Positions 1 to 64,000 of a stretch of 64,000 bases of DNA are shown in pieces (positions within the stretch are counted from its first letter, which is position 1; each line of letters begins with the position of its first letter). This DNA is from Deltaproteobacteria bacterium. Its GTDB lineage: Bacteria; BMS3Abin14. The notes under the pieces were generated by a model that searched no databases, was not told where the DNA came from, and saw only the letters and a list, made by a program, of their open reading frames with translations. The stretch lies in contig JAADHJ010000033.1 in the NCBI GenBank assembly GCA_013151915.1, positions 37,642 through 101,641 on the forward strand, given 5' to 3'. The translations under genes and the position numbers were made by a program.

Positions 1-332
1 TCCGCCGGCCTATCCATTTCCGACTGAAGCGCGCCTTGGGCCGCGGCCAATCTCTGGACGTAGATATTATCATCGAGGTCAACGAGCTCTTCCCCCGCCC
101 GGACAAACCGGTTGTTGTCCACACGGACCAAGCTTACCGTTCCCGGCACACGCGACGCGACCAGGTGAATCGCTCCTTTCACGAAGGCGTCGTCGGTTTT
201 AAGGTGGGCCCGGGAATACCCGCGATACCATAATCCCACGGCCAGCCCTATGATCACCACACCGGAAAAAATGGCGAAAGCTTTGCGCTTTTTATTGTTG
301 TTTTTCCCCGGTGCCGGTATCGTTTCAGTCAT
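1..332 (-). CDS. HlyD/EmrA-family membrane fusion protein (efflux pump periplasmic adaptor), N-terminal part only; gene continues past window start
   Basis: Manual translation of the minus strand from ATG (complement 330-332): MTETIPAPGKNNNKKRKAFAIFSGVVIIGLAVGLWYRGY...TDDAFVKGAIHLVASRVPGTVSLVRVDNNRFVRAGEELVDLDDNIYVQ. Single N-terminal TM helix and EmrA-like motif. Sits downstream of the TolC-like gene in the same orientation. Not in the ORF table because it lacks a stop in the window. Confidence 0.6.
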   Translation of the reverse strand, partial: MTETIPAPGKNNNKKRKAFAIFSGVVIIGLAVGLWYRGYSRAHLKTDDAFVKGAIHLVASRVPGTVSLVRVDNNRFVRAGEELVDLDDNIYVQRLAAAQGALQSEMDRPA

Positions 333-365
333 CTCAAACCTCCGTCATCTCCATTATTGATAGTG

Positions 366-515
366 CCGTGAAAAACCCACCCATGGCTTTTTACTCAACG
401 GAAAGCGAAAAATGTCATTTTCACTTTCCTCACAAATCAAAGACTTGCCCTGCAAGTCTTTGATTTGCGCACCCATCAGGGGGCACGTTGATGACTATTT
501 GCGAAGTCATCATTG
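366..515 (-). repeat. Family A multi-hairpin intergenic repeat, long-form variant (extended 16-bp hairpin 3), reverse orientation
   Basis: Read as reverse complement it shares TTGATGACT..GCGAAGTCATCAA, CAAATCAAAGACTTGCAGGGCAAGTCTTTGATTTG, GGAAAGTGAAAATGACATTTTTCGCTTTCC and GTAAAAAGCCATGG with the copies at 7751, 36250, 53086 and 59763. Confidence 0.8.
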
Positions 516-1813
516 TTATAGGCTTTAACAAGGTCCATGCCTTGGGCGAAAATAAGCAGCGCCGTTTCTCGCTGTACCCCGTAAAGGGCGCTCCAGTAGT
601 TGGTTTTGGCCCGCGCCAGCAATGTCACGGCATCCTGGACGTCGGTGGCGGTGGCTTCACCCTCCTCGTAGCGCAGGTTCAGGAGCCTCAGGTTCTCATC
701 GGCCTGTTTGACTCCGTCCCGGGCGGCCTCGACCCGTTTCCCAGCACTCCTCAGCCCGAGGACTGCATCCTTGACCTCCAGGCTCACTCTCTCGACAGCG
801 GCAGCCCTTTCGATCCTGAGTGCATCGAGTTCAGTCTCCGCCCGCCTCAGCCTGGCGCTCGTGCTCCCACCGGAATAAAGGTTCAGTGAAACTCCGGCTG
901 AAAGGTTCCAGTTGGACTCATGAACCATGTACTCGTTCTCCTCATAAGCAAACCCACCGTTAAGGGAAATCGTCGGATAGGACGAAGCCCTGAGAGATCT
1001 GACCGCCGCCTCCTTTGCCTCGATCCTTGTCGCGAGTTCCCTCAGCTCCGGCCGCAACTTCCCTGCTGTGTTGGTGGCCGAATCAAGATCAGGCTTCGGA
1101 AAGAGGGCGGCTGTGGAGATCTCATTCGGCTCGACCTCCGCCGACAGGGGACGGAGAAGGAGGTTGTTGATTACCGATTCCCGGATGGAACGGGTGTTTT
1201 GGGCGGACATCTTTCTTTGCATGGCGTCGGAAAGGATGACCTTGGCCTGCAGAAGATCGTTTACGGTCACCAGCCCCTCCTCGTACATCGCCTTCGCCTC
1301 CCCCATGTGGTTCTCGTACTGGCTGACTTCATCCCGGGCCACATCCAGCCGTTTTTCGGCTTCCAGAAGGCCAATATAGGCCATTATGAAATCGCGGGCG
1401 GCAACGTTCCGCGTCGATTCGGTATTGATTCCCTGGGCACGGGATCTCAGGGCGGCGGCCCTGATCGAGGATGAGCTCTGCCCGAAGTCGTAGAGGAGCT
1501 GACTGGCCCTCAAACCGTAGGACAATGAGTTCTTGTCGGCCACAGGCACCGGGCCGGAGGGGCCGAAACGGGCCTCCGGTTGATAGGCGAGAAAAGATTG
1601 TCTGGCGAACAGGTCCACCCTGGGAAGCCGCTTCGAACGGGAAAGCGATACGTCTTCTTCAGCGGCCGTCTGCCTGGCTTCGGCAATTTGAATCCGCCTG
1701 CCCCGCGAAGTAACGATCTCCAGTCCTTCCCGGAGCGTCAGGGCATGACCAGCCCTTAAACCCACCCCAAAAAACAGGAAAAACAACAAACAAACAACCG
1801 ATAAGCGTCTCAT
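476..1813 (-). CDS. TolC-like outer membrane efflux protein (outer membrane factor)
   Basis: 445 aa. Signal-peptide-like N-terminus. Two repeated coiled-coil/beta-barrel halves typical of the OMF family (LNLYSGG..., LRLLNLRYEEGEATATDVQDA..., NDLLQAKVILSDA...). Lies between the TetR gene and the MFP gene. Confidence 0.8.
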   Translation of the reverse strand: MRRLSVVCLLFFLFFGVGLRAGHALTLREGLEIVTSRGRRIQIAEARQTAAEEDVSLSRSKRLPRVDLFARQSFLAYQPEARFGPSGPVPVADKNSLSYGLRASQLLYDFGQSSSSIRAAALRSRAQGINTESTRNVAARDFIMAYIGLLEAEKRLDVARDEVSQYENHMGEAKAMYEEGLVTVNDLLQAKVILSDAMQRKMSAQNTRSIRESVINNLLLRPLSAEVEPNEISTAALFPKPDLDSATNTAGKLRPELRELATRIEAKEAAVRSLRASSYPTISLNGGFAYEENEYMVHESNWNLSAGVSLNLYSGGSTSARLRRAETELDALRIERAAAVERVSLEVKDAVLGLRSAGKRVEAARDGVKQADENLRLLNLRYEEGEATATDVQDAVTLLARAKTNYWSALYGVQRETALLIFAQGMDLVKAYNNDDFANSHQRAP

Positions 1814-1825
1814 ATCAGCCTCTTT

Positions 1826-2431
1826 CTAGTCCTTTTGGTCCCGTGCGATGAGCCCGTTTACGAAGATGTCCACGAATTCCTTTACGGTCCTTGTAACCTC
1901 CGCCTGCGAAAGTTCCCGGTCCTTTATTACACCCTCGACAATAAAGTGGGAAAAGAGGGTGCGCAGAAACATTCTCGCGGCGGTGCCTGAATCAAATTCC
2001 CGCATCTTCCCTTCAGCCCTCAAGCCGTCAAGATACCCCTCTACGGCCTTTTCCATATCCCTGACGAACCGCATGTGGACCTGCCGCACCTTTTCAGGGT
2101 AGGTATTGAACTCGGAGAGGATGATCCTGACCATCCTTTTCCTCTCCTTCAGGGTCTCGATATACCGGATCCCGATGCTTTCCAATGCATCCTGGCACGA
2201 CATTCCCTGGACATTTTCCAGGAGGTGGATCAACCGTGGAAGGAAGGTGCGTGACTTCAAGACCTCCTCGAAGAGCCTCTCCTTCTTCCCGAAATGTCTG
2301 AAAAGGGTCAACTCGGAGACCCCCGCCATTTGGGCGATCTCCCGCGTGGACGCCCCGAGATAGCCTTTCTCGGATATCAGCTCCAACGTTGCTTCGAGGA
2401 GCTTTTCCCTCGTATCGGATTTTTCAGCCAT
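1826..2431 (-). CDS. TetR/AcrR-family transcriptional regulator
   Basis: 201 aa. N-terminal [43 protein letters not shown]. Sits at the head of the efflux gene set. Confidence 0.85.
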
Positions 2432-2460
2432 ATTTTATCTTTCAGCCTGATCCGGCTTCA

Positions 2461-2480
2461 ATGTAAGTAAGCACTTACAT
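2461..2480. promoter_or_regulatory. Perfect 8-bp inverted repeat ATGTAAGTaagcACTTACAT, candidate TetR operator in divergent promoter region
   Basis: Palindrome read directly; 30 bp upstream of the TetR start codon, between the divergent TetR and DedA-PAP2 genes. Confidence 0.4.
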
Positions 2481-2668
2481 AATAAACATGGGAGGAAAAG
2501 TCAAGACGGTCGGTAACGATAACGCCCATTGAGGATTTTCGCCCATTATGTTTATTGGATAACAGACCGTTAATGGTATAGTTTCCGTGGTATTACCTCA
2601 CCCGAGGTGGCTTTCGCGCAGCCTCCAACAGGCTGTGTCCAAGGCAGGACGGACATGAAAGGCAGCAT

Positions 2669-4810
2669 TTGGAAAAGGCCGCAAATGATCTCCTGACAGG
2701 ATTGGGCCAGCATGCCCTTCTCGTCTACGTATTCATCTTTATCGTAGCTTTTTCGGAATCCTTTGCCTTCGTCGGCCTCTTTGTCCCCGGCGCAGTCTTC
2801 GCGGTTACCGCCGGATTCCTCGCCGCGAGGGGATTGTTCGACTTCCAGGCCCTTGCCCTGGCCGGGGCGGCGGGCGCCATTCTGGCGGACCTCGCCAGTT
2901 ATTACCTCGCACGCATCTATGGATCAAGAATCACCGGGGGGAAACTCTACATAAGATATCAACCATACCTGGAAAGGGGAAACAGGTTCATAGAGAAGCA
3001 CGGCGGCAAGAGTGTCTTTCTGGGGCGGTTTGTAGGTTTTATTCGCCCGGTGGTTCCCTTCCTGGCCGGCCTGCTGAGCATGAATCCGCTGAAGTTCGCG
3101 ATCTACGCCACAGTGAGCGGCATCCTGTGGGCCTACACCTACATAGGCGCCGGATACCTGTTCGGGGAAAGTTGGAAGGTGGTGGAGGCTTGGACGGGCA
3201 AACTAAGCATTCTGTTCCTTCTGATCATATTCACTCTTTATTTCGCAAGGCATATTGCCAAGGTGATGGGGAGAAAGTTGGCTGGTGCCGGCGGTTTTCT
3301 GGGATCTATTTTCGATAGCGTTGTTGTCTCGCTTTCGGAAAATCCGTATATTTCCGGTCTCTTGGCCCGTCACCCTTCACTGGTCGGGTTTTTCAAACAG
3401 CGATTCGACAAAAACAGCGCTTCGGGCCTTCTCCTTACCACCGGCTTCCTGGTTACGTCCTTTTTCTCCTACCTCTTTCTCGCGGTGGTTGAGGACGTCG
3501 TTTTCCACGACCCACTGACCAGTCTTGACGCGACCATCTTTTACGCCCTGCAGGGCGTCCATTCACGGTTCGCCGACGAGTTCTTCGTCTTCATAACGAC
3601 CATGGCGAGTTCGGTGCCGGTCATAATCTCCTTTCTGCTGATTCTTGGCATCCTGGCTGTCAACCGTAAAAGGTTGGAGGCATTCTTCTTCGTTCTCAAC
3701 TTTGTCGGAGGGATGGTCTTTCTTGTGGCCATGAAGTACCTTTTACAGAGGCCGCGTCCCGCGGCTATTTACCACTTTTTCACCGAAACAACCCCATCCT
3801 TCCCAAGCGGGCATACCTTCATGTCCATAACGGTCCTCGGTCTTGCGCTCTATTACCTGGTCCGTTACGTGAGGACCGGCGGCGCAAGGACCTCCGCAAT
3901 CTTTGCCTATTTCCTTTTCATCTTCCTCGTGGGGCTCAGCCGTATTTACCTGGGGGTACATTGGTTCAGCGACGTACTGGGCGCCGGCTTCGCAGGATTC
4001 ATATGGATCAGCATAATGGTAACCTCCTATGAGTATGTTATCAAGCGCAACGGTCCCAGGGACAGGGCTGGCATGGGGTCGAAGTGGGTCCCCGCGGCAG
4101 CAGCGCTCCTGGCTGTATTGGGCGTTGTGGGAAATGTATCCTACTCCATCCGTAAGACCGGTCCGATTGTCAGAAACGTCCAGGTGGTCTCACCGGCGAT
4201 CAGGGAGTTTTCCGGTGACATGGGGCAGGTTATCAGGAAGGAGATCTCTCCTTTTACCGAGACCCTTCTTGGGAACCGGGCGGCGCCGATCCAGGTGGTT
4301 TTCTCAGGGGACCGGAAAAGGATCGAGGGGCTCCTCAGGGATTCCGGATTCGTCCGGAAAAATGAGATGCGTGTCAGGGATCTTTTCGGCTATGTCATCA
4401 TGACCCTGGAACAACGGATCCAGGATCCATTGGCCGCCGTCCTTTACTACTATCATAACCGTTCCCAGGACGGTACATGGATGAGGTCCGGAGGGGATGG
4501 TCCGTACCCTGCAATGGTCGTCCGTATGTGGGATACCCGGACCATGGTAAACGGGCGTCCTGTCACGGTGGCGACGGTGGATGTTGAGAAGGGCCTCTTT
4601 CGCCCCTTTCCGTGGCTAGAACTTCCCATGCCTGTCTGTGAGGTCTCCCTGCCGAACGTCAGGAAGAGGTTTCGAATCCGCCTTGAGGGAAAAAAGCTCG
4701 ACATTGAGTCCTTGAAAATTACGGATGCCGGGGTGGGAAGAAACATCCTCCACCAGCAATACTTCTGGGATGGTGAGATCCTTCTGGTGAGGCCTGTCCC
4801 GAACCTCTGA
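2669..4810 (+). CDS. DedA (VTT/SNARE-associated) domain fused to PAP2 phosphatase domain, plus ~280-aa C-terminal domain of unknown function
   Basis: N-terminal LLVYVFIFIVAFSESFAFVGLFVPG...FLGRFVGFIRPVVPFLAG is DedA-like. Residues ~350-470 carry the PAP2 signature KxxxxxxRP (LLQRPRPAA), PSGH (SFPSGHT) and SRxxxxxHxxxD (SRIYLGVHWFSDV). The ORF table start is a TTG; the true start is uncertain. Confidence 0.75.
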   Translation: MEKAANDLLTGLGQHALLVYVFIFIVAFSESFAFVGLFVPGAVFAVTAGFLAARGLFDFQALALAGAAGAILADLASYYLARIYGSRITGGKLYIRYQPYLERGNRFIEKHGGKSVFLGRFVGFIRPVVPFLAGLLSMNPLKFAIYATVSGILWAYTYIGAGYLFGESWKVVEAWTGKLSILFLLIIFTLYFARHIAKVMGRKLAGAGGFLGSIFDSVVVSLSENPYISGLLARHPSLVGFFKQRFDKNSASGLLLTTGFLVTSFFSYLFLAVVEDVVFHDPLTSLDATIFYALQGVHSRFADEFFVFITTMASSVPVIISFLLILGILAVNRKRLEAFFFVLNFVGGMVFLVAMKYLLQRPRPAAIYHFFTETTPSFPSGHTFMSITVLGLALYYLVRYVRTGGARTSAIFAYFLFIFLVGLSRIYLGVHWFSDVLGAGFAGFIWISIMVTSYEYVIKRNGPRDRAGMGSKWVPAAAALLAVLGVVGNVSYSIRKTGPIVRNVQVVSPAIREFSGDMGQVIRKEISPFTETLLGNRAAPIQVVFSGDRKRIEGLLRDSGFVRKNEMRVRDLFGYVIMTLEQRIQDPLAAVLYYYHNRSQDGTWMRSGGDGPYPAMVVRMWDTRTMVNGRPVTVATVDVEKGLFRPFPWLELPMPVCEVSLPNVRKRFRIRLEGKKLDIESLKITDAGVGRNILHQQYFWDGEILLVRPVPNL

Positions 4811-4832
4811 CCCTTTCGCGGGGTTAACCCAG

Positions 4833-4950
4833 ATCAAAAGCTGATTTACCGCAAGGTACGCTAAGTTACGCAAAGTAGACCGCATCCCCTCACCTGAACC
4901 GTTGTTTGCCCCTGTGTACCCTGCTAAACCCCGTGTCCTCTGTGTTGGAT
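4833..4950 (+). repeat. Family B repeat, degenerate/partial copy
   Basis: ccagatcaaaagctg...gcatcccctcacc...ccctgtgtaccctgctaaaccccgtgtcctctgtgttgg aligns with the family B copies at 22296 and 28487. Confidence 0.4.
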
Positions 4951-5194
4951 TATCTTTTCTGAACCCTGCCTGCCGTGAGCGGGCGAGAGGAAGGTTTTCG
5001 GCCGATTCCCAAACGCCTGTTTGATAATCGAACACCTCACGAGGGGGTGAAACTGACCCCCGCATCTTTCATACCTCCGCCAACTTACCGATATTGCAGA
5101 TTTTTCCATTTTTATTTTCATCCCGATCCCGTGGCCCGCCTCTTGCTCCGGTGATGCCGGAACCATTGGCGTACATTTTCTCAGGAGGTGGGAC

Positions 5195-5638
5195 ATGAAC
5201 GAGTATCAGAGCAATGGAGCGGAACCGGACGAGAGCCGGGAGATGAATCCCGAAATAATGGAACCGGGGACCGAACCGGAAGAAGTCGGCGGGCCTGAAA
5301 GCTGGGCCTGTCTCGTACTCAACGACGGAGGACGCCTGGAACTTTCCGGTGACGAGGTTGTTATCGGTCGGACGGACCCCCTGGAGGGTATTCATCCCGA
5401 TCTGGATCTTGGTGTCCGCGGTGGCCTGGAAATGGGAGTTTCACGGCGTCACGCTACGATTTTCCGGGAGGACGAAAAGTTCTCGCTTGAGGACCTTGGC
5501 AGCACCAACGGGACTATCATCAATCGCGAGAGGGTCCAGGCCGGCGACAGGGTGACGCTCAACGAGGGGGACGTTATTTACCTGGGACGGTTCAAGGCCG
5601 TCTTCCAGACACCCCACAACAGCGGAGGTTCACAATGA
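5195..5638 (+). CDS. FHA domain protein (acidic N-terminus)
   Basis: 147 aa. FHA core VVIGRTDP...GVSRRHATIFREDEKFSLEDLGSTNGTIINRERV. Its stop overlaps the next gene's start (ATGA). Confidence 0.7.
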   Translation: MNEYQSNGAEPDESREMNPEIMEPGTEPEEVGGPESWACLVLNDGGRLELSGDEVVIGRTDPLEGIHPDLDLGVRGGLEMGVSRRHATIFREDEKFSLEDLGSTNGTIINRERVQAGDRVTLNEGDVIYLGRFKAVFQTPHNSGGSQ

Positions 5639-7755
5639 AGGCCATAGGAAACAGGGTTGCGAGAATGTCGTTCGTCGGTTGCAGCGCAGCCATCTGCGCC
5701 GCTTTGCCGCTGGGGTTGATCCTGTCCCTCTCGCCCGGCGCATCATGGCTGACCATTCTCTTCGGTTTCATCGTGGGAGGTGTCCTCGCCGGTTTTCTCA
5801 CCGCATTCGATCTTCTGTGGACACAGCGGAAGGGCGAACTGGTCAATCGCGTTCTGCGTGCAGCGGCTGCAGGATCCCTTGGCGGCGCATTGGGAGCATG
5901 GGTGGGTCAGATCCTGTTTCGCCTGTGGGGAAATCACCTCGTGGCCGGCCTTTCCGCGGGGATTATTCTCCCTCTGTCCTTCGGAACAGCAGTCGGTTGG
6001 GGGGTGACCGGCCTTGGAATCGGTCTGGCTATCACGCTCCCCTTCCAATCCACCAGGCCCCGCTGGCTCATCGCCGCCAGTGGAGGGACCGTAGGGGGAG
6101 CGGTGGGAGGTCTGTTGATGCAGTTTCTACAGCCGCTGATGGGCCCTGCGAGCCTGATTTTCGGCCTGCTGGCGTTTGGCGCGGCTGTTGGATTCGGCAT
6201 TTCGTGGGCGGAAATGGCTCTTTCCTCCCTACGGCTTCAGGTGCTTGAAGGTCCCGGACGTGGATCGGAATTTACTCTGGGGAAAAACACCCTCATCGGC
6301 AGTGAGGGGAAATGCACCGTCCGCCTGATCGAAGCCGGAGTGGCACCCAGGCATGCCCGTATTTTCCGTAAGGGGAGCAGCCTTTTCTTCGAGGACCTCG
6401 GTTCTTCGGCAGGGAGCGTTTTGAACGATCGCAAGGTGGCGGGAACCGCAGCCGGTGTATCCCACGGCGACCTGATCAGCATCGGAAAAACCCTTCTTCG
6501 GGTCAATGCACCCGGCCGGAAAACAGGCCTGACATCCACCATCTCCATGGCAGCCCTTGCGGCCCTGTGCATCATGGGCCTTTTCCCGGTTCCCTCGGCC
6601 GCCTCCGCACAGGATGCCTCTCAACCCGGCCAGGTGGTCGCCCGCATTACCCAGGTGGACACATCCAGGTACCCTGTCGTGGACCTTTACGCAATACTTC
6701 CCGGCGATCTGAGGCCGGGAAATGTCCATGGCCTGACCGTATTGGAGGGCAAAACGGAAACATCTCTCCTCGAGGTGAGAGATCTGAAAAAGGGCGCCAG
6801 GGATGCCCCTCTCTCCATCTCCATCGTACTCGATACGAGCACGAGCATGAAAGGCCGGAAACTGACCGAGGCCAAAGACGCCGTATACGGCTTTTCCAGG
6901 AGCATCCCCGCGGAGGCCAGGATCAACCTCATATCATTTGACGATGCCGTCCATATCATCTCCACAGGACTTCCCGCGAGTCTCATCTATAAAAACATCG
7001 CTGATCTCTCCGCTTCAGGACACACGGCCCTGTTCGACGGGATCGTCACGGGATCCAACCTGATCCGGAACGAAGCCGGAAGAAAGGTGGTCGTGACGCT
7101 GACCGACGGTATGGCCAACAGGGGTGAAAGCTCCATGAAAGATGCGGTAGCCGCCGCAGAAAAAGCCGGGGTGAGCCTTCTTTTCGTGGGACTTGGCCCG
7201 GATGTCCGACGAGAGAGATTGGGCGGCATGGCGGCCATGACAGGTGGAAGGGCCGTATTTACCTCGGACCCATCCGAGCTTTCAACCCTGTTTGAGACCT
7301 ACGCAACGGAGCTTTCCAGGGAGGTACTTATTCGATACCGTTCAAGTATGCCTGACAATCCTGTTGTCCCTGTGACATTGCGCCTTACGTCCGGGAACAC
7401 TGAATCAATCCTCAACGGCCGATACCTGTCGCCCAGGGCCTCTTTCATGGGGATCTCCGGGGCTACGTCCCCAATCCTCTTTCTACTTGGTCTGCTGGGG
7501 CCGGCAGGGCTTTTCGCCGCGGGGCGCCTTACCTCCTATAACATGGCGAAAGACCCGTTCCTCCTTGTGGAGGGTTCCTCCAAGGCGACCCGTCTGATTA
7601 CCAGGGTCCTTTCCAACGAGGGGATGACGGTTCCGATGTCCATCGGGGGCAAGACTATCCTCGTCAACAACCAACCGGTAAAGGGAACCCGTACTCTAAG
7701 GAGCGGCGAGGCCCTGACCTGGGGCGACACAACCGTCCTGTTCAGAAAAGGTTGA
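5635..7755 (+). CDS. Polytopic membrane protein with FHA domain, von Willebrand factor A (MIDAS) domain and C-terminal FHA-like domain
   Basis: 706 aa. About 200 aa of glycine-rich TM helices. FHA: EFTLGKNTLIGSEG...RHARIFRKGSSLFFEDLGSSAGSVLNDRKV. VWA with MIDAS DTSTSM...SGHTALFDGI...TLTDGMAN. Another TM, then C-terminal LLVEGSSKATRLITRV...GGKTILVNNQPV. RBS GGAGGT upstream. Confidence 0.75.
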   Translation: MKAIGNRVARMSFVGCSAAICAALPLGLILSLSPGASWLTILFGFIVGGVLAGFLTAFDLLWTQRKGELVNRVLRAAAAGSLGGALGAWVGQILFRLWGNHLVAGLSAGIILPLSFGTAVGWGVTGLGIGLAITLPFQSTRPRWLIAASGGTVGGAVGGLLMQFLQPLMGPASLIFGLLAFGAAVGFGISWAEMALSSLRLQVLEGPGRGSEFTLGKNTLIGSEGKCTVRLIEAGVAPRHARIFRKGSSLFFEDLGSSAGSVLNDRKVAGTAAGVSHGDLISIGKTLLRVNAPGRKTGLTSTISMAALAALCIMGLFPVPSAASAQDASQPGQVVARITQVDTSRYPVVDLYAILPGDLRPGNVHGLTVLEGKTETSLLEVRDLKKGARDAPLSISIVLDTSTSMKGRKLTEAKDAVYGFSRSIPAEARINLISFDDAVHIISTGLPASLIYKNIADLSASGHTALFDGIVTGSNLIRNEAGRKVVVTLTDGMANRGESSMKDAVAAAEKAGVSLLFVGLGPDVRRERLGGMAAMTGGRAVFTSDPSELSTLFETYATELSREVLIRYRSSMPDNPVVPVTLRLTSGNTESILNGRYLSPRASFMGISGATSPILFLLGLLGPAGLFAAGRLTSYNMAKDPFLLVEGSSKATRLITRVLSNEGMTVPMSIGGKTILVNNQPVKGTRTLRSGEALTWGDTTVLFRKG

Positions 7756-7922
7756 TGACTTCGCAAAAAGTCATCAACGCACCCATTTGGGGCGCCCAAA
7801 TCGAAGATTTGCGAGGAAAGTGAAAATGACACTTTTCGCTTTCCGTGGAGTAAAAAGTCAGCAATGGACTTTTTACGACCCTATCAACCTTGATGACTTC
7901 GCAAAAAGTCATCAACGCACCT
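7751..7922 (+). repeat. Family A multi-hairpin intergenic repeat (short form) with hairpin 1 duplicated at its 3' end
   Basis: GTTGATGACTTCGCAAAAAGTCATCAACGCAC occurs at 7751-7782 and again at 7889-7920, flanking hairpins 2-5. The element overlaps the stop codon (7753-7755) of the upstream gene. Confidence 0.85.
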
Positions 7923-7947
7923 GCCGGTTTGACCTCTCTCCCCAACT

Positions 7948-8406
7948 GTGATAGCTAAAAAAGGGTTCTTACAGTTGAGGTTGGTGCCGATGCCCGTTGA
8001 CGACAAAAATGATTTTTTCCCTACCCAGACTATCCCCCAAAGGGGAGAAGCAGCCAAACCCGATCGGCCGGCTATGGCGTACATGGCTGTTCTTACAGGT
8101 ACCAAAGCAGGCAGTCAGTACTCATTATTCAACGATAGGCAGACGGTCATCGGCCGTTCCAGTGATTGTGAAATCCATATCGACGACCCGGATGCATCCC
8201 GCCGGCACGCCGCTATTCAACCCTTTGGAAATGACTACTACATAATGGACATGGGCAGCACAAACGGGACGTTGGTCAACGGAAAGCCCGTTGAAAAACG
8301 TATTCTCAGGCACAGCGACAAGATCACCCTTGGCAAACAGGTTCTCCAGTTCATTCTCGTCGGATCGGATGGGGGACCTTATCTGGATGATTCCCTGAAG
8401 GACTAG
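7948..8406 (+). CDS. FHA domain protein
   Basis: 152 aa. QTVIGRSSDCEIHIDDPDASRRHAAI...YYIMDMGSTNGTLVNGKPV. Confidence 0.75.
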   Translation: MIAKKGFLQLRLVPMPVDDKNDFFPTQTIPQRGEAAKPDRPAMAYMAVLTGTKAGSQYSLFNDRQTVIGRSSDCEIHIDDPDASRRHAAIQPFGNDYYIMDMGSTNGTLVNGKPVEKRILRHSDKITLGKQVLQFILVGSDGGPYLDDSLKD

Positions 8407-8484
8407 GAGTCTGTCGGATATTTCATGCAGCCTCATGGGTGAAGCCTGCCGGAGCATGATACAATTCATGCCAACTCTTCCGCA

Positions 8485-9792
8485 ATGTGTCGAGGTTTTC
8501 CTGCACGCTGCCAGCATCCGATATCCCATATGAGCCGTAAACTGGGAAAATACATGGTCCTTGATGAGGTCGGCCGAGGGGGCATGGCGATAGTCTATCG
8601 CGCCAGGCAGGAATCCCTTGACAGGATCGTGGCCATCAAGGAGTTGAACCTTTCCAGCACAACTTCCGACATCAAGGCCAAAGAGAGATTCCAGATGGAG
8701 GCCCGAGCGGCGGCCTCACTCGACCACCCCAACATCATTACCATTCACGACTTCTGGGAAAGGGGTAGCAGGGCATATATCGCCATGGAGTACGTCGAGG
8801 GCCTGGAACTGAAGGAAGCCCTCGACCATCATGGCGCCCTGGACACTGTCCTCGCTGCCCAGATCGGCATCCAGGTTTGCGCCGCGCTCAGTTACGCACA
8901 CGAACGTGGAATGATTCATAGGGATGTCAAACCGGGCAATATCATGCTGTCGGTTCGTGGGGATGTAAAGCTGGGCGACTTCGGTATCGTCTTCATTGCG
9001 GGGACCGCCGACCTGACAACGACCGGACAGGTCATCGGCACCCCTTCCTATATGTCCCCCGAACAGATCAGAGGGGAGGACCCGGGTCCGGTGTCGGATA
9101 TCTTCAGCCTCGGCATTGTCCTTTACGAGTGCGTTACCGGCTCCAAACCCTTCACCGGCCTCAACGATGTGGCTCTGACCCACGCCATCATTCGGAAGCG
9201 GCCTGTCAGGCCCCGGCGCCTGAACCCCCGTATTTCAAGACGGCTGTCAGGCATCATCATGAAATGCCTCAGGAAAAAACCCCACCGGCGTTTTAGCACC
9301 ATGGATGATCTGGCGTCCGCCCTTCAGCGCACCCTTCCGAGGAGGGCCCCCGATACCGCCAGGGTTCTGGCCAGGCTTGTTGCCGGGATCCAGCGGGAGG
9401 GAGAGGCCGACGCCACTATTCCCATGTCGCTCGCAAAAGCCGCCACTTTGTCCGGAAGACGTATCTTCGTACCCGCGGTGGTCACAATCGTGCTGGCCGC
9501 GGTGTTTCTTCTGACGGTACTGTCCGGTTCCATCAAGGAACCGACACATCCCGACGGCAGCGGAGGCCTGGGGATGATTCCCCTCACGGTTGTGGCCTAC
9601 CCATGGGCCGAGGTAACAGTGGACGGCAATACTCTCGGCTACACTCCATCGGCCATACCGTATCAGGTTTCCCCGGGACATCACACTCTGGTCCTGACAA
9701 ACACCAGGTTTGGTTCGCGAACCTTCGAACTCGACGTTACCCGGGGAAAACCCGTCAGCATCAGGGTTGATTTTCTGGAGGACGAAAGATGA
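8485..9792 (+). CDS. Hanks-type Ser/Thr protein kinase with TM helix and C-terminal PEGA domain (probable true start ATG at 8530)
   Basis: Gly loop LDEVGRGGMAIVY, VAIK, HRDVKPGNIML, DFG, GTPSYMSPE. TM FVPAVVTIVLAAVFLLTVL. PEGA-like VVAYPWAEVTVDGNTLGYTPSAIPYQVSPGHHTLVLTN. Its stop overlaps the LysM gene's start. Confidence 0.85.
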   Translation: MCRGFPARCQHPISHMSRKLGKYMVLDEVGRGGMAIVYRARQESLDRIVAIKELNLSSTTSDIKAKERFQMEARAAASLDHPNIITIHDFWERGSRAYIAMEYVEGLELKEALDHHGALDTVLAAQIGIQVCAALSYAHERGMIHRDVKPGNIMLSVRGDVKLGDFGIVFIAGTADLTTTGQVIGTPSYMSPEQIRGEDPGPVSDIFSLGIVLYECVTGSKPFTGLNDVALTHAIIRKRPVRPRRLNPRISRRLSGIIMKCLRKKPHRRFSTMDDLASALQRTLPRRAPDTARVLARLVAGIQREGEADATIPMSLAKAATLSGRRIFVPAVVTIVLAAVFLLTVLSGSIKEPTHPDGSGGLGMIPLTVVAYPWAEVTVDGNTLGYTPSAIPYQVSPGHHTLVLTNTRFGSRTFELDVTRGKPVSIRVDFLEDER

Positions 9793-10688
9793 CGGCATCC
9801 AGGCAGTTCATCAGATCGCTGCCATTCACTCTGGGAGTCATGCTCATTATCTCCGCCTTTCCGTCGAGCCTGTACGCCGCATCCATCCAACATACAATTG
9901 CAAAAGGGGAATCGCTGGCTGGGATAGCCCTGGAATTTTACGGAAACAGGTCAAATTTCCGGGAGATCGCGCTGTTTAACCGGATCGAAAATCCCGCTCT
10001 GGTCCGGCCGACCATGAAGATCCGGCTGCCTTTCTCTGAGCTGGTCACCATGCGGGAAGGGGAGAGCATCAGCATGCTGGCAAAAAAAGAGTGGGGAAAC
10101 CCCAAGCTCTTCCCCATCCTCGCGGCCGCCAACGGCATTCGCAATCCCCAATCCGTTCCAGTCGGGACAAGGCTTAGAATCCCGGTTATGGTCCCGTACA
10201 CATTGGGTGGAGGGGAGAGCCTTTCCACGGTCGCAAGGGACTTTTACGGAAACCCGAAGGCCTATACCAGCATCGCGTTGGCAAGCGGCATTTCCCACCC
10301 TGACCGGGTTCCAGTCGGCACAGCCCTGAGGATACCGCTGATCCTGATAAGATCCTCAGCCGGCGGCGGCGCTAAGGCAGTCGGCGTGCGGCCAGGGAAA
10401 AGGACGTTTTCGGGGCTAAAAGAAGCTCAAGGTGCCTATAGAAGGGGAGAGTTTGAGAAGGCCAGAGACCTGATCGAGAGGAGGCTTTCCGTACTCAGGG
10501 GAAAAGATCGGGCAAAAGCCCTTCGACTGCTGGCCTCATGCTATTATGCATTTGGGGAAAGGGAGAAGGTTATCAGGACGTTGAAAGAATCGTATGCCCT
10601 TGATCCGGGATTCGTACCCGACCCGGCCATGGTAAACCCGGACATGATAACCCTCTACGTGAAGGCTAAAGGGTTGCCCAACCGATAA
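9789..10688 (+). CDS. Secreted LysM-repeat protein (3 LysM-like repeats) with TPR-like C-terminus
   Basis: Signal peptide MTASRQFIRSLPFTLGVMLIISAFPSSLYA. Three repeats of the form [I/Y][A/T]xGESLxxxAxxxYGNxxx...RIP. Confidence 0.75.
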   Translation: MTASRQFIRSLPFTLGVMLIISAFPSSLYAASIQHTIAKGESLAGIALEFYGNRSNFREIALFNRIENPALVRPTMKIRLPFSELVTMREGESISMLAKKEWGNPKLFPILAAANGIRNPQSVPVGTRLRIPVMVPYTLGGGESLSTVARDFYGNPKAYTSIALASGISHPDRVPVGTALRIPLILIRSSAGGGAKAVGVRPGKRTFSGLKEAQGAYRRGEFEKARDLIERRLSVLRGKDRAKALRLLASCYYAFGEREKVIRTLKESYALDPGFVPDPAMVNPDMITLYVKAKGLPNR

Positions 10689-10691
10689 TAA

Positions 10692-11135
10692 TTATTCATT
10701 GCACCTGTTTTCGATTCGTCTCGTGTTGTATACGGCCCTGCCTTCGGCAACGATTGTGTCCCTGTCATCGGCGGAATACACCACAGAGTGGACAACACTG
10801 ACACGGTTACCCATGCGAACCACTTTTGATTCCACGCAGATATCGCAATCCGGACCAGGCCTCAGAAAATCGGTCCTCATGTCAACAGTGGAGATGAGGT
10901 CCCGGAGCTCGAACAGGGACCACACCGCAAGGCCGCCGCAGGCATCGATCACGGCGGAGAGAACCCCGCCGTGCAAAGCGGGCCTCCTGGTGTCACCGAC
11001 CAGCTCATCCCTGAAGGGAACCCTGACCCTGGCAAACCCTTCCCCGCATTCTTCGACCTCAATGCCCAGCAGCTTGTTGAATGGTACATCTTCCTCCATG
11101 AAATGCACCAGTTCGCCGCAGTCCTTCGCCATCAA
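10692..11135 (-). CDS. PaaI/hotdog-fold thioesterase family protein
   Basis: 147 aa. LLGIEVEECGEGFARVRVPFRDELVGD...HGGVLSAVIDACGGLAVWS is typical of PaaI-type thioesterases. Confidence 0.7.
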   Translation of the reverse strand: MMAKDCGELVHFMEEDVPFNKLLGIEVEECGEGFARVRVPFRDELVGDTRRPALHGGVLSAVIDACGGLAVWSLFELRDLISTVDMRTDFLRPGPDCDICVESKVVRMGNRVSVVHSVVYSADDRDTIVAEGRAVYNTRRIENRCNE

Positions 11136-11299
11136 AATCTCCTTTTATTCAGCATTGTGCCTGCCAAAATTTTACAATTCGGGGTCTGGGATCCGGGGGC
11201 TAGATGTTTTTCACGTTCCAAAGCCAACTCACCACAGCGTGACCACTTCCAGGTCACACCACAGGGTTGTTACACAGAGTAAAACTAAGGGTCAGTAGT

Positions 11300-11385
11300 T
11301 TTTTGTTCAGATTATACTCTGTAAAACCCTCATTTAAAATCCTGTGGAGCAGCCTGCGAGGGGCTGCACTGTGGTAAAATAAGGG
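11300..11385 (-). repeat. Family B repeat, partial copy in reverse orientation
   Basis: The reverse complement reads ccacagtgcagcccctcgcaggctgctccacaggattttaaatgagggttttacag, matching the 5' half of the B copies at 22296 and 28487. Confidence 0.55.
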
Positions 11386-11409
11386 GGTATGGGGTCTCCT
11401 CCGGCTGTT

Positions 11410-11760
11410 TTATCCTCGGATCATTACCAGCAGCATCTTGAAGCGTTTGGGCGCATTGATCGAGTGTGGTATATCGGCGGGCATGAGGACCGTCTGTCCG
11501 GCGGTGGTCAGCACGGGTTCCCCTCCGATATTCACCTCCGCCGTGCCGTCGAGAACCTGCACGATGGCGTCGAACGGAGCCGAGTGCTCGCTTAATCCCT
11601 GCCCTTTATCGAAGGCAAAAAGGGTCACAGTCCCCACCTTGCTCTGGACAAGGGCCCTGCTCACGATGGAACCATCTGAATATTCCACCATCTTTTCAAG
11701 ATCGACGGCCTTCCCTGGAGGAAGCCCCCCCGTATCGGATCCCTTTTTAATCTGCGTCAT
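11410..11760 (-). CDS. Cupin domain protein (start taken at internal Met, MTQIKKG...)
   Basis: Two beta-strand cupin motifs GTVTLFAFDKGQGLSEHSAPFDAIVQVLDGTAEVNIGG...TVLMPADIPHSINA. The longer ORF (to 11898) would overlap the aldolase gene. Confidence 0.55.
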   Translation of the reverse strand: MTQIKKGSDTGGLPPGKAVDLEKMVEYSDGSIVSRALVQSKVGTVTLFAFDKGQGLSEHSAPFDAIVQVLDGTAEVNIGGEPVLTTAGQTVLMPADIPHSINAPKRFKMLLVMIRG

Positions 11761-11819
11761 GGTCTCTCTCCTGAATTGGTTGTTTTTGATGGACCGGTTT
11801 AAATTATAGAAAAGACCGT

Positions 11820-13106
11820 TCAGTCGTCGAAATCCCCACCCGGTCCCTTGTCGGTGTTGATCTCCCCGGCCCTCTTGACAATAAGTTTTTCCGTCCACTG
11901 GCCCGGATCCTCGATCCTCCCCGATTTGGGTCCCAGGTCGAAGGAGTCGGCCTGAAGGATGGACTGGACCGCCAAGGGGGCCGTGTCGCTGGCGTTAAAG
12001 ACATCCGTGAGAAGGCGGTATACAAAATCCTCCACAGCCTGAACACTCCTCTCCCTGATTGCCGCCGGTTGACTCAACAGACGGTTCTCGAAAGGACGGT
12101 TGAGCTTCTTGTAGTTGCCGCCTTTCAGCCCGTTTTTCCCGGCGTATGCCACCATCTTCGCCCACAGATCATCGGAAACTCCATCCCCGGAGACCTTTGC
12201 AAATTCACCGTCATCGTTTAAAAACGCATTCCCGTAATCGTTGACCCGAACGCCCCAGCTTATCATCTGCAGGGCTGTGGCCACGTTGGCCTTGGTAGTG
12301 ACCGTCTCCCTGGCGATTTTCCGAAGCCTCTCACTGCTGTTCCCCGATGTACCATGCTGGGCACCGGAAACCCTGTAGGGCTTCAGGGCGGCGTGGATCC
12401 GGGCGGTTAGGTCCACTTGAATGCCGGCATCGCTCTGTTCAATCCCGTGGGTTGTTCCGTTGTTCAGGGCGATCCAGTCCGGGAATATGCCGTGGGCGTT
12501 GAGGCCTTTGATCAGGAAAAGGGCCTCGGCCACGGTGGAGAGCCCCTCCTTGCCCTTGATCTCACCCACCTCCGTTTCCAGGCCGGCCCACCCGGGGACA
12601 TAACCCGCAAGTTCAATGCTGGCCAGGAGATTTCTGTCGTCGGGAAGGTGCGAGGCGTCGATGGCGATGGAAGTGATCCCCGCGTCGAACATGGTGGGGA
12701 TCTCCACCCTGGCCGTCTCGACATCGGCATCGTCCTTGATTCCGTAATGGTCCGCGTGGATGGCGATCGGTACGGTGATGCCCATCTCGTTGGCCAGAGA
12801 ATCGACCAACCGGGCCAGGTTCCAGAAGTTTACGTCACAGTAGGCGTCGGCGCCGCCCTCGGATTTGGCGATTTCCATGATGATGGCAGCGTTGGCTCTC
12901 TGGGCGGCACGCATGGCCCCCCGGATTACGAACTGGTTCCTGCCGTTGGCCGCGATGGTCATAGCCTGGCCCTTGGCGATCATGGCCCGGTCAATAGCCT
13001 TGCCGCTTACGATGAGCGCCCTGGAATTGGGAAACAGTTTGACTATATTAGGCGGACGCCCGATCTCCAGGGCCTTTTCGAAATCCTTCTTAGAGACGGT
13101 TGACAT
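11820..13106 (-). CDS. Class II (metal-dependent) fructose/ketose-bisphosphate aldolase family protein, long form
   Basis: 428 aa from MSTVSKK, with a strong RBS (GGAAGGAGG) upstream. Class II FBA-like motifs IAIHADHYG, AIDASH, QHGTSGNS. Confidence 0.7.
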   Translation of the reverse strand: MSTVSKKDFEKALEIGRPPNIVKLFPNSRALIVSGKAIDRAMIAKGQAMTIAANGRNQFVIRGAMRAAQRANAAIIMEIAKSEGGADAYCDVNFWNLARLVDSLANEMGITVPIAIHADHYGIKDDADVETARVEIPTMFDAGITSIAIDASHLPDDRNLLASIELAGYVPGWAGLETEVGEIKGKEGLSTVAEALFLIKGLNAHGIFPDWIALNNGTTHGIEQSDAGIQVDLTARIHAALKPYRVSGAQHGTSGNSSERLRKIARETVTTKANVATALQMISWGVRVNDYGNAFLNDDGEFAKVSGDGVSDDLWAKMVAYAGKNGLKGGNYKKLNRPFENRLLSQPAAIRERSVQAVEDFVYRLLTDVFNASDTAPLAVQSILQADSFDLGPKSGRIEDPGQWTEKLIVKRAGEINTDKGPGGDFDD

Positions 13107-13209
13107 GCTTGACCTCCTTCCACAATAAACAACACCTTCCACTCGAATCGTTTTCGGGCGGGCTGACCCCTTTCCCACATTTTCAGATTACACGCTCATA
13201 TGGGGGGAA

Positions 13210-13268
13210 ATCAAGGGCCGCGCAAATCGAAGATTTGTGAGGAAAGCGAAAAGTGGTTAACTTTCCCT
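13210..13268 (+). repeat. Family A repeat fragment (hairpins 3-4 only)
   Basis: gcgcaaatcgaagatttgtgaggaaagcgaaaagtggttaactttccc. Confidence 0.6.
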
Positions 13269-15416
13269 TGCGATCCTCCAGCAGTTGTGCACCCCCGGGT
13301 TTCTGGCGAAGTCCCTGGGGATTGTCCGGGCGGTAATGTCCTCGACAATGAGGCCGGAAAGGGAAGCCAAGTCCATTTCAAAACCCCGGCGATTATTGGA
13401 AAAGATGAGTATACCGCTCCCGGACAGGAGCTTCGCCGTCCCTGTTATAAGACCGACATGGTCCCTCTGGACGTCGAAGGTGCCTTCCATCCCCTTGGAG
13501 GCCGAAAAAGTGGGTGGGTCGAGGAAGATCAGATCGTAGCGGGCTTTCGCAGCCTCGATCCATTTCATGCAGTCAGCCTTGATGAAACGGTGGTTTTTCC
13601 CCTTCAGGCCGTTCAATGCCATGTTTTTCCGGGCCCAATCGGTATAGGTGTTGGACATGTCCACAGAGGTGGTAAAGGAAGCGCCGCCTGCGGCGGCGTG
13701 GACGGTGGCCGCACCTGTGTAGGCAAAAAGGTTCAAAAAGTTTTTCCCCCGGGCCATCTCCCCGACCATCTTCCGCGTCAGTCGATGGTCCAGGAAAAGC
13801 CCCGTGTCGAGGTAGTCCTCCAGGTTGACGAGAAACTTCAGCCCCCCTTCGGTCACCTCGTGGAAACGACCTGATTCGTGCAGCTTTTCATACTGGCTCC
13901 GGCCCCTTTGGCGCTCCCTGACTTTAAGAAAAATCTTTTCCGCGGGGATCTTCAGCACCTCCGGGATGATCGACATCACCTGCCGGAGCCGGGCCTCGGC
14001 ACCTGCCGCCTCTACAGTGGCCGGCGCCCGGTACTCCTGGACGTGAACCAGATCACCATAAACGTCCACTGCGACATTGTACTCCGGAATATCCGCTCCG
14101 TAGAGACGGTAGCAGGTAATCCCTTCCTCCTCCGCCCACTTGCCGATGGTACGAATATTTTTACGAAGGCGGTTGGCAAACATCCCGCCGCCGGCTTCGC
14201 GGGATGCGGGGGTACCCGGCGTCTTGGGCCACCCACCGGCCGTCAGTGTCTCCTTGAAAAAACGGCTTTTCTTTATGGTAAAGTGGATGAGCTTGCACTT
14301 GATGGCGCCATTATACAGGGTGTGGGTCCTGACGGCTCTTATTCCCATCTCTTTGCCCAGGTCGGGGTTGCCTGTAAAAATGGATGCGTTCCAACCCTCA
14401 AAATTTTCCCTGAGTGTTTTCCCCAGCCTTTGATAAAGCCCTTTTAATTTATCAACTTCGCCCTGCCTTTCCCCGTAGGGCGGGTTGACCGCCACAAGGC
14501 CAAAATTTCCTTCCCCTGGAGAACGGAGCGAGCCTATATCCTGGCTCTGAAAAGTTATTTTCCCATCAAGCCCCGCCCGCTTCAGGTTTTCCCGGGCTGA
14601 TTTCAGGATTCTGCCGTCCACGTCATACCCCGTGATTACCGGCAAATGGATAAACCCGTCCTTTCTCCGGTAGCGGGCCTCCACCTGTAAATGTGTCCAG
14701 ACCCTGGGGTCGAACCCCTTCCAGCCCATGAACCCGAAGTAGGGGCGTAAAAGTCCCGGGGCGATGTCCGCGGCCATGAGGGCCGCCTCGATGGGCAGGG
14801 TTCCGGCACCGCACATCGGGTCAATAAACGGTCGTCCTTCGGCAGCCATCCCGGGCCAACCGGCCCTGGCGAGAATGGCGGCGGCCAGGTTCTCCTTCAG
14901 GGGGGCGATCCCCTTATCCTGACGGTATCCGCGCTTATGGAGACTCTCTCCGGAAAGATCGAGGCTGATGGTTGCCTGGTTCCTGTGGATGCGGGCATTT
15001 ATGCGCACATCGGGATTTTTGACCTGTACGGACGGACGCCGGCCAACCTGGTCCCGGAAGCGGTCAACCACGGCGTCCTTGATCTTCAGGGCCGCGTACC
15101 GGGAGTGTGAAATTTCCGAACCGGAGACGGTCGTGTCTACGGCCAGGGTGTTGGCTGGGGAAAGGTGATCTTCCCAGGGGATGGACCGGACACCATCATA
15201 AAGCTCCTCGGGGGTCGCTGCCGGAAAAACAGCCAGGGGCATCAGGACACGATTGGCAAACCTCGACCACAGGCAGATCCGGAGGGCCGTCTCCACAACA
15301 CCATCGCAGGACACCCCGGAGCGGGTCTCCTTTATGTTGGAGGCTTCCATGCCACGCAGTTCGCCGGCAAGAAGCGATTCGATACCCATGGGACATGTGA
15401 TAAAAAAAGAATGCAT
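13257..15416 (-). CDS. rlmL: 23S rRNA (guanine2445-N2 / guanine2069-N7) methyltransferase RlmKL (THUMP + two SAM-MTase domains)
   Basis: 719 aa. N-terminal THUMP MHSFFITCPMGIESLLAGELRGM...ETALRICLWSRFANRVL. N6-MTase motif VNPPYGER. C-terminal second methyltransferase domain. Confidence 0.8.
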   Translation of the reverse strand: MHSFFITCPMGIESLLAGELRGMEASNIKETRSGVSCDGVVETALRICLWSRFANRVLMPLAVFPAATPEELYDGVRSIPWEDHLSPANTLAVDTTVSGSEISHSRYAALKIKDAVVDRFRDQVGRRPSVQVKNPDVRINARIHRNQATISLDLSGESLHKRGYRQDKGIAPLKENLAAAILARAGWPGMAAEGRPFIDPMCGAGTLPIEAALMAADIAPGLLRPYFGFMGWKGFDPRVWTHLQVEARYRRKDGFIHLPVITGYDVDGRILKSARENLKRAGLDGKITFQSQDIGSLRSPGEGNFGLVAVNPPYGERQGEVDKLKGLYQRLGKTLRENFEGWNASIFTGNPDLGKEMGIRAVRTHTLYNGAIKCKLIHFTIKKSRFFKETLTAGGWPKTPGTPASREAGGGMFANRLRKNIRTIGKWAEEEGITCYRLYGADIPEYNVAVDVYGDLVHVQEYRAPATVEAAGAEARLRQVMSIIPEVLKIPAEKIFLKVRERQRGRSQYEKLHESGRFHEVTEGGLKFLVNLEDYLDTGLFLDHRLTRKMVGEMARGKNFLNLFAYTGAATVHAAAGGASFTTSVDMSNTYTDWARKNMALNGLKGKNHRFIKADCMKWIEAAKARYDLIFLDPPTFSASKGMEGTFDVQRDHVGLITGTAKLLSGSGILIFSNNRRGFEMDLASLSGLIVEDITARTIPRDFARNPGVHNCWRIARES

Positions 15417-15511
15417 GGGACAATATTAACCCATATCACCACACAGGACACGGAGAAAAACCTGAGATGGAAGATAAGCATGGCGACCGGGGATGCCCGC
15501 GGTGTTTAGAG

Positions 15512-17509
15512 CTATTCTTCTGTACGAAAGCGGTCGATTTCCTCTTTCAGGAGACCGGCCTGCTCGATCAGTTTTTCGACCATCGTATCGAGGTTCCGTA
15601 CGGCAATGAGGCTGGTTCGGGTGATGCTCTTGATTTCCAGAACATTATTAACGACCATCTCACTGACCTTGGCCTCCTCCTTGATCGACTCCAGGATATC
15701 CTTTGCCATTACCATCGTATCTTCGCTGGATTTACCGATTCCGGAGATTCCTCTGGCCTGCTCGTTGGTTGCCATTGTCACAACCCTGGCAAGGTTGTTC
15801 ATCTTTTCCACTGCCAGGATGATCTGTTCACTGCCCTGAGACTGTTCCCTGGTGGCATCAGCTATCTGCTGGAATTTTTCGGACATGCTGCCGGCCATCA
15901 CCATGATCTGCCTTATGGAATCCGCCTGCTCCGCCGTCGTCAGGGCAATGGCCTTGGACGCCTCCGCCGCTTCCTGTGTGTTCTCACCGGCAATCTTCAG
16001 GGTCTCGCTTACCTCCCCGATAAGTCCGACCCCCTCTTCAACTCTCCTGGCCCCCATGTTCACGACTTCAACGGCTTTTTTCGATTCCTTCTGTGTGCTG
16101 GAGATCAGCGCGGTAATTTCCTTGGTTGACTCCGTTGTCTTGTCGGCCAGATCGCGTATTTCGTTGGCGACGACGGCAAAACTCTTTCCATGCTCTCCGG
16201 CCTGGGCCGCAATGATCGCAGCGTTCAAAGCCAGCAGGCCCGTTTGATCGTTGACCTCCTCAATAATTTCAACGATTTTTCCTATATCTTCGGTTTTCCT
16301 GGCCAGATTCTCAATTGCACCGGCCGCCGTGTCCACAACTTCCTTCGCCTCAACTATACCACTGACAGCTTTTTCAACCGATTTGACGCCCTCCAGAGCC
16401 ACCGCCCCCGAGACCCTCTCAGAAAGTTCATGGGCCCTTTTCGCTCTCTGTTCGACCGCCTTAATGGACTGTTCCGTTTCGGTGATTGCGGAGGTGACCT
16501 CGGAAATACCCGCCGACAGTTTCTCCACGTTTTGGGCAACGCCACGAATGGAGGAATTCATCTGGTTGATTGATGATGATGTCTGCCCAACGGAAGTTGA
16601 AAGACTCTCGGCGCTTTCGGAAACCTCGTCGATGGACGCCCCAATTTTCAGAACGGACGCGGAATTTTCCTCGGCCGATTTTGACATTCCCTCAACACTC
16701 GCGGAGATGGCCTGCATGGTCCTGCTCATCTCTTCAATGGAGACGGAGGCATCATCAACCGCGCTGGTCTGTCTATCGGTTCCACTGGACAGTTTACTGG
16801 ATACGTTGGATATCTCCCGCGTCCCGGCCTCCAGGTCCGCAAAAGTGTTGCGAACCCTGGTGACCATATCAATCAGACTGCCTTGCATCTGGTTGAACGT
16901 ATCCGATAGCTGGCCGAACTCATCATTCGTGCCTACTTCCGCCTCCGCCAGCAGGTTTCCAGCCGCTATCTCTCTGGTTTTTCTGACAAGGGTAACCAAC
17001 GGCCTGTTAACAAGGAAGACGACAAGGCCGTAAAGCAAAACCAGCAGGATGACCACGGTGACCGAGGCGCCCAACCAGATCATCCTTGTCAGCTCGGTGA
17101 ACTTCTCCTCAATGACCCTGGTGGAGTAGTGAATGGTAACCTTCCCCAGGGTTTTACCGTCCTCAATGATGTTGAACACGTATTTCCTGTAGGGTCCTGC
17201 TTTCGGATCACCGGCCTGTTTCATTTCGGAGAGGTCATTTCCGAACTGAACAAGGCCGTAAACCATGTTCCCGTCCTGTTCAACATCCAGGATCAACATC
17301 CGCTCGATGGCCTGGTAATCGGAATAATGGAGGTTTTCCAACGCTTTATTCCCTATGGAGGCGGCCAGGGTCTGGGCATTGCCGTCAAACCATTTATACA
17401 TCTCGGAACGCACGCTTTTAAGGGAACCGTAAGTAATCACGCCCCCTAAAAACATGCCTGTTCCGAAAAAAACCAGCATGAAAAGGGAAATTTTATGAAC
17501 GATTCTCAT
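15512..17509 (-). CDS. Methyl-accepting chemotaxis protein (TM, HAMP, MCP signalling domain)
   Basis: HAMP VNRPLVTLVRKTREIAAGNLLAEAE...EFGQLSDTFNQMQ. Highly conserved signalling hairpin GLLALNAAIIAAQAGEHGKSFAVVANEIRDLADKT. Confidence 0.85.
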   Translation of the reverse strand: MRIVHKISLFMLVFFGTGMFLGGVITYGSLKSVRSEMYKWFDGNAQTLAASIGNKALENLHYSDYQAIERMLILDVEQDGNMVYGLVQFGNDLSEMKQAGDPKAGPYRKYVFNIIEDGKTLGKVTIHYSTRVIEEKFTELTRMIWLGASVTVVILLVLLYGLVVFLVNRPLVTLVRKTREIAAGNLLAEAEVGTNDEFGQLSDTFNQMQGSLIDMVTRVRNTFADLEAGTREISNVSSKLSSGTDRQTSAVDDASVSIEEMSRTMQAISASVEGMSKSAEENSASVLKIGASIDEVSESAESLSTSVGQTSSSINQMNSSIRGVAQNVEKLSAGISEVTSAITETEQSIKAVEQRAKRAHELSERVSGAVALEGVKSVEKAVSGIVEAKEVVDTAAGAIENLARKTEDIGKIVEIIEEVNDQTGLLALNAAIIAAQAGEHGKSFAVVANEIRDLADKTTESTKEITALISSTQKESKKAVEVVNMGARRVEEGVGLIGEVSETLKIAGENTQEAAEASKAIALTTAEQADSIRQIMVMAGSMSEKFQQIADATREQSQGSEQIILAVEKMNNLARVVTMATNEQARGISGIGKSSEDTMVMAKDILESIKEEAKVSEMVVNNVLEIKSITRTSLIAVRNLDTMVEKLIEQAGLLKEEIDRFRTEE

Positions 17510-17728
17510 TTTTTCTCACACACCCCTGAATGAAGACAGACGGGTCTTTGCGTAGTGAACCGACAAAAAAAGCCCCATTACCACGGGAATTCACAGACTG
17601 CAAGGCTCCCCCGTGGCCATGCGGCATCCATGTACAATACCGGATAACCCCTCGGGCAACCCTACTATACATCTGCAGAGCATGGCAACATGCAGATGGT
17701 AGTGGGAGGAAAAACACAGTAAGACCTC

Positions 17729-18220
17729 TCAGCTTTTCATGTTGACGAACTGAAGCGGTATTTCCAGCTCCTTGTCCTTAAGCATCCCTATGACATCCTG
17801 GAGGTCATCAATCTTTTTCCCGGTCACCCTCACCTGGTCGTCCTGAATGGCGGCCTGGACTTTAAGCTTCCGGTCCTTGATGAGCTTGACTATCTTTCTG
17901 GCAAGGTCCCTGTCGATGCCTTGCCGGATCTTGGCTTCGCACTTCAGGTGGCCCCCGGAGGTCCCCTCCGGTTCACCGACATCGAGACATTTCGGATCTA
18001 TCTTCCGGCGGACCAGGTTCGAGACTATAATATCCTGGATCGCCTTCATCTTCATCCTGTCCTCAGCCACCATTTTGATGGTTCCGTCCCCCCGGTCAAG
18101 GTCCACCTCGGATGTACCCTGACGAAGATCATAACGTGTCAGAATCTCTTTTCTGGTATTGTTAATCACGTTATCCACTTCCTGCATGTCCACTTTGCTC
18201 ACAATGTCGAACGACGGCAT
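17729..18220 (-). CDS. yajQ: YajQ family (UPF0234/DUF520) nucleotide/c-di-GMP-binding protein
   Basis: 163 aa. MPSFDIVSKVDMQEVDNVINNTRKEILTRYD... closely follows the YajQ N-terminal consensus. Confidence 0.8.
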   Translation of the reverse strand: MPSFDIVSKVDMQEVDNVINNTRKEILTRYDLRQGTSEVDLDRGDGTIKMVAEDRMKMKAIQDIIVSNLVRRKIDPKCLDVGEPEGTSGGHLKCEAKIRQGIDRDLARKIVKLIKDRKLKVQAAIQDDQVRVTGKKIDDLQDVIGMLKDKELEIPLQFVNMKS

Positions 18221-18291
18221 ATCCCTTGACCTCCTCGTATTTTTCGGTTCACCCTGGAAATAAGTACCTGAATGAAGCCCAGATTGATGGA

Positions 18292-18380
18292 AAAGTTAAT
18301 TTAACACAGGGTACACGGGGTTACATAGAGTTGCACAGGGTTTATTCAAAACAATTCTTTTGACCCTGGTTTACTCCGCG
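18292..18380 (-). repeat. Family B repeat, partial copy in reverse orientation
   Basis: ttaacacagggtacacggggtta is the reverse complement of taaccccgtgtaccctgtgttaa in the B copy at 22296. Confidence 0.5.
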
Positions 18381-18418
18381 GTACCCGTCTTCGTCCTGCG
18401 TACTGCGCTGCGTCCAGG

Positions 18419-20992
18419 CTAGTACAGCGTGGTGCCGGCTTCCAAATACTCATTGAATCTCATTGAAAACCGTGTCCCTTTCTCTCCGTATACATCAAGG
18501 CTGCCGCCAAGCTGGTCGATGAGAAGCACCACCAGCTGCAGGCCCATGGATTTTGTCTTACGGACATCGAACCCGTCCGGGAGTCCTACGCCGTTGTCTG
18601 AAACAATCAACTCATACTCGCCGCCGGGAAGCACCCTGAACCCGATGCGTATCTCGCCTTTTCGTCCGTCTGGAAAGGCGTGCTTGAGGGAGTTGGATAT
18701 CAGCTCGTTAATGATGAGGCCGCACGGGATGGCGGTATCCACCATCATCTCGATGTGTTCAGTTTCCAGGATCAGGTTAACCCGATCCTGTTTTTCCACG
18801 TATGATTCGAACAGGTTGGACGTCAGGTTCTGTATGTAGGCGGCGAGGTCCACATGAGTCAGGTCAGCGGCCTGGTAGAGCTCCTCATGGATGAGCGCCA
18901 TGGTGCTGACCCTGTTCTGGCTCTCCCTGTAGACATTCCTCGCTCCGTCGTCAGTGACGTGATGCGCCTGAAGATTCAGGAGCCCTGAGATAACCTGAAG
19001 GTTGTTCTTTACGCGGTGGTGGATTTCCTTGAGAAGCAGCTCCTTTTCCTCCACCGACGCCCTCAGCCTGTCCTGTGCCGCTTTGAGTTCACTGATGTCC
19101 CGTGTGACGGAAAGGATGTGCGGCACCCCGCCCAGGTTGAAGGACTTGGCTGACATGAGGCCCGTTATTATCCGGCCGTTTTTCATGCGGAAGGGGGCCT
19201 CCAGGTTTTCGACCTTGCCGTTCTTCCTCAGGCCTTCGATAAGTTTTTCCCTGTCTTCGAGATCGGCCCAGATGTTTATTTCCAGGGAGGATTTCCCCAG
19301 AACATCCTCTCTGGAGTACCCGGAAATAGTCGTGAAACCCTCGTTGATGTCAATGTATACCCCATCTTCGAGTCTGTTGATGTTGATGGAATCCGGGCTG
19401 GTTCTGAACGCCGTCCTGAAACGTTCTTCCGACTCTTTCAAGGCATCCTCGGCAACCTTTCTCTCGGTGATATCACGGGTCACCCCAACCAGGCCGATGG
19501 CCTTCCCGTCTTTGTCACGGAGAAACCGGGTCGTAATCTCGCCCCATACCGTTCCACCGTCCTTACGGAGGAACTCCAGGTCGAGGGTCCTGGAGCGGTC
19601 GGGATCCCCGCCGCCTGCGGCATCGAGGGCGGCTTCCTCTCCCAAGGCTTTTTGTGCTAGTTTGAAGGATTCCGGGGTCAGTGTGTCCTCCAGTTTCATC
19701 TGCAGCATCTCGTCCACCGAATAGCCGCGCATGAGGGTTACTGAGGGGCTGAGGTAGGTCCAGTGGAGATCGAGGTCCATGGTCCATATGACATCGGTGA
19801 CGTTGTCCGCAAGGAACCTGTACTTCTCCTCGCTTTTGCGAACCATCTCCTCGGCCCACCTGCGCTCTGTGATATCCCGGACATATTCGATGACACCGTC
19901 CACCTTTCCCGTCTCCGGTTCCACCAGCGGAAACACGAAGATCTCCAGCCATCCGGTTGATTCTCCAGATGGCCCTATCCGCGGTACAACCCTGAATCTG
20001 ACTTCGCCCCCGTCAAGTGCACCCCGGTCTGGACAATTTTCGCATTTTCTCCCCAGCCCATGGTAGACCAGGTGGCATTTCTTCCCCACCAGCGGCATCT
20101 GGTGGCGAAACCATCTTTCCATCGTAGGATTGACCCTGATTATGCGCATCTCGGTGTCCATGATACTGATGCCGTCCTGAATGCTGTCGAAAACCCGGGC
20201 TAAAAACCGCTCTCTCTCCTCCAGGCTTTTCCTCATCCTTCCTATACCGCCTGCCAGGTACTCGAACTCCCGGATGCCCCGGTAGACAGGGAGACCACCC
20301 TCCTCTATGGAGTGGATTATCTGTCCAATCGGCCGGTTGATATTCCAGCGAAGCAACAGGTAGAGGAGTACCGCCGCGAGTACAAGTATGAGACCTGTGG
20401 CCCACTGGGCGTAGTGGATATTGACGATCAGACCGGCGTATTGGGAAGCGTCCTTTAGATGAAAGATCTGCCATCGCCAGGGACCAAAACCAAAGTGATA
20501 GACATAATATTCCTTGCCGGCCCATTTAACCCTGGCTGTTTCGCTTTCCGGAAACTGATGCTCAATACGCCTGATAAAGTCGATGGGAAACCCACCGTTA
20601 AGGACGAGCCTGTTCTCCGTCTCTGAATAGACGATCACGCTGAAATCTTTCTGCCGGCCGAAATCCTCAAGCTCGCCCAGTGTCTTTCCCTGATAGATCC
20701 GCTCCAGATTGCGATCCCTTAGCCCTCCTGACATTACCATGCTGTAGTACTGCCGGTTGACAATGTCGTAGGAAAGCTTCGAGGTCCACACCATATCCTC
20801 TTTTATGGAACTGGCCTGAAAATCACTGAGGGTTCCAAGGACGAAAATACTCAACCCGACCCCTATGAGCGACAGCATGAGTACCACCGGCGCGATGATT
20901 CTGAAATTAAGCCTGAAGATGATATCCAGTTTACTTTTCATCGGTGGGATGGGGTGCCCCGCGGAACACGGGGGGAGCCGTCTGGAGTTCAC
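18419..20992 (-). CDS. Sensor histidine kinase: periplasmic sensor domain, 2 TM, multiple PAS domains, HisKA_2 + HATPase (alternative start MKSK at 20941)
   Basis: HisKA_2 H-box LLKEIHHRVKNNLQVISGLLNLQAHH...STMALIHEELYQ. C-terminal ATPase LILNELISNSLKHAFP...SDNGVGLP. PAS-type repeats with VTRDITERK. Confidence 0.8.
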   Translation of the reverse strand: MNSRRLPPCSAGHPIPPMKSKLDIIFRLNFRIIAPVVLMLSLIGVGLSIFVLGTLSDFQASSIKEDMVWTSKLSYDIVNRQYYSMVMSGGLRDRNLERIYQGKTLGELEDFGRQKDFSVIVYSETENRLVLNGGFPIDFIRRIEHQFPESETARVKWAGKEYYVYHFGFGPWRWQIFHLKDASQYAGLIVNIHYAQWATGLILVLAAVLLYLLLRWNINRPIGQIIHSIEEGGLPVYRGIREFEYLAGGIGRMRKSLEERERFLARVFDSIQDGISIMDTEMRIIRVNPTMERWFRHQMPLVGKKCHLVYHGLGRKCENCPDRGALDGGEVRFRVVPRIGPSGESTGWLEIFVFPLVEPETGKVDGVIEYVRDITERRWAEEMVRKSEEKYRFLADNVTDVIWTMDLDLHWTYLSPSVTLMRGYSVDEMLQMKLEDTLTPESFKLAQKALGEEAALDAAGGGDPDRSRTLDLEFLRKDGGTVWGEITTRFLRDKDGKAIGLVGVTRDITERKVAEDALKESEERFRTAFRTSPDSININRLEDGVYIDINEGFTTISGYSREDVLGKSSLEINIWADLEDREKLIEGLRKNGKVENLEAPFRMKNGRIITGLMSAKSFNLGGVPHILSVTRDISELKAAQDRLRASVEEKELLLKEIHHRVKNNLQVISGLLNLQAHHVTDDGARNVYRESQNRVSTMALIHEELYQAADLTHVDLAAYIQNLTSNLFESYVEKQDRVNLILETEHIEMMVDTAIPCGLIINELISNSLKHAFPDGRKGEIRIGFRVLPGGEYELIVSDNGVGLPDGFDVRKTKSMGLQLVVLLIDQLGGSLDVYGEKGTRFSMRFNEYLEAGTTLY

Positions 20993-22139
20993 TGGGCCAA
21001 ACTGTCTCTTTTGTCCCGCTTTGCCATTGAATGATCACCGGGAACTGCCTTATCTGCATCCCGGTCCTGTCCACCCCGTAACGGCCGATCAGGCTCATGG
21101 TATCCATGTTGGCCAGGGTTTTTCTCAATCGGGGGCGGTCCAATGATTTGGCTTTCCTGACTGCAGATTCCAGGATGACGCAGGACGCGAAGGCGGTGGC
21201 GGCGTGGTAGGAGGGAAGAAGGGCGAAAGCATCTTTGAACGCAGAGACAAACTCACGCGACCCCGGGAAGGACAGATCAGGATGAGGCTCCCACTGGGAG
21301 GAGGAAAATGTCCCATCGGCCATATCGCCGAGGCGGTCGTGATATGACTGAAGAACAGGCCCCACGGAGGCATAGAAAGCGGATGGTATCCAGCCGATCT
21401 GATTCAATGCTTTTCGAGCGTTGACGGCCTCATTAAAGTGACCGCAGATGATGAGGACATCCGCCCCTGAATCTCGGGCCTGTCTAAGGATTCCCTTCAG
21501 ATCGACGGTCCCCTTGACGAAGCTTCCGCTGAAAACCGTATTCAATCCGTACCGCCCGGCCCATTTCCGGGTTCCGTCGGCAATGCTTAAAGAGAAGGCG
21601 TCATCGGCGTTGATGATGGCTATCCTATCAATATCATTCATGACGAGCATCTCAAGAAAACCGACCGTGTATCTGCCCGCCGGGGTATAAACACCGAAGA
21701 CATTGTCGTAGCCCTGTTCCCAAATACTGTCCGAGGAGGCTCCCCCCACAAGGAGTGGATAACCATAGCGCGCCGTTACGGGAAGGACGGCCATGGTGAT
21801 CTCGCTGGAGTATGGACCTAAAACCAGATCCACCTTTTCCTTTACGATCATCTCCTCGTACAGGGATGCTGCCTTTTTCCCGTCGCTTGCGTCATCCTTG
21901 ATGATCATTTCAACCTTTCGGCCGAGAAGGCCGCCGCGTTCGTTCACCTGCCTTGCCCAGAGGGTGTATCCCATCTTCTGCATTACGGACATCTCGGTGT
22001 ATTTTCCCGTCAGTCCCAGTGTCAACCCGATCCTGACCGGAGCCGACGCCAGGACCGGGCCTGCCGCCAACAACAACGCCGACAGACAAACACAGACCGG
22101 AATTGACCGTCTCATCCAAAAAGCTCTATTCATTCCCAT
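20931..22139 (-). CDS. ABC-type branched-chain amino acid (LivJ/LivK-like, type 1 periplasmic binding fold) substrate-binding protein
   Basis: Signal peptide. VRIGLTLGLTGKYTE...GGLLGRKVEMIIKDDASDGKKAA...VDLVLGPYSSE. Immediately upstream of the histidine kinase gene, with a 0-60 bp overlap. Confidence 0.75.
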   Translation of the reverse strand: MGMNRAFWMRRSIPVCVCLSALLLAAGPVLASAPVRIGLTLGLTGKYTEMSVMQKMGYTLWARQVNERGGLLGRKVEMIIKDDASDGKKAASLYEEMIVKEKVDLVLGPYSSEITMAVLPVTARYGYPLLVGGASSDSIWEQGYDNVFGVYTPAGRYTVGFLEMLVMNDIDRIAIINADDAFSLSIADGTRKWAGRYGLNTVFSGSFVKGTVDLKGILRQARDSGADVLIICGHFNEAVNARKALNQIGWIPSAFYASVGPVLQSYHDRLGDMADGTFSSSQWEPHPDLSFPGSREFVSAFKDAFALLPSYHAATAFASCVILESAVRKAKSLDRPRLRKTLANMDTMSLIGRYGVDRTGMQIRQFPVIIQWQSGTKETVWPSELQTAPPVFRGAPHPTDEK

Positions 22140-22204
22140 TCAACATCCCTTGCCGGAACATCATTTCAAAAAAAACCGCATAATCCATAATTTATTGGTT
22201 CATC

Positions 22205-22295
22205 CGGTTAATGCGTACCCTTCCCTTCCGCCTGTCATTGCGAGCCGAACCTAATGCGAAGCAATCCCGAAGAATTTCGCAGGCTGCGCCAGGAT
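22205..22295 (+). repeat. Family C short repeat (taatgcgtacc...ctgtcattgcgagcc...gcaatc)
   Basis: Shares about 30 conserved nt with 26472-26545; directly abuts family B copy B1. Confidence 0.4.
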
Positions 22296-22450
22296 CAAAA
22301 GCTTTTAACACAGTACAGCCCCTCACAGGCTGCTCCACAGGGTTTTAAAAGAGGGTTTTACAAGGAAGATCTTAAACCCATAAGGTCCTGGTTTAGCCCG
22401 TTAAGGATTTTGATTTAACCCCGTGTACCCTGTGTTAAACAAGTTTTTCC
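22296..22450 (+). repeat. Family B ~155-bp intergenic repeat, full copy
   Basis: caaaagcttttaacac..gcagcccctcacaggctgc(hairpin)tccacagggtttt...ttaaccccgtgtaccctgtgttaaac; about 85% identical to the copy at 28487-28625. Confidence 0.8.
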
Positions 22451-22591
22451 CTGTTCCGGTATTTATCCTATCCAGGTGCTCATTCTTACGATGATTCTAA
22501 TTAATTATCATTTCACATGGATTATACCTTCGTAGATTACGATTCTGCAACCAAAATGGGGCCGGCTGTTACTGGAAAATTTATATGCAAT

Positions 22592-24436
22592 TCAAGGGAT
22601 TTTCTCCCATTTCCTGTGTGCGCTCTCCAGTGCCTCGGTTGCCAGGCATAAAAGCTCGTAATGTCCCTCGATATCCACCGACAGTCCATGGTTTTCCCTG
22701 GAAAGTTCCGCGATCTTTTCTGCCATGCCGGCGGTGGATGCCTCTACGAGCGATTCTTCATTTTCCCGAAGGCCCCGTTCCATCTTTACGATCATATCCT
22801 CTAGTTCCATGACCCTGGCTTCCAGCGGACGGAGGGCAAGGGAACGTTCACGGATCGACTCGGCCCTTGCCCTTCTCGCCGCCTTGCTTCGCTTTGAGCC
22901 ACCTGCCTTTTTCCCTTTTTCCCGGCCCTGAGAATCCTGTCCGGAATCCTCGGCCCGCCAGCCCATTTTCTCGATGAACTGTGGATATGTTCCCTCGAAA
23001 ACAGATACCGCGCCATTGTCAAACACTATGAGCCGGTTGGCAAACGCTTCAAGGAACCGCTCGTTGTGGGTCACCATGACAAGAGCCCCGTCAAACCGGT
23101 CCAGCGCCTCGAAAAGGGCTTCGCCGGACTCCATGTCAAGATGGTTGGTTGGCTCATCAAGAAGAAGAAGGTGAACGGGATCCAGCAGAAGTTTTCCCAG
23201 AAGGACTCTGCATCTCTCGCCGCCCGACAGAACGGAGATCCTTTTCAAGGCATTTTCGTCAACGAACATCATCCTTCCGCAAATGGAGATGGATTTCTGC
23301 AGGGACCCATCAGGGTCGGAGGACCTGATCTCCTCCACCACAGTCCGATCCGATCGAAGACGTTCCACGTTGGTCTGGGCATAATAACCCACCTTGAGCC
23401 TGGGGTGGGACTTAACCTCTCCTTTTATCGGACGAAGTTCCCCGGCAAGGAGGCGGAGCAGGGTGGACTTGCCCTTCCCGTTGGCGCCGATCACCCCGAT
23501 GCGGTCACCCTTCCCCACAACCACATTCAGATCATCGATGAGTTTCACCTGTTGCCCGGGGTAGGAGAAGGACATGCCGGAGATCTCCATCATCACCCTG
23601 GACCTGAAGGGCAGCGAAGTGAAGGAGAAACGGAGAGAACGGATCTCCTCGAGCTTTTCGGCAATGCCGGCCTTCTCCAGGGTCTTTATACGGGACTGGA
23701 CCAGGCCACCGAGCCTTGCTTTCGCTCTGAACCTCCGGATAAATTCCTCCGTCTGTTGCCTCTTTTTCTCGAGGTTGACTCGGGATTTCTCGAAAATCTC
23801 CTCCTCCATCCTGATCTGATGGTAGTATTTCCCGGTATTACCGCGGATTTTGCGGAATTTCCTGCGGTGAATCCCCATGGTGTGGGTGGTCACCTTGTCC
23901 ATGAACCCCCTGTCGTGCGTTACAAGCAGCAGCTCCCCACTCCATGCGAGAAAAAACCTCTCCAGCCATCTGATGGCGATGATATCCAGATAATTGGTGG
24001 GCTCATCGAGAAGGAGGAGATCAGGCCTGGAGACCAGAAGCCTGGCAAGGTTCAGGCGGACCTGGTAGCCGCCGGACAACTCCAACGGGGAGCGCCCCTG
24101 GTCGGCGATGGAAAATCCCAGGCCGGCCAGGACCTTTTCAGCCTTCCATAGATCGTCCCGCTCACCGTGATTCAGGTCCTGCGCAGCCTCCATGAGAACG
24201 GTCGCCTGAGTAAAATGGAGTATTTGAGCGAGATGTCCGACACGGTAACCTTTGGGGATGGAGAGGCTCCCCGAGTCCGGGGTCTCCTCTCCGGTGATAA
24301 GACGGAGGAGCGTCGTCTTGCCGTGTCCGTTTCGGCCCACAAGACCCACCCGTTCACCCCGGTTGATGTTGAAGTTCACCTCGTCGAAGAGGACATGGGA
24401 ACCATATGATTTGGAGAGGTTTACTACCTTGAGCAT
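22592..24436 (-). CDS. ABC-F family ATPase (two ABC domains, no TMD; Uup/YheS-like with C-terminal basic coiled coil)
   Basis: Walker A GRNGHGKTT and GANGKGKST. Signatures LSGGYQVRLNLARLL and LSGGERCRVLLGKLL. C-terminal KKAGGSKRSKAARRARAE... Confidence 0.85.
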   Translation of the reverse strand: MLKVVNLSKSYGSHVLFDEVNFNINRGERVGLVGRNGHGKTTLLRLITGEETPDSGSLSIPKGYRVGHLAQILHFTQATVLMEAAQDLNHGERDDLWKAEKVLAGLGFSIADQGRSPLELSGGYQVRLNLARLLVSRPDLLLLDEPTNYLDIIAIRWLERFFLAWSGELLLVTHDRGFMDKVTTHTMGIHRRKFRKIRGNTGKYYHQIRMEEEIFEKSRVNLEKKRQQTEEFIRRFRAKARLGGLVQSRIKTLEKAGIAEKLEEIRSLRFSFTSLPFRSRVMMEISGMSFSYPGQQVKLIDDLNVVVGKGDRIGVIGANGKGKSTLLRLLAGELRPIKGEVKSHPRLKVGYYAQTNVERLRSDRTVVEEIRSSDPDGSLQKSISICGRMMFVDENALKRISVLSGGERCRVLLGKLLLDPVHLLLLDEPTNHLDMESGEALFEALDRFDGALVMVTHNERFLEAFANRLIVFDNGAVSVFEGTYPQFIEKMGWRAEDSGQDSQGREKGKKAGGSKRSKAARRARAESIRERSLALRPLEARVMELEDMIVKMERGLRENEESLVEASTAGMAEKIAELSRENHGLSVDIEGHYELLCLATEALESAHRKWEKIP

Positions 24437-24518
24437 CTTTTCAGACCAGAAAGGTTTTTTTCATGATGTTTTTCAAGAGATCATTCGGCTTTAAACATCC
24501 GGGGAATCCGAGAAATGG

Positions 24519-26396
24519 TCAGGTCAGGTTGATTCCCGCCTCGCGGTACTCCTTAAACGAAACGGTGAACCGTGTCCCCCCCCGCCTGTCAAGCTCCATG
24601 GTGCCGCCAAGCTGTTCGACCAGGATATTGACCAGCTGCATACCAAGGGATTTAGTCCTGGTAATATCCAGGTCCTTCGGAAAACCTGCGCCGTCGTCGG
24701 CCACGGACAGAGTGTAGCTCTTTTCGCCGTTGGATACGAACCTGACTTTCATCTTTCCGCGGCGGCCGTCCGGAAAGGCGTGTTTGAGAGAATTACTCAC
24801 CAACTCGTTGAGGATGAGGCCACAGGGAATGGCTGTATCCACAACCATGTTGACATCCTCGAGATCCAGTTCAAGGGACAGGGCATCGGGATCGATGCTG
24901 TAGGATGCGAAAAGATTTTTTACCAGGCTCCTGATATAATCGGAAAAATCCACGCTTGCCAGATCCCTGGCCTGGTACAGTTCTTCGTGGATCAGGGCCA
25001 TTGTCTTCACCCTGTTCTGGCTCTCCTTGAAGATGCCTTTAACCTTCTCATCCCCGATATAGTGCGACTGGAGATTAAGCAGGCCGGAAATAACCTGCAG
25101 GTTATTCTTCACCCTGTGGTGAATCTCCTTCAGAAGGACATCCTTCTCGGCCAGGGAGTCTCTAATCCTGTCCTCGGCCAACTTGCGGTCCGTGATGTCC
25201 CTGAGGATGCCCAATACAGCCATGGAACCTGAGAACTCGAAGAGATGTGAATTGACCTCCACGGGTATTTCTGCACCACTCTTGGATACCAGGACCCTTT
25301 CGAAGACAGCGCTGCCCTCGGTCTGAAATCTCTTTTCTACCTCCACCCCGTCCGTTTCGGACTCCGGTTTTATGAAATCCCGGGGGGTCATTTTCAAAAG
25401 TTCCTCCCTGGTATAGCCGAGCATGGCGCTCATCTTGTGGTTGACTTCGAGAATTCTTCCAGGCCGCCCATCCTCCAACGATTCGTAGACCAAGAGGCCG
25501 TCGTTGGCTTTATTGAAGAGTACGCGGTATTTAATCTCACTGTCCTTGAGCGCTGTCTCCATCCGTTTCCGGTCGGTGATATCCTCGAGAACGCTCAATG
25601 TGTGGGACACCTTCCCGTTGTCGTCAAAAAGGGGAAGAATGGTCTCCCTTAAGTATCGACCCGGCAGGGGTGAAACAATGTCATGGGGACCGAACCGCCG
25701 CCCTTCCTCTCTCACCCTGGTGATTCTCTCAATAATTTCCCGCTTGTTCGGTCCATCGGGCATGAATTCTTCCGGTGTCCTCCCCAGGACCTCCTCGGGG
25801 TCAAACCCCGTCACCGCCTGGTATGCGCTGCTCACCCTGACAGTATGCATATCCGGATCATGCAGGACGAAGGCCAAAGGAGACCCGTCCAGTATCTTCT
25901 CATCAATCTCCTGCAACTCCGCCAGTTTCCTTTGTGCCTCTGCCAGTTCCGTCACATCCCTGACAATGGCAAGGACCTCCCCATCACCGAAAAGGACCAT
26001 GCGGGCCTCGTATTGACATGGGAGACCATCCACATGCAGCTCATATTGAAAATATTGGGGCACGCCCGTTGCCAGAGTCCGTCCAATATATTCCAGAACA
26101 TTCCCCGATACATCGGGAGGGAGGACATCCTTTATGTTTTTTCCCAGGAATTCTTCGGGGGGCAGAAGAGGGCTAATCCCGGGTGCGGGTTTGAAATCCA
26201 GGAGCGTTCCATTCGCGTCGAAGACAAAAAACATGTCTGGAACGGCCTCAAGGAGAACACCGGCGCCACCATCGACCCGGCTGTCAAGGATCTTTCCCTT
26301 CCCCGCCCACCGGGGGAAAAGGATCGGCCTCAGCAAACCGATGATGAAGACACACCCGGCTCCGATGAGAATGCCGGCCAGCAAAGGCCCTGTCAC
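24519..26396 (-). CDS. Sensor histidine kinase: N-terminal TM, PAS domains, HisKA_2 + HATPase (paralogue of the 18419-20992 kinase)
   Basis: LLKEIHHRVKNNLQVISGLLNLQSHY...TMALIHEELYQ; LILNELVSNSLKHAFP...ADDGAGFP. Confidence 0.8.
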   Translation of the reverse strand: MTGPLLAGILIGAGCVFIIGLLRPILFPRWAGKGKILDSRVDGGAGVLLEAVPDMFFVFDANGTLLDFKPAPGISPLLPPEEFLGKNIKDVLPPDVSGNVLEYIGRTLATGVPQYFQYELHVDGLPCQYEARMVLFGDGEVLAIVRDVTELAEAQRKLAELQEIDEKILDGSPLAFVLHDPDMHTVRVSSAYQAVTGFDPEEVLGRTPEEFMPDGPNKREIIERITRVREEGRRFGPHDIVSPLPGRYLRETILPLFDDNGKVSHTLSVLEDITDRKRMETALKDSEIKYRVLFNKANDGLLVYESLEDGRPGRILEVNHKMSAMLGYTREELLKMTPRDFIKPESETDGVEVEKRFQTEGSAVFERVLVSKSGAEIPVEVNSHLFEFSGSMAVLGILRDITDRKLAEDRIRDSLAEKDVLLKEIHHRVKNNLQVISGLLNLQSHYIGDEKVKGIFKESQNRVKTMALIHEELYQARDLASVDFSDYIRSLVKNLFASYSIDPDALSLELDLEDVNMVVDTAIPCGLILNELVSNSLKHAFPDGRRGKMKVRFVSNGEKSYTLSVADDGAGFPKDLDITRTKSLGMQLVNILVEQLGGTMELDRRGGTRFTVSFKEYREAGINLT

Positions 26397-26471
26397 CGGC
26401 GTCTCCTGATCCCTGGAATTGCAGGCCCCTTCAATTCAGTCATCAGCGTCCTAAATTTAAGGTTCATCACA

Positions 26472-26545
26472 ATAATGCGTACCTTTATTATTTCGCTGTC
26501 ATTGCGAGCCCGAGTGAAACCGTAGGCGTGGCAATCTCATGCGGA
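26472..26545 (+). repeat. Family C short repeat, second copy
   Basis: aataatgcgtacctttattatttcgctgtcattgcgagcccgag...ggcaatc. Confidence 0.4.
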
Positions 26546-26647
26546 GCTGTAAAAGGTCGTTCCGGCGCCCTCCGGCCGCCACGGGATCGCTTCACCCGGA
26601 TATGGTTCGCGATGACAAATAGTGGGGTATGGTCCTCATCCAGGTGG

Positions 26648-27133
26648 TCAGGACCCACAGGATTCTCCATGCCGGTGGGAATGACCATGGGAAAGCTCCT
26701 CATCGGTGGAATTGCGAACACCCACGATCTTCACCTGAAAATTCAGTGTCTCTCCGGCCATGGGGTGGTTACTGTCTATGGTTATCTTTTCGCCCTCTAC
26801 GGCGGTTATCGTTACGATAATAAGACCATCGTCTGTCGGCACCTGGAACTGCATTCCCGGCTCAAGGTCACCATCCACATCAAGGATGGTTCTGTCTATC
26901 ACCTGGGTCAGAGACTCGTCCCGCCGGCCGTAGGCATCCTCAGGAGGTATGGTGACGGTCAGCTCATCCCCTGTCTTTTTCCCCTCCAGGGCCTTTTCCA
27001 GACCCTCAATGATATTTCCAGCGCCGTGAATATAATTCAGTGGATCCCGGCCGTTAGAAGAATCGATAACAACCCCCTTGCCGTTTTTGAGTGTATATTC
27101 GATGGAAACCACCTTGTTTTTCGCAATTCGCAT
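26648..27133 (-). CDS. slyD: FKBP-type peptidyl-prolyl cis-trans isomerase SlyD with His-rich metal-binding tail
   Basis: MRIAKNKVVSIEYTLKNGKGVVIDSS...LNYIHGAGNIIEGLEKALEGKKTGDELTVTIPPEDAYG. C-terminal SHGHSHRHGESCGS. Confidence 0.75.
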   Translation of the reverse strand: MRIAKNKVVSIEYTLKNGKGVVIDSSNGRDPLNYIHGAGNIIEGLEKALEGKKTGDELTVTIPPEDAYGRRDESLTQVIDRTILDVDGDLEPGMQFQVPTDDGLIIVTITAVEGEKITIDSNHPMAGETLNFQVKIVGVRNSTDEELSHGHSHRHGESCGS

Positions 27134-27383
27134 TTTATCTCTCCATTTAACATGGTGGCGGGATAGCCCCAGGATGCACGCTCCGCGCACATCCTGCTTG
27201 ATGGACTTCTTGCAACCCTATTATCCTATCTTTCCTGCCCTTTTACGGCAAGGCCCTAAAGCCGGCAAAAAACAGCAGCTGAGATGGATTGTCAATGGAG
27301 ATGAGTGGTTCCCTATGAACGGTAAATATTATAGAGTCAGCGTATGGGTGTTCCGGGCATGAAGGTAAGGACGGGGGGCATGG

Positions 27384-28427
27384 ATGGGGATTGAACGGAG
27401 TAGAATTTCCGTGGCCCTCCTGGCGGTGCTGGCAACGGTGGCAGTGGGTTTCGTATTGCAACAGGCCCAGTCTGTGATTCTTCCCCTGATAATTGCCTGG
27501 CTCCTATCCTTTATTCTGGCGCCCGCCGTCAACATGATGGCGGGAAAAAGGGTTCCAAGACCAATAGCCATATTCCTTGTCCTGGTCCTGCTGATCGGGA
27601 TCCTCTACATTGCAATCATTTTTCTGAACGGACGCATATCCACCTTTATCTCCGCGTTTCCAAAATACCATAGCCGTTTCAACGAGATAACGCAGCTTGT
27701 CAGGGACAGATTCAACCTCGCCCACAATCCTCTTACTGAATTCAACTGGATGATCACCCTGCGCACATTCCTGGTGAAGCTCTCGGGGTCTCTCCTGTTC
27801 GTCATGAACAAACTGATTCTTGTGGTTATCTTCCTGGTATTCATCCTGCTGGGACATCCCTACCTCAGGTTCAAGATCAAGAAGGCCCTCTCAGACGAAA
27901 ATGCCGAGAAGGTCACCCTTATAATCAACACAATATCCTCACAGTTCAGCCGCTACCTGGTTATACAGTTCATTATCAGCCTTGCCACCGGAATTCTCGT
28001 TTGGCTTTCACTGACCGTCATCGGGGTGGATTTCGCTGTAACGTGGGGCGCGTTGGCTTTTTTGCTCAATTTTATTCCGACCATTGGATCAATAATATCC
28101 GCGGTTCCTCCCATCCTTCTTGCCTTCATTCAGTTCTTCCCGGTATTCTGGCCCGGGGTGGCGACTTTTATCGCACTCCTGACTATTCATATGGTCATTG
28201 GAAGCGTCGTTGCCCCCAAGGTGGTTGGGGACAGGCTGAACCTGAGCCCGGTGGTGATCCTCCTGTCCCTGCTGTTCTGGGGCTGGCTATGGGGAATCAT
28301 CGGGGCGCTCCTCTCCGTCCCCATCGCCTCGGCGGTCAAGATCCTGTGCGAAAACGTGGAGGAGCTAAGACCAATAAGCATAATGATGGGATCCGGTAAA
28401 TCTTACCAGGATGAATTTTCCGAATAG
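27384..28427 (+). CDS. AI-2E (PerM/UPF0118) family transporter
   Basis: 8 TM helices. Signature region LLNFIPTIGSIISAVPPILLAFIQ...LNLSPVVILLSLLFWGWLWGIIGALLSVPIASAV. Confidence 0.75.
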   Translation: MGIERSRISVALLAVLATVAVGFVLQQAQSVILPLIIAWLLSFILAPAVNMMAGKRVPRPIAIFLVLVLLIGILYIAIIFLNGRISTFISAFPKYHSRFNEITQLVRDRFNLAHNPLTEFNWMITLRTFLVKLSGSLLFVMNKLILVVIFLVFILLGHPYLRFKIKKALSDENAEKVTLIINTISSQFSRYLVIQFIISLATGILVWLSLTVIGVDFAVTWGALAFLLNFIPTIGSIISAVPPILLAFIQFFPVFWPGVATFIALLTIHMVIGSVVAPKVVGDRLNLSPVVILLSLLFWGWLWGIIGALLSVPIASAVKILCENVEELRPISIMMGSGKSYQDEFSE

Positions 28428-28450
28428 GGTTGCTGACTTCGCAAAAAGTC
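28428..28450 (+). repeat. Family A fragment (hairpin 1 half only)
   Basis: ggttgctgacttcgcaaaaagtc matches the first half of the family A hairpin 1; it directly precedes family B copy B2. Confidence 0.4.
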
Positions 28451-28486
28451 CCGCCGGCAGGTTTGCCCCAAGACGGATCTCAAGGT

Positions 28487-28625
28487 CAAAAGCTTTTAAC
28501 ACGGCGCAGCCCCTCACAGGCTGCCCCACAGGGTTTTTAAAGAGGGTTTTACTGAAAAGATCTAACCATAAGATCCTGGTTTAACCCGCCAGGGATTTGG
28601 ATTTAACCCTGTGTTAAATTTGCTT
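28487..28625 (+). repeat. Family B intergenic repeat, full copy
   Basis: caaaagcttttaacacggcgcagcccctcacaggctgccccacagggtttttaaagagggtttt...atttaaccctgtgttaaa. Confidence 0.8.
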
Positions 28626-28697
28626 TTTCACCAACCTGGACTTCATTCAGAATTTCATTTTCAGGATGAACAGCTTTTTAAGAAGTTATTCGGGGGG

Positions 28698-30179
28698 TTA
28701 CATGAGAGACAGGACCGACAGTCTCGCGGCCTCGAGAACCCCGCCGGGCAGGATTCCCAGAACGATGGTGCCGGTCAATGCCAGAGCTATCCCGGCCCAG
28801 AGCGCCAGCGAGCCCTCGGTAGCAGCAAACTCGCCCTCCGGTTCCTTCATGTACATTAGGACAATAATGCGCAGATAGTAGAAGGCCGCGACCACACTGT
28901 TAAGAATTCCGATAATGACAAGGGTGTAATACCCACCCTGTATACCGGCATAAAACACATACAGTTTGGCGGCAAAACCTGCCGTGGGAGGAATTCCCGC
29001 CAGGGAGAACATAAAAATCATCATGGCCAGCGCAGCGCCGGGAGCCCGCCGGGACAGACCCTGGAAATCATCCAGATTTTCTCCTGTCATATTTTCACGC
29101 TTAAGATATATAAGAATCGAGAAAGCGCCGATATTCATGAAAGTGTATGACATGAGATAAAACATGACGGATGATATGGCCCGATCGGGGTGACCGCCCA
29201 CGGAAGCAACCACTCCAATAAGGATGTAGCCTACGTGGGCTATGGAAGAATAGGCAAGCATCCGCTTCACGTTCTTTTGTCTCAGAGCCGTCAGGTTCCC
29301 CACAGTCATCGTTAAAATGCTGAGGACTATGACAAGCATCTCCCAGTCCCCTTTCATCTGGGGCATAGCCTCCATGAAAATCCGGATAAGCGCAGCCAGG
29401 CCGGCAGCTTTGGGTCCCGCTGACATAAAGGCCGTCACAGGGGTGGGGGCACCCTCGTATACGTCAGGGGTCCACATGTGGAATGGGACAACAGAGATCT
29501 TGAAGAAAAACCCTATCATTACCATGAACAGCCCGACCATGAGGGGGATGTCTTTGAGTACTGCCGGGTGGGAGGTGATAGCGTCGGCGATTTTTCTAAG
29601 ATGCGTGCTGCCGGTAACACCGTAGATATAGGACATTCCAAAAAGCATGATGCAGGTAGCGAGGGAGCCGAGGATAAAATATTTCAGGCCCGCCTCGTTG
29701 GACTTCAGATTCGTCCTGAAAAATCCAGCCAGAATATAGAGGGAAATGGAGAGTATCTCCAGGCCCAGGAAGATGGTGATCAGTTCCCTTCCGATGGCCA
29801 TTACCATCATTCCAACCGTAGCCAGAATGAGAAGAGCATAATATTCCGAGTGGTCCTCTGTCCCATCCTCCTTGATGTAGCGAAGGGAAAGCGTCATGGT
29901 CAGAATCAGTCCGAACAGGAATATCACCTTGAAAAAGGAAGCATAGGGGTCAAGAACAAGCGAATCCCCGAAAGTGGAGACATTCAGGTTGAATTCGAAC
30001 AATGCCACCCCGAGGGCCGCAATGGCACCGGCCATACCAATAAAGAAGGAAGCGCCATGCCTCTTCGTCCGGGTGACCAGTTCCCACAGAATAACCATGA
30101 ACGCAGTCAGCGTGAGTATCAACTCCGGAGCTATGACCCTGAAATCAGGGAATGGAATCGTCAGACTCTGCATGGGCAC
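28698..30179 (-). CDS. nuoN: NADH-quinone oxidoreductase subunit N
   Basis: 493 aa. 14-TM antiporter-like subunit; last gene of the nuo operon. Confidence 0.85.
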   Translation of the reverse strand: MPMQSLTIPFPDFRVIAPELILTLTAFMVILWELVTRTKRHGASFFIGMAGAIAALGVALFEFNLNVSTFGDSLVLDPYASFFKVIFLFGLILTMTLSLRYIKEDGTEDHSEYYALLILATVGMMVMAIGRELITIFLGLEILSISLYILAGFFRTNLKSNEAGLKYFILGSLATCIMLFGMSYIYGVTGSTHLRKIADAITSHPAVLKDIPLMVGLFMVMIGFFFKISVVPFHMWTPDVYEGAPTPVTAFMSAGPKAAGLAALIRIFMEAMPQMKGDWEMLVIVLSILTMTVGNLTALRQKNVKRMLAYSSIAHVGYILIGVVASVGGHPDRAISSVMFYLMSYTFMNIGAFSILIYLKRENMTGENLDDFQGLSRRAPGAALAMMIFMFSLAGIPPTAGFAAKLYVFYAGIQGGYYTLVIIGILNSVVAAFYYLRIIVLMYMKEPEGEFAATEGSLALWAGIALALTGTIVLGILPGGVLEAARLSVLSLM

Positions 30180-30185
30180 TTTTCC

Positions 30186-31829
30186 TTAATTCAACCCCTC
30201 GTCTCGGGGGAGGGCATTGACACCGTTGAACATAATGGACTGTTTATCCATATTCACCGTAACGTTCATCGCAGGGACATTTGCCGCCGATCCATCGGAT
30301 TGCAGTTTTTTCAGCTCGATCTCCGCGGTTTTTGCCGATTCTACCCGCGAGACCACCTGGTTCACCGCCGGCTCCAGAATTCTCAAAAACGGTTTGGGAT
30401 ATATTCCTACCCAGAACATCAGAACAACCAGCGGCGCGAGAGTTATTATCTCCCGCATGCTGACATCCAGAAGTTTCCGGTTCTCCTCGTGGGTGATTTC
30501 CCCGAACATGATCCTCTTGTACATGTGAAGCATGTACACCGCCCCCAGGATAATTCCGGTCGCCGCTAAAACGCCGAAGACGAACATCCCCGATTTGAAG
30601 GCGCCAAGGAGTATGAGAAACTCTCCAACGAAACCGTTGAGCCCAGGCAGCCCGATGGAGGAGAATGTAGCTATCCCAAGTATGCCCGCGTAAATGGGCA
30701 TCACCGAGGCCAGGCCACCGAAATCATCAAGGAGCCGGGTATGCCTGCGCTCATAGATAATCCCAACCAGAAGGAACAAGGCCCCTGTGGAAAGTCCATG
30801 GTTTATCATCTGGAGGACTCCGCCCTGTATCCCCTGGATAGAGAGGGTAAATAGTCCCAGCATTACAAAACCCAGGTGGCTCACGGATGAATAGGCGACA
30901 AGCTTCTTGGCATCGGGCTGCACCCAGGCCACCAGCGCGCCGTAGATGATTCCGATAACCGAAAGGACCAGTACCACCGGTATCGCCTTGATCGCGGCAT
31001 CGGGCAGGATGGGAAGGGAAAAGCGTACAAAACCGTACGTTCCCATTTTAAGCAGAACACCCGCCAGGATGACGGAACCTGCGGTTGGCGCCTCCACATG
31101 GGCGTCAGGAAGCCACGTATGAAATGGAAAGAGAGGAACCTTGATGGCAAACCCCAGGAATAGCCCCCAGAAGGCCCACATCTGAACATCCCTGGGCAGA
31201 TTGGACGTAAAAAGCCGGATGACGTCAAAGGTATAGACCCCGGTGGCCGAATGGTACGAAAAATAGATGACCAGAAAACCTATGAGCATAAAAAGGCTGC
31301 CGACCAGGGTGTAGAGGAAGAACTTCACAGCAGCATATATCCGGCGCGGCCCACCCCATACACCGATAATCAGCGCCATGGGGATCAACTCTATTTCCCA
31401 GAAAACATAGAAGAGGACCAGGTCCAGGGCGAAGAACACACCCAGCATGGCGGACTGAAGGAGCAGGAAGGCAATCATGTATTCCTTGACCCGGTCCTTG
31501 ATGGCAGAGAAGGAAGACAATATGGCGAGCATACCGAGGAGCGTGGTAAGCAGGGCCAGGAGAAGACTGATCCCGTCCACTCCCATGAGGTAGCTGATGC
31601 CCAGGCTTGGAATCCATCTTGCCCTTTCCACAAACTGGAACCCGGATTGCCCGACATTGTACTGGGCCAGAAGTAGAAGAGAGACCAGGAAATCCGCAAC
31701 AGCGATTACCAACGCCGAATTCCGGATGAGGTTAACCTTTTTCCCCGGCACCAGAAGAGCGAGTATCAGCGCCCCCACTGCCGGCAGGTAAACTATGACT
31801 GACAATATAGGGAAGGTCATATGTTCCAT
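30186..31829 (-). CDS. nuoM: NADH-quinone oxidoreductase subunit M
   Basis: 547 aa antiporter-like subunit, with an unusual ~60-aa soluble C-terminal tail. Confidence 0.85.
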   Translation of the reverse strand: MEHMTFPILSVIVYLPAVGALILALLVPGKKVNLIRNSALVIAVADFLVSLLLLAQYNVGQSGFQFVERARWIPSLGISYLMGVDGISLLLALLTTLLGMLAILSSFSAIKDRVKEYMIAFLLLQSAMLGVFFALDLVLFYVFWEIELIPMALIIGVWGGPRRIYAAVKFFLYTLVGSLFMLIGFLVIYFSYHSATGVYTFDVIRLFTSNLPRDVQMWAFWGLFLGFAIKVPLFPFHTWLPDAHVEAPTAGSVILAGVLLKMGTYGFVRFSLPILPDAAIKAIPVVLVLSVIGIIYGALVAWVQPDAKKLVAYSSVSHLGFVMLGLFTLSIQGIQGGVLQMINHGLSTGALFLLVGIIYERRHTRLLDDFGGLASVMPIYAGILGIATFSSIGLPGLNGFVGEFLILLGAFKSGMFVFGVLAATGIILGAVYMLHMYKRIMFGEITHEENRKLLDVSMREIITLAPLVVLMFWVGIYPKPFLRILEPAVNQVVSRVESAKTAEIELKKLQSDGSAANVPAMNVTVNMDKQSIMFNGVNALPRDEGLN

Positions 31830-31972
31830 GAAACCCTTTCTCCGCCCGACGATACCCGCCTGACACGTTGCTTGAAAGTCAGAATCTCAACCAACCTGCC
31901 GGGCCGATACCGGCGAAAGATACCTTTTTTCATTTCCCTTTTAACCAAAGGACACTCCAATATTGACAATCT

Positions 31973-33904
31973 TTAGACAAAAAAGGTCCAGAAAAGCACC
32001 AGAACCAGTCCAACAGTCATGGCCAGAGCATAGTTCTGAACAAGGCCGGTCTGAAGCCTGGAAAGCAGCCTTCCAGACCCATTCGCGCTGTTGGCGATTC
32101 CGTGAAGCGTTCCATCTATGACCCCGCCGTCGAACCCGGTCCACAGAAGGTTGCCAAGGCGATTAAGGGGCCTGACAATGACCATCCCGTAGAGTTCATC
32201 CACCCACCACTTATGGAAAAACAGGTCGTAAAGGAAACTGTAATCCTTCCTGATCTCCTCTGCAATCTGGGGCTTTCGCAGGATAATGACCAAGGCCAGC
32301 CAGATGCCCCCGACCGCCACCACAACCGACACCCCCATCAGGCCCAGTTCGAGAGTGATGGATTGGACGGTCTCGGCCATCTTTCCGCCATGCTCGGCAA
32401 CGGCATTAAAAACGGGGCCAAGCCAATTGTGCAGGAGGTGCCACTTCTCAATGATGGGGAACCCGGCAAACCCACCGACAGTCGAAAGAAATGCCAGGAT
32501 GACCAGCGGGACCGTCATGACCGATGGAGATTCATGTGCATGTTCCGCAACTTCAGGGTCGAGCCTCGACTCACCGTAAAATACCCGGTAGACCAGTCTG
32601 AACATGTAAAACGCGGTCATGAAAGCAGTAACCACACCCACAAACCACAGGAGAAAGCCACCTCCGTACTTTGAATTAAAGGCGGCATTGAGGATTTCGT
32701 CCTTGGACATGAACCCCGCCAGGGGAGGAATACCCGAAATGGCCAAGGATGCCACAACAAATGTCTTAAAAGTTGTAGGCATGATTTTCCTCAGTCCGCC
32801 CATCTTGCGTATGTCCAACTCTCCCGCAAGCCCATGCATTACGCTGCCCGCACACATGAATAGCAGGGCTTTGAAAAATGCGTGTGTCATGAGGTGAAAG
32901 ATCGCCGTCGTATAAGCGCCGACACCAACCGCGAGGAACATGTACCCCAATTGGCTGATTGTGGAGTAGGCCAGGACCCGCTTGATGTCGTTCTGGACAA
33001 GAGCGATGGTAGCCGCGAAAAAGGCGGTCAGAGCCCCTATTGAAGCAATCAGCATCATAGTTGGCGGGGCCATTTCAAAGAGAACATGGCTGCGGCAGAC
33101 CATGTAGACGCCGGCGGTCACCATGGTGGCGGCATGGATGAGGGCGGAAACCGGTGTGGGGCCCTCCATGGCGTCAGGCAGCCAGATGTGGAGAGGCAGT
33201 TGGGCGGATTTTCCGGTCGCGCCGAGAAAGAGCAGCAGGGTAATCAGGATGATCATGGGGTCGCCCTGGTTGAACACCTGGTGGGCTCTTCCGAAAACCT
33301 CCCCGTATGACAGGGAACCGAAGCGGATGGCGATAAGAAGCATTCCCAGCATGAACCCGAAATCGCCCACCCGGTTGACGATGAAGGCCTTGCGGCCTGC
33401 CGAGGAAGCGCTCTCCTTTTTATACCAGAATCCGATGAGCAGGTAGGAACAGAGCCCCACCCCTTCCCAACCGACGAACATGACCAGGAAGCTGTTGCCA
33501 AGCACAAGCATGAGCATGGCGAAAATAAAGAGGTTCAGATACAGGAAATAACGGGCGACACCCTCATCGTGATGCATGTAGCCGATGCTGTAGACATGGA
33601 TAAGGAATCCGACCCCTGTAACCACGAGGATCATCACGGATGAAAGCGGATCAAGCAGGAACCCGACGGGAACCGAAAAATTCCCGGAACTGATCCATTC
33701 GAACAGGTTAATATTGAAAACCCTGGAACCGGCATCCATTCCCGTCAATCCTAAAATCGCCACCACCGAGGCAAGGAACGCCGCCGCCACCGAACCACAT
33801 GCCAGCATCCCCACCGCTGACCTTGACAGGCGCCTACGGAAGATAAGGTTGGCGATCGCCGCCAGGAGAGGGAAAAGTGGTACCAGGACTACCGCTTCTG
33901 TCAT
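31973..33904 (-). CDS. nuoL: NADH-quinone oxidoreductase subunit L
   Basis: 643 aa antiporter-like subunit with C-terminal long-helix extension. Confidence 0.85.
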   Translation of the reverse strand: MTEAVVLVPLFPLLAAIANLIFRRRLSRSAVGMLACGSVAAAFLASVVAILGLTGMDAGSRVFNINLFEWISSGNFSVPVGFLLDPLSSVMILVVTGVGFLIHVYSIGYMHHDEGVARYFLYLNLFIFAMLMLVLGNSFLVMFVGWEGVGLCSYLLIGFWYKKESASSAGRKAFIVNRVGDFGFMLGMLLIAIRFGSLSYGEVFGRAHQVFNQGDPMIILITLLLFLGATGKSAQLPLHIWLPDAMEGPTPVSALIHAATMVTAGVYMVCRSHVLFEMAPPTMMLIASIGALTAFFAATIALVQNDIKRVLAYSTISQLGYMFLAVGVGAYTTAIFHLMTHAFFKALLFMCAGSVMHGLAGELDIRKMGGLRKIMPTTFKTFVVASLAISGIPPLAGFMSKDEILNAAFNSKYGGGFLLWFVGVVTAFMTAFYMFRLVYRVFYGESRLDPEVAEHAHESPSVMTVPLVILAFLSTVGGFAGFPIIEKWHLLHNWLGPVFNAVAEHGGKMAETVQSITLELGLMGVSVVVAVGGIWLALVIILRKPQIAEEIRKDYSFLYDLFFHKWWVDELYGMVIVRPLNRLGNLLWTGFDGGVIDGTLHGIANSANGSGRLLSRLQTGLVQNYALAMTVGLVLVLFWTFFV

Positions 33905-33915
33905 CGTCTCTTCTC

Positions 33916-34218
33916 CTAGCCCTTCATCAGATTGATTTCATCAACGTTGACGGTCTCGCGATTGCGGAACATGGCCACAAGGATCGCGAGACCCACAGCC
34001 GCCTCCGCAGCCGCCACCGTCATCACGAAAAACACAAATACCTGACCCGCCATATTGTGGATATAGTGGGAAAAGGCGACCAGGTTGATATTCACGGCAT
34101 TGAGCATCAGCTCAATGGACAAAAGAATTATGATAACGTTCCTCCTGAGGAGCACCCCCAGGAGACCGATGACAAACAGAATAGCCCCAAGGACAAGATA
34201 GTGAGTGAGGGTAATCAT
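33916..34218 (-). CDS. nuoK: NADH-quinone oxidoreductase subunit K
   Basis: 100 aa, 3 [29 protein letters not shown]... Confidence 0.85.
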
Positions 34219-34727
34219 TCCGTTTTCTCCCTTCGCGCCAGGACCACAACCCCAAAAATGGCCACCAACAGTACCAGGGACGCCAGTTCAAATGGGAACA
34301 GAAATGTCGTGTACAGGCTTGTGCCCACAGCTTCGGTATTTCCACCGAAGATACGGCCGACAAGCTTGACAACCGGGCGGGAAAATGAACCCTGCACTGT
34401 TAGGATGACAAGTTCAAACATAAGTGCGATACCGGCGATCATCGCAAAGAACCGCTGGCGGTGAATAATCCTCAGTTCCCTGGTTTCGGAGAGGTCCAGC
34501 AGGGCAACAACAAAAAGGTATAGGACCATGATGGCGCCGGTATAGACAAGGATCTGAATGGCAGCCAGGAATTCAGCGTCCAGCAGTACAAAAAGACCCG
34601 CCACATGAAAGAAGCACGGAACGAGGAACACCACCGAATGGACCGGATTGTGACGGGAAATCGATAACACGGCCGTCACAATCGTGGCCACCGCAAAATA
34701 GTAAAACAACAATGAATACAAATCCAT
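34215..34727 (-). CDS. nuoJ: NADH-quinone oxidoreductase subunit J
   Basis: 170 aa membrane subunit. Its start overlaps the nuoK gene by 4 bp. Confidence 0.8.
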
Positions 34728-34737
34728 CGGCTACTCC

Positions 34738-35184
34738 CTACAGGTCCTCGTACCGGGGGTCATCCCCCTTGGTCAGCATCGACTCTTTGGTCACGTTCAG
34801 GTTGAAGGGGTCGGTGACGGACAACTCGTAATCGTTCCCCATCCAGACAGCATCTTCGGGACAGACCTCCTGGCAAAATCCGCAATAGATACAGAGTCCC
34901 AGATTGATCTGGTAGAAATCGATCAGCTTCTCGTGTTCCTCACCCTCGGAGGTCCTGATGATAATGGCACTGGAAGGGCAGATCTCCGCGCACAAACCAC
35001 AACCCACACACCTCTCCTTACCGTCGGGGTGCCGCTTGAGTACCTGTGCGCCTCTGTATCGAGGGGGTGGTTCCCAACGCACCTCCGGATATCTGAGGGT
35101 GACCGGCTTGGAGAAGAAATACCTGATAGTAAGAGTCAGCCCCTGAATCAGGTCGGTTTGAAAAATGTTGGTCAGCAGGCCCAC
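34738..35184 (-). CDS. nuoI: NADH-quinone oxidoreductase subunit I (2x[4Fe-4S] ferredoxin)
   Basis: CVGCGLCAEICPSSAI and CIYCGFCQEVCPEDAV. Confidence 0.9.
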   Translation of the reverse strand: MGLLTNIFQTDLIQGLTLTIRYFFSKPVTLRYPEVRWEPPPRYRGAQVLKRHPDGKERCVGCGLCAEICPSSAIIIRTSEGEEHEKLIDFYQINLGLCIYCGFCQEVCPEDAVWMGNDYELSVTDPFNLNVTKESMLTKGDDPRYEDL

Positions 35185-35195
35185 GGAGGTCTCTC

Positions 35196-36215
35196 CTATA
35201 AAATTCCGGACATCCGAAGGATGCCTGATAAAAAGACATTAAAAATTGCGAGAGGAAGAAGAACCTTCCAACCAAGCCCCATGAGCTGATCATATCGGAG
35301 TCTGGGAAATGTCCACCGCACCCAGACCATGAAGAAGAGGAAAAATCCAACCTTCAACAGGAACCAGACAATGGGCATAACGTAGGCCGCAAAAGCAACG
35401 GGCAGCGCCGAATCGATGATGGGCCCCACAATGGGAAGCGGGAGCCAGCCCCCGAAGAACAGAACGACCAAAACGCAGGATATGGATATCATGGAAATAT
35501 ACTCGGCCATGAAGAACAGGGCGAACTTCATGGATGAGTATTCCACGTGGAACCCCGCCACCAGTTCCTGCTCGGCCTCGGGAAGGTCAAAGGGAAGACG
35601 GTTGGTTTCGGCAAAGGACGCGACCAGGAAAAGGATAAAACCCAGGAACTGGGGAATGACAAACCATAGCCCCCGCTGTGCCTCCACGATCTGAAACATG
35701 GACAGAGATCGTGAGTACATAAGCACCCCTATAATGGAAAGTCCCAGGGTCAGCTCATAGCTGATCATCTGCGCGGCGGACCGCATGCCCCCCAGGAGGG
35801 CGTACTTATTGTTGGATGACCACCCGGCCAGAACGATGCCGTAAACACCGAGAGACGAGATGGAAAGGATGTACACAACACCGATATTGAGGTCGGAGAT
35901 CTGGATATACGGCCCGATGGGGATGACGGCGAACGTCAGCAGCGCCGGAACAAATGCCATCAGCGGCGCCAGGATAAAGAGAACCTTGTCGGCCTTGGAA
36001 GGCATTATATCTTCTTTGAAAAAGAGTTTGACCGCATCGGCGATGGGCTGAAGAAGCCCAAAGGGACCTACATAAAGCGGCCCGTGGCGATTCTGGATAT
36101 GTCCCGACACCTTCCTTTCAATCCACACCATGACCGGCACACCCGTTAAGGCAACGATGAGGACAGCCACTATTTTCAACAGGATGATAAGCAAGAAAAG
36201 CCAGATATTATCCAT
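35196..36215 (-). CDS. nuoH: NADH-quinone oxidoreductase subunit H
   Basis: 339 aa, 8 TM. ...RLPFDLPEAEQELVAGFHVEYSSMKFALFFMAEY... Confidence 0.9.
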   Translation of the reverse strand: MDNIWLFLLIILLKIVAVLIVALTGVPVMVWIERKVSGHIQNRHGPLYVGPFGLLQPIADAVKLFFKEDIMPSKADKVLFILAPLMAFVPALLTFAVIPIGPYIQISDLNIGVVYILSISSLGVYGIVLAGWSSNNKYALLGGMRSAAQMISYELTLGLSIIGVLMYSRSLSMFQIVEAQRGLWFVIPQFLGFILFLVASFAETNRLPFDLPEAEQELVAGFHVEYSSMKFALFFMAEYISMISISCVLVVLFFGGWLPLPIVGPIIDSALPVAFAAYVMPIVWFLLKVGFFLFFMVWVRWTFPRLRYDQLMGLGWKVLLPLAIFNVFLSGILRMSGIL

Positions 36216-36249
36216 AACCTTCCCTTAGTATCCAGACCCTTAATTATTG

Positions 36250-36408
36250 ACAGGGTCGTAAAAAGTCCATTCGTGGCTTTTTGCTCCACGGAAAGCGAAA
36301 AGTGCCATTTTCTCTTTCCTCACAAATCAACAACTTGCCCTGCAAGTTTTTGATTTGCACATCCTTCAATGGGCGCGTTGATGACTTTTTCGAAGTCATC
36401 AATATTCC
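36250..36408 (-). repeat. Family A multi-hairpin repeat, long-form variant, reverse orientation
   Basis: Reverse complement: ttgatgacttcgaaaaagtcatcaa...caaatcaaaaacttgcagggcaagttgttgatttg...ggaaagagaaaatggcacttttcgctttcc...gcaaaaagccacgaatggactttttacgaccc. Confidence 0.8.
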
Positions 36409-37397
36409 ATGGCGCCGGACCGCTTGATTTCTCCGACCTTTTCAAGGAGGAAAAAGGCGTCCGTATTCTCAGGATTGAGCTTAATAGCATCGTTAAGCAG
36501 CTCCTCGGCTTTGTCCAGCATACCAAGATGAACGTAGCTGTTGCCCAGGTGATACAGGGCGCTGGAATCCATTGGATCGAGTTCCTTAACCCTGTTGAAA
36601 CTGGCCGCCGCATCCTCATGGGCCCCTTTCCTTGCCTGAGCCACACCCAGATGATAATAGGCAGCTGTAAATTGCGGGGACAGCGCCAGCGCCTGCTCGT
36701 ATGCATTTATGGCATCCTGCATGTTGCCCTTGTGGAAGTAGACCTGCCCCAGCCAGTAGTAGGCCATGACGTACCCGGGGGAGATTTCCACCACTTTCCT
36801 GAGGGCATCCTCGGCCTCCTGCAGCATTCCTTTCTGGAAATAAACGGTCCCCAACACGTACATGGACCTTGCGAAGGTGGGTGATATTTCGAGGGATCGC
36901 TGCAGTTCCTCCACCGCGTCGTCGAGCTTGGCATTCTTCTGGTGAAGGAGGGCCAGACGGTAGTGAATCTGGGCGGTGTCGGGGATCATCTTTCTCACCC
37001 GGTTGAAATGAAACTCCGAGTCGGGAAGAAGACCCATGGCGTAGCAGGTCATTCCAAGGCGATAGTGGACCGCGGGAGATGTGGGATTTGCGGCCTCAGC
37101 CTTCTTGAAACACTCCAGGGCGGCCGAGAGCATCCCCTTGTCGTAGTAGGCGACCCCCATGTAGTATCGGGTCATCTGAAAATCGGGTACCAGTTCGAGG
37201 GTTTCCTCCCATCGCTTCAGGGCCTCGTCAAAGTGCCCCTGGTGGTAAAGGGAGCTTCCCTCGCGGTAGAGCCGCTCGGCCTTCTCCTGGTTGGACAGGG
37301 CCTCCTGGTCATCGACCGTCGCTTCGAGCTTGTTGCCGCACTCTTTACAGTAGCGGCTGTCCTCCGGGATCAACAGATTGCATGCCGGGCAGATCAT
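36399..37397 (-). CDS. Zinc-ribbon + TPR-repeat protein
   Basis: N-terminal MICPACNLLIPEDSRYCKECGNKL. At least 8 TPR repeats (AxxxYxxGxxxxxxGxxxEAxxxxxxALELxP pattern). Confidence 0.75.
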   Translation of the reverse strand: MICPACNLLIPEDSRYCKECGNKLEATVDDQEALSNQEKAERLYREGSSLYHQGHFDEALKRWEETLELVPDFQMTRYYMGVAYYDKGMLSAALECFKKAEAANPTSPAVHYRLGMTCYAMGLLPDSEFHFNRVRKMIPDTAQIHYRLALLHQKNAKLDDAVEELQRSLEISPTFARSMYVLGTVYFQKGMLQEAEDALRKVVEISPGYVMAYYWLGQVYFHKGNMQDAINAYEQALALSPQFTAAYYHLGVAQARKGAHEDAAASFNRVKELDPMDSSALYHLGNSYVHLGMLDKAEELLNDAIKLNPENTDAFFLLEKVGEIKRSGAMEY

Positions 37398-37402
37398 CTT
37401 CG

Positions 37403-40180
37403 TTACCCTCCCGAGACTTCCGGCCCTGTTTCATTCGAGGCCTGCAGTCTCTTTTTCTGGATCTCCTGAACAGTCTTTTTTATCTTGGTAAGCTGTCCTC
37501 CAACATCTCTCTCCTCAACCACGATTCTTTCCGTCTTCTCCACCGCCACGCAGGTAATACCCTTCTCCTTGACTGCATTGTATTCGAAAAGGGCGTTAAC
37601 GTGCACATCCCGGTAGTGGGTGGGGACAAAGATAGTCCCGGGCATGCTCCGATCGGTGACCTTGGCCTGAACCTCCGTTATCCCCTTCATGCCCGTCAAC
37701 CTGATCCAGTCCCCGGTCTTGATCTCAAGGGTCTCCGCATCCTTGGGGTTGACCTCCGCCACGGCGGCAGGGGCGACCTCATTGAGTCCCTTGGCCATTG
37801 TTGTAGTCGTTCCCGAGTGGTAGAGCAGGGTCCCGGGAATCAGTATGTAGGGATAATTGGCTGTGGCCTTTTTGGGCTCCTGATAGGTGACGGGCCTGGC
37901 GCGGCCCAGCCCGCTGGGAAACCTGTCCATATGGAGAACTTCGGTTCCCGGATGGTCGGTCCGTGGGCACGGCCAGTGGAGACCGTTTTTCTCCAGTCGT
38001 TCGGGTTTGATGCCCGCGTAAAACGGGATAACATGGGCGATCTCTTCGGTTATATCCATGCCGTTGGTAAAATCCATGGGGTACCCGAAAAGGGTCGACA
38101 GCTCGGCGATTATCTTCCAGTCATCCCGTGTGTGGCCCTTGCTCTTAATGGCCTTCCTGACACGCTGGACGCGGCGGTCGGTGTTGGTGAAGGTTCCGTC
38201 CTTCTCCGGGCCGCATGATGTTGGGAGAACGACATCTGCAAGAAGCGCCGTGTCGGTGAGAAACATGTCCTGAACAACAAGTAGATCCAGCTTCTTAAGG
38301 GCTTTTTTCACCGTCTCCCGGTCCGGAAAAGAGGAGAGGGGGTTTTCCCCCATAATGTACAACCCTTTCAGCCGACCCTTCAGGGCCGCAAGGATCATTC
38401 CCTCGGCGGAAAGCCCATCCTTGGCGGACAGCGTCGTTTTCCATTGCCCCTCGAACCATTCCCTTATCCCCTCGTCGGCCACCGGCTGATACCCGGGGAA
38501 AAACTCGCACAGGGCGCCCATGTCCATGGAGCCCTGCACGTTGTTATACTCCGACATGGGAATAACACCGGCTCCGAGCCGTCCCACATTCCCGGTGATG
38601 AGGGCGAGGTTTACCGCCGCCGCTACCGTGTCCTCCCCCGTATAGGGGCTCGCCGCTCCAAGGGTGATAATAATGGTGGCATGCCCGGCTGCGGCCAGCA
38701 GGCGGGCCGCTTCGCGGACCTGCTCGGACGGAACACCCGTTACATCCTTCATCTTCTCAGGAGCATAATCCTGCAGGGAGGTCCGAAGTTCCTCCACACC
38801 CGTCACACGTTTCTCACAGAACCTCTTATCCTCCAGTCCTTCATCGAAGATAGTAAAGGCCATGGAGTTCAGCAGGGCGACGCTTGTCCCCGGGGAATGC
38901 CGCATCCAGCTGTCGGCAAACCGTGCAATCTTGACTTTCCGGCTGTTGGCGACGAGAAGCCCGGCATTCCCCGACCGAACCTGTTTGATGACCTTCAGCC
39001 CCGCAACATGATCATCCTCCGTGATGTTCGAATCCAGGGTGAAGATGAGGTCCGAGTGGGTAAGATCGTTCAGGGTATTGGTGGGAGCCTCAACACCGAA
39101 GGCCTTCCTGAGGGCCTCCATGCCGGGAAAATGGGCGAACCTGGCGATGGAGTCGACATTGTTGGTGCCGACAGCCGCCCGCATGAATTTCTGGAAAAGG
39201 TAGTTCTCCTCGTTGGTGCACCTGGCCGAGGCGATGCCTCCCAGAGCATCCGCTCCCTTTTCATCGCGGATCCTTGTCAGACCGTTTACGATGTATTCGT
39301 AGGCCTCATCCCAGGTGGCGGTAACCAGTTCGCCGTCCTTGCGCACCCTGGGCTCGGTTATTCTGTCGGGGTGGTGGACGTACTCGTAGCCGAACCGTCC
39401 CTTGCAGCAGAGGAAGCCGCTGTTGATGGATCCTTCATCATCAACGCCAAGAACATGGTAAATCCGGTCACCCTTAACCTCGAGATTAAGGGTGCATCCC
39501 ACACCACAGAAAGGGCATGTGGTACGGACCGGGGTCAATTCCCAGGAGGGGGCTGTGTACTTGTAGATCCTGCTGTAGAGGGCTCCCACCGGACAGGCCT
39601 GGATGCATTGGCCGCAGAATTCGCAGTCCAGCATTCTGGCAAAGGAAGGTTCAACGACCGTTGGGAAGCCGCGGTTGGTGAAATCCAGTTCCCCTTCCCC
39701 CTGCACTTCATCACAGATCCTTACGCAGCGGCCGCAGAGGATGCAACGGTTCTGGTTCATCTCTATCAGGGGAGACAGATAATCGATCCTCTTTTCCACC
39801 TTGATGTACCCGAACCGTCCGTAATCCTTCCCATGCTCAAAGGTCATATCCTGAAGGCGGCAGCGCCCCGACTGGGGGCAAATGGGGCACTCCAGCGGGT
39901 GGTAGGTCAGGAGAAGCTCCAGGATCGTTTCACGGGCCCTCCTGACCCGGGCAGTATCGGTGTGGATATCCATACCGTCGGCAACGGGTACCACGCAGGA
40001 CGCGAAAAGCCGGTCAGACCCTTCAACCTCCACAACGCACATGCGGCAGGATCCGAAGGGCATCAAATGCTTGTAGTCGCAGAAGGTGGGAATATCCACA
40101 TCCAGCATGCGCGCTGCCTCCAGGATGGTGGTCCCCCTTGGCACTTCTACCTTTTTGCCGTCAATGGTGACTTTGAACAT
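37403..40180 (-). CDS. NuoG/FdhA-like Fe-S molybdopterin-oxidoreductase-fold subunit, copy 2 (no Cys/Sec Mo ligand)
   Basis: 925 aa. N-terminal 2Fe-2S and 4Fe-4S cysteine motifs (CDYKHLMPFGSCRMC; HPLECPICPQSGRCRLQ; CILCGRCVRICDE; CEFCGQCIQACP; CPFCGVGCT). The region aligned to FdhF [16 protein letters not shown] reads VDSIARFAHFPGMEAL. Confidence 0.75.
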   Translation of the reverse strand: MFKVTIDGKKVEVPRGTTILEAARMLDVDIPTFCDYKHLMPFGSCRMCVVEVEGSDRLFASCVVPVADGMDIHTDTARVRRARETILELLLTYHPLECPICPQSGRCRLQDMTFEHGKDYGRFGYIKVEKRIDYLSPLIEMNQNRCILCGRCVRICDEVQGEGELDFTNRGFPTVVEPSFARMLDCEFCGQCIQACPVGALYSRIYKYTAPSWELTPVRTTCPFCGVGCTLNLEVKGDRIYHVLGVDDEGSINSGFLCCKGRFGYEYVHHPDRITEPRVRKDGELVTATWDEAYEYIVNGLTRIRDEKGADALGGIASARCTNEENYLFQKFMRAAVGTNNVDSIARFAHFPGMEALRKAFGVEAPTNTLNDLTHSDLIFTLDSNITEDDHVAGLKVIKQVRSGNAGLLVANSRKVKIARFADSWMRHSPGTSVALLNSMAFTIFDEGLEDKRFCEKRVTGVEELRTSLQDYAPEKMKDVTGVPSEQVREAARLLAAAGHATIIITLGAASPYTGEDTVAAAVNLALITGNVGRLGAGVIPMSEYNNVQGSMDMGALCEFFPGYQPVADEGIREWFEGQWKTTLSAKDGLSAEGMILAALKGRLKGLYIMGENPLSSFPDRETVKKALKKLDLLVVQDMFLTDTALLADVVLPTSCGPEKDGTFTNTDRRVQRVRKAIKSKGHTRDDWKIIAELSTLFGYPMDFTNGMDITEEIAHVIPFYAGIKPERLEKNGLHWPCPRTDHPGTEVLHMDRFPSGLGRARPVTYQEPKKATANYPYILIPGTLLYHSGTTTTMAKGLNEVAPAAVAEVNPKDAETLEIKTGDWIRLTGMKGITEVQAKVTDRSMPGTIFVPTHYRDVHVNALFEYNAVKEKGITCVAVEKTERIVVEERDVGGQLTKIKKTVQEIQKKRLQASNETGPEVSGG

Positions 40181-40209
40181 GAAATTTCCTCTGCCGACGA
40201 ATTCTTAAC

Positions 40210-40252
40210 GTTGATAGGGTCGTAAAAAATCCATTAATGGCTTTTTATTCCT
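40210..40252 (-). repeat. Family A fragment: solo hairpin 5
   Basis: gggtcgtaaaaaatccattaatggctttttattcc; overlaps the stop codon of the NuoF-GltD fusion gene. Confidence 0.5.
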
Positions 40253-43200
40253 CGTTATCACATCGGAGACAGCGACGTGCTTCCTTCATGGCCGTCTCCA
40301 CGGTAAAACCCAGATCGACCTCCGCAAAACCGAGAAGCCTTTTTTCCATCTCCATGGTCGGCATTTCAGGCCTTGCAAGATGCATGTCTTCTTCGGTGAG
40401 CTCAAGCGGCTTAATGGAATCAATGTTAGGCATGGTGATCCTGTATTGGGGGACCACATCCTCCCCGTTGAGATAGAGTTGCATGTGGGCTGCCGCCCTC
40501 TTTCCCGCAGCAATGGCGTCTATGACCATCCATGGGCCTGTTACAACATCCCCGCCGGCGAACACACCCTCAACGTTGGTCATCTGGGTAAAAGGATGGG
40601 CCTCAAGGGTGTTCCACTTGGTGATGTCCAATCCCTGGGACTTTTCTATGAAGGAGAGGTCCGGCTTTCCGCTGATGGCCACGATCAGGTTATCCAGTTC
40701 CATGTCGAACTCGGAACCCTCTATTGGAACCGGCCGGCGTCTGCCGGATGAATCCGGCTCACCGAGTTCCATCCTGATGCACTGCACTCCCGACATTTTT
40801 CCACCGGAGGTGAGGATTTTTACCGGTGCAACCAACTGAACCAACTCAGCGCCCTCTTTAAGCGCCTCCTCGATCTCCATATCGTCGGCGGGCATTTCCT
40901 TCTTGGTCCTGCGGTAAAGGATGGTCACCTCGGACCCCAATCGCCGCGCGATCCTGGAAGCGTCGATGGCCGTGTTTCCACCCCCGACAACCCCAACCTT
41001 CTTTCCGAGGAGTACCTTCTCACCGAGGTTGACCCTCCGCAGGAATGAAAGGCTCTCGTACACACCTTCAGCATTCTCACCCGGAATTCCCATTTTCAGA
41101 TCCACGTGGGCCCCGGTGGCGATGAACACCGCCTCATGATCCATGCGGATCCGGTCGAAACTGATGGTCTCGCCGATGCGGGTGTTGAGATAAAACTCGA
41201 CACCCATCCTCTCGATAGCGTGGATCTCATGTTTCAGGGTATCCCTGGGCAGACGGTATTCCGGAATTCCAAGGGAAAGCATTCCTCCGGCAATCGGCTG
41301 GGCCTCGAAGATGACCGGGGAGTAATCGTCCAGGGCAAGATAATGGGCCGCTGTAAGACCGGCCGGGCCCCCTCCGATGATCGCCACCTTTTTGCCTTTT
41401 CCGGAGACCTTCCGGACGTTGATCCTGTATCCGCCGGAAGACTCCTCCTTGGCCGCGAAGTCCGCAGCTACACGCTTCATGTTCCGGATACTGATGGGCC
41501 TGTCCAGCTCACCACGGCGGCACTTCCCCTCACAAGGATGGTGGCAGACCCGGCCGCAAACGGCTGGAAGCGGGTTGGTAAGGCGGATAAGTTCCAGTGA
41601 CTCGGTAAACTTCCCCTCCCCTATGAGCGTGAGATAGGCCGGCACGTCGGTCTCGATGGGGCAGACGTGCTGGCACGGGGAGGAGATGATCGGTTTGCAT
41701 ACCACCGCGGGGCATCTCTTGTTGATAATGTGAGCCTCGTATTCCTGGCGGAAATACCGGAGGGTAGAGAGGACGGGGTTGGGAGCCGTCTGCCCAAGGC
41801 CGCAGAGAGATGCGGCCTTGATCTCCTTGCCCAGATCCTCGAGGTTCTTCATGTCGTCCATGGTACCCTCTCCCGCCGTGATGCGTTCGAGGATTCCCAG
41901 CATGGTCTTGGTTCCCATGCGGCACGGTACGCACTTTCCACAGGACTCCGCCGTGGTAAACGAGAGGAAAAACCTGGCCACATCCACCATGCAGGTCCGC
42001 TCGTCCATTACGACTACTCCGCCGGAACCCATCATGGCGCCGGCCTGGATGAGAGAGTCGTAGTCGATGGGGGTATCGATGACCTCCGAGGGCAGGCATC
42101 CGCCTGACGGGCCGCCAAGCTGGGCGGCCTTGTACTTCTTGCCGCCCACAATCCCACCGCCGATGTCGTAGATTATCTCCTTGAGCTGGGTCCCTGCCGG
42201 AACCTCGATGAGCCCGGTGTTCTGGATCTTCCCTGTGAGGGCGAAAACCTTTGTGCCTTTAGTGCCTTTCGTTCCCACCGCGGCATAGCTATCGGCGCCA
42301 TTGAGGATGATGGGCGGCACGTTGGCAAAGGTCTCGACGTTGTTTATGTTCGATGGCTTGGCCCACAGACCCTTATGGGCCGGGAAAGGGGGTCTGGATC
42401 TGGGCATGCCCCGTCTGCCCTCGATAGAGGCCATCAGGGCGGTCTCCTCTCCGCAGACAAAGGCGCCGGCGCCCTCTTTTATCCTCAGGGTAAAGGAAAA
42501 ATCTGAGCCCAGAATTTTCTCACCCAGGTAGTTTTTTTCTTCGGCCTGGGCTATGGCGATCTTCAGACGTTCAATGGCCAGTGGATACTCCGCGCGGCAG
42601 TAGATATAGCCATACCGGGCTCCTATGGCGTAGGCGGCAATGATCATCCCCTCTATTACGGCATGAGGATCCCCCTCCAGGACGCTCCGGTCCATGAACG
42701 CGCCTGGGTCTCCCTCATCGGCGTTGCAGATAAGATATTTGGGGTCCCCCGCGGCGTTGGCGCAGAACTCCCATTTCAGCCCGGTGGGAAACCCTCCCCC
42801 GCCCCTTCCCCTGAGGCCGGATCTTTTCACGACCTCCCTGACGATTGTGGGGGACATTGTATTGATGGCCTTCTCCGCCGCCTTGTATCCATCGGTCTCG
42901 AGGTAGTCCTCCAGTTTCACGGGGTCAATGAAGCCGCAACGCCTGAGGACGACCCGCTTCTGTTTCTTGAAGACGGGCATCTCCTCATAGGTTGGTATCC
43001 CCTCATACGGCTTGCCCCCCTTCGGAACGATCTGGCCGATAGCATAATCGGTGAGAGGCTTTCCGTTTACCAGATGTTCCTTGAGGATTTCCGGGACCAT
43101 TGCGGGTTCGACCTTTGCATAGGTAACACGGGCCCGTCCGGGAAGGGATACGTCAAGCAGCACCTCTTGATAGCACATCCCGATACAGCCGGTTTTCAGA

Positions 43201-43325
43201 ATAGGCACCTGCAAGGAGATGTCCTTCAGTTGATGCTCCACCTCCTGAAGGACTCCCTTGGCCCCCGAAGCAAGGCCGCAGGTCCCCATGCCGATTACGA
43301 TCAATTTATCGCTGTCGTATCCCAT
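40245..43325 (-). CDS. Fusion protein: thioredoxin-like [2Fe-2S] domain + NuoF-like (FMN/NADH, 51 kDa) domain + GltD-like NAD(P)H:FAD oxidoreductase domain
   Basis: 1026 aa. NuoF block GLRGRGGGGFPTGLKWEF...ICNADEGDPGAF...GAGAFVCGEETAL...ESCGKCVPCR. Ferredoxin-like Cys clusters CPAVVCKPIISSPCQHVCP and AVCGRVCHHPCEGKC. GltD-like dinucleotide folds KKVAIIGGGPAGLTAAHYL and KKVGVVGGGNTAIDASR. Confidence 0.8.
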   Translation of the reverse strand: MGYDSDKLIVIGMGTCGLASGAKGVLQEVEHQLKDISLQVPILKTGCIGMCYQEVLLDVSLPGRARVTYAKVEPAMVPEILKEHLVNGKPLTDYAIGQIVPKGGKPYEGIPTYEEMPVFKKQKRVVLRRCGFIDPVKLEDYLETDGYKAAEKAINTMSPTIVREVVKRSGLRGRGGGGFPTGLKWEFCANAAGDPKYLICNADEGDPGAFMDRSVLEGDPHAVIEGMIIAAYAIGARYGYIYCRAEYPLAIERLKIAIAQAEEKNYLGEKILGSDFSFTLRIKEGAGAFVCGEETALMASIEGRRGMPRSRPPFPAHKGLWAKPSNINNVETFANVPPIILNGADSYAAVGTKGTKGTKVFALTGKIQNTGLIEVPAGTQLKEIIYDIGGGIVGGKKYKAAQLGGPSGGCLPSEVIDTPIDYDSLIQAGAMMGSGGVVVMDERTCMVDVARFFLSFTTAESCGKCVPCRMGTKTMLGILERITAGEGTMDDMKNLEDLGKEIKAASLCGLGQTAPNPVLSTLRYFRQEYEAHIINKRCPAVVCKPIISSPCQHVCPIETDVPAYLTLIGEGKFTESLELIRLTNPLPAVCGRVCHHPCEGKCRRGELDRPISIRNMKRVAADFAAKEESSGGYRINVRKVSGKGKKVAIIGGGPAGLTAAHYLALDDYSPVIFEAQPIAGGMLSLGIPEYRLPRDTLKHEIHAIERMGVEFYLNTRIGETISFDRIRMDHEAVFIATGAHVDLKMGIPGENAEGVYESLSFLRRVNLGEKVLLGKKVGVVGGGNTAIDASRIARRLGSEVTILYRRTKKEMPADDMEIEEALKEGAELVQLVAPVKILTSGGKMSGVQCIRMELGEPDSSGRRRPVPIEGSEFDMELDNLIVAISGKPDLSFIEKSQGLDITKWNTLEAHPFTQMTNVEGVFAGGDVVTGPWMVIDAIAAGKRAAAHMQLYLNGEDVVPQYRITMPNIDSIKPLELTEEDMHLARPEMPTMEMEKRLLGFAEVDLGFTVETAMKEARRCLRCDNEE

Positions 43326-43357
43326 CTGCTGCTATATCCTCCTGATGAAGAGTGGTT

Positions 43358-43924
43358 TCATTCTCCCCTCTTCATACTGTCCATTTCGCGGAGGTTCTCG
43401 ATAATCTTCTCCACCTTGACCGGATCGAGTTGCCCCGACGCATCGTCATCTATCATAATGACCGGGGCCAGACCGCAGGCGCCCAGACAGGCTACCTTCT
43501 CGAATGAAGCGAACCCGTCTTCAGTGGTTTGTCCGTGTGTAATACCCAGGATCGACTCCAGCTTTCCAATGATGCTCTTGCCGCCCCTGACGTGGCAGGC
43601 CGTACCTGAACAGGCCCTGATAATGTGACGTCCCCTGGGTGTGAGATGAAACTGGGTGTAAAAGGTCAGGACTCCGTAGACCTGGCTGCGGTAGATGCCC
43701 ATCCCGTCGGCAACCATGTCGGCGGCCTCCTCGGGAACGTAGCCATAGACCCTCTGAACGTCCTGAAGAACAGGGATCAACATCCCCTTGGTTTCATGGA
43801 GCGAATCGAGAATCTTCAGCACGGCAGCCAGGTCGATCTCCTCCTCGACCTCCTCGATTCCCGCGTCCTCCCTTACGTCCTCCAGTGTTACCTCGGTAAC
43901 ATCGGCGCTCACCGCCACCTCCAC
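43358..43924 (-). CDS. NuoE-like [2Fe-2S] 24-kDa-type subunit, copy 2 (acidic N-terminal extension)
   Basis: IIRACSGTACHVRGG...VACLGACGLAPVIMID (Cx4C...Cx3C). Confidence 0.8.
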   Translation of the reverse strand: MEVAVSADVTEVTLEDVREDAGIEEVEEEIDLAAVLKILDSLHETKGMLIPVLQDVQRVYGYVPEEAADMVADGMGIYRSQVYGVLTFYTQFHLTPRGRHIIRACSGTACHVRGGKSIIGKLESILGITHGQTTEDGFASFEKVACLGACGLAPVIMIDDDASGQLDPVKVEKIIENLREMDSMKRGE

Positions 43925-44376
43925 ATATAGTTCACCATATCGATGTACCGTTCATTCATTCCCCTCAGGGAATCCACCAGTTCATCTATGATAAGCTTCA
44001 GAATCTTTACGGCGTCCGCCGGATATTCTTCTACAAACCGGTCGAAGGACGCACGATCCAGCAGGTACAGAACGCTCTCCCCCTTGGCGCCGGCATCAGC
44101 CGAGTGCTCCCCTCCCGAAAGGAAGGTCATGATACCGACGAAACGCCCCGCGGGAACGACACCCAGGTTCTGAGCCTCGCCCTCCTTGGCTCTCTTCGTG
44201 ATTCTGACGGCTCCCTGACCAACCAGATAAAGATCGCCTCCCGTGGTTCCTTCGTTAAAGATCGGCTCCCTGTCCTGGTAGGATCGCTTCTGAAGGACGC
44301 CTGCCAGGTAATTGAGAGCATTGTCCGAAATACCCTGGAATGACTGCATCTGTTTAAGTTGGCCGATTTCAATCAT
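43909..44376 (-). CDS. Stand-alone cyclic-nucleotide-binding (CAP effector-type) domain protein
   Basis: 155 aa. PIFNEGTTGGDLYLVGQGAVRITKR...GRFVGIMTFLSGGEHSADAGAKGESVLYLLDRASFDRF. No HTH or output domain. Confidence 0.7.
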   Translation of the reverse strand: MIEIGQLKQMQSFQGISDNALNYLAGVLQKRSYQDREPIFNEGTTGGDLYLVGQGAVRITKRAKEGEAQNLGVVPAGRFVGIMTFLSGGEHSADAGAKGESVLYLLDRASFDRFVEEYPADAVKILKLIIDELVDSLRGMNERYIDMVNYMWRWR

Positions 44377-44389
44377 CTTTCATTCCTCC

Positions 44390-47065
44390 TCAACACTTTT
44401 CAACCCGGACCCGAACCACAGCGGTCTCCAACCCGGCTCCGTTTTCCCCCATAAGGCGGCTGACCGGAACATCGGAGAAGTGGCGCGGGAGATAGAGCAC
44501 CCCGGGCAAAAGATCGTTGGAATACTTTACACCCAGGGCAACCTCACCGCTGGGGGAAACTACCTTGACCCGGCTCCCATCCTCAATCTCCAGCCCGGCG
44601 CCCGTAACCCTGTTCATGGATAGAACCGCGCTGTTGACAAGTTGATTGAGGGATTCCGAATACCTGGTAAAGCTCCCGGAGTGGACCAACAGGTTACCGA
44701 TCAGCAGTGTCAAGGGGTAATCCGGGTTTTTCGAGAAACCTCCCCATCCCTTCACCGCGGCGAAGGAGCGCTTCCCCGCCGGGACCGAATCCGGTAGAAG
44801 GTGTCTGGTCCCCAGATAACCCTCACTGTAGACGTCATGGACATCCTGCCGGGTAAAGGGCCACTGAATGCCGTTGTCGGCGAGGATACGGTAACTGATC
44901 CCGGAGTAATAAGGTACGACCTCGGCAATCTCATCGAGAACCTCCGCGGAGTTGACGTACTTGAGCCCTTCAACACCCATGGACACTCCGACTTCCGAGA
45001 AGATCCTCCAATCGGGCATGGTTTTTCCAGCGCCATCCTGAGCTTTTTTGCTCCGCTGGACTCTCCTGTCCAGACTGGTGAGGGTACCGTTCTTTTCAGG
45101 AAGGCCACATGCCGGCAGAACGACATGGGCCCTGGAGGCCGTTTCCGTCAGGAACAGCTCCTGGACCACGAGGAAGTCCACCTTGGCCAAAGCCTCCTCG
45201 ACCATCTGCCCATCCGGGAACGTAATAACCGGGTTGACCCCCACGAGGTACAATGCCTGCAGCTTCCCGTCCCCGGCGGCGGCGAAAATCTCGTTGGCGT
45301 TCATCCCCGGCTTTTGCGGCAGAACGGCATTCCAGGCTTTTTCCAGGGTTTTTCTGTCCCTGGAAGATTCAACCGGAACCCACCCGGGGAGATGGTCCGG
45401 TGAGACACCCATATCCACAACCCCCTGAAAGTTGGTGTTGGAAAGAACGGGAAAAAGACCGCAACCTTCCTTTCCAAGGCGTCCGGTGAGCATCAGGAGA
45501 TCGACGAGAGCGTTTATCAGGTCGTCGCCGTTGGGTCCGAAGGCGGCTTCCTCACCAAATATTATGGACGATTTTCCAGCGGAGATAAATTCCCTTGCGG
45601 TCTGAACGATGTCGTGGACGGAAACGCCCGAGTTGGAGGCTATCTTCTCAAGATCAAGGCCGCTTACCGAATCCCTTAGGGCCTTTGTGCCCTTATAATC
45701 CGCCAGGGCCTCCACATCGACCAGTTCCTCTTCCAGCATGACCCGCATCATCCCTTTGATGAACGCCACCTCGTTGCCCACGTCAATGAGAATCGTCCGG
45801 GCGGCAAGCCGTGACAGGGCTGTGCTCCTGGGCATAAGCTCGGTTACCAGAGCGCCCTTTTTGATGGCCGATTTGACCTTGAGTCCCGCAATGGGGCTCT
45901 CCACGGTTATGTCGCATCCCACGAGGAGTAAAGAGTCAACATAATTAAGCTCGTCTATGGAATTCGGTGCGGCAAAAACCCCAAGCCGTTTCTCGAGGAT
46001 GGGCAGGACAACGCGGGTCCAGTTTCCAGACGGCGTGTCCACGTTGTTGCTTTCAAGAACGACCCTGAAAACCTTCTGGAACAGATAGAGCTCCTCATTG
46101 GTCAGGCGGTCCGATACGATCCCCCCTATTGCGCTGCCGCCACCCGACTTCTTCACTCCCCCAAAACCCTGGGCAACCGCGGCGAGAGCTTCGTCCCAGG
46201 AGACCTCGACCAGTTCACCGTCCTTCCGGATCAGGGGGGTTTTAAGCCGCTCGGGGTTGTTGATGACATCGTATCCGAAAAAACCCCTGGAGCACAGGCT
46301 GCCGTTGTTGATCCCCCTGTTTTCCGCATTGGTCACCTTGAGCACCCTGTTCTCCCTATGGTTGTAGAGCAGAGTGCACCCCATGCTGCAGAAGGGGCAG
46401 ATGGATTCCATCTTGTCCATCTCCCATGTACGGAACGTCTCCTTCATGGCCCTGGAGGTAATAGCCCCCGCCGGGCATGCCCAGATACAGTGTCCGCAGT
46501 ATTCGCAATCAAGGGACTTTTCCATGAACGGGCCCACGACCGTTTGAGCGCCGCGGTAGGACATTCCCAGGGCCGTCACCCCCTGGACCTCGTCACATAT
46601 CCTGACGCATCTTTTGCACTGTATGCATCTGTTAAGATTCCGGTCGATCAGGGGGCTGATGATATGGTCCCTCAGGACCCTCTTTTTCTCGCTGAACCTG
46701 GTCTCGCCGCTTCCGAACTTGAAGGCAAGATCCTGAAGGGTGCATTCCCCGGAGGCATCGCACACGGTACACTCGAGGGGATGGTTGATGAGGAGAAATT
46801 CCAGCATCATCCTCCTGGCCTTCTGGACGCGGGGCGTGTCGGTTCTTACCTCCATGCCTTCCAGGACCGCAAGGGTGCAGGCCGTCTGGAGCTTGCCCAT
46901 TCCCTCCACCTCCACCAGGCACATGCGGCAGGCACCAAGCTCGCTCAGCATGGGGTGATGGCAGAAAGTGGGAATATGGATGCCGAGTTTTCTCGCGGCG
47001 GTAAGGACATTAATATGCCCGTCCACCTTGATCTGCTTGCCATCTATTACCAGGCGGACCATCAT
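44390..47065 (-). CDS. nuoG: NADH-quinone oxidoreductase subunit G-like (75-kDa Fe-S / molybdopterin-fold subunit), copy 1, directly after nuoF
   Basis: 891 aa. HIPTFCHHPMLSELGACRMCLVEVEG; HPLECTVCDASGECTLQ; CIQCKRCVRICDE; CEYCGHCIWACP; CPFCSMGCT. Start overlaps the nuoF stop (ATGA). Confidence 0.8.
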   Translation of the reverse strand: MMVRLVIDGKQIKVDGHINVLTAARKLGIHIPTFCHHPMLSELGACRMCLVEVEGMGKLQTACTLAVLEGMEVRTDTPRVQKARRMMLEFLLINHPLECTVCDASGECTLQDLAFKFGSGETRFSEKKRVLRDHIISPLIDRNLNRCIQCKRCVRICDEVQGVTALGMSYRGAQTVVGPFMEKSLDCEYCGHCIWACPAGAITSRAMKETFRTWEMDKMESICPFCSMGCTLLYNHRENRVLKVTNAENRGINNGSLCSRGFFGYDVINNPERLKTPLIRKDGELVEVSWDEALAAVAQGFGGVKKSGGGSAIGGIVSDRLTNEELYLFQKVFRVVLESNNVDTPSGNWTRVVLPILEKRLGVFAAPNSIDELNYVDSLLLVGCDITVESPIAGLKVKSAIKKGALVTELMPRSTALSRLAARTILIDVGNEVAFIKGMMRVMLEEELVDVEALADYKGTKALRDSVSGLDLEKIASNSGVSVHDIVQTAREFISAGKSSIIFGEEAAFGPNGDDLINALVDLLMLTGRLGKEGCGLFPVLSNTNFQGVVDMGVSPDHLPGWVPVESSRDRKTLEKAWNAVLPQKPGMNANEIFAAAGDGKLQALYLVGVNPVITFPDGQMVEEALAKVDFLVVQELFLTETASRAHVVLPACGLPEKNGTLTSLDRRVQRSKKAQDGAGKTMPDWRIFSEVGVSMGVEGLKYVNSAEVLDEIAEVVPYYSGISYRILADNGIQWPFTRQDVHDVYSEGYLGTRHLLPDSVPAGKRSFAAVKGWGGFSKNPDYPLTLLIGNLLVHSGSFTRYSESLNQLVNSAVLSMNRVTGAGLEIEDGSRVKVVSPSGEVALGVKYSNDLLPGVLYLPRHFSDVPVSRLMGENGAGLETAVVRVRVEKC

Positions 47066-48339
47066 GATGATTCCTCCAACGTTCCGCCGGCCGGGTCCTC
47101 GCCTCTCACGTAATCCATGTACTCATTCCGGAACTTTTCCATGGTGCTCGTAACACAGCTGACCGATGCCTCTCCCAGCCCGCAGAAGGATGTAGTCCGA
47201 ATGCTCTCACATACATCCGAAAGCAGATCCAGGTCGGCCACGGTGCCGCGGCCTTCCAGGATTCTGTCGAATATCCTCCTGACCCAGTAAAGGCCTTCCC
47301 TGCAGGGGGTACACTTCCCGCAGGACTCGTGCTCGAAAAACCTGATGAGCACATGGGTGACCTTGACCATGTCGGCGGTGTCGTCAAGGACCATGACGGC
47401 ACCGGACCCGAGCATGCTGCCGGCCGAAGCCAGGGCATTATAGTCCAGCTTTACATCAAGCTGCGACACGTCAAGGCAGGCGGAGGAAGCGCCTCCCGGA
47501 AAAGCCGCCTTAAAACTGCGATTGTCCCGCATCCCCCCGGCGTGCTCAAAGATAAGTTCACGCAGGGTAACCCCCATGGGCAGTTCATAGACCCCGGGTT
47601 TTGCCACGTGGCCGCTGACGGAGAAAAGCTTTGTCCCGGGACACTCCGGCGTTCCGATCCCGGCATACCAACCACCGCCTCTCAGAAGTATTGGAGCTAT
47701 GGAAGCGAGCGTTTCAACGTTGTTTACAACGGTAGGCAGGCTGCTGTAGCCGACGTTGACCGGGAACGGGGGGCGAATTCTGGATTGCCCCCTCTTTCCC
47801 TCCAGGGATTCGATGAGGGCGGTCTCCTCTCCGCACACGTAGGCCCCGGCGCCCCGGTGTACGGTTACCGTGAAATTGAAGCCCGAGTTCAGGATGTTCT
47901 CTCCCAGAAATGATCTGTCCTCAGCCTCTTTAATGGCCCTTTCCAGGACCTTGGCCCCGAAGGGGTATTCACCGCGAATATAGATAAAACCATGCTCGGC
48001 CCCCACCGCATAGGCAGCCAACGCCATGCCCTCCAGGATGGCATGGGGGTCGTTTTCTATCAAAATCCTGTCCTTGAAGGTCCCGGGTTCACCCTCGTCC
48101 GCATTGCATATGATAAACTTCGGGCTACGCCGGTCCCGGGATGCAAAGTCCCACTTCATGCCCGCGGGAAACCCCGCCCCGCCCCTTCCTCTGAGCCGGG
48201 AAAGCTTGACCTCTTCAATGACTTCGTCGGGCGCCATTTCGTTCAAGGCCCTGGGGAGAGCAATGTATCCCTCGTTGACCAGGTAGGAATCTATATGCGC
48301 AGGATTGGGCCGGTCGATATTTCGGGTCAGGATTTTCAA
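47062..48339 (-). CDS. nuoF: NADH-quinone oxidoreductase subunit F (51 kDa; FMN, NADH, 4Fe-4S); start assigned to TTG (MKILTRNID) 4 nt after nuoE stop
   Basis: APDEVIEEVKLSRLRGRGGAGFPAGMKW...ICNADEGEPGTFKDR...GAGAYVCGEETALIESLEG...ESCGKCTPCREG. The ORF table's longer version (to 48420) would overlap nuoE by 76 nt. Confidence 0.85.
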   Translation of the reverse strand: MKILTRNIDRPNPAHIDSYLVNEGYIALPRALNEMAPDEVIEEVKLSRLRGRGGAGFPAGMKWDFASRDRRSPKFIICNADEGEPGTFKDRILIENDPHAILEGMALAAYAVGAEHGFIYIRGEYPFGAKVLERAIKEAEDRSFLGENILNSGFNFTVTVHRGAGAYVCGEETALIESLEGKRGQSRIRPPFPVNVGYSSLPTVVNNVETLASIAPILLRGGGWYAGIGTPECPGTKLFSVSGHVAKPGVYELPMGVTLRELIFEHAGGMRDNRSFKAAFPGGASSACLDVSQLDVKLDYNALASAGSMLGSGAVMVLDDTADMVKVTHVLIRFFEHESCGKCTPCREGLYWVRRIFDRILEGRGTVADLDLLSDVCESIRTTSFCGLGEASVSCVTSTMEKFRNEYMDYVRGEDPAGGTLEESS

Positions 48340-48343
48340 AGCG

Positions 48344-48835
48344 CTATGCCTTCTGCCTGTATGATTCAAGGATAGACCCCACACCGTCGGCCGAAACCTG
48401 CCGGTAAAGGTCCGCATCAACCATCAGGGCCGGAGCCTGGTCGCATGCCCCTATACACTCCACTTCCACCAGGGAGAATGCATTGTCGGGGGTGGTCTGT
48501 CCTACCTTTATGCCTAATTCCTTTTCAAGCGCCTCGAGGACCTCATCCGATCCATTGATAGAACAGCTCATGCTACGGCAGATCTGGACCAGATGCCTGC
48601 CCATCGGCTCCGTGAAGAACATGGTGTAGTAGGTGGCCACCTCAAAGGCCCTCACGTGGGGGACCTCAAGCAGGTCTGCGACAAAGACCAGATCCTCCTC
48701 AGCCAGAGATTTTTTCTTTCCCTGGATGAAGTGAAGAAGAGGCATGATGGCGGATGCCTTCATCGGGTAGCGGCCGGCAATACTTTCCATGGCCCTGACG
48801 TCGTCGGCTTTGAAGTATCCCGGGGGCGCCGTCAT
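48344..48835 (-). CDS. nuoE: NADH-quinone oxidoreductase subunit E (24 kDa, 2Fe-2S)
   Basis: HLVQICRSMSCSINGSDEVLEALEKELGIKVGQTTPDNAFSLVEVECIGACDQAPALMVD. Confidence 0.9.
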   Translation of the reverse strand: MTAPPGYFKADDVRAMESIAGRYPMKASAIMPLLHFIQGKKKSLAEEDLVFVADLLEVPHVRAFEVATYYTMFFTEPMGRHLVQICRSMSCSINGSDEVLEALEKELGIKVGQTTPDNAFSLVEVECIGACDQAPALMVDADLYRQVSADGVGSILESYRQKA

Positions 48836-50004
48836 CGGTCAATTTCCCCTAAAACGATATCAAGGCTTCCGATGATGGCCACCACGTCGGCCAGCATATG
48901 CCCCTTGGCCATGTCCACGAGGGACTGTAGGTTAACGAATGAAGGTGGACGGATTCTGAGGCGGTATGGTTTTGGGGTTCCGTCGCTGACGATATAAAAA
49001 CCGATCTCGCCCTTGGGCGATTCGATGGTGGAATATACTTCCCCCCTGGGCGGAGCCAACCCGTCCACCACCAGCTTGAAGTGATGGATCATGGCCTCCA
49101 TTGAGTCTTTCAGGCGATCCTTGTCGGGGAAGACGTACTTGGCGGTGCGCTCGATAAAAGGTCCTTCGGGAATGCCCTCGACCAATTGTCTTATCATCCG
49201 GGAGCTCTGCCGCATTTCGGCGAGCCGGACAAGATACCTTGCGTAGATATCTCCATCGGTCCTGACGGGAACGTCAAAGTCAATCTCGTCGTACGCCTCG
49301 TAAGGCTCGTCCCTCCGGATATCCCAATCTACACCTGACGCACGCATGGCGGGTCCGGAAAGGCCCAGGCTGACGGCGTCCTCCCGACTGATGACCCCGA
49401 TCTTTCTGGTTCTCTTCATCCAGATGCGGTTCTTGGTCAAAAGCCTCTCGTACTCATTGACGCGGACATCGAACTTGTCAAGGAAGGCGATGATCTTCGC
49501 CTCAATACCCACCGGGAGGTCACGGACAACACCTCCGGGACGGAAGTAGGTCATCATCATGCGGGTACCGGCGGTCTCCTCTATGATATCCAGGATGAAT
49601 TCCCTCTCCCGGAATCCGTAAAGAAGGACCGTCAGGGCGCCGATGTCGGCCGCGTGGGTGCCCAGCCACACCAGGTGACTCATCATTCGGGACAGTTCGG
49701 CAAAGATGGTCCTGATATACCGGGCCCGGCGCGGGGCATCTATCCCCAGGAGTTTTTCCACTGCCAGGATGTATGAGAGGTTGTTGGTTCCGGAGGAAAG
49801 ATAGTCCAGCCGGTCGGTGAGAGGAAGGACCTGAAGGTACTTCTTGTCTTCGGCGAGTTTCTCAACACCCCTATGCAGATACCCGATGTCGGGGACCGCA
49901 TTGACCACCACTTCGCCCTCGAGCTCCAGGATGATCCTGAGGACACCGTGGGTGGAAGGATGCTGAGGTCCCATGTTGATGGTCATTACCTCCTGCTTGG
50001 CCAT
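48832..50004 (-). CDS. nuoD: NADH-quinone oxidoreductase subunit D (49 kDa)
   Basis: MAKQEVMTINMGPQHPSTHGVLRIILELEGEVV...IGYLHRGVEKLAE. Confidence 0.9.
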   Translation of the reverse strand: MAKQEVMTINMGPQHPSTHGVLRIILELEGEVVVNAVPDIGYLHRGVEKLAEDKKYLQVLPLTDRLDYLSSGTNNLSYILAVEKLLGIDAPRRARYIRTIFAELSRMMSHLVWLGTHAADIGALTVLLYGFREREFILDIIEETAGTRMMMTYFRPGGVVRDLPVGIEAKIIAFLDKFDVRVNEYERLLTKNRIWMKRTRKIGVISREDAVSLGLSGPAMRASGVDWDIRRDEPYEAYDEIDFDVPVRTDGDIYARYLVRLAEMRQSSRMIRQLVEGIPEGPFIERTAKYVFPDKDRLKDSMEAMIHHFKLVVDGLAPPRGEVYSTIESPKGEIGFYIVSDGTPKPYRLRIRPPSFVNLQSLVDMAKGHMLADVVAIIGSLDIVLGEIDR

Positions 50005-50015
50005 CTATTCCTCCC

Positions 50016-50525
50016 TCACCACTTTTCCCGTCCTCCGACGGGAAATTCCTTACGCAGGGGATATCCTTCGAAATCACTCGGCATGAGTATCCTTCTCAGG
50101 TCCGGATGGTCCGCAAAGGGAATACCGAAAAGGTCGAAAACCTCCCGTTCCAGCCAGTCGGCCCCCCGCCACAACCCGCAGACGCTGTCGACCTTCTGCC
50201 CTTCCGAAACCCTTATCTTGAGCCGGAAGCGCATTTTGTTGGCGATGGAGAATATCTGATAGACAACATCGAAGGGGGCCTCTTTCCTGGCGGGCCAGTG
50301 GACGGCCGTAACATCTGAGAGAAAATCGAAGGCCAATTCCGGGTCAGTCTTGAGAAAACGTAACGCATCCCTGCACTTTTCGGGCGCAATAATCACCCAG
50401 ACCTCACCGCGAAACGATTCAACCTCCCGAACAGCGCCTGAAAATGCTTTTCGAAGTGCCAAAACCGCGGGATGCTCCTCCGGATCCTCCGCCGCGAAGT
50501 TCTGACGATTCCAGTTAACCGTCAA
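50016..50525 (-). CDS. nuoC: NADH-quinone oxidoreductase subunit C (30 kDa)
   Basis: 169 aa. ...ERE(V/I)[15 protein letters not shown] motif present. Confidence 0.85.
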
Positions 50526-51103
50526 ATCGTCTCCTTTTTATCCGGGCCCGTAAAACCAGGCGCAACCTTGCGGGGCAGCGCGGAAAAGTTCGACTGGCCG
50601 TCAATCTTCATCTGAAGGGTCATGAGCCCATGGATGAGAGCCTCGGGACGCGGAGGGCATCCGGGAACATAGACATCAACCGGAACAACCTTGTTCACCC
50701 CGGGGACAACACTGTAGGTCTGAAAGACCCCGCCGCAGGTTGCGCAACTTCCCATGGCCAGGACCCATTTGGGGTCGGCCATCTGATCGTAGAGCTTCTT
50801 GAGCACCGGCGCCATTTTATTGGTCACGGTCCCGGCCACGATCATAAGGTCGGCCTGCCTGGGAGAAGATCTGAATACCTCCATGCCGAAACGGGCGATG
50901 TCATACCGTGCGGCCGCGGAGGCCATCATCTCGATGGCGCAACAGGCCAGGCCGAACCCAAGGGGCCACAATGAGGATCTCTGCGCCCAGTTGATGGCGC
51001 AACTGGCCGTCGTGAGAATGATATTGCCCTCATCGGGGTGCGGACCTTTATAAACGTGGGTGGGGTTTTTGCTCATGACCAGTCCAGGGCGCCCTTCCTC
51101 CAT
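50522..51103 (-). CDS. nuoB: NADH-quinone oxidoreductase subunit B (20 kDa, N2 cluster)
   Basis: [11 protein letters not shown]...[15 protein letters not shown]...[15 protein letters not shown]. Confidence 0.9.
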
Positions 51104-51447
51104 ACATAGATATAGCCGAAGAGGAGGACTGCGATAAAGAGGGCCATCTCGATAAAACCGAAGATAATCGGATCGAAACGATCAAACAGGACCGCCCATG
51201 GATACAGAAACACTATTTCGACGTCGAACAGGATAAACAGCATGGCGATAAGGTAGAATCGGACGTCGAAACGTCCTCTGGCGCCCTTGATGGGCACCAT
51301 GCCGCATTCATAGGTGGAATTTTTTTCCTCGGTGGGATTTTTTCTGCCCATAAAAACGGACATGAGTATCATCCCACCGCCCACGCATCCCACGACCAGA
51401 AGGAAGATGAAGACAGGTAGATAACTGAGGACAAGTTCCTCTTTCAC
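51073..51447 (-). CDS. nuoA: NADH-quinone oxidoreductase subunit A
   Basis: 124 aa, 3 TM. ...[40 protein letters not shown]. Confidence 0.85.
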
Positions 51448-51733
51448 CGGAAATACCTCCCCCCCCGGATTAATACCACAGCAGCCGGGAATTCGAATCA
51501 GATCGTGTCTAAAGTTCCGGGAAGAATGTATACAAAAAACAATGCCGGATGTCTACATATAATTGATTCGGATGTGAAATTTTTTGCAGCCAAGCGCCAA
51601 GGTAGCCAAACGCCAAGAAGAATAGTACAATTTGAGGGATTTTGCCACCTTTTTTCTTGACAGGGTCCAACGGCTATGGTAGATGGAAACTCATTGAATT
51701 TTAAGGATATTTTCCCAAACAGGGGGTATCGGG

Positions 51734-53032
51734 ATGACCAGATCCGCCGATCTTTTTTCCGAGGCGCAGGCCGTAATGCCCGGCGGCGTCAACAGTCCGG
51801 TCAGGGCCTTTAAATCCGTTGGGGGGGTTCCACTTTTCATCAGAAAGGCCGTTGGATCCTCCATAGAGGATGTCGATGGAAAGGTTTACGTGGACTATGT
51901 AGGTTCCTATGGCCCCATGATCGCCGGACACGCCAATGAAAGGGTCCTCGACGCCATTATAAGCGCTGCCGGGAACGGTACCAGCTTTGGCGCTCCCACG
52001 GAGATGGAAACGGAACTCTCCAGAATGGTAATCTCCGCCGTACCTTCCATGGAGAAGGTACGCATGGTCAATTCCGGGACTGAGGCTACGATGAGTGCAA
52101 TCCGGGTTGCCCGTGGGGTCACGGGGCGGGACCGGATCGTCAAGTTCAACGGCTGCTACCACGGGCATTCCGATGGCCTATTGGTCCATGCAGGATCAGG
52201 CGCCCTTACGCTCGGTGTACCCGACAGCCCCGGGGTACCCGCCGATTTTGCACGAAATACCCTCGTAGCTGAATTCAACGACCTTCAATCCGTAAAGGAT
52301 CTGTTCCGTGAGAACGCGGGTGAGATTGCCGCGGTAATCGTTGAGCCCATTCCCGGCAACATGGGCGTCATCGTGCCCCGTGAGGGATTCCTCCAGGGGT
52401 TGAGGGATCTGACTATTGCTGAAGGCGCTTTACTGATCTTCGACGAGGTCATGAGCGGTTTCAGGGTCTCCTACGGCGGGGCCCAGGAGCTTTACGGTAT
52501 TGATCCGGATCTGACGACGCTGGGCAAGATTATCGGAGGCGGGCTGCCGGTGGGAGCATACGGCGGAAAGGCCCGGTACATGTCCCAGGTGGCGCCTGAG
52601 GGAGCCATCTATCAGGCGGGAACTTTATCGGGTAATCCCCTGGCCATGGCCGCCGGCATCGCCACCTTGAAAATCCTATCCCAACCGGACACATACGGTA
52701 TATTGGAAAGGACCTCCGCAGCCCTGGAGAAAGGGTTCGCCGACATTAACCGGAAGCTTGGGGCGGACCTTGCCTTCAACCGGGCAGGTTCCATGTTTAC
52801 CACCTTTTTTACCACCGGGATTGTGGACAACTTTTCCAAAGCCAAATCCTCCGATACCGCAGAATTCAGCGTCTACTTCACCACCATGCTCAAGGAGGGG
52901 ATCTACATGGCGCCGTCACAATTCGAGGCGGCATTCGTTTCCCTGGCACACACCGCTTCCGATGTCGCGCGTACCCTTGAGGCCCACGAAAAGGCCCTCA
53001 GTACCGTCCTGACGGCGGAGCGTCCTACATAG
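51734..53032 (+). CDS. hemL: Glutamate-1-semialdehyde 2,1-aminomutase
   Basis: [25 protein letters not shown]...[43 protein letters not shown]. Confidence 0.9.
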
Positions 53033-53085
53033 TCGACCCTTGCCGGTGTCATAGGCTGAATTCCGGAAAACTGTCGGTGGTCGGG

Positions 53086-53222
53086 TATTGATGACTTCGC
53101 AAGAAGTCATCAATATGCCCTTTGAGGGGCGCTCAAATCGAAGATTTGTGAGGAAAGTGAAAATGACACTTTTCGCTTTCCGTGAAGTAAAAAGCCATGT
53201 ATGGACTTTTTACGACACTATC
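53086..53222 (+). repeat. Family A multi-hairpin intergenic repeat (short form)
   Basis: ttgatgacttcgcaagaagtcatcaa / gcccTTTGAggggcgc / caaatcgaagatttg / ggaaagtgaaaatgacacttttcgctttcc / gtaaaaagccatgtatggactttttac. Confidence 0.85.
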
Positions 53223-53408
53223 ATATTGACAATCTGAAAATCACTCTGCTAGGTTGTGGCCTGATTTTCCGGGAGTCCCTGATGGAACTTTTTGTCCTGA
53301 TTTTCGACCGAGTTGAACTCCCGGATGAGGTTCTGTCCTATTTCGTCGAAACGAGGGCCGGCGGCGCGACGGTAGTCGACAGTGCGGGTACGATGAACCC
53401 GCAAACAG

Positions 53409-53458
53409 TCCATCAAGCAGGATGTGCGCTAAGCGTACATCCTGGGGTGGGGGTGGAA
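53409..53458 (+). promoter_or_regulatory. Motif D copy 1: CCATCAAGCAGGATGTGCGCTAAGCGTACATCC (10-bp-stem hairpin) + GGGGTGGGGGTGGAA, 8 nt upstream of atpZ-like gene
   Basis: About 85% identical to the second copy at 54074-54123; both sit immediately upstream of atp F0 genes. Confidence 0.35.
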
Positions 53459-53465
53459 CCTTAGG

Positions 53466-53699
53466 ATGCCAAAGCCGCGCCATTTCTATGATCTTTTAAA
53501 ATACAGCAGCCTCGGGCTGGAAATGGGAGCCGCTGTCATCATAGGGCTTCTTTTGGGGATCTTTCTGGACAGGAAGTTCGATACCTCTCCATGGCTCACT
53601 CTTCTGTTCCTTGGCCTGGGTTTCGCAGCGGGTGTCCGCGCGTTGATAAGGGCCGTTCGCGACGGGGCCTTCGAGGAAGAAACGGATGATCACTTCTGA
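53466..53699 (+). CDS. AtpZ/AtpR-like small membrane protein of F0F1 ATP synthase operons
   Basis: 77 aa, 2 TM. LGLEMGAAVIIGLLLGIFLDRKFDTSPWLTLLFLGLGFAAGV. Position before the AtpI/AtpB genes. Confidence 0.55.
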   Translation: MPKPRHFYDLLKYSSLGLEMGAAVIIGLLLGIFLDRKFDTSPWLTLLFLGLGFAAGVRALIRAVRDGAFEEETDDHF

Positions 53700-54057
53700 C
53701 GGTGGACCCCGGCTCAGGCGGATCAAACTCTGGATTCTCGCACTCAGCCTGATTCCCGCCGGAGTTTCCCTTGCGTTTTCTTCGGGAGAGTATGCTGCCG
53801 GGTTTACCCTGGGCGGTGTTCTCATTCTCCTGAATTTTATTGGAACCGAACGGGCCATCCAGAATTTTGTGGCCGGCGACGGAGCGGGCAGGGCGCTGAT
53901 AGCGTTTCTGCAGTTCTTTAAACTCGGAATTACAGGGGCCGTTATCGCCGGTATCCTTTACTGGAACGTGGCATCACCCATTGCCATGATCCTGGGTCTG
54001 TCGGCGCTTCCAACCGGCTTAATGTTTGACATTTTTTTCTTTCCCGTTAATAAATAA
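53686..54057 (+). CDS. atpI: ATP synthase protein I (AtpI)-like membrane protein
   Basis: 123 aa, 4 TM; between the AtpZ-like gene and atpB. Confidence 0.5.
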   Translation: MITSDGGPRLRRIKLWILALSLIPAGVSLAFSSGEYAAGFTLGGVLILLNFIGTERAIQNFVAGDGAGRALIAFLQFFKLGITGAVIAGILYWNVASPIAMILGLSALPTGLMFDIFFFPVNK

Positions 54058-54073
54058 CGGGCTAGTAAGAAAA

Positions 54074-54123
54074 CCCATCAAGCAGGATGTATGCGAAACG
54101 TGCATTCCGGGGTGGGGATGGAA
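54074..54123 (+). promoter_or_regulatory. Motif D copy 2 upstream of atpB
   Basis: cccatcaagcaggatgtatgcgaaacgtgcattccggggtggggatggaa. Confidence 0.35.
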
Positions 54124-54177
54124 GCAGGCAAAGAGACTTTTACGGGGTTGTCAAAAAGGGATGCAAAGGAGTTATAA

Positions 54178-54891
54178 ATGGCATCGGAGACGTTCGTCTT
54201 TCTGGATCACACCCCCCTGTTTACAGCCCTTGCGCGGGTTGAGGGGATAGATCCTGCACCCATCATCCACGGTGCCCTGGTTTCCATTATTATCATCGCT
54301 CTTGCCGTCCTGGTTAACAGATCTCTGAAAGATCGAAGGATCATGCCCCATGAGAAGACCCTGTCCCTTACCAACCTTCTGGAACTTGCCATTTCGGGAA
54401 TTCTCACATTCATGGAGGGCATGATGGGCAAAGAGGCCAAGCGGTTTCTTCCCCTCATCGGGACGACGGCCTTCTTTATCCTCTTTTCCAACCTGCTGGG
54501 CAACATACCGGGCTTCGAAGCCCCAACGGCCAACTACAACACCACCCTCGCGTGTGCCATCGTCATCGTCGTGACGACACATATTGTCGGCATAAAAACC
54601 CACGGGGCAAAATACATCAAACATTTTCTCGGACCAGCCTGGTGGCTGGCCTGGTTGATTTTACCCATCGAGATCATAGGTCACCTTGCGCGGGTATTGA
54701 GCCTGTCTGTCCGTCTTTTCGGCAATATGTTCGGGGATCACCTGGTTCTCGCGACATTCATGAGCCTTGTTGCGCTATTGGTCCCTGTAATCTTCATGGG
54801 ACTCGGGCTTTTTGTCGCCTTCATCCAGACTTTCGTATTTACACTGCTGTCAATCATCTATATAACTGGAGCCCTTGAAGAGGCTCACTGA
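54178..54891 (+). CDS. atpB: F0F1 ATP synthase subunit a
   Basis: [11 protein letters not shown] (essential Arg motif) and C-terminal [19 protein letters not shown]. Confidence 0.9.
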
Positions 54892-54938
54892 CATACCAAC
54901 TCGACAAAAATAACATTCGAGAAAGGAGGCAGAACTCG

Positions 54939-55262
54939 ATGAAAAGACCTTACATCACCACGCTTCTTGCCATACTCTTCCTGCTTATTCTGGCACCTGC
55001 GGCCTTCGCGGCCGAAGCCGGCGCTCTTCCGGAGCTGGTAGGTTTAGGCGTTGCCGTGGCCGCGGGCCTGGGCATCGGCATTGCCGCCTTGGGCGGCGGT
55101 ATCGGCCAGGGCCTGGCTGTAAAAGGAGCCGTAGAGGGGCTTGCCAGGAATCCCGGAGCATCCGGCAAGATCATGACGTTCATGATTATCGGATTGGCCA
55201 TGATCGAATCTCTCGTTATCTACGCCCTGGTTATCTCCTTCCTGCTGGTTTTCAAGATCTGA
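54939..55262 (+). CDS. atpE: F0F1 ATP synthase subunit c
   Basis: [16 protein letters not shown]...[16 protein letters not shown] (carboxylate E in helix 2), with an N-terminal signal-like extension. Confidence 0.85.
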
Positions 55263-55334
55263 ATGACGGGATCGCGAGGAATTCAGCAATAGGCCGACGA
55301 CGGCGATTAAGCCTTGGCCTGGAACAGAAATGGA

Positions 55335-55372
55335 CCCCGGGGAGGGAATCAACCCCCTCCCCGTTTAAAAAA
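55335..55372 (+). terminator. Rho-independent terminator after atpE
   Basis: CCCCGGGGAGGGaatcaaCCCCCTCCCCG followed by TTTAAAAAA. Confidence 0.6.
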
Positions 55373-55454
55373 CCGTTTATGTGAAAATGTGAACTATTTC
55401 AAGCTGTCCGGGAGCATCGCCGCCCCGGGCACGACAAGTGGGAGGTTGGAAATA

Positions 55455-56645
55455 ATGAGGCCCTTTCTTATTGCCGCCACGGTCCTTCTTCTCATTGCTT
55501 CGCCCGCCGCCGCTTTGTCAACATCCGACTGCCTCGATTGCCACTCCGACAAGGATCTGACAAAAACCGTCGATGGACAGGATAAATCCCTTTACATCGA
55601 TGAGAAAACCTTCGCCGGTTCGGTCCATGGGGATCTGGATTGCACGGACTGCCACGAGGACCTGGCGGATGTTGAGGACGAACACGGTGAGACCGTGAAG
55701 AAGGTTCAGTGCGCCAACTGCCACGATGATGTTGCCGAATCGGTGGCAAACAGCATTCATGCCAGGAGCAACGCCGAGGTCGCATCCGATCTGCCCACCT
55801 GCAGCGATTGCCACGGCAAGCATGACATCCTGCCCCCCGACAATACCCGTTCCCACGTTTTTGCCCTTAACATCCCCGCAACCTGCTGCAAGTGCCACGG
55901 TTCTGTGGAGATTGCCTCTAGACATCCCTCACTGGATTCGAAGGTCTGCAGCGATTACGAGGCCGGCATGCACGGGATCGTCCTCATCAAAAGCGGGATA
56001 GTCTCCTCGGCCGTATGCAACGACTGTCATGGAAGCCATGACATCAAGTCCTCGAAGGATCCGGCCTCCAGGGTGAACCGTGCAAATGTCGACGACACGT
56101 GCGGAAAGTGCCACGCAAGCATCGTTAAGACCTATAGGCAAAGCGTTCACGGTAAACTGTATGCGTCTGGATCGAAGGATGCGCCCACATGCCCCTCCTG
56201 CCATGGGAATCACCGAATAGACAGGGCAATGGACAAGGAGTTCATGGTTACCGTAACGAAACGCTGTTCCCAATGCCATCCTGAGGCTGATGCCACCTTC
56301 AAGAACACGTACCATGGCCAGGTCACCGGGTTGGGCGACACCGCTGCGGCCCAATGCCCTGATTGCCACGGAGCCCACAACATCCTGCCCAAGGAGGATC
56401 CGGCATCCATGATCAACCCGGACAATCTTGTAACAACATGCGGAAAATGCCATGTGGGAGCCAACGAAAACTTCGTCCGGTACATGCCCCACGCTGACTA
56501 CCACGACGTGAAAAAAGATCCCGGCCTTTACTATGTCTATCTGGCTATGGTGATCCTGCTTTCAGGGGTATTCATCTTTTTCGGAATCCACACCATTCTC
56601 TGGTTCCTAAGAGCCTATCATGATGAGCGGAAAAAGCGGGATTAA
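55455..56645 (+). CDS. Multihaem c-type cytochrome (11 CxxCH motifs), signal peptide, C-terminal TM anchor
   Basis: Start assigned at MRPFLIAATVLLLIASPAAA after RBS GGAGGT. Motifs CLDCH, CTDCH, CANCH, CSDCH, CCKCH, CNDCH, CGKCH, CPSCH, CSQCH, CPDCH, CGKCH. Confidence 0.85.
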   Translation: MRPFLIAATVLLLIASPAAALSTSDCLDCHSDKDLTKTVDGQDKSLYIDEKTFAGSVHGDLDCTDCHEDLADVEDEHGETVKKVQCANCHDDVAESVANSIHARSNAEVASDLPTCSDCHGKHDILPPDNTRSHVFALNIPATCCKCHGSVEIASRHPSLDSKVCSDYEAGMHGIVLIKSGIVSSAVCNDCHGSHDIKSSKDPASRVNRANVDDTCGKCHASIVKTYRQSVHGKLYASGSKDAPTCPSCHGNHRIDRAMDKEFMVTVTKRCSQCHPEADATFKNTYHGQVTGLGDTAAAQCPDCHGAHNILPKEDPASMINPDNLVTTCGKCHVGANENFVRYMPHADYHDVKKDPGLYYVYLAMVILLSGVFIFFGIHTILWFLRAYHDERKKRD

Positions 56646-56675
56646 GCGCGGGCATCGCCCTGGGAGGGTTGCAAA

Positions 56676-57542
56676 ATGAACGATTCAATGCATGTTGACC
56701 AGGCGGGATTGGAGGACAAGTGGTATCTTCGCTTCACCTACTATCACCGATTCCTCCACGCCCTTATAATTATCAGTTTTCTCGGGCTCGTGCTCACCGG
56801 AATGCCCTTGAAGTTCAACGAGTCCGCGTGGGCCAAGGGATGGGCAAATCTTCTTGGCGGGATTCAGACCGCCGCCTATATCCACCGCTTTTTCGCGTTA
56901 ATTACGTTCCTATACTTTTTCCTGCATCTCGCATTCGCCCTCTACTACATCGTCAGGGTGAGGAAGGAACCGTTTTTCAAATGGTTATTAGGCCCCAATT
57001 CGATGATGCCGTGGATAAAGGATGTAGATGACATAATAGCCCACTTCCGATGGTTTCTGGGGTTGGGGGAACGGCCCAGATTCGACCGGTTTACCTACTG
57101 GGAGAAGTTCGACTACATGGCGGTCTTCTGGGGGGTGGGAATTATCGGAGTCTCGGGACTTTTACTCTGGTTCCCGGTATTTTTCGCCAAATTCATGCCC
57201 GGATGGGTTTTCAACGTCGCCATTATTCTCCACTCCGACGAGGCCCTCCTGGCTGCCGGTTTCATCTTTACGATCCATTTTTTCAATACCCACCTCAGGC
57301 CGGAGAAATTCCCTCTGGACTTCGTTATTTTCACCGGCAGGGTCACAGAGAAAGAACTGCGGCACGAAAGACCCCTGGAGTACGAGAGGCTTGTCGAAAA
57401 TGGCGAACTGGAATCCATCAGCACGACCCCACCCAGTAGGATGACCCTCATCTGGGCGCGTATAGTCGGATTCACCGCCTATGGAATCGGTCTGATCATG
57501 ATCATACTCATTGTCTATTCGGCCATTCAGGAGTTGCACTGA
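56676..57542 (+). CDS. Dihaem cytochrome b-type membrane subunit (Ni/Fe-hydrogenase / FdnI-type b cytochrome family)
   Basis: 5 predicted TM. N-terminal YLRFTYYHRFLHALII resembles the ERxxHW motif. Conserved His in TM helices (HRFFALITFLYFFLHLAFALYY; ILHSDEALLAAGFIFTIHFFNTHL). Confidence 0.6.
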   Translation: MNDSMHVDQAGLEDKWYLRFTYYHRFLHALIIISFLGLVLTGMPLKFNESAWAKGWANLLGGIQTAAYIHRFFALITFLYFFLHLAFALYYIVRVRKEPFFKWLLGPNSMMPWIKDVDDIIAHFRWFLGLGERPRFDRFTYWEKFDYMAVFWGVGIIGVSGLLLWFPVFFAKFMPGWVFNVAIILHSDEALLAAGFIFTIHFFNTHLRPEKFPLDFVIFTGRVTEKELRHERPLEYERLVENGELESISTTPPSRMTLIWARIVGFTAYGIGLIMIILIVYSAIQELH

Positions 57543-57719
57543 TCATTTGTATTTGTACCCCACCAGAGCGCCATATGCGCAGGTGGGGTATATCTCCCCT
57601 CCTGCATAAAACCGAAAACTCCCATCTCCATTGACACCTCTCGCACAGGTGTGCTAAAAATCTCAAACGGTAGGGTTGTTCACAAGCTCCGGTGAAACAA
57701 TATTAGGGTTGGGGTATGG

Positions 57720-59129
57720 GTGAGCCTGTCAGAGGACGTGCCGTTGGACTTCAAGCGACCGGTGGGGAAGATGTTTAAAGGGAGGAGAAAACTTCGTTTT
57801 TACGAGGTGCTTCTCCTCGTTCTCATCGCCCTTATTATCGGCGCATGGAGCCTCCTGGAGATCACACGATCGCCCCTTTTCTGCGGCAACGCCTGTCATA
57901 TCATGCGTCCTTACTACGAGGATTGGAAGAAATCCACCCACAACAAAGTACCATGCGTTGAGTGTCACAACCCGCCCCCGACCGCCGGACAGTTGACACC
58001 CGATTGGGGCGCCATTAAACAGGTAGCCGGCTACATGACCCGCTCCTACAGTGAAAGGCTCAGGGCTAATGTCAGCGATGCGGGTTGTCTGAAAGAGGGA
58101 TGCCACTCAAAACGCCTTCTTAACGGGAAGGTTTCCTTCCGCGAGGACATCCTTTTCGACCATCGTCCCCACCTTGGACAGCTGCGAAGGGGTAAGATCC
58201 TCCGCTGTGCCACCTGTCATTCCCAGATTGTCATGGGCAACCATGTCACTGTTGATGAAAACACCTGTTTCATATGCCATTTCAAAGACCGGGATGAAAG
58301 TCAATCCACTGCCAGATGCCGCCTTTGCCACGGCACGACACAGGAACACACCTTGTCCATGAACAGGAACTTCGACCACACCGATTACATGGCGAGAGGT
58401 GTCCGATGCACCAGGTGTCATCCCGACATCATCAGGGGCAACGGCGATGTATCGGAGGACCGATGCATTGGATGCCATAAACGGCGCATGAAGATCGACA
58501 CGTCGCAGCCGGAGATGGCGCTGCACCGAAAGCACGTCACGGACCATAATGTCAAGTGTGAGGATTGCCATGATCTTATCAGGCATTCCATCCCCAAGGG
58601 TTCCGAACTGGGACGGCTGGACTGTTCATCCTGCCATGAGAACAAGCACGGAGCTATTTTATCCCTTTACAGGGGACTGGGCGCCGACGGGATTGATCCG
58701 ATGCCCTCACCAATGTACATCAGCCAGGTAGGCTGCAACGGTTGTCACATCCCCTCCCAGGACACCACGGGTTACGGTACGGCAGTCAGCGGCCCCTCCA
58801 CGAAGGACATCTCCGCCGCCTGTGATTCATGTCACGGCGATGGCTACGGAGTTCTGGTCACAAAGTGGAAAAAAGAGCTGCTAGAGAAGATTGAGTCGGT
58901 CGACGTAAAACTCAAGGAAGCCAAGAAAGCGATCGCCCGGTCGCAGGCGGGCTCCGGGAATATCACCAGGGCCAGAAATATCCTGAAAAAGAGCCGGCAC
59001 AATTTTCTGTTCATACGGGCAAGTGTGCCCGTTCACAATCCCGATTATGCCATAACCGTCCTGGACAAGACCGTGCAGGATTTGGAAAAGGCCATAACCC
59101 TTGTGAGGCAGGTGAACGATGGTGTTTAA
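57720..59129 (+). CDS. Multihaem c-type cytochrome with N-terminal NapC/NrfH-like membrane anchor (10 CxxCH + 2 CxnCH)
   Basis: TM VLLLVLIALIIGAWSLL. Motifs CGNACH, CVECH, CLKEGCH, CATCH, CFICH, CRLCH, CTRCH, CIGCH, CEDCH, CSSCH, CNGCH, CDSCH. Confidence 0.8.
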   Translation: MSLSEDVPLDFKRPVGKMFKGRRKLRFYEVLLLVLIALIIGAWSLLEITRSPLFCGNACHIMRPYYEDWKKSTHNKVPCVECHNPPPTAGQLTPDWGAIKQVAGYMTRSYSERLRANVSDAGCLKEGCHSKRLLNGKVSFREDILFDHRPHLGQLRRGKILRCATCHSQIVMGNHVTVDENTCFICHFKDRDESQSTARCRLCHGTTQEHTLSMNRNFDHTDYMARGVRCTRCHPDIIRGNGDVSEDRCIGCHKRRMKIDTSQPEMALHRKHVTDHNVKCEDCHDLIRHSIPKGSELGRLDCSSCHENKHGAILSLYRGLGADGIDPMPSPMYISQVGCNGCHIPSQDTTGYGTAVSGPSTKDISAACDSCHGDGYGVLVTKWKKELLEKIESVDVKLKEAKKAIARSQAGSGNITRARNILKKSRHNFLFIRASVPVHNPDYAITVLDKTVQDLEKAITLVRQVNDGV

Positions 59130-59763
59130 AAAGGTAAGCAGAATCAAGATACCTGATGCGACCATCAGGCGGTTATCCCTGTATGATCGCTGTCTGGAGG
59201 AACTCAGGAAATCGGGCAGCAAGATTGTATCGTCATCCGACATTGCCCGTAAGTGCGGGACCAATCCAGCCCAGATCAGGAAGGATTTCGCCTATTTCGG
59301 GGAGTTCGGGGTAAGAGGGGTGGGATATTACGTGGAAAACCTCCAGATGGACATCAAAATGGCGCTTGGGATAGATCGCCCGTGGATGTGCGCCCTTGTA
59401 GGGGCGGGGAATCTGGGCTTCGCCCTCCTGGGAACCGATTCACTGGCCAAGCGAGGCTTCAGAATATCGGTTATCTTTGAAAAGGACCCGATTCTGGTGG
59501 AGATGGGTTCCTTTCAGGACATTCCACTTTTCGGCATGGACATGATGCCGCAGGTGATATCGGACCTCGGGATTCACATCGGCCTTATCGCCGTCAATCC
59601 CGAGACGGCGTTGAAGGTCGCCCACGACCTCATTGACGCCGGTGTAAAAGGAATCCTGAACTTCACTCCTGCAACCCTCAAGGTTCCGCCCGGGATTGTC
59701 CTGAAAAACATGGACTTCGCCATTGACCTGGAAGGAATCGCTTTCCAGTTGAGCAATCAGTAG
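59119..59763 (+). CDS. rex: Redox-sensing transcriptional repressor Rex
   Basis: MVFKKVSRIKIPDATIRRLSLYDRCLEELRKSG...SSSDIARKCGTNPAQIRKDFAYFGEFGVRGVGYYV + Rossmann CALVGAGNLGFALL. Confidence 0.9.
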   Translation: MVFKKVSRIKIPDATIRRLSLYDRCLEELRKSGSKIVSSSDIARKCGTNPAQIRKDFAYFGEFGVRGVGYYVENLQMDIKMALGIDRPWMCALVGAGNLGFALLGTDSLAKRGFRISVIFEKDPILVEMGSFQDIPLFGMDMMPQVISDLGIHIGLIAVNPETALKVAHDLIDAGVKGILNFTPATLKVPPGIVLKNMDFAIDLEGIAFQLSNQ

Positions 59764-59897
59764 TGATGACTTCGCAAAAAGTCATCAACGCGCCCACTGA
59801 AGGGCGCCCAAATCGAAGATTTGTGAGGAAAGTGAAAATGACACTTTTCGCTTTCCGTGGAGTAAAAAGCCATTAAGGGACTTTTTACGACCCTATA
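59763..59897 (+). repeat. Family A multi-hairpin intergenic repeat (short form), cleanest copy; begins at rex stop codon
   Basis: Five hairpins: TGATGACTTcgcaaaaAGTCATCA; GCGCCCactgaaGGGCGC; CAAATCgaaGATTTG; GGAAAGTGAAAAtgacaCTTTTCGCTTTCC; GTAAAAAGccattaagggaCTTTTTAC. Confidence 0.9.
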
Positions 59898-59950
59898 AAT
59901 AGAGATATACCGGCGGGGCGCGAAACGGAAGGGCGGGAGAGAACAACCGG

Positions 59951-60541
59951 ATGAAGAAACTCGAGGATCTGATCAGGCAAAGGGGTCGCGAGAGTGCTCA
60001 GACCCAGCAGGAATACTGCGAATCGGCCGCCGGAAAAATAGATTACGCCGCCCGCAGCCTGACCAGAATTCTCAGTGAGGGCGGGAAGATCCTTGTGGCC
60101 GGAAACGGAGGCTCCGCGGCGGATGCTCAGCACTTCTCCGCCGAGCTTGTCGGCCGCTTCCTCATGGAAAGGCATCCTCTGGCCTGTCTGGCGCTTACCA
60201 CAAACTCCTCCGTCCTCACCTCCATCGCAAACGACTATTCCTTCGAACAGGTATTCAGCAAACAGGTGGCGGCCCTGGGCCGGGAAAACGACGCACTGGT
60301 GGCCATATCCACCAGTGGCGCGTCCCCCAACATCCTCCGTGCTCTGGAAAGCGCCAACACCCGATCCATGCTGACCGTGGGACTTACAGGGGCCGACTGC
60401 GACCGGATGGCCCCTCTATGCGACATCTGCCTCAATGTGGATAACACATCCACCCCCCGCATCCAGGAGGTCCACCACCTGATCCTCCATATCATTGCCG
60501 AACTTATTGAGATCCGGCTTTTCGCCCGGCAGGAGGCCTGA
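59951..60541 (+). CDS. gmhA: Phosphoheptose (sedoheptulose-7-phosphate) isomerase, SIS domain
   Basis: ILVAGNGGSAADAQHFSAELVGRF...ISTSGASPNILRALESAN. Confidence 0.85.
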   Translation: MKKLEDLIRQRGRESAQTQQEYCESAAGKIDYAARSLTRILSEGGKILVAGNGGSAADAQHFSAELVGRFLMERHPLACLALTTNSSVLTSIANDYSFEQVFSKQVAALGRENDALVAISTSGASPNILRALESANTRSMLTVGLTGADCDRMAPLCDICLNVDNTSTPRIQEVHHLILHIIAELIEIRLFARQEA

Positions 60542-60581
60542 AAATGGAACTGAAAGGCCTCCGGCCTATCACAAGACAATT

Positions 60582-61544
60582 ATGAGTGGTTCATATAAAA
60601 AGACCCCCTTGGCGGACCTTGACCTTTCCGGCCTGAAGACCTATTCGGTGTTCACAAGGGATTGCAAGGTGAGTTCCGGAGAGCTGGGCACCCCTTATCT
60701 CGGGAAATCGTATCTATCGGATTTTGTAAACGGGTTGCCGACAATCCTGGCATCAAGGGATTTCCAGGAGGTGGCCGAGGCCATTGTACGCGCGCGTGGC
60801 GACGGAAAGGGGGTACTCCTCGGCATGGGCGCCCACCCCCTGAAGGTCGGATTGGGACCTCTCCTTGCCGACGCCATGGAATCCGGGATTCTCACCGGAA
60901 TCGCCACCAACGGCGCCGCAATCATTCACGATTATGAACTGGCACTTCTCGGAAGGACATCCGAGGATGTCGGGGCGGCGCTGGGTTCCGGGCTATTCGG
61001 GATGGCTGAGGAAACCGCGACCGCCCTGAACGGCGCTATCCGGGATGGGACCAAGGTCAACGAGGGGATCGGTCTTGCCGTGGGACGCCTCATAGAGGAA
61101 GGAATGCTTCCCCACACATCTTCCAGCATCTTCGCAACGGCCTATCGGTGCACTATCCCGGCAACGGTTCACGTGGCCATCGGCACGGATATTATCCATA
61201 TGCACCCTTCCTGCGACGGTGCATCCACCGGAGCGGCGACCTTGAGCGACTTCCGCCTCTTCGCACGACAGGTAGCTGCGTTGGACGACGGTGTATTCAT
61301 AAACCTTGGGTCCGCTGTCATTATTCCCGAGATTTTTCTCAAGGCGTTTTCTCTCGCACGCAATCTGGGCAATCCCATCGCCAACCTGACAACCGTCGAC
61401 ATGGATTTTGTTCAGCACTATCGGCCCCGGGTCAATGTTGTGCAGCGCCCCACCTCAGAATCCGGGAAAGGGTACTCACTCGTCGGCCATCACGAGATAA
61501 TGCTTCCCCTTCTCCTGGCCACGGTTAAGGAACTCATGGAATGA
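60582..61544 (+). CDS. Conserved hypothetical protein (~320 aa) between gmhA and heptose-1-P adenylyltransferase; weak resemblance to deoxyhypusine-synthase-like NAD-binding fold
   Basis: No PfkB, GHMP or HAD motifs. Gly-rich segments [12 protein letters not shown] and [11 protein letters not shown]. Start taken at the internal ATG (MSGSYKK); the ORF table's alternative start at 60495 overlaps gmhA. Confidence 0.4.
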
Positions 61545-62020
61545 CACCAGGCTTCTATACCATGGAGTCCATTTCCCGCGCAGCGGCGGACTGGAGGGCC
61601 AAGGGGAGAAAGATCGTTTTTACGAACGGTTGTTTCGACCTGCTCCATCCGGGACACACGAGATATCTTAAACAGGCCAGGGACCTGGGTGACATCCTGG
61701 TCGTTGGGATCAACTCGGATCAGTCCGTCCGAAGACTCAAAGGACCGGGCCGTCCTATCCTTACTGAAGCCGAGAGAGCGGAGGTTCTCCTCTCCCTGAG
61801 ATGGGTTGACGCGGTGGTTCCATTTTCAGAATCGACTCCCCTTGAACTGGTCAAGGTGGTGATCCCTCACGTACTGGTCAAGGGTGGAGACTGGTCCGTG
61901 GAAGATATCATCGGACGTGAATTCGTAGAATCTCACGGGGGCGAGGTTTACAGTCTTCCCTTTTACCCCGGGATTTCCACATCGGACATCATCGATCGTA
62001 TCAGCGACGCCGATTCCTAG
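61541..62020 (+). CDS. hldC: D-glycero-beta-D-manno-heptose 1-phosphate adenylyltransferase (HldE domain II / RfaE-II, cytidylyltransferase fold), stand-alone
   Basis: [50 protein letters not shown]...LVKGGDW parallels E. coli HldE C-domain (FDILHAGH...LKGDSRPV...LVKGGDY). Confidence 0.8.
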
Positions 62021-62021
62021 G

Positions 62022-64000
62022 ATGTTTCCTCTCACAGAGATCCTGGAGGATCTTGATCAGCGCAGGGTTTCGTCCATCTCCGGCCTCGGCCTCCCGGCCG
62101 CAGCCTGTCTGGCCGCTTCCCTTCCGGATCCGAACCATCTTGTCATCGTTACCCCGGACGACGAAAGGGCCAGAACCTTCAGGGATGATCTCTCCTTCTT
62201 CCTGCCCGGACGCAATGTCGGCTTCCTTCCTCCGGAGGAAGCGCTTCCATACGAGAGGATGCTCCCCGACATTGAGCGATCCTCCCTTAGAATCAGTTGT
62301 CTTCTCGCAGCGGGGTCCGGTGCCGCGCCGATAGTAATTCCCGCTCCGGCTCTCCTCCAACCCACCATCCCTCCAGACCTGCTGGCCCATATTTCCATGA
62401 CAATCAACTCCGGAGAGGACATGGACCGGGAACCGGCCCTTCAGAATCTGTCGACCCTGGGATATACAAGGGTGCCTTCGGTCTCCCAGTTGGGCGAGAT
62501 GGCGGTGAGAGGTGGTATTCTGGATATCTTTTCCCCCGGACACCTGTTTCCCGTGCGGATTGAACTTTGGGGAAACTCCGTGCAGTCCATCCGGACCTTC
62601 GACACTGAGAATCAGCGCAGCCTGAAACAGGTGGATACCGCCGTTGTGCTCCCTGTGACGGAAGTCCTGCGAACCCCTGAGATCCTTTCCCGGGGCCGTA
62701 AACGCCTCAGCGATCTTCTCCTGGCTCAGGGGCTTTCATCCAGGGAACGGGAGAGGGCCCTGATCCCATGGGATCAGGGCCTGGATTTTCCGGGTATTGT
62801 CAATTTTCTTCCGACTATTTACGGAATCCAAAGCCTCCCGACGGATCATTTTTCCCCGGGATGCATCGTTGTCCTTCTGGAACCGGAGGAGATCCTCCGT
62901 GGGATGGAGGATTTCATGGCCTCCGCCGGCCTCCGGCACTCGAAGGAAGCCCCTTCTCCCGACAAGGTCTACGCCAACCCGAAGGCGGTTATGGCAGATC
63001 TTAACCGTAACAACATTCTGCAGATCCGGTCTTTCGACTGCGGGGACAGCCGTTCCTACAGATGTCCGCCCCTTCTGCCACCCGGTGCACCCTCGTCCCA
63101 GCCGGACAGATTCCGTGAATTGGGACAATTTCTCGAGGAAGGCCGGTATGATCGAATTGTCATTGCCGCCCATTCCAACGGGGCCGCTGACAGGATACTT
63201 GCGCTTTTTTCCGGCATCAGCCGGGAGATCAACAGACGGACGACAACGGATGGGCTGAAACAGTGGCAGGGCATTAATGTGGTGAGCGTTCCCCTGTCCA
63301 GCGGGTTTTCCATCCCCGGGCGAAAAATCGGCTTCATCAGCGACTCGGACCTGTTCGGTCGGGTCAAAAGACATAAATCCAGGCGGCCTTTTCTCCCGGA
63401 ATGGGACCTCCCCATAGGGTCTCTTGCTCCGGGTGATTTTGTGGTCCACATCGAACACGGGATCGGTAGATATCTGGGACTAAAACAGATGGAGGTTGCG
63501 AAATCCAGCGACGACTATCTCCATCTGGCCTACGCCGGAGGGGACTCCCTGTACGTACCCGTTGAGGACATGAACCGGGTTCAGCGATTCCGGAGTTCAT
63601 CGGAGAATCCACCCGCACTCAGCAAACTCGGGGGTGCCGCCTGGACACGGGCAAAGAACCGGGTCCGCCGGTCTTTGAAACTGATGGCTGACGAACTGCT
63701 GGCGATGGCGGCCAAACGGCAGGCCGCTCCGGGCATATCCTTCCCGGAACCCGACGCCATGTTCAGGGAGTTCGAGGCCTCTTTTCCCTGGTCGGAGACA
63801 CCCGATCAGGAGAGGACCATCAACGAGGTCATTTCCGACATGATGCAGCCCCATCCCATGGACCGTCTTGTATGTGGGGATGTGGGATACGGGAAGACAG
63901 AGGTCGCCCTGAGGGCGGCCTTTCTGTCCGTTCTCGGAGGTAAACAGGTGGCGGTCCTCGTTCCGACGACAGTTCTGGCCCAACAGCACTACGAGAACTT
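62022..64000 (+). CDS. mfd: Transcription-repair coupling factor Mfd, N-terminal ~660 aa (gene continues past window end)
   Basis: Manual translation, frame 0 from ATG 62022, has no stop to the end of the window: MFPLTEILEDLDQ...GEMAVRGGILDIFSP...RIELWGNSVQSIRTFD (UvrB-homology D2) ...LVCGDVGYGKTEVALRAAF...VLVPTTVLAQQHYENF (helicase motifs I/Ia). Absent from the ORF table because it has no stop in the window. Confidence 0.85.
   Translation, partial: MFPLTEILEDLDQRRVSSISGLGLPAAACLAASLPDPNHLVIVTPDDERARTFRDDLSFFLPGRNVGFLPPEEALPYERMLPDIERSSLRISCLLAAGSGAAPIVIPAPALLQPTIPPDLLAHISMTINSGEDMDREPALQNLSTLGYTRVPSVSQLGEMAVRGGILDIFSPGHLFPVRIELWGNSVQSIRTFDTENQRSLKQVDTAVVLPVTEVLRTPEILSRGRKRLSDLLLAQGLSSRERERALIPWDQGLDFPGIVNFLPTIYGIQSLPTDHFSPGCIVVLLEPEEILRGMEDFMASAGLRHSKEAPSPDKVYANPKAVMADLNRNNILQIRSFDCGDSRSYRCPPLLPPGAPSSQPDRFRELGQFLEEGRYDRIVIAAHSNGAADRILALFSGISREINRRTTTDGLKQWQGINVVSVPLSSGFSIPGRKIGFISDSDLFGRVKRHKSRRPFLPEWDLPIGSLAPGDFVVHIEHGIGRYLGLKQMEVAKSSDDYLHLAYAGGDSLYVPVEDMNRVQRFRSSSENPPALSKLGGAAWTRAKNRVRRSLKLMADELLAMAAKRQAAPGISFPEPDAMFREFEASFPWSETPDQERTINEVISDMMQPHPMDRLVCGDVGYGKTEVALRAAFLSVLGGKQVAVLVPTTVLAQQHYEN

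Follow-up and report, generated by a model that had tools for sequence, protein, structure and literature searches.

Why does the spacer between two FHA genes of this bacterium carry the same palindrome twice, and does the arrangement represent the working ends of a mobile element, a tandem insertion or an attenuator within an operon? We addressed this in a 64-kb window, the whole stretch of DNA that was analysed. An identical 32-nt block (TTGATGACTTCGCAAAAAGTCATCAACGCACC) occupies positions 7752-7783 and 7890-7921 on the + strand. The first-pass annotation had placed the pair at 7751-7782 and 7889-7920; the doubled 32-nt repeat is real and the first of these intervals matches exactly, but the second has one mismatch at its first base (G versus C), and the truly identical block lies one base further right. 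By chance, no match to the 32-mer as first annotated is expected (100 shuffles). Each block begins with H1, a 26-nt palindrome that starts with TTGAT and has a 10-bp stem with the arms TTGATGACTT and AAGTCATCAA (7752-7761 and 7768-7777 in the first copy) and an asymmetric loop, CGCAAA. The further claim that two palindromic H1 copies bracket the hairpins H2-H5 is borne out by both sequence and fold, and the 196-nt focal region has a predicted folding energy of -71.5 kcal/mol (z = -6.3 versus shuffles). Also as annotated, the TGA of the FHA-VWA gene (7753-7755) is part of the first H1, in its 5' arm, and the element sits between co-oriented genes, FHA-VWA and then FHA; the neighboring genes, all on the + strand, are assigned by Pfam to FHA, FHA-VWA, FHA, Ser/Thr kinase and LysM-TPR products.

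Architecture of the focal locus

The FHA-VWA gene (5635-7755, +; from the ORF list, with Pfam FHA and VWA domains) ends in the TGA at 7753-7755, just as the repeat begins. The left flank of the repeat, AAGGTT (7748-7753, +), is a native hexamer of the AAnnTT target type, which is also present in the insert-free relative L053 (...AGAAAAGGTTGATGGTTTGACC). It is followed by unit 1 (7754-7885, +), a complete five-hairpin element of 132 nt of the short-H3 subtype, running from GATGAC to CCTATC, which is matched by the family covariance model at 7752-7887 with 144 bits and aligned with 29 other copies. Its modules on the + strand are H1a (7752-7777), the outer TT of which belongs to the flank; the GC-rich H2 (CGCACCCATTTGGGGCGCC; 7778-7796); a short form of H3 (CAAATCGAAGATTTG; 7797-7811), which is ~20 nt longer in most other copies of the alignment; H4 (GGAAAGTGAAAATGACACTTTTCGCTTTCC; 7815-7844), the most conserved module, with a 12-bp stem that includes one U·G pair; H5 (GTAAAAAGTCAGCAATGGACTTTTTAC; 7850-7876); and a 3' tail, GACCCTATC (7877-7885), defined by the 3' consensus over 47 copies and an imperfect inverted match of the 5' end GATGACTTCG.

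A linker, AACCTT (7886-7891, +), of the type found in full dimers and differing from the left flank AAGGTT, joins unit 1 to a fragment of a second unit (7892-7921, +) that consists of the rest of the second H1 (H1b) and CGCACC, the start of H2. The fragment and the linker's TT that precedes it constitute the second 32-nt block; the covariance model gives a partial match for unit 2 (7890-8009, 28 bits), and the same truncation point recurs in L092. Beyond it lies a non-family junction, TGCC (7922-7925, +), common to the remnant in the 85% relative L063/L064 (...CATATTGCCGCTGGTTTGACC), and then a conserved native block (GGTTTGACC...TGTGATAGCTAA; 7926-7958, +) upstream of the next gene. This block is kept in L053, L063/L064, L056 and L054 and features a -35-like TTGACC (7929-7934) with a poor -10; a sigma-70 consensus scan returned no promoter call there, and the block may be a promoter or an operator. 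The next FHA gene (7990-8406, +; Pfam FHA) starts with the ATG at 7990, preceded by GAGG at 7977-7980, and encodes 138 aa, as do the gene calls of its orthologues.

A dispersed family of five-hairpin repeats

We found that the focal unit belongs to a family of dispersed, intergenic five-hairpin repeats of 132-157 nt. Five full copies and three partial ones lie in the window, ~70 copies occur in marine and hydrothermal MAGs, and ~60 full copies are spread across 52 MAG loci; carrier MAGs include CSMAG_1715, SZUA-178, PFL40 and GCA_011040875.1. Within the window a second H1 is present in the focal copy only; those at 53088 (+), 59763 (+), 357-513 (-) and 36247-36402 (-) have a single H1 each. 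Family members vary in having short or long versions of H3, duplicated H4-H5 blocks or a solo H1. Their end motifs are GATGACTTCG and CGACCCTATC, and the main family has a weak terminal inverted repeat (GATGACTTCG and GATAGGGTCG agree at 6/10 positions); a second H1 turns the ends into a perfect inverted match of 8-10 nt. Gammaproteobacterial variants display one palindrome at both ends, with a perfect terminal inverted repeat of 11-12 nt, and two of the three copies have TA flanks.

Like MITEs as defined in PMC3184786, these repeats are small (less than ~400 bp), multicopy and devoid of a transposase gene; target-site duplications flank them at the level of the family, with none at the focal composite, and their insertions are polymorphic, as detailed below for the focal insert and the 53088 site. 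We class the family as MITE-like; its single-strand fold is conserved, and it is nearest to bcr1, BOX and Correia. It is itself previously undescribed, and its behavior is ordinary for such repeats; literature searches with sequence words and MAG accessions found nothing relevant to it.

Several other identities were considered and set aside. Alignment of a second repeat family (11197, 22290, 28481) showed no H1 at its ends, eliminating H1 as an end common to both. Phage and plasmid origins were dropped upon finding no match in viral contigs or plasmids. Rfam 15 yielded no gathering-threshold match in the window and none in the focal region at E values up to 10; relaxed scans of the region and two other copies recovered sub-threshold noise and a weak psRNA14 match, the best being to a long-H3 copy (28.6 bits versus a threshold of 60), and a known RNA family was accordingly rejected. 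A small-peptide gene in H4 (GAGG, nine nt, ATG and ~20 codons) was likewise discarded because the frame opened by the H4-loop ATG is interrupted by in-frame TGA or TAA in several copies (CCGTTGAGT, CCGATAAGT, CCGCTAAGT).

Target duplications and tandem arrays

In 12/31 copies, 3 nt or more of the upstream flank recur behind the tail, against 2.4 expected (2000 shuffles, maximum 9), and exact in-register duplications of 6-7 nt are seen in 5/26 copies, against 0.36 expected. The duplicated sequences (AGATATT, AGTAGTT, AACAATT, AAGGTT and AAAATT) point to an AAnnTT-like target; the duplications seem to vary in length (4-7 nt), and numerous copies lack one altogether. Neither TA nor TTGAT is a plausible duplicated target in the main family, as it is the variable bases upstream of the TT that are duplicated, and the 3' TTGA decays. 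No duplication flanks the focal composite, and unit 1 is likewise without one: H1b is followed by AACGCA, not by a repeat of AAGGTT.

Some 90% of copies contain just one H1, ~8% are in head-to-tail arrays, and H1 follows the tail in 4/47 tailed copies of a sample ascertained through H4. Tandem junctions elsewhere take the form ...CTATC-AAnnTT-GATGAC..., with a linker equal to the 5' flank in L071/L074, L082, L087 and L090, and the second unit is truncated in L069/L100, L099, L092, L071/L074 and L088. Four other loci share the arrangement of a unit followed by H1 alone, and one of them has a flanking near-duplication. The outcome that would have refuted the first-pass annotation, related copies never carrying a second H1, is thus not seen: other copies do carry one, at several MAG loci. 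Its proposal of a tandem 1.3-copy insertion agrees with these data, in that the second H1 and CGCACC are the start of a second unit behind a 6-nt AAnnTT-type linker as in full dimers, and so does its notion of a mobile or formerly mobile family, given the flank duplications and the insertion differences between relatives.

Site history and the origin of the second H1

Relatives with 94-96% identity differ in the presence, absence and internal deletion of family copies. The focal 169 nt (7757-7925) are absent from L053 (96% nucleotide identity), where the left boundary of the missing stretch is the exact start of family similarity; L053 also has a 92-nt internal deletion in the 357-513 copy and a different remnant at the 13214 site. 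The site of the 53088 copy is empty in L060 (GGGTATTGACAACC), L058/L059 have a 117-nt deletion there, and the 59763 site exists in three states among the relatives. In L063/L064, the remnant comprises the 5' arm of H1 and a tail, with the same right junction, TGCC, as in the focal locus, which implies that a full unit once occupied the position of H1b. The state of L053 may represent loss rather than a never-occupied site.

We consider it likely that 7752-7925 comprises two head-to-tail units of a non-autonomous MITE-like family, the first intact (132 nt) and the second, beyond a 6-nt linker, reduced to H1 plus 6 nt. The units would have been moved in trans by a staggered-cutting transposase that prefers AAnnTT followed by GA; as no transposase with matching ends was found, we infer mobilisation from footprints alone. 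Because the 5' junction of a resident unit (AAnnTT|GATGAC) recreates the target, new units would often land directly before old ones, and internal segments would later be lost from these hairpin-rich units. At the focal locus, the right-hand unit would probably be the older, and H1b is best read as the remnant of this decayed unit, since no duplication flanks the composite and the 85% relative shares its right junction. Standing against a much older unit 2 is the 100% identity of the two H1+6 blocks over 32 nt, unless H1 is strongly constrained or homogenised. With no focal duplication and a linker (AACCTT) that differs from AAGGTT, dimer insertion, insertion at the same site, unequal recombination or later deletion may have been involved, in more than one possible order.

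A doubtful alternative is that the two H1 copies are working ends, between which a transposase moved the unit and H1b as one 169-nt piece. As H1 is palindromic, the 3' arm of H1b (AAGTCATC) matches the left end (GATGACTT) perfectly in inverted orientation, and precisely the 169 nt bounded on the left by the start of family similarity are missing in L053; a unit with a solo H1 is also found at L069/L100, L099 and L092, and the gammaproteobacterial variants have an identical palindrome at both ends. At L069/L100, the sequence after the composite (AATATT/ACTATT) resembles the 5' flank ATTATT in 5/6 positions, and it looks as if the 3' arm of H1 acted there as a perfect right end. At the focal locus, however, family similarity runs 6 nt (CGCACC) past H1b, the ensuing AACGCA does not repeat AAGGTT, and the TGCC junction of the L063/L064 remnant speaks for a former full unit, and in the family at large a lone H1 prevails. 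The first-pass view of paired H1s as ends recognised by a transposase or recombinase is thus weakly supported: L069/L100 looks compatible with it, but it runs counter to the single-H1 majority, the similarity beyond H1b and the missing duplication.

Stop codon, operon context and RNA structure

Donation of the FHA-VWA stop codon by the element is contradicted by the orthologues, whose C-termini (...LFRK(G/N/K)*) end at the same residue in 19/19 cases, and by the insert-free relative, which also reads GGT TGA. The FHA-VWA stop is native, and its position within H1 simply reflects the match of the target, and of the native bases that follow it, to the first bases of the element. The constant stop position in all 19 orthologues also led us to reject an excision footprint in L053 (GGTT-GAT-GGTT).

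The idea of an internal attenuator fares no better, being unsupported for want of a terminator: + strand positions 7600-8100 hold no terminator-like site, with the T runs located within stems and the combination of a GC-rich stem and a U run behind it missing from the transcribed strand. Moreover, other copies lie inside operon-like clusters, and the conserved native block precedes the next gene. Flanking genes are co-oriented with the unit at ratios of 17:8 upstream and 18:6 downstream, and in 5/5 cases in the window. In the alignment, 96.6-96.7% of cells are paired, compensatory changes affect 24/45 pairs (10.6 in shuffles) and are found in every variable hairpin, and there are ~61 G·U cells versus ~10 A·C cells, indicating strand-specific pairs. 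This covariation is unusually good evidence that selection maintains each of the five hairpins on one strand, usually that co-oriented with the flanking genes. Selection on one strand, coupled with the usual co-orientation, suggests that the unit is most likely co-transcribed as a predicted structured 3' UTR or intercistronic spacer, and it would be at most a modest modifier of RNA stability or translation, not a terminator.

A stronger version, in which the five-hairpin core, above all H4, is a functional single-stranded module carried by different mobile shells, strikes us as unlikely; it encompasses both a protein-binding 3' UTR or intercistronic RNA and a single-stranded DNA site. The unclassified marine lineage and Gammaproteobacteria have the hairpins in the same order; between those groups, H1, H2, H3 and H5 are recoded throughout with pairing preserved, and the ends differ by group (TTGAT with a 6-7-bp duplication versus GGGAAGCGCTGA with TA flanks). 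The 30-nt identity of H4 across these copies is partly forced, as the copies were found by an H4 search.

Other routes to the doubled H1 and the search for a transposase

A local origin of the second H1 is a quite unlikely competitor to the decayed tandem unit. A copy in circular or tandem form would have recombined with a 32-nt H1 remnant already at the site, by a Campbell-type single crossover or unequal exchange, or replication would have slipped between TTGATG repeats. The identity is 100% over exactly the 32 nt that such a remnant would share, including the rarer CGCACC variant, and unit 1 has no flanking duplication; further, the left copy has native AAGG before it and the unit after it, and the right copy has the linker AACC before it and the old TGCC after it, which is the arrangement that a single crossover predicts. 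However, a stretch of 32 nt offers little room for homologous exchange, no donor came to light, and an old dimer with a deletion in unit 2 yields the same picture.

Searches for a mobilising enzyme were negative: Pfam detected housekeeping genes only, and no transposase, among 29 ORFs of the window and 10 ORFs between copies in MAG loci, and phmmer queries with IS608 TnpA and E. coli RAYT sequences matched no Y1/RAYT ORF in 482 kb, a weak test on an incomplete genome. ISDra2 targets TTGAT, and IS608 ends in TCAA. A relic of an HUH/Y1 element of the IS200/IS605-PATE or REP/RAYT type, inserting 3' of TTGAT without duplication, with H1 ends and precise excision, could account for TTGAT preceding GACTTCG in ~31/37 copies, the insert exactly 3' of a native TTGAT with a seamless empty site in L053, the strand-specific folding and the same orientation of H1 at both focal ends; it is nevertheless very unlikely, as direct duplications of variable flank around many copies are not an HUH product, the target bases lie inside H1, contrary to the IS608 geometry, and the GTAG/CGTC tag that defines REPs is absent (PMC3733652). 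These duplications, with the negative though weak Y1 search, likewise speak against the first-pass suggestion of RAYT or IS200/IS605 mobilisation.

Relationship to known repeat classes

Among the closest counterparts of the family is bcr1 of the Bacillus cereus group, a special mobile class (PMC3184786) of ~155 bp with two stem-loops and 5-bp repeats. Both are of similar size, dispersed, intergenic and unconserved between close strains, and both have short AT-rich direct repeats and independent stem-loops held by compensatory changes (PMC3184786). The present family differs from bcr1 in its unrelated sequence, host lineage, five hairpins and duplications of ~6-7 bp. With BOX of Streptococcus pneumoniae it shares a modular makeup with a variable number of modules, tandem copies, stable predicted folds and intergenic location (PMC3184786); in contrast, the module sequences are unrelated, and BOX is organised as boxA-boxB(n)-boxC with a proposed IS partner, of which none was found here. 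Correia/NEMIS and the other classical MITEs RUP, ERIC, Nezha and Chunjie are comparable in being small, ORF-less and multicopy, with target duplications, and in being sited between genes and at gene ends (PMC3184786). Correia, however, duplicates TA, whereas TA flanks occur here only in the gammaproteobacterial variants, and the long terminal inverted repeats of classical MITEs pair into a single long hairpin, unlike the weak ends and five local hairpins of the main family.

In being dense in short intra-operon spacers and having palindromic hairpins, arrays and strand-specific folding, the family recalls REP/BIME/REPIN. REPs are 20-40 nt long with a GTAG or CGTC tag (PMC3733652); here the unit is 132-157 nt, H1 begins with TTGAT and is untagged, flanks are duplicated and no RAYT was found. 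The focal copy resembles a PATE in its same-orientation hairpins near both ends, the TTGAT directly 5' and the seamless empty site in a relative. TTGAT is indeed conserved 5' in the family, yet many copies repeat variable bases of the flank, most copies being flank-duplicated with a single H1; similar subterminal hairpins at both ends are confined to the focal and a few other copies, the target bases lie in a hairpin and no TnpA was found.

A partial tandem copy after a stop codon is thus routine genome wear, with no special recombination or attenuator needed. The by-product of its analysis is an undescribed and very dense five-hairpin repeat of uncultured marine and hydrothermal bacteria, present between many gene pairs in some MAGs, which could serve as a marker for strain typing and for detecting assembly breaks in these MAGs and is a candidate for testing the effects of structured repeats on mRNA fate in operons. 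As a separate observation on insertion preference, the AAnnTT target sites of the family are often at stop codons, and its copies tend to supply stop codons or C-terminal residues to adjacent genes.

A dispersed family of five-hairpin repeats

On sequence comparison, the segment 7752-7887 (+), first H1 included, is one member of a dispersed repeat family with further full copies at 53088-53224 (+), 59763-59899 (+), 357-513 (-) and 36247-36402 (-), and fragments at 13214-13252, 40211-40254 (-; a remnant of H5 and the 3' tail) and 28430-28450 (an H1-like half-hairpin). Alignment of the copies reveals an H3 that is 20 nt shorter in the + strand members. A scan with the H4 hairpin, taking one genome per species, recovered 52 loci, nearly all in a few MAGs of uncultured marine, cold-seep and hydrothermal bacteria labeled just "bacterium" or "Proteobacteria bacterium", with copies of 152-158 nt in the common order H1-H2-H3-H4-H5-tail. 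With a covariance model trained on 30 copies, ~60 full copies are recovered in the 482 kb searched, at 140-190 bits for one strand and 25-35 bits for its complement. The family has no match in Rfam, viral contigs, plasmids or the literature; it is an undescribed, MITE-like family, closest in behavior among known systems to bcr1, BOX and Correia, and the focal finding itself is ordinary.

Judging from base-pair covariation, the five-hairpin fold is under selection, on one strand. Across 30 close copies, 96.7% of cells are paired and compensatory changes occur at 8 pairs (2.0 in shuffles). When divergent copies, including three gammaproteobacterial ones, are added, 24/45 pairs show such changes, versus 10.6 ± 2.1 in shuffles and 4-9 in slid controls, in an alignment that was fitted to the model and leans towards structure. 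H4 served as the query for finding the copies, which in part forces its invariance. There are ~61 G·U cells to 10 A·C cells, and the complementary strand would therefore fold worse. By crude ORF calls, the ratio of sense to antisense for the folding strand is 17:8 relative to the upstream gene and 18:6 relative to the downstream one, and it is co-oriented with the flanking genes in 5/5 cases in the window.

Several features of individual copies are recorded here. In one long-H3 copy (L007, 5803-5876), H3 and H4 match psRNA14 (RF02351), an Rfam family of sRNAs in proteobacteria, below threshold (28.6 bits where 60 is required; E ~0.003, search space 191 nt), with good alignment at the H3 stem and poor alignment at the second hairpin. 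Many long-H3 copies (e.g., L007 5805-5817 and the window copy at 36247-36402 (-)) have AATCAATGACTTG as the 5' arm of H3, fitting the IHF core consensus, WATCAANNNNTTR; this arm is absent from short-H3 copies, the focal one included. In the focal copy (7826-7890), as in others, H4 carries GAGG and, nine nt on, an ATG opening ~20 codons (MTLFAFRGVKSHGWTFYDPI...), a frame with in-frame stops in several copies that we rejected as a conserved gene. Variant copies in gammaproteobacterial MAGs (L006 3265-3420; L034 6082-6237 (-); L041 3477-3631 (-)) keep the five-hairpin order and an H4 identical over 30 nt, with every other hairpin different in sequence and its pairing kept.

Mobility and target duplication

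Comparison with relatives of the window (L053, 96% nucleotide identity; L058/L059, 94%; L060-L062, 84-85%) indicates that the family moves, or did. At the focal site, where orthologous loci were compared, 169 nt (7757-7925) are missing in L053, which reads ...AGAAAAGGTTGAT joined to GGTTTGACC..., a state that may reflect loss instead of a never-occupied site; a remnant persists in the 85% relatives L063/L064. The 53088 site is empty in L060 (GGGTATTGACAACC) and holds half of H5 plus the tail, and nothing more of the unit, in L058/L059. The 59763 site, after a rex-like gene, exists in three states: a full unit with 50 extra nt (59763-59950 in the window), a 15-nt spacer with a GATGAC trace (L058 7039-7054) and a remnant of H2, short H3 and half of H4 (L060 11993-12044). 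In L053, the 357-513 copy has a 92-nt internal deletion, and the site of the 13214-13252 fragment (half of H2, H3 and half of H4) is occupied at 17380-17479 by a different remnant, an H1 whose stem is extended (AAGGGTGATGAC...GTCATCACCCTT) and, after it, ~70 nt with no relation to the family.

Across copies, the bases directly 5' of GATGAC recur directly 3' of the tail CTATC. Such flank repeats reach at least 3 nt in 12/31 copies (2.4 expected), and exact in-register 6-7-mer duplications (AGATATT, AGTAGTT, AACAATT, AAGGTT and AAAATT) are found in 5/26 (0.36 expected), with many further copies at a 5/6 match; the duplicated site averages AAnnTT, usually followed by GA. The mobile unit proper is therefore GATGAC...CCTATC, and both the outer TT in the 5' arm of H1 and the AA that follows the tail belong to the target. 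This is the signature of staggered-cut insertion, with which the unit fits the definition of a MITE (PMC3184786). The first-pass annotation had pointed to RAYT or IS200/IS605-like mobilization, for which the case is weak: no transposase was found in the window, between copies in the MAG loci or by phmmer with TnpA and RAYT queries over 482 kb, itself a weak test. HUH/Y1 mechanisms leave no duplication, so the flank duplications are evidence against them.

The second H1 is a fragment of a tandem unit

The 32-mer originally reported as two identical copies matches exactly at 7751-7782 and with one mismatch, at its first base, at 7889-7920 (no match is expected by chance); the exact repeated block, TTGATGACTTCGCAAAAAGTCATCAACGCACC, lies one base to the right, at 7752-7783 and 7890-7921. 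H1 is, as proposed, a true palindrome (arms TTGATGACTT / AAGTCATCAA), and because its loop, CGCAAA, is asymmetric, both H1s can be seen to read in the same direction. The focal region folds at -71.5 kcal/mol (z = -6.3 versus shuffles).

The tail of the first unit (...GACCCTATC, ending at 7885) is followed by AACCTT and then by GATGACTTCGCAAAAAGTCATCAACGCACC, which corresponds to the initial 30 nt of a unit; similarity to the family continues 6 nt past H1, into H2, before TGCC and native GGTTTGACC. The same tail-AAnnTT-GATGAC junction joins full head-to-tail dimers at L021, L023, L038 and L032, so that, of the readings first offered, the tandem 1.3-copy insertion proved right: the focal feature combines one complete unit with 32 nt of a second. 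In the H4-ascertained sample, a tail is followed by H1 in 4/47 tailed copies, and a metagenome scan for the junction returned ~17 true family junctions. There, the second unit is complete or cut by the contig end alone (L076, L077, L081, L082, L084, L087, L102), ends after H3 (L071/L074), is a deletion derivative (L088), consists of H1 alone (L069/L100, L099) or stops as at the focal site, after H1 plus CGCGCC (L092). A doubled H1 thus arises repeatedly as arrays form and decay, and is neither the family's normal architecture nor a one-off local duplication. In L071/L074, L082, L087 and L090, the linker is identical to the sequence flanking the first unit on its 5' side, as would be expected if a new unit enters the target recreated at the resident unit's 5' junction.

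L063/L064 share the native flanks (...AAGGGTTGAT GATTTGC TATA GACCATAT TGCCGCT GGTTTGACC...), their insert being a remnant of the H1 5' arm plus tail with the same right junction, TGCC, as the window. This common junction argues for a full unit at the position of the second H1 in the common ancestor, of which the window and L063/L064 would carry different deletion products; the first unit either was already its partner in tandem or arrived afterwards. Had a circular or tandem copy recombined with a resident H1 remnant by a single crossover, the exact focal arrangement would result, with its two 32-nt blocks 100% identical; this course is indistinguishable here from an old dimer with later deletion. 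The focal linker, AACCTT, differs from the left flank, AAGGTT, and no duplication follows the second H1; simple same-site insertion and movement of a composite in one piece are thus both unsupported at this site. That the H1 pair served as dedicated ends of such a composite is accordingly improbable for the focal copy, even though the palindrome makes the 3' arm of the downstream H1 a perfect inverted copy of the left end. The idea fares better at L069/L100, where AATATT/ACTATT comes after unit plus H1, the 5' flank being ATTATT, and the whole looks like a composite inserted in one piece. It also fares better in the gammaproteobacterial variants, in which the same palindrome stands at each end and forms a perfect terminal inverted repeat of 11-12 nt (GGGAAGCGCTGA), with TA on both flanks in 2/3 copies.

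Flanking genes

The upstream ORF (5635-7755 (+); Pfam FHA and VWA domains) ends, as first noted, within the first H1, its TGA (7753-7755) lying in the 5' arm. All 19 orthologues inspected end at one residue, ...LFRK(G/N/K) or equivalent, and L053 has an identical GGT TGA; the stop is therefore native, and its position inside H1 reflects a match between the element's first bases and the target together with the native GATG that follows. The suggested attenuator is unsupported: a scan of the focal region found no terminator-like site on the + strand, and other copies sit between genes of obvious operons (e.g., OEP / RND adaptor; TPR gene / nuoH), from which we infer that read-through is tolerated. 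Liang, Rudd and Deutscher reportedly found in 2015 that REP hairpins in E. coli, when no more than ~15 nt from a stop, can reduce translation of the gene before them; by analogy, a similar modest reduction by the first H1 is possible.

Downstream of the insert, before the next FHA gene (ATG at 7990), there is a conserved block, GGTTTGACC...TGTGATAGCTAA. This block, at 7926-7958 (GGTTTGACCTCTCTCCCCAACTGTGATAGCTAA), is kept in L053, L063/L064 and L056 and is looser in L054, a relative at 60% protein identity. Its -35 is good (-35-like TTGACC) and its -10 poor; it was not called as a promoter by a consensus scan, and may be a promoter or operator.

Two other genes overlap copies. The OEP (outer-membrane efflux) gene (476-1813 (-)) runs 38 nt into the 357-513 (-) copy, whose H1/H2 encode its last 11 codons (DDFANSHQRAP) and TGA stop; its end in L053 is the same, from the 92-nt-deleted copy. 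The 40211-40254 (-) remnant overlaps the end of a NuoF-like fusion gene (40245-43325 (-)), with the TAA stop in the GTAAAAAG-type arm of H5.

Other features of the window

A second repeat family is represented at 11197-11399 (203 nt; absent from L053 at 15558-15562), with related copies at 22290-22372 and 28481-28563. The half-hairpin at 28430-28450 lies just upstream of the last; H1 is not found at that family's ends, and we rejected it as part of them. A 100-nt insertion relative to L053 (17554-17653, between ...CTTTGCGT and GGGCAACC...) is unrelated to either family. At 37403-47065 (-), two NuoG-like paralogues, of 925 and 891 aa, lie on either side of a 1026-aa protein in which NuoF-like domains are fused to Fer4_20 and a pyridine-nucleotide-disulphide oxidoreductase domain, and the group adjoins a standard nuo cluster.

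Follow-up and report, generated by a model that had tools for sequence, protein, structure and literature searches.

What do two sets of NuoE/NuoF/NuoG-type genes do within a single complex I operon? The nuoA-nuoN cluster of an uncultured Geobacter-like bacterium, which lies in the 64,000-nucleotide stretch of DNA analyzed here (the window), consists of 19 tightly packed genes, all on the minus strand. Their order is nuoA-B-C-D-E-F-G, a gene for a cNMP-binding protein, E2, F2-GltD, G2, a gene for a TPR protein, a dispersed repeat, and nuoH-N. All of the genes were found where the first-pass annotation had placed them, and its domain inventory of the second set was also correct. The genes before the two sets are nuoA (51073..51447; NCBIfam NuoA models, E of ~1e-31), nuoB (50522..51103; TIGR01957, 236 bits versus a cutoff of 143), nuoC (50016..50525; TIGR01961, 138 versus 122), and nuoD (48832..50004; TIGR01962, 583 versus 459). 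Those after them are nuoH (35196..36215; NF004741, 375 versus 305), nuoI (34738..35184; TIGR01971, 146 versus 113), nuoJ (34215..34727; NCBIfam NuoJ models, E of 5e-42), nuoK (33916..34218; NF004321, 142 versus 91), nuoL (31973..33904; NF005141, 785 versus 556), nuoM (30186..31829; TIGR01972, 628 versus 264), and nuoN (28698..30179; TIGR01770, 460 versus 333).

The first set (module 1) is canonical. Its nuoE (48344..48835, minus strand) scores 154 against the TIGR01958 cutoff of 142, and the product is 46 to 48% identical to the sole NuoE in the operons of two relatives, L084 and L085, and to the first NuoE of L083, versus 35% to E2. The nuoF gene (47062..48420, minus strand; TIGR01959, 568 versus 559) encodes a protein without extra Fe-S domains that shares 71 to 73% identity with the sole NuoF of the L084/L085 operons and 46% with F2; translation probably begins about 24 codons into the longest ORF, NuoF being 425 to 431 amino acids long in relatives. 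The gene at 44390..47065 (minus strand) had been counted by the first-pass annotation, as a first NuoG-like gene, among about 10 kb (10.7 kb) of extra redox genes. However, it passes the NCBI NuoG equivalog cutoff (TIGR01973, 495 versus 470), is labeled NuoG by NCBI in the source MAG, and is 55 to 57% identical to the sole NuoG of the L084/L085 operons, and it is thus part of the canonical set. The protein has a degenerate molybdopterin site, with neither the Cys-His nor the Arg found at the active-site positions of formate dehydrogenases. The noncanonical stretch is therefore shorter, at about 8 kb (36399-44376).

The second set (module 2) is of a different type. E2 (43358..43924, minus strand; Pfam 2Fe-2S_thioredx, 1.6e-49) is a BfuC/HydC-like NuoE, that is, a NuoE/BfuC-type [2Fe-2S] subunit, and its top solved relatives are HydC, NfnC, and StnA (134 to 160 bits), versus 76 to 99 bits for complex I NuoE. 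E2 shares 61% identity with the sole NuoE in the operon of a close relative, L087, and 53% with that of the Geobacter operon. F2 (40245..43325, minus strand) is a NuoF-GltD fusion of 1,026 amino acids. Residues 1 to 548 (41682..43325) match the HydB, StnB, and NfnB structures and form a BfuB core, which contains a thioredoxin-like [2Fe-2S] domain at the N terminus, an FMN/NADH site, an N3-type [4Fe-4S] cluster, and a CPAxxC motif. The stretch from residue 7/10 to residue 548/549 aligns to 7t2r_B (HydB; 755 bits), 8oh5_B (StnB; 729 bits), and 9n5u_B (NfnB; 728 bits). The N-terminal domain, which had been read as an additional NuoE-like part of the fusion, is common to all BfuB/HydB proteins. 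Residues 549 to 1026 (40245..41681; Pfam Fer4_20 and Pyr_redox_2) are a GltD/NfnB-type domain with two [4Fe-4S] clusters, FAD, and an NAD(P)H site; this part scores 416 bits against residues 102 to 567 of 9bov_A (NfnA) and 459 bits against NCBIfam PRK12814, which is below the cutoff of 916. It takes the place of the C-terminal 2x[4Fe-4S] ferredoxin domain of other BfuB proteins, and a ferredoxin domain occupies the same position of the F subunit in two sister lineages, L098 and L083. In Bfu enzymes, this C-terminal domain contributes to the ferredoxin site (PMC12018979). NADPH would be the donor at the GltD-type domain of F2.

G2 (37403..40180, minus strand) is an FdhA-derived, NuoG-like subunit that scores 615 bits against Rhodobacter capsulatus FdsA (6tg9_A). 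It retains every N-terminal Fe-S motif, and its active site is degenerate: Cys386 of FdsA corresponds to Ala349 and Arg587 to Ser, while the His is kept. The position of the Cys/Sec ligand of Mo/W is Ala in the window and Gly in relatives, and every member of the clade has lost both Cys/Sec and Arg. The L083 and L087 orthologues lack the His as well. Scores fall below the cutoffs for both TIGR01591 (654 versus 666) and TIGR01973 (446 versus 470). G2 keeps the His and Lys adjoining the first [4Fe-4S] cluster, and the window clade retains 66% of the positions invariant in formate dehydrogenases versus 52% in NuoG; G2 of this clade may thus have kept pterin binding and serve some other function. 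To our knowledge, all characterized metal-dependent formate dehydrogenases require both Cys/Sec and Arg. Since both are lost, G2 is not a formate dehydrogenase.

Two further genes and a repeat accompany the modules. The cNMP-binding protein (43909..44376, minus strand; 155 amino acids; Pfam cNMP_binding, 1.4e-17) stands alone without a DNA-binding domain and has a conserved C-terminal MVNYMWRWR motif. Its orthologues are found downstream of a NuoG/FdhA-like gene both in dual nuo operons and in distant single-module ones, and also behind the Sec-FdhA gene of a Wood-Ljungdahl cluster. The Zn-ribbon/TPR protein (36399..37397, minus strand; 332 amino acids; Pfam TPR_1 and TPR_2, ~1e-57) begins with a CPAC...CKEC motif and, at 72 to 86% identity, is among the most conserved products of the cluster. 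In the operons sampled it occurs only with both modules (in the window clade and, at 36% identity, in L083). Between it and nuoH lies a dispersed multi-hairpin REP/MITE-like repeat (36243..36390, minus strand; fold z-score, -3.05) with five full copies in the window, and a partial copy (40207..40254, unstranded; repeat families D6, I13, and I14) occupies the 64-nt F2-G2 gap. In relatives, the gaps are 13 nt between nuoG and the cNMP gene, 30 nt between E2 and F2, about 47 nt between F2 and G2, 1 to 14 nt between G2 and the TPR gene, and, in most, just 12 to 25 nt between the TPR gene and nuoH; the cNMP gene and E2 overlap by 16 nt. Such gaps of only 1 to 50 nt leave no space for an internal promoter or terminator, which the first-pass annotation had named as evidence for a separate transcription unit. 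Promoter-like sites are not enriched in the window (8 versus 9.3 ± 2.8 in shuffles).

Within one uncultured lineage, more than 20 loci show the whole arrangement. The same order, with both sets intact, recurs at 60 to 85% amino acid identity in 9 species-level genomes and 12 metagenome contigs, so it is not due to chance. Conservation within the clade is about 80% for F2, 82% for the TPR protein, and 66% for the NuoG of module 1. The sister lineages L083 and L098 also have both sets, with an ordinary BfuB that carries the C-terminal ferredoxin domain and no GltD domain and with a G2 that lacks the catalytic site. Other operons carry one set, where a sole set refers to the content of the nuo operon itself. 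In L084 and L085 this set is of the module 1 type, and nuoG directly adjoins nuoH. The L087 operon reads nuoD-E-F (594 amino acids)-G (830 amino acids)-nuoH; its set is 61/59/43% identical to E2/F2/G2 of the window and 72/76/53% identical to module 2 of L083, but only 33 to 46% identical to module 1. Geobacter pickeringii has the same atp-hemL-nuoA neighborhood and a single set, of which E is 53% and F 60 to 71% identical to module 2.

Phylogenetic trees agree with these comparisons. The F2 core groups with the NuoF of Geobacteraceae, the F2 of L083, and the F of L087 (92.5% bootstrap), and G2 groups with the G2 of L083 and the sole NuoG of the L087 operon (100% bootstrap). What is new, judged from sequence, is that the G. 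pickeringii and L087 nuo operons have the orthologue of module 2 as their sole E/F/G set, and the L084 and L085 operons that of module 1. The core subunits D, H, and I form three sister groups (dual, dual plus type-2-only, and type-1-only), a pattern that fits reciprocal loss from a dual ancestor and suggests that either module is able to serve alone.

A close precedent comes from Schut et al. (2022, PMC9304861), who predicted a Bfu-type complex I, "Nuo-Bfu," in Geobacter, Deferribacteres, Nitrospirae, and Planctomycetes. There, too, a BfuC/BfuB/BfuA-type E/F/G set sits centrally within a nuoA-N operon, and the G. pickeringii and L087 versions of this set are the orthologues of E2, the F2 core, and G2. 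However, in Nuo-Bfu the Bfu set replaces NuoEFG (14 genes), whereas the window keeps the canonical NuoEFG as well (19 genes with those for the cNMP-binding and TPR proteins), and its F subunit ends in a GltD-type NAD(P)H domain instead of a ferredoxin-type domain. The best solved matches to module 2 are NfnABC and StnABC, electron-bifurcating NADH/NADPH/ferredoxin transhydrogenases of the Bfu family (9bov, 9n5u, and 8oh5; PMC11829005, PMC12018979). They share BfuC, an FMN-containing BfuB core, a GltD-like FAD/NADPH domain with two [4Fe-4S] clusters, and a NuoG-like Fe-S chain with a noncatalytic molybdopterin-like domain. In these enzymes, however, GltD is inserted in BfuA, whereas in the window it forms the BfuB C terminus and the ferredoxin-site domain is missing; the window set also lies within a nuo operon, and its core is phylogenetically of the Nuo type. 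The NAD+-dependent formate dehydrogenases FdsGBA (R. capsulatus, 6tg9; Cupriavidus necator, 6vw7) have the same NuoE-like, NuoF-like, and FdhA layout, and G2 aligns with FdsA over its full length, but G2 lacks the catalytic Cys and Arg and F2 belongs to the BfuB type, having both an N-terminal [2Fe-2S] domain and the added GltD domain. A system described in 2015 (PMC4453560) likewise illustrates how one organism may pair its complex I cores and N-modules in different combinations, although it has one head and two cores at separate loci rather than two heads and one core in one operon.

The GltD-type NADPH domain paired with an FdhA-like Fe-S protein also recalls SfrAB, again from a Geobacter-type organism. 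This NADPH-linked enzyme, which Coppi et al. are said to have described in 2007, reportedly combines SfrB, a [2Fe-2S] and GltD-like protein, with an FdhA-like SfrA; it differs in having two subunits, in lacking a NuoE and a NuoF/FMN part, and in lying outside the nuo operon. The likeness to Sfr, Nfn, and Stn enzymes drawn in the first-pass annotation holds for the parts (BfuB/BfuC of NiFe-HydABCSL, StnABC, and NfnABC; GltD of NfnA/StnC) and not for their defining architecture: GltD is on the F rather than the G subunit, it replaces the ferredoxin-side domain of BfuB, and the whole fits no family. Public records label the genes generically (NuoF, FAD-dependent oxidoreductase, molybdopterin-dependent oxidoreductase) and not as a known Sfr/Nfn locus, and in the literature we found no paper on this arrangement.

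We favor, at a probability of about 0.5, two interchangeable N-modules serving one complex I core, with the target of module 2 changed in this clade from ferredoxin to NAD(P)H. This reading draws on the single tight, codirectional cluster conserved across relatives and on the finding that each module has its orthologue in the sole set of related operons. Bfu genes sandwiched within nuo or mbh clusters have been considered to form one enzyme (Schut et al., PMC9304861). Two competing heads cotranscribed at a fixed ratio would be odd unless something selects between them, and this counts against it, as does the fact that G2 keeps more of the formate dehydrogenase-invariant positions than NuoG does. 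Alternatively, though less probably, module 2 is a soluble enzyme cotranscribed with complex I, a domain-permuted NfnABC/StnABC-like transhydrogenase that interconverts NADH and NADPH, perhaps with ferredoxin, and balances the pyridine nucleotide pools used by complex I. Every NfnABC/StnABC part is present (BfuC, the BfuB core, the GltD-like FAD domain, the NuoG-like Fe-S chain, and the degenerate molybdopterin-like domain), and NuoE and NuoF-GltD pairs occur outside nuo operons in many phyla. They adjoin Sec-containing FdhA in Wood-Ljungdahl clusters (L082 and L099); in Firmicutes and Dehalococcoidia, their neighbors are true formate dehydrogenase genes or other G-like ones. These contexts are evidently soluble, and they too count against a second head on complex I, as does L081, in which an E2 and F2-GltD pair (72% identity) stands alone with no G2 or nearby nuo genes. 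Unrelated reading frames are also found inside the nuo/nqo operons of Paracoccus and Rhodobacter. On the other side, the orthologues of E2, the BfuB core, and G2 make up the sole N-module of the Geobacter and L087 nuo operons and are not among the sampled soluble enzymes, and F2 lacks the BfuB domain that helps bind ferredoxin (PMC12018979). The standard BfuB and noncatalytic G2 of L083 and L098 would leave module 2 there without a third substrate of its own if it were soluble. The position between nuoG and nuoH is kept, with gaps of translational-coupling size, in lineages whose NuoG is only 56% identical. Between an alternative input module and a soluble transhydrogenase, both of which the first-pass annotation had put forward, the orthology to the Geobacter and L087 sole sets favors the former.

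Two other explanations have less in their favor. It is unlikely that the dual state is transient and largely redundant, with one N-module replacing the other and one set being lost without a distinct function. Losses do happen, as module 1 alone in L084/L085 and module 2 alone in L087 and Geobacter attest, but more than 20 loci, spread over three dual lineages with NuoG identities of 56% to 88%, retain the two sets intact, the module 2 genes are conserved at least as well as the first nuoG, and the gain of GltD in this clade points to selection for a distinct role. It is most improbable that module 2 is an FdsGBA-type NAD(P)+-dependent formate dehydrogenase or CO2 reductase within the nuo operon. 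The FdsA match, the near-cutoff TIGR01591 score, and the His and Lys by the first [4Fe-4S] cluster are as expected of such an enzyme, and the homologous module of L082 (cNMP, NuoE, NuoF-GltD, and a selenocysteine FdhA) lies inside a CODH/ACS-FTHFS cluster. Against this stand the clade-wide loss of Cys/Sec and Arg and the further loss of His in L083 and L087.

In the favored reading of two heads on one core, NuoA-D and NuoH-N would be shared by two alternative input modules, an ordinary NADH module (module 1) and a Bfu-type module (module 2) that would correspond to the only N-module type of Geobacter and related nuo operons. In this clade, the C-terminal ferredoxin domain of F2 has been swapped for the GltD-type domain. 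Module 2 is predicted to attach physically to complex I, docking via G2 onto the NuoB/C/D/I platform used by module 1. Electrons would enter at FAD, supplied by NAD(P)H, and at FMN, supplied by NADH, and would presumably flow through the Fe-S chain of F2 and G2 to NuoI, NuoB, and the quinone. The TPR protein is a candidate factor for module assembly or selection, and the cNMP-binding protein is a candidate ligand-dependent regulator. If this reading is true, NADPH could feed the proton-pumping chain directly, and the enzyme may switch heads for different electron donors.

All of the genes in the cluster are carried on the minus strand, and the ORF listing and HMM searches bore out the gene order proposed in the first-pass annotation. 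Downstream of nuoA to nuoF, the genes encode a first NuoG-like protein (NuoG1; 44390-47065, 891 aa), a stand-alone cyclic-nucleotide-binding (cNMP) protein (43909-44376, 155 aa), NuoE-like E2 (43358-43924, 188 aa), F2, which joins a NuoF-like protein to a GltD-type domain (40245-43325, 1026 aa), NuoG/FdhA-like G2 (37403-40180, 925 aa), and a Zn-ribbon/TPR protein (36399-37397, 332 aa), followed by nuoH to nuoN. The complex I core is complete, with 14 of 14 subunits (NuoA to NuoN) matched by NCBIfam. Ten of these (B, C, D, E, F, G, H, I, K, and L) reached a curated cut-off, which is that of an equivalog model except for B, C, E, and I (subfamily model); NuoM and NuoN were at subfamily cut-offs, and NuoA and NuoJ had matches below the cut-off. 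The longest ORF for nuoF has a TTG start and overlaps nuoE by 77 nt (48344-48420), but the true start is probably ~24 codons downstream, since NuoF of relatives has 425 to 431 aa.

Where complex I has a single N-module, this operon contains two E/F/G sets. NuoG1 scores above the NCBI NuoG equivalog cut-off (495 versus 470), whereas G2 falls below it (446), and the source NCBI record (a “Deltaproteobacteria bacterium” MAG) also names NuoG1 as NuoG. Because the first G-like gene is thus the canonical one, the noncanonical stretch is 36399-44376, or ~8 kb, and the ~10 kb originally assigned to the insert was too long. We refer to the canonical NuoEFG as module 1 and to E2, F2, and G2 as module 2. 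Judged by sequence, the two are old paralogues (identities of 35% for E1/E2, 46% for F1/F2, and 39% for G1/G2); a recent tandem duplication of nuoEFG is ruled out by this level of identity (35 to 46%) and by the separate orthologue groups to which the copies belong.

The composition of module 2 points to the BfuABC flavoenzyme family. The best structural matches of E2 are the BfuC-type proteins HydC, NfnC, and StnA, with 134 to 160 bits compared with 76 to 99 bits for NuoE of complex I. Residues 1 to 548 of F2 form a BfuB core, for which the score was 755 bits against HydB of A. mobile (7t2r_B; aligned at F2 residues 10 to 548), 729 bits against StnB of S. ovata, and 728 bits against NfnB of T. 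sibiricus. This core contains an N-terminal thioredoxin-like [2Fe-2S] domain, FMN/NADH motifs, an N3-type cluster, and a CPAxxC motif. The cluster and FMN motifs are conserved in the alignment, and together with its BfuC partner E2 the core has the features expected of a Bfu enzyme, including the B1 [4Fe-4S] cluster, up to residue 548, at which the similarity to BfuB ends. The C-terminal 4Fe-4S ferredoxin-type domain (IPR017896) that defines the family is missing, although it is retained in sister operons (L098 and L083) and in Geobacter. In its place, directly after the CPAxxC motif, F2 proteins of the window clade carry a GltD/NfnB-type domain (residues 549 to 1026 in F2 of the window; Pfam Fer4_20 and Pyr_redox_2; 416 bits against NfnA, 9bov_A, residues 102 to 567). 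By this exchange, that side of module 2 appears to have been retargeted from ferredoxin to NAD(P)H.

The alignment of G2 with FdsA of R. capsulatus runs end to end (615 bits), and G2 retains both the His next to the Mo-ligand position and the Lys beside the first cluster. However, the Cys/Sec ligand of Mo/W before the His and the catalytic Arg of formate dehydrogenases (FDHs) are both missing. Mo-ligand Cys386 of FdsA corresponds to Ala349 in G2 of the window and to Gly in relatives (motifs ARFAHF and ARFGHF, respectively, versus ARVCHS in FdsA and CARY(U)HS in the L082 protein described below), and Arg587 (R587) of FdsA corresponds to Ser (P(M/L)SEYNN versus NPLRGQ of FDHs). Since the whole clade has the same residue changes, a role for module 2 as a formate dehydrogenase is ruled out. 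Possible binding of a Mo/W-bis-pyranopterin cofactor by G2 was judged from the catalytic-domain positions invariant in three true FDHs, of which 66% are kept in G2, compared with 52% in NuoG1, and from the Lys noted above. Domain searches found no GltD domain in G2.

These features bear on the Sfr, Nfn, and Stn enzymes with which module 2 had initially been compared, and the comparison holds in part. A noncatalytic molybdopterin-like domain is shared with the Nfn-Bfu/StnABC transhydrogenases, with residues 567 to 983 of StnC (8oh5_C) aligning with residues 101 to 557 of G2. However, the GltD/NfnL-like NADP(H) domain of NfnABC and StnABC is in BfuA, the NuoG-like subunit, whereas in the window it is on the C terminus of the BfuB-type F2. 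SfrAB differs in other ways: it consists of two subunits, one with [2Fe-2S] and GltD-like domains and one FdhA-like, and has no NuoE or NuoF, whereas the GltD domain of the window is fused to a NuoF/BfuB core with a NuoE-like partner, and the PRK12814 score is 459 against a cut-off of 916. With Nuo-Bfu, a predicted complex I that has BfuABC in place of NuoEFG, the window shares Bfu-type E/F/G genes that are located in the nuoD-nuoH interval and have the Geobacter set as their orthologues. In Nuo-Bfu the Bfu set is the sole N-module (14 genes), whereas the window adds canonical NuoEFG.

Relatives of the operon occur in four states. Only the canonical set is found in L084 and L085, where the interval between nuoD and nuoH contains E, F, and G and nuoG is 12 to 19 nt from nuoH. 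Both sets, with an ordinary BfuB, are found in L083, which has E/F/G, cNMP (59% identity), E2 (58%), a BfuB of 595 aa (58%), G2 (52%), and a TPR-like protein (36%); its BfuB has the C-terminal ferredoxin domain and no GltD, and its G2 is without the Cys, His, and Arg. The same state is seen in a closer relative, L098 (BfuB of 608 aa, 75% identical to the F2 core; G2 with the degenerate motifs of the window), the contig of which stops inside G2 and so does not reach the positions of TPR and nuoH. Only the type-2 set is found in L087 (nuoD, E of 181 aa, F of 594 aa, G of 830 aa, nuoH) and in Geobacter pickeringii (nuoABCD, E, F of 593 aa, G of 827 aa, nuoH to nuoN). The fourth state, both sets with a GltD-type F2, is that of the window clade. 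The taxonomic labels of relatives of the window are “bacterium” or “Pseudomonadota bacterium.”

The L087 set is 61, 59, and 43% identical to E2, F2, and G2 of the window and 72, 76, and 53% identical to module 2 of L083, compared with 33 to 46% to module 1. E and F of Geobacter are 53% and 60 to 71% identical to module 2, respectively, and its G is as distant from one module as from the other. Proteins annotated as NuoF in Geomonas, Citrifermentans, Oryzomonas, and Geobacter share 70 to 73% identity with F2 of L083. In neighbor-joining trees of small samples, Geobacteraceae NuoF, L083 F2, L087 F, window-clade F2, and the F protein of L081 form a clade with 92.5% bootstrap support, which stands apart from the other NuoF-GltD fusions sampled, and G2 of the window clade and of L083 forms a clade with L087 G (100%). 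The core subunits D, H, and I give three sister groups, namely, the window clade with L098, L083 with L087, and L084 with L085, with Geobacter outside.

Each E/F/G set is thus the only set within an otherwise orthologous nuo operon, though not necessarily within the whole genome, in some close relative. The simplest history would be a dual ancestor with reciprocal losses, from which it follows that either set can probably serve the core alone. The newcomer could be either of two blocks, E1-F1-G1-cNMP or E2-F2-G2-TPR; on this question, the outgroup Geobacter has type 2 only, and a contiguous nuoEFG-cNMP block is present in distant operons. As for lineage, hemL lies divergently upstream of nuoA (51734-53032, plus strand), as it does in L083 to L086; beyond it in relatives are genes for ATP synthase a/c/I and multiheme cytochromes, as in Geobacter pickeringii. 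NuoG1 relatives share this neighborhood of ATP synthase a/c/I genes and divergent hemL, which appears to be the best clue to lineage affinity and is Geobacter-like. The nuo layout described in the paper on candidate phylum MBNT15 differs from that of the window.

A scan with one genome per species gave 80 loci with F2 relatives, 9 of which have the same nuo-embedded order (F2 ~80% identical), as do 12 metagenome contigs. In one closed MAG (L063; CP070682.1, bin676; ~11245 onward), the operon breaks off inside F2 at about residues 415 to 484 and gives way to unrelated genes on the opposite strand (histidine kinase, phosphonate-binding protein, and DUF362 protein), as the result of either a misassembly or a rearrangement. 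Gaps in relatives are short: 13 nt for G1-cNMP, a 16-nt overlap for cNMP-E2, 30 nt for E2-F2, ~47 nt for F2-G2, 1 to 14 nt for G2-TPR, and 12 to 25 nt for TPR-nuoH. The cluster in the window has one long gap, in which TPR and nuoH are 183 nt apart; it is explained by a copy (36243-36390) of a dispersed repeat that is missing there in most relatives. The first-pass annotation had raised an internal promoter or terminator as grounds for a separate transcription unit; the scan of the window gaps found neither above background, with promoter-like sites no commoner than in shuffled sequence. Given the short gaps in relatives, the repeat-filled gap, and these background-level sites, there is no evidence for a separate unit within the nuo cluster.

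This REP/MITE-like repeat is ~140 to 160 nt long with several hairpins. Its five full copies are intergenic (353-500, 7748-7884, 36243-36390, 53085-53221, and 59760-59896), and there are partial copies at 40207-40254 (the F2-G2 gap), 13214-13252, and 28430-28461. An Rfam scan of the window had no matches, including for this repeat. A second, unrelated intergenic repeat of ~83 nt is present at 22290-22372 and at 28481-28563, just downstream of nuoN, with an inverted copy at 11320-11379.

The two accessory genes differ in distribution. Among the operons sampled, the TPR protein is seen only in those with both modules; at 72 to 86% identity it is among the best-conserved products of the cluster, and its sequence has no obvious signal peptide. 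It is a candidate factor for assembling or selecting the N-module, or head. In seven distant single-module operons (L100, L102 to L106, and L108; ~10001-10465 or the equivalent position), two of which have a duplicated nuoM, a homologue of the cNMP protein (28 to 35% identity) is encoded in the nuoG-nuoH interval; homologues are also encoded directly after selenocysteine-type fdhA (Sec-FdhA) in L082 (15984-16442) and L099 (10001-10420). These occurrences exclude the cNMP gene from the inserted module; because it follows nuoG in distant single-module operons and Sec-FdhA in Wood-Ljungdahl clusters, the gene travels with the G-like gene. The small protein with a C-terminal MVNYMW is thus seen in three settings (dual nuo operons, distant single-module nuo operons, and Wood-Ljungdahl clusters) and may be an unrecognized accessory or regulator of NuoG/FdhA-type subunits.

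The NuoF-GltD architecture itself is common, occurring in Dehalococcoidia, Firmicutes, Desulfomonile, Acidobacteria, and other groups. The best 120 database matches to F2 all have 978 to 1075 aa, with query coverage of 98 to 100% in all but one partial sequence; an exact look-up found no database record identical to the F2 fusion of the window. In these groups the fusion is found beside a NuoE-like gene and a range of G-like genes, among them some for true Cys- or Sec-FDHs. In L082, NuoE, NuoF-GltD, Sec-FdhA, and cNMP genes lie between those for CODH/ACS and formyl-THF synthetase; the FdhA has the motifs CARY-TGA-HSS and NPLRGQ, and its cNMP protein and that of the window share 36% identity and the C-terminal MVNYMW motif. 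In L081 (GCA_029210545.1, 9489-13087), a lone pair of E2 and NuoF-GltD (72% identical) has aminoacyl-tRNA synthetase genes on both sides; it lacks a G-like partner, and the surrounding 10 kb are free of nuo genes.

We give about even odds (probability of roughly 0.5) to the reading of module 2 as an alternative N-module, through which electrons from NAD(P)H would enter the core that module 1 also serves. The settings of L082 and L081 indicate that the NuoF-GltD architecture can work in soluble enzymes, and the attachment of module 2 to complex I is one that we infer. For both reasons a soluble Nfn/Stn-like transhydrogenase is a serious rival, although a less probable one. A free-standing Bfu enzyme is hard to reconcile with L083 and L098, because their module 2, with an ordinary BfuB, is without a third-substrate site of its own.

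If module 2 is indeed an alternative N-module, the core of one proton-pumping complex I could be fitted with either of two heads from the same operon. Head 1 would be the ordinary NADH head, and head 2 would be Bfu-derived, with its ferredoxin-side domain exchanged for a putative NADPH-oxidizing GltD domain, giving an NADPH:quinone complex I. The choice of head would be set by the conserved TPR protein and the cyclic-nucleotide-binding protein, and the dual operons would be living intermediates in the mutual replacement of Nuo-Bfu and canonical heads. Taken jointly, these steps form a tentative scheme, for which we would give somewhat less than even odds.

The Geobacter-type operon was predicted to encode a Nuo-Bfu complex I, with BfuABC replacing NuoEFG, by Schut et al. 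(2022; PMC9304861), who argued that Bfu genes sandwiched within clusters of this kind belong to one enzyme; an operon with both heads does not figure in their description. Spero et al. (PMC4453560) noted one nuoEFG and two cores in S. fumaroxidans. These are the nearest published statements; in the literature searched, no description was found of a nuo operon that carries a second EFG set, or of one that includes a cNMP gene. Nor is the arrangement already annotated as a known Sfr/Nfn locus, a possibility raised at the outset; public annotation uses generic names only.

With two complete heads in one operon, either of which occurs alone in the operons of some close relatives, the modular evolution of complex I would become directly testable, the questions being whether a single core accepts both heads and what selects between them. 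Complex I is usually described with one fixed NADH-oxidizing head, and variation at the input is known mainly from headless enzymes (cyanobacterial NDH-1, Fpo, and 11-subunit forms). The four operon states (canonical only, dual with a ferredoxin-type F2, dual with a GltD-type F2, and Bfu-type only) provide a comparison set for the Nuo-Bfu prediction. Should module 2 be soluble, it would still be a new domain arrangement on the Nfn/Stn transhydrogenase theme. We know of no canonical complex I that takes NADPH directly into the proton-pumping chain. If the proposed role is true, the GltD-bearing head would be a direct entry for NADPH to the proton-pumping respiratory chain, which would suit Geobacter-like acetate oxidizers, in which the TCA cycle yields NADPH and reduced ferredoxin.

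Follow-up and report, generated by a model that had tools for sequence, protein, structure and literature searches.

Bacterial MITEs (Correia/NEMIS of Neisseria, ERIC, RUP, Chunjie and Nezha) have been reviewed in PMC10969869, and the repeat described here, which we call family A, is like them in being small, non-coding, multi-copy and mostly intergenic, in having terminal inverted repeats together with direct repeats of the target that are seen in younger copies and decay with age, in having transcripts that are predicted to fold stably, and in that some insertions lie within operons (PMC10969869). In two respects the resemblance ends. Correia and RUP duplicate TA, whereas family A duplicates 4-5 bp (A-N3-T), and for this reason a Correia/NEMIS-like MITE was discarded as its identity. 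Furthermore, a typical MITE is drawn as one long hairpin made from two terminal repeats, whereas family A has five separate local hairpins whose pairing is maintained by compensatory substitutions in diverged subfamilies.

For the modular build of family A and for its nesting, the nearest analogy that we can draw is with the pneumococcal BOX/RUP/SPRITE elements. BOX consists of boxA, boxB and boxC modules and occurs in BOX/RUP/SPRITE clusters, and family A has in common with these elements its modular hairpin units, the gain and loss of whole modules, the tendency to cluster, the nesting of elements in one another and the fact that no mobilising enzyme has been identified (PMC3049150; PMC10969869). 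Nevertheless, BOX and family A have no sequence similarity, the ends, target duplication and empty sites of family A are clearly defined, and the hosts differ: Firmicutes in the case of BOX, and uncultured 'Deltaproteobacteria'-labelled MAGs plus Gammaproteobacteria in the case of family A.

Elements of the IS3, IS481, IS21, Mu and Tn7 types have TG...CA termini, fixed duplications of 3-5 bp and junctions in which the ends abut with few bases between them. Family A shares with the IS3-type DDE elements the TG...CA termini, a duplication of the 3-5 bp class and the abutted-end junctions, but has no transposase gene. REP sequences, on the other hand, are RAYT-linked palindromes of 20-40 nt that have a conserved GTAG/CGTC head and neither terminal inverted repeats nor target duplication. 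REP/BIME elements, for which roles in mRNA stability have been proposed, resemble family A as intergenic palindromes that form mosaic arrays, whereas terminal inverted repeats and target duplication are found in family A only.

Copies in the window and in other genomes

The window, i.e. the whole 64-kb stretch of DNA that was analysed, contains five full copies and four fragments of family A (Table 1). The sequence-only reading had reported at least five full and three partial copies of a five-hairpin repeat on both strands, and these were found again within a few bases of where it had placed them. A repeat search of the window returned the plus-strand family at 7748-7884, 53085-53221 and 59760-59896, the minus-strand pair at 353-500 and 36243-36390, and fragments at 13214, 28430 and 40211. 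With a profile made from long-form copies the five full copies were matched at E = 1e-36 to 1e-55, values on which a chance origin of the repeats can be regarded as ruled out. A covariance model, which had been proposed as a check, gave the same copies 137-160 bits and showed that loci in the MAGs of relatives carry copies as well.

Table 1. Family A in the window: full copies and fragments, followed by the parts of the focal copy (H1 to H5, hairpins in 5' to 3' order)
Feature	Position	Strand	Remarks
Focal full copy, short form, 135 nt, TG...CA	59764..59898	+	exact boundaries
Full copy, short form, 135 nt	53089..53223	+	3' of class-III aminotransferase gene
Full copy, short form, 134 nt	7753..7886	+	exact TG...CA boundaries
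Full copy, long form, 154 nt	36248..36401	-	between TPR gene and nuoH
Full copy, long form, 155 nt	358..512	-	exact TG...CA boundaries
Fragment: second left end, H1 and start of H2	7891..7921	+	head-to-tail with copy 7753..7886, 4-nt spacer ACCT
Fragment: part of H2, short-form H3, 5' part of H4	13194..13269	+	
Fragment: left end (TTGCTGACTTCGCAAAAAGTC)	28430..28450	+	
Fragment: H5 and 3' tail	40210..40254	-	in 66-nt spacer between NuoF-fusion gene and NuoG-like gene
H1, TGATGACTT/AAGTCATCA	59764..59787	+	5' arm and loop = left terminal inverted repeat (TGATGACTTCGCAAAAAGTC)
H2, GCGCCC/GGGCGC	59790..59807	+	G+C-rich 6-bp stem
H3, short form, CAAATC/GATTTG	59809..59823	+	16-bp stem in long-form copies
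H4, GGAAAGTGAAAA/TTTTCGCTTTCC	59827..59856	+	12-bp stem with U.G wobble
H5, GTAAAAAGCC/GGACTTTTTAC	59862..59888	+	bulged A; 3' arm = inner part of right terminal inverted repeat
3' tail GACCCTATAA (consensus GACCCTATCA)	59889..59898	+	outer part of right terminal inverted repeat, CA end

The division into a short and a long form, also made in the sequence-only reading, stands, but its treatment of the long copies as variants does not: most copies in related genomes are of the long form (155 nt, H3 stem of 16 bp), which is ancestral, and the short form is the product of a 20-nt deletion of the inner H3 stem. Since this deletion is common to the three plus-strand window copies and the fragment at 13210, these make up a local subfamily that multiplied after the deletion took place.

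Other small repeats are also present in the window. A second, unrelated intergenic repeat of ~80 nt (...AAAGCTTTTAACAC...CAGCCCCTCACAGGCTG...GGGTTTTA...) is located at 22290-22372, 28481-28563 and, inverted, 11320-11379, and its family is also found at 18247-18326, 22413-22450 and 28606-28671, with a companion sub-repeat and with copies in both orientations; 30 nt separate one of its copies from the preceding family A fragment at 28430. A third, small repeat, consisting of a hairpin CAGGATGTGCGC...GCGTACATCCTG followed by GGGGTGGGG, is located at 53410-53458, 54075-54123 and 27167-27213 (inverted), and one of its copies follows the family A copy at 53089-53223 at a distance of ~190 nt.

In the genome collection, the H4 core (GAGGAAAG-N-GAAAA-N6-TTTTCGCTTTCC) was found in 49 stretches belonging to about a dozen MAGs, the richest of which are Pseudomonadota bacterium CSMAG_1715, Proteobacteria bacterium SZUA-178, N04_metabat2_bin.36, PFL40 and binchicken_co275_205. 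Taken together, these 49 loci and the window have ~70 full or partial copies, as judged by the profile and the covariance model. Across the nuo region the window and N04_metabat2_bin.36 are about 66-76% identical at the DNA level; in the nuo locus of that MAG (L023) there are runs of N at 1182-1282 and ~4492-4591, exactly at the spacers where family A is expected. In locus L059 a mini-derivative of ~50 nt (~2414-2470) is found directly 3' of a full copy; it combines a left-end-like TGATAATTTTG with an H5-like hairpin, and its tail ends in GGTCA.

Two related kinds of element were observed. One is a sibling that has no H1 and that begins with TATTACCATCGCGCCC... and ends with ...GCGACAATAACA. 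The other is found in loci from Gammaproteobacteria MAGs (L012, L022, L029, L037, L006 and L030), each of which has one variant copy that forms the same five hairpins and does not differ in its H4 stem, yet has other ends (TTAAGGAAaCTCTGA...TCAGAGnTTCCTTAA). Indeed, H4 (GAGGAAAGCGAAAA-N6-TTTTCGCTTTCC) is identical in the 'Deltaproteobacteria'-type MAGs and in the Gammaproteobacteria. A profile of the gamma variants matched family A over H3-H5 at about E = 1e-15, which indicates that this core is homologous in the two, while H1, H2 and the termini have diverged.

Five hairpins and their pairing

Folded as a single sequence, the plus strand of the focal copy gives exactly five hairpins (-52.4 kcal/mol, compared with -28.2 in shuffles; z = -7.2), and the opposite strand folds nearly as well (z = -6.8). 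The consensus fold of the alignment also yields all five, so the hairpins that had been listed earlier were recovered by both routes. H4 is the block whose sequence is most conserved across the superfamily, and the G·U wobble that had been noted in it is present as U.G in 25 of 38 copies. The copies start with TGATGACTTCGCAAAAAGTC and finish with GACTTTTTACGACCCTATCA, and thus have TG...CA termini. Their terminal inverted repeats are ~21 nt long and conserved from copy to copy. They are imperfect: at 16 of 21 positions TGATGACTTCGCAAAAAGTC agrees with TGATAGGGTCGTAAAAAGTC, the right end in reverse complement.

Among 38 close copies, 97.5% of cells pair, and double compensatory changes were observed in 14 pairs, as opposed to 2.8 ± 1.3 in shuffles; this count was reached in none of 500 shuffles, and slid controls gave 9 at most. 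In the superfamily alignment of 68 forward-strand matches, which takes in the sibling family and the six gammaproteobacterial variants and which leans towards structure, having been fitted to the model, 96.3% of cells pair and 39 of the 52 pairs have double changes (16.2 ± 2.4 in shuffles; at most 23 in slid controls). Covariation is strong in H1, H2, H3 and H5. H4 is the exception, its sequence being nearly invariant, although here the search pattern itself required H4. When the gamma variants are folded singly, the same five hairpins are obtained from largely different sequences. Purifying selection on the internal secondary structure of family A is thus measurable, both between subfamilies and between classes, and the earlier claim of selection on pairing is borne out both by the close copies and by the superfamily.

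The pairing may also have a strand preference. There are 82 G.U cells as against 20 A.C cells, but only 21 against 16 when counted by column, and the excess is driven by about four high-frequency wobble positions, all of which are G.U in the plus sense. The plus strand is the more stable one in 32 of the 38 copies, with a mean of -68.0 versus -63.7 kcal/mol.

Family A, at 134-155 nt, is a non-coding element, as had been claimed: the ORFs that overlap copy 358-512 are all short. Within H4 (59827-59843 in the window) there is a Shine-Dalgarno-like GAGG with an ATG 9 nt further on, which is probably coincidental. A coding role for this frame (GAGG-N9-ATG) was considered and rejected, because the frame, as read from the sequence, differs between copies, stopping after 12 codons in one window copy and after 24 in another, and because the ATG is missing from the sibling and gamma variants. 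An IHF site, which in functional form is a feature of Correia/NEMIS-like MITEs, was rejected as well and is kept as a lead only: the short form has lost the H3 arm AAATCAATGACTTG, which we take to fit the IHF consensus, by deletion, and the gamma variants have not retained it.

No Rfam family matched anywhere in the window at the gathering threshold, and when one window copy and one gamma variant were searched at E up to 10, only chance-level matches far below threshold were obtained. Neither of the two results that would have overturned the sequence-only reading, an Rfam match or stems that do not covary, was therefore seen. A distant blastn search of a plasmid collection gave no match to family A, and a full-text literature search with the H4 sequence returned only unrelated primer or promoter strings. 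In viral contigs the H4 pattern was not found, and the left-end pattern had eight matches, all of them coincidental, in CDS for ...FDDFAKSPYY..., and without a match to the model. Going by Rfam, plasmids, viral contigs and the searchable literature, family A is previously uncatalogued.

Insertion, nesting and loss

Examination of the copy boundaries, which had been suggested as a way to look for target-site duplications, revealed exact duplications of 4-5 bp in 8 of 33 copies, where fewer than one is expected. Four copies have an exact 5-bp duplication (0.06 expected) and four an exact 4-bp duplication (0.69 expected), the expected counts having been computed from mismatched flank pairs; in the other 25 it is not exact, and in most copies the duplication has decayed. 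Examples are ACAAT, ATAGT, GTAGT, GATAT, AGGT, AATT and AAAT. The target resembles A-N3-T in an AT-rich patch, and the outer flanks weakly mimic the joined ends of the element itself.

Two empty sites were found. At the first, locus L045 (CSMAG_1715) has a 155-nt copy between ATTGT and ATTGT, whereas the orthologous stretch of L020 (SZUA-178; 86% identity over 2 kb) contains ATTGT only once and is without the element; L045 minus the element and minus one ATTGT aligns colinearly with L020. At the second, the window copy at 36248-36401 reads CATGG-AATAT/TG...CA/ATAAT-TAAGG (slashes at the ends of the element), whereas L058, in which NuoH is 93% identical and the TPR gene is 23 nt from nuoH, reads CATGG-AATAT-TAAGG. 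The orthologous site is filled in L059, L060 and L062. At both empty sites the duplicated pentamer is present once, and the two sites contradict a fixed orthologous placement of every copy in all relatives.

Copies are also found joined to, and inserted in, one another. There are five head-to-tail junctions, and in every one the spacer is 4 nt (7886/7891 in the window). Within its H3 loop, family A has repeatedly taken up the sibling element, at one and the same point in L042 (2253-2536), L027 (1-283) and L021 (5770-5985), and the composite of the two may itself be a mobile unit. Loss is seen as well: some variants (L004, L034) are without a whole hairpin, and mosaic arrays of H4-H5-tail units and module-deletion variants were observed. 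In L004 (~205-546) and L040 (~1938-2355), whose flanks are ~93% identical, one ancestral insertion has decayed differently, H5 having been lost in one while ~220 nt of unrelated sequence replaces H3-H4 in the other. Copy number varies sharply among relatives, there being no family A copy at all in L058 (15 kb) or L063 (21 kb, CP070682.1). Family A shows cut-and-insert behaviour with a 4-5 bp staggered cut of the target, self-nesting and lineage-specific expansion.

It is therefore very probable that family A is a MITE, i.e. a DNA transposon of 155 bp that is neither coding nor autonomous and that has a deletion derivative of 135 bp in this genome. Small size, absence of coding capacity, terminal inverted repeats, target-site duplication, dispersed copies and presence/absence polymorphism, which are defining features of MITEs according to PMC10969869, are all found in it, and its copies have come to populate intergenic regions throughout an uncultured 'Deltaproteobacteria' lineage. 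Of the three identities that the sequence-only reading had left side by side, the MITE-like one is upheld by the inverted repeats, the duplications and the two empty sites, while the REP/BIME-like element and the structured small RNA, as a fixed gene, are not supported.

A REP/BIME or REPIN-type element, namely extragenic palindromes spread by a RAYT (Y1 HUH) transposase, would share with family A the intergenic position of the copies, the palindromic modules, the mosaic H4-H5-tail arrays and the module-deletion variants. Such an identity is nonetheless very unlikely in view of the target-site duplications and the two clean empty sites bounded by duplicated pentamers, the TG...CA terminal inverted repeats, the palindromes that, on our reading of the sequence, have no GTAG or CGTC head, and a unit of 155 nt instead of 20-40 nt. 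Similarly, one may consider a palindrome-associated element that derives from IS200/IS605 and transposes in single-stranded form, which would account for the hairpins and for strand-specific G.T wobbles. Each end of family A has a subterminal hairpin, its wobble pairs favour one strand, and the left flank is often T/TGAT and the right end TCA/A, which recall the tetra-/pentanucleotide cleavage sites of IS200/IS605. However, members of that family insert 3' of a fixed tetra- or pentanucleotide, make no target-site duplication and have no terminal inverted repeats, whereas here exact 5-bp duplications are observed that are single-copy at the empty sites and that vary from site to site (ATTGT, AATAT, GTAGT and others), so that this origin, too, is highly improbable.

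Returning to the MITE, the about 425 kb of window and fetched loci yielded no autonomous parent that is bounded by its ends. The candidates for such a parent, pairs of ends 0.2-6 kb apart, were rejected, as they enclose ordinary genes and no transposases. Because the ends are TG...CA, the target cut is staggered by 4-5 bp and the junctions have abutted ends, we infer, with roughly even confidence, that a retroviral-integrase-type DDE transposase (IS3, IS481 or IS21-like) may act on the element in trans and move it. The 4-nt abutted-end junctions would fit circle or dimer junctions, or alternatively insertion beside a resident end.

Gene ends, operons and the persistence of the hairpins

The window copies have a close relation to stop codons. 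The focal copy begins directly 3' of the TAG stop (59761-59763) of a Rex-like gene (59119-59763), and the start of a SIS-domain gene is located downstream of it, at 59951. In copy 7753..7886 the first bases, TGA (7753-7755), are the stop codon of an FHA/VWA gene (5635-7755); in copy 36248-36401 the TGA of the element (36399-36401) replaces the native TAA stop of the TPR gene, whose ORF is 332 aa both in the window and in L058; and an OEP efflux ORF (476-1813, minus strand) extends 37 nt (476-512) into copy 358-512. In all, the stop of the upstream ORF is supplied, abutted or entered by at least three of the five copies, and insertion at a stop codon thus rewrites the end of a gene while leaving the protein unchanged or nearly so. 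The genome is about 55% G+C, and the operon spacers and stop codons that are hit are AT-rich islands within it.

The nuo region has two peculiarities of its own. The 332-aa TPR gene (36399-37397) is inserted in the nuo operon; for the orthologues in L058, L059 and L063 there is no precomputed Pfam match, and its best database homologue is only 32% identical, such homologues being of no use for the identification of empty sites. In addition, the NuoF-like gene (40245-43325, 1026 aa) is fused to a pyridine-nucleotide-disulphide oxidoreductase domain, whereas in the relative L058 NuoF is unfused and 604 aa long.

Could the copies instead be independent small-RNA genes, i.e. trans-acting sRNAs that were multiplied by duplication? 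Stable folds and covariation would be expected of them, but the copies match no Rfam family, and promoter and terminator scans gave nothing above shuffles for the short form and, for the long form, only weak terminator-like matches in H3. Moreover, copies abut or overlap stop codons and lie inside operons, with the next start codon 20-50 nt away, and the duplications and inverted repeats point to transposition. We regard this as the least probable of the explanations, with hardly any chance of being correct.

A more serious contender is that family A acts in cis as a structured RNA device, for instance by stabilising mRNA, insulating an operon or marking a processing site; this function, and not transposition, would then account for the conserved hairpins, and mobility would be a means of delivery only. 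In its favour are the strong covariation in H1, H2, H3 and H5, the high-frequency wobbles that are all G.U in the plus sense, the better folding of the plus strand in 32 of 38 copies, the homologous H3-H5 core of lineages whose ends have diverged, and the fact that each of the five window copies has the orientation of its upstream gene. By crude ORF calls, however, ~23 copies are co-oriented with the upstream gene and 11 are opposite, so that about a third are antisense to their neighbour genes, and a strict RNA-sense orientation was rejected on this ratio of only about 2:1. Nor is there a promoter or terminator signal, the genes next to the window copies are ordinary and unrelated to one another, and hairpins that are near-palindromic will fold on both strands. 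Co-directional, convergent and divergent gene contexts are found in a proportion of about 36:6:6, and a ratio of this kind is expected for bacterial gene pairs generally. Overall, an RNA device of this kind is possible, but rather unlikely.

Although family A is most probably a MITE, this label alone does not explain why five hairpins are conserved, since DDE transposition is not known to require five internal compensated hairpins. Our leading idea, which is a tentative one, is tolerance at the RNA level. If landing sites are mostly very short operon spacers (such as that between the TPR gene and nuoH) and stop codons, only compactly folded, non-polar inserts might be tolerated there, and the hairpins would persist; a tight fold in the read-through transcript would avoid polarity and might also stabilise the mRNA. 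The orientation bias is weak, though, and lends little weight to a role confined to the RNA level. Another possibility, which could hold as well, is that the palindromes are binding sites, for the transposase or for a host protein, that are needed for movement. We also consider, as an improbable extension, that the H3-H4-H5 core is the functional module itself, be it a structured RNA or a group of palindromes bound by protein, which is carried between different terminal repeats depending on the lineage; the MITE would then serve to distribute among operons a device that acts in cis, for example an insulator against polarity or for mRNA stability, or else an RNA/DNA scaffold required by its own transposase.

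As a kind of element family A is ordinary, and what is unusual about it is the deep, covariation-supported conservation of five local hairpins. It provides a well-bounded example of a MITE, with exact ends, a duplication, a target preference and empty sites, from uncultured bacteria of sediments, vents and seeps. Assemblies break at its copies, from which MAG annotation also acquires spurious ORFs or altered gene ends, and a covariance model for the family would help such annotation. Bacterial MITEs have mostly been described by their terminal repeats only, which makes family A suited to asking why some of them keep an elaborate fold, and the finding would matter more if the conserved core has a function of its own.
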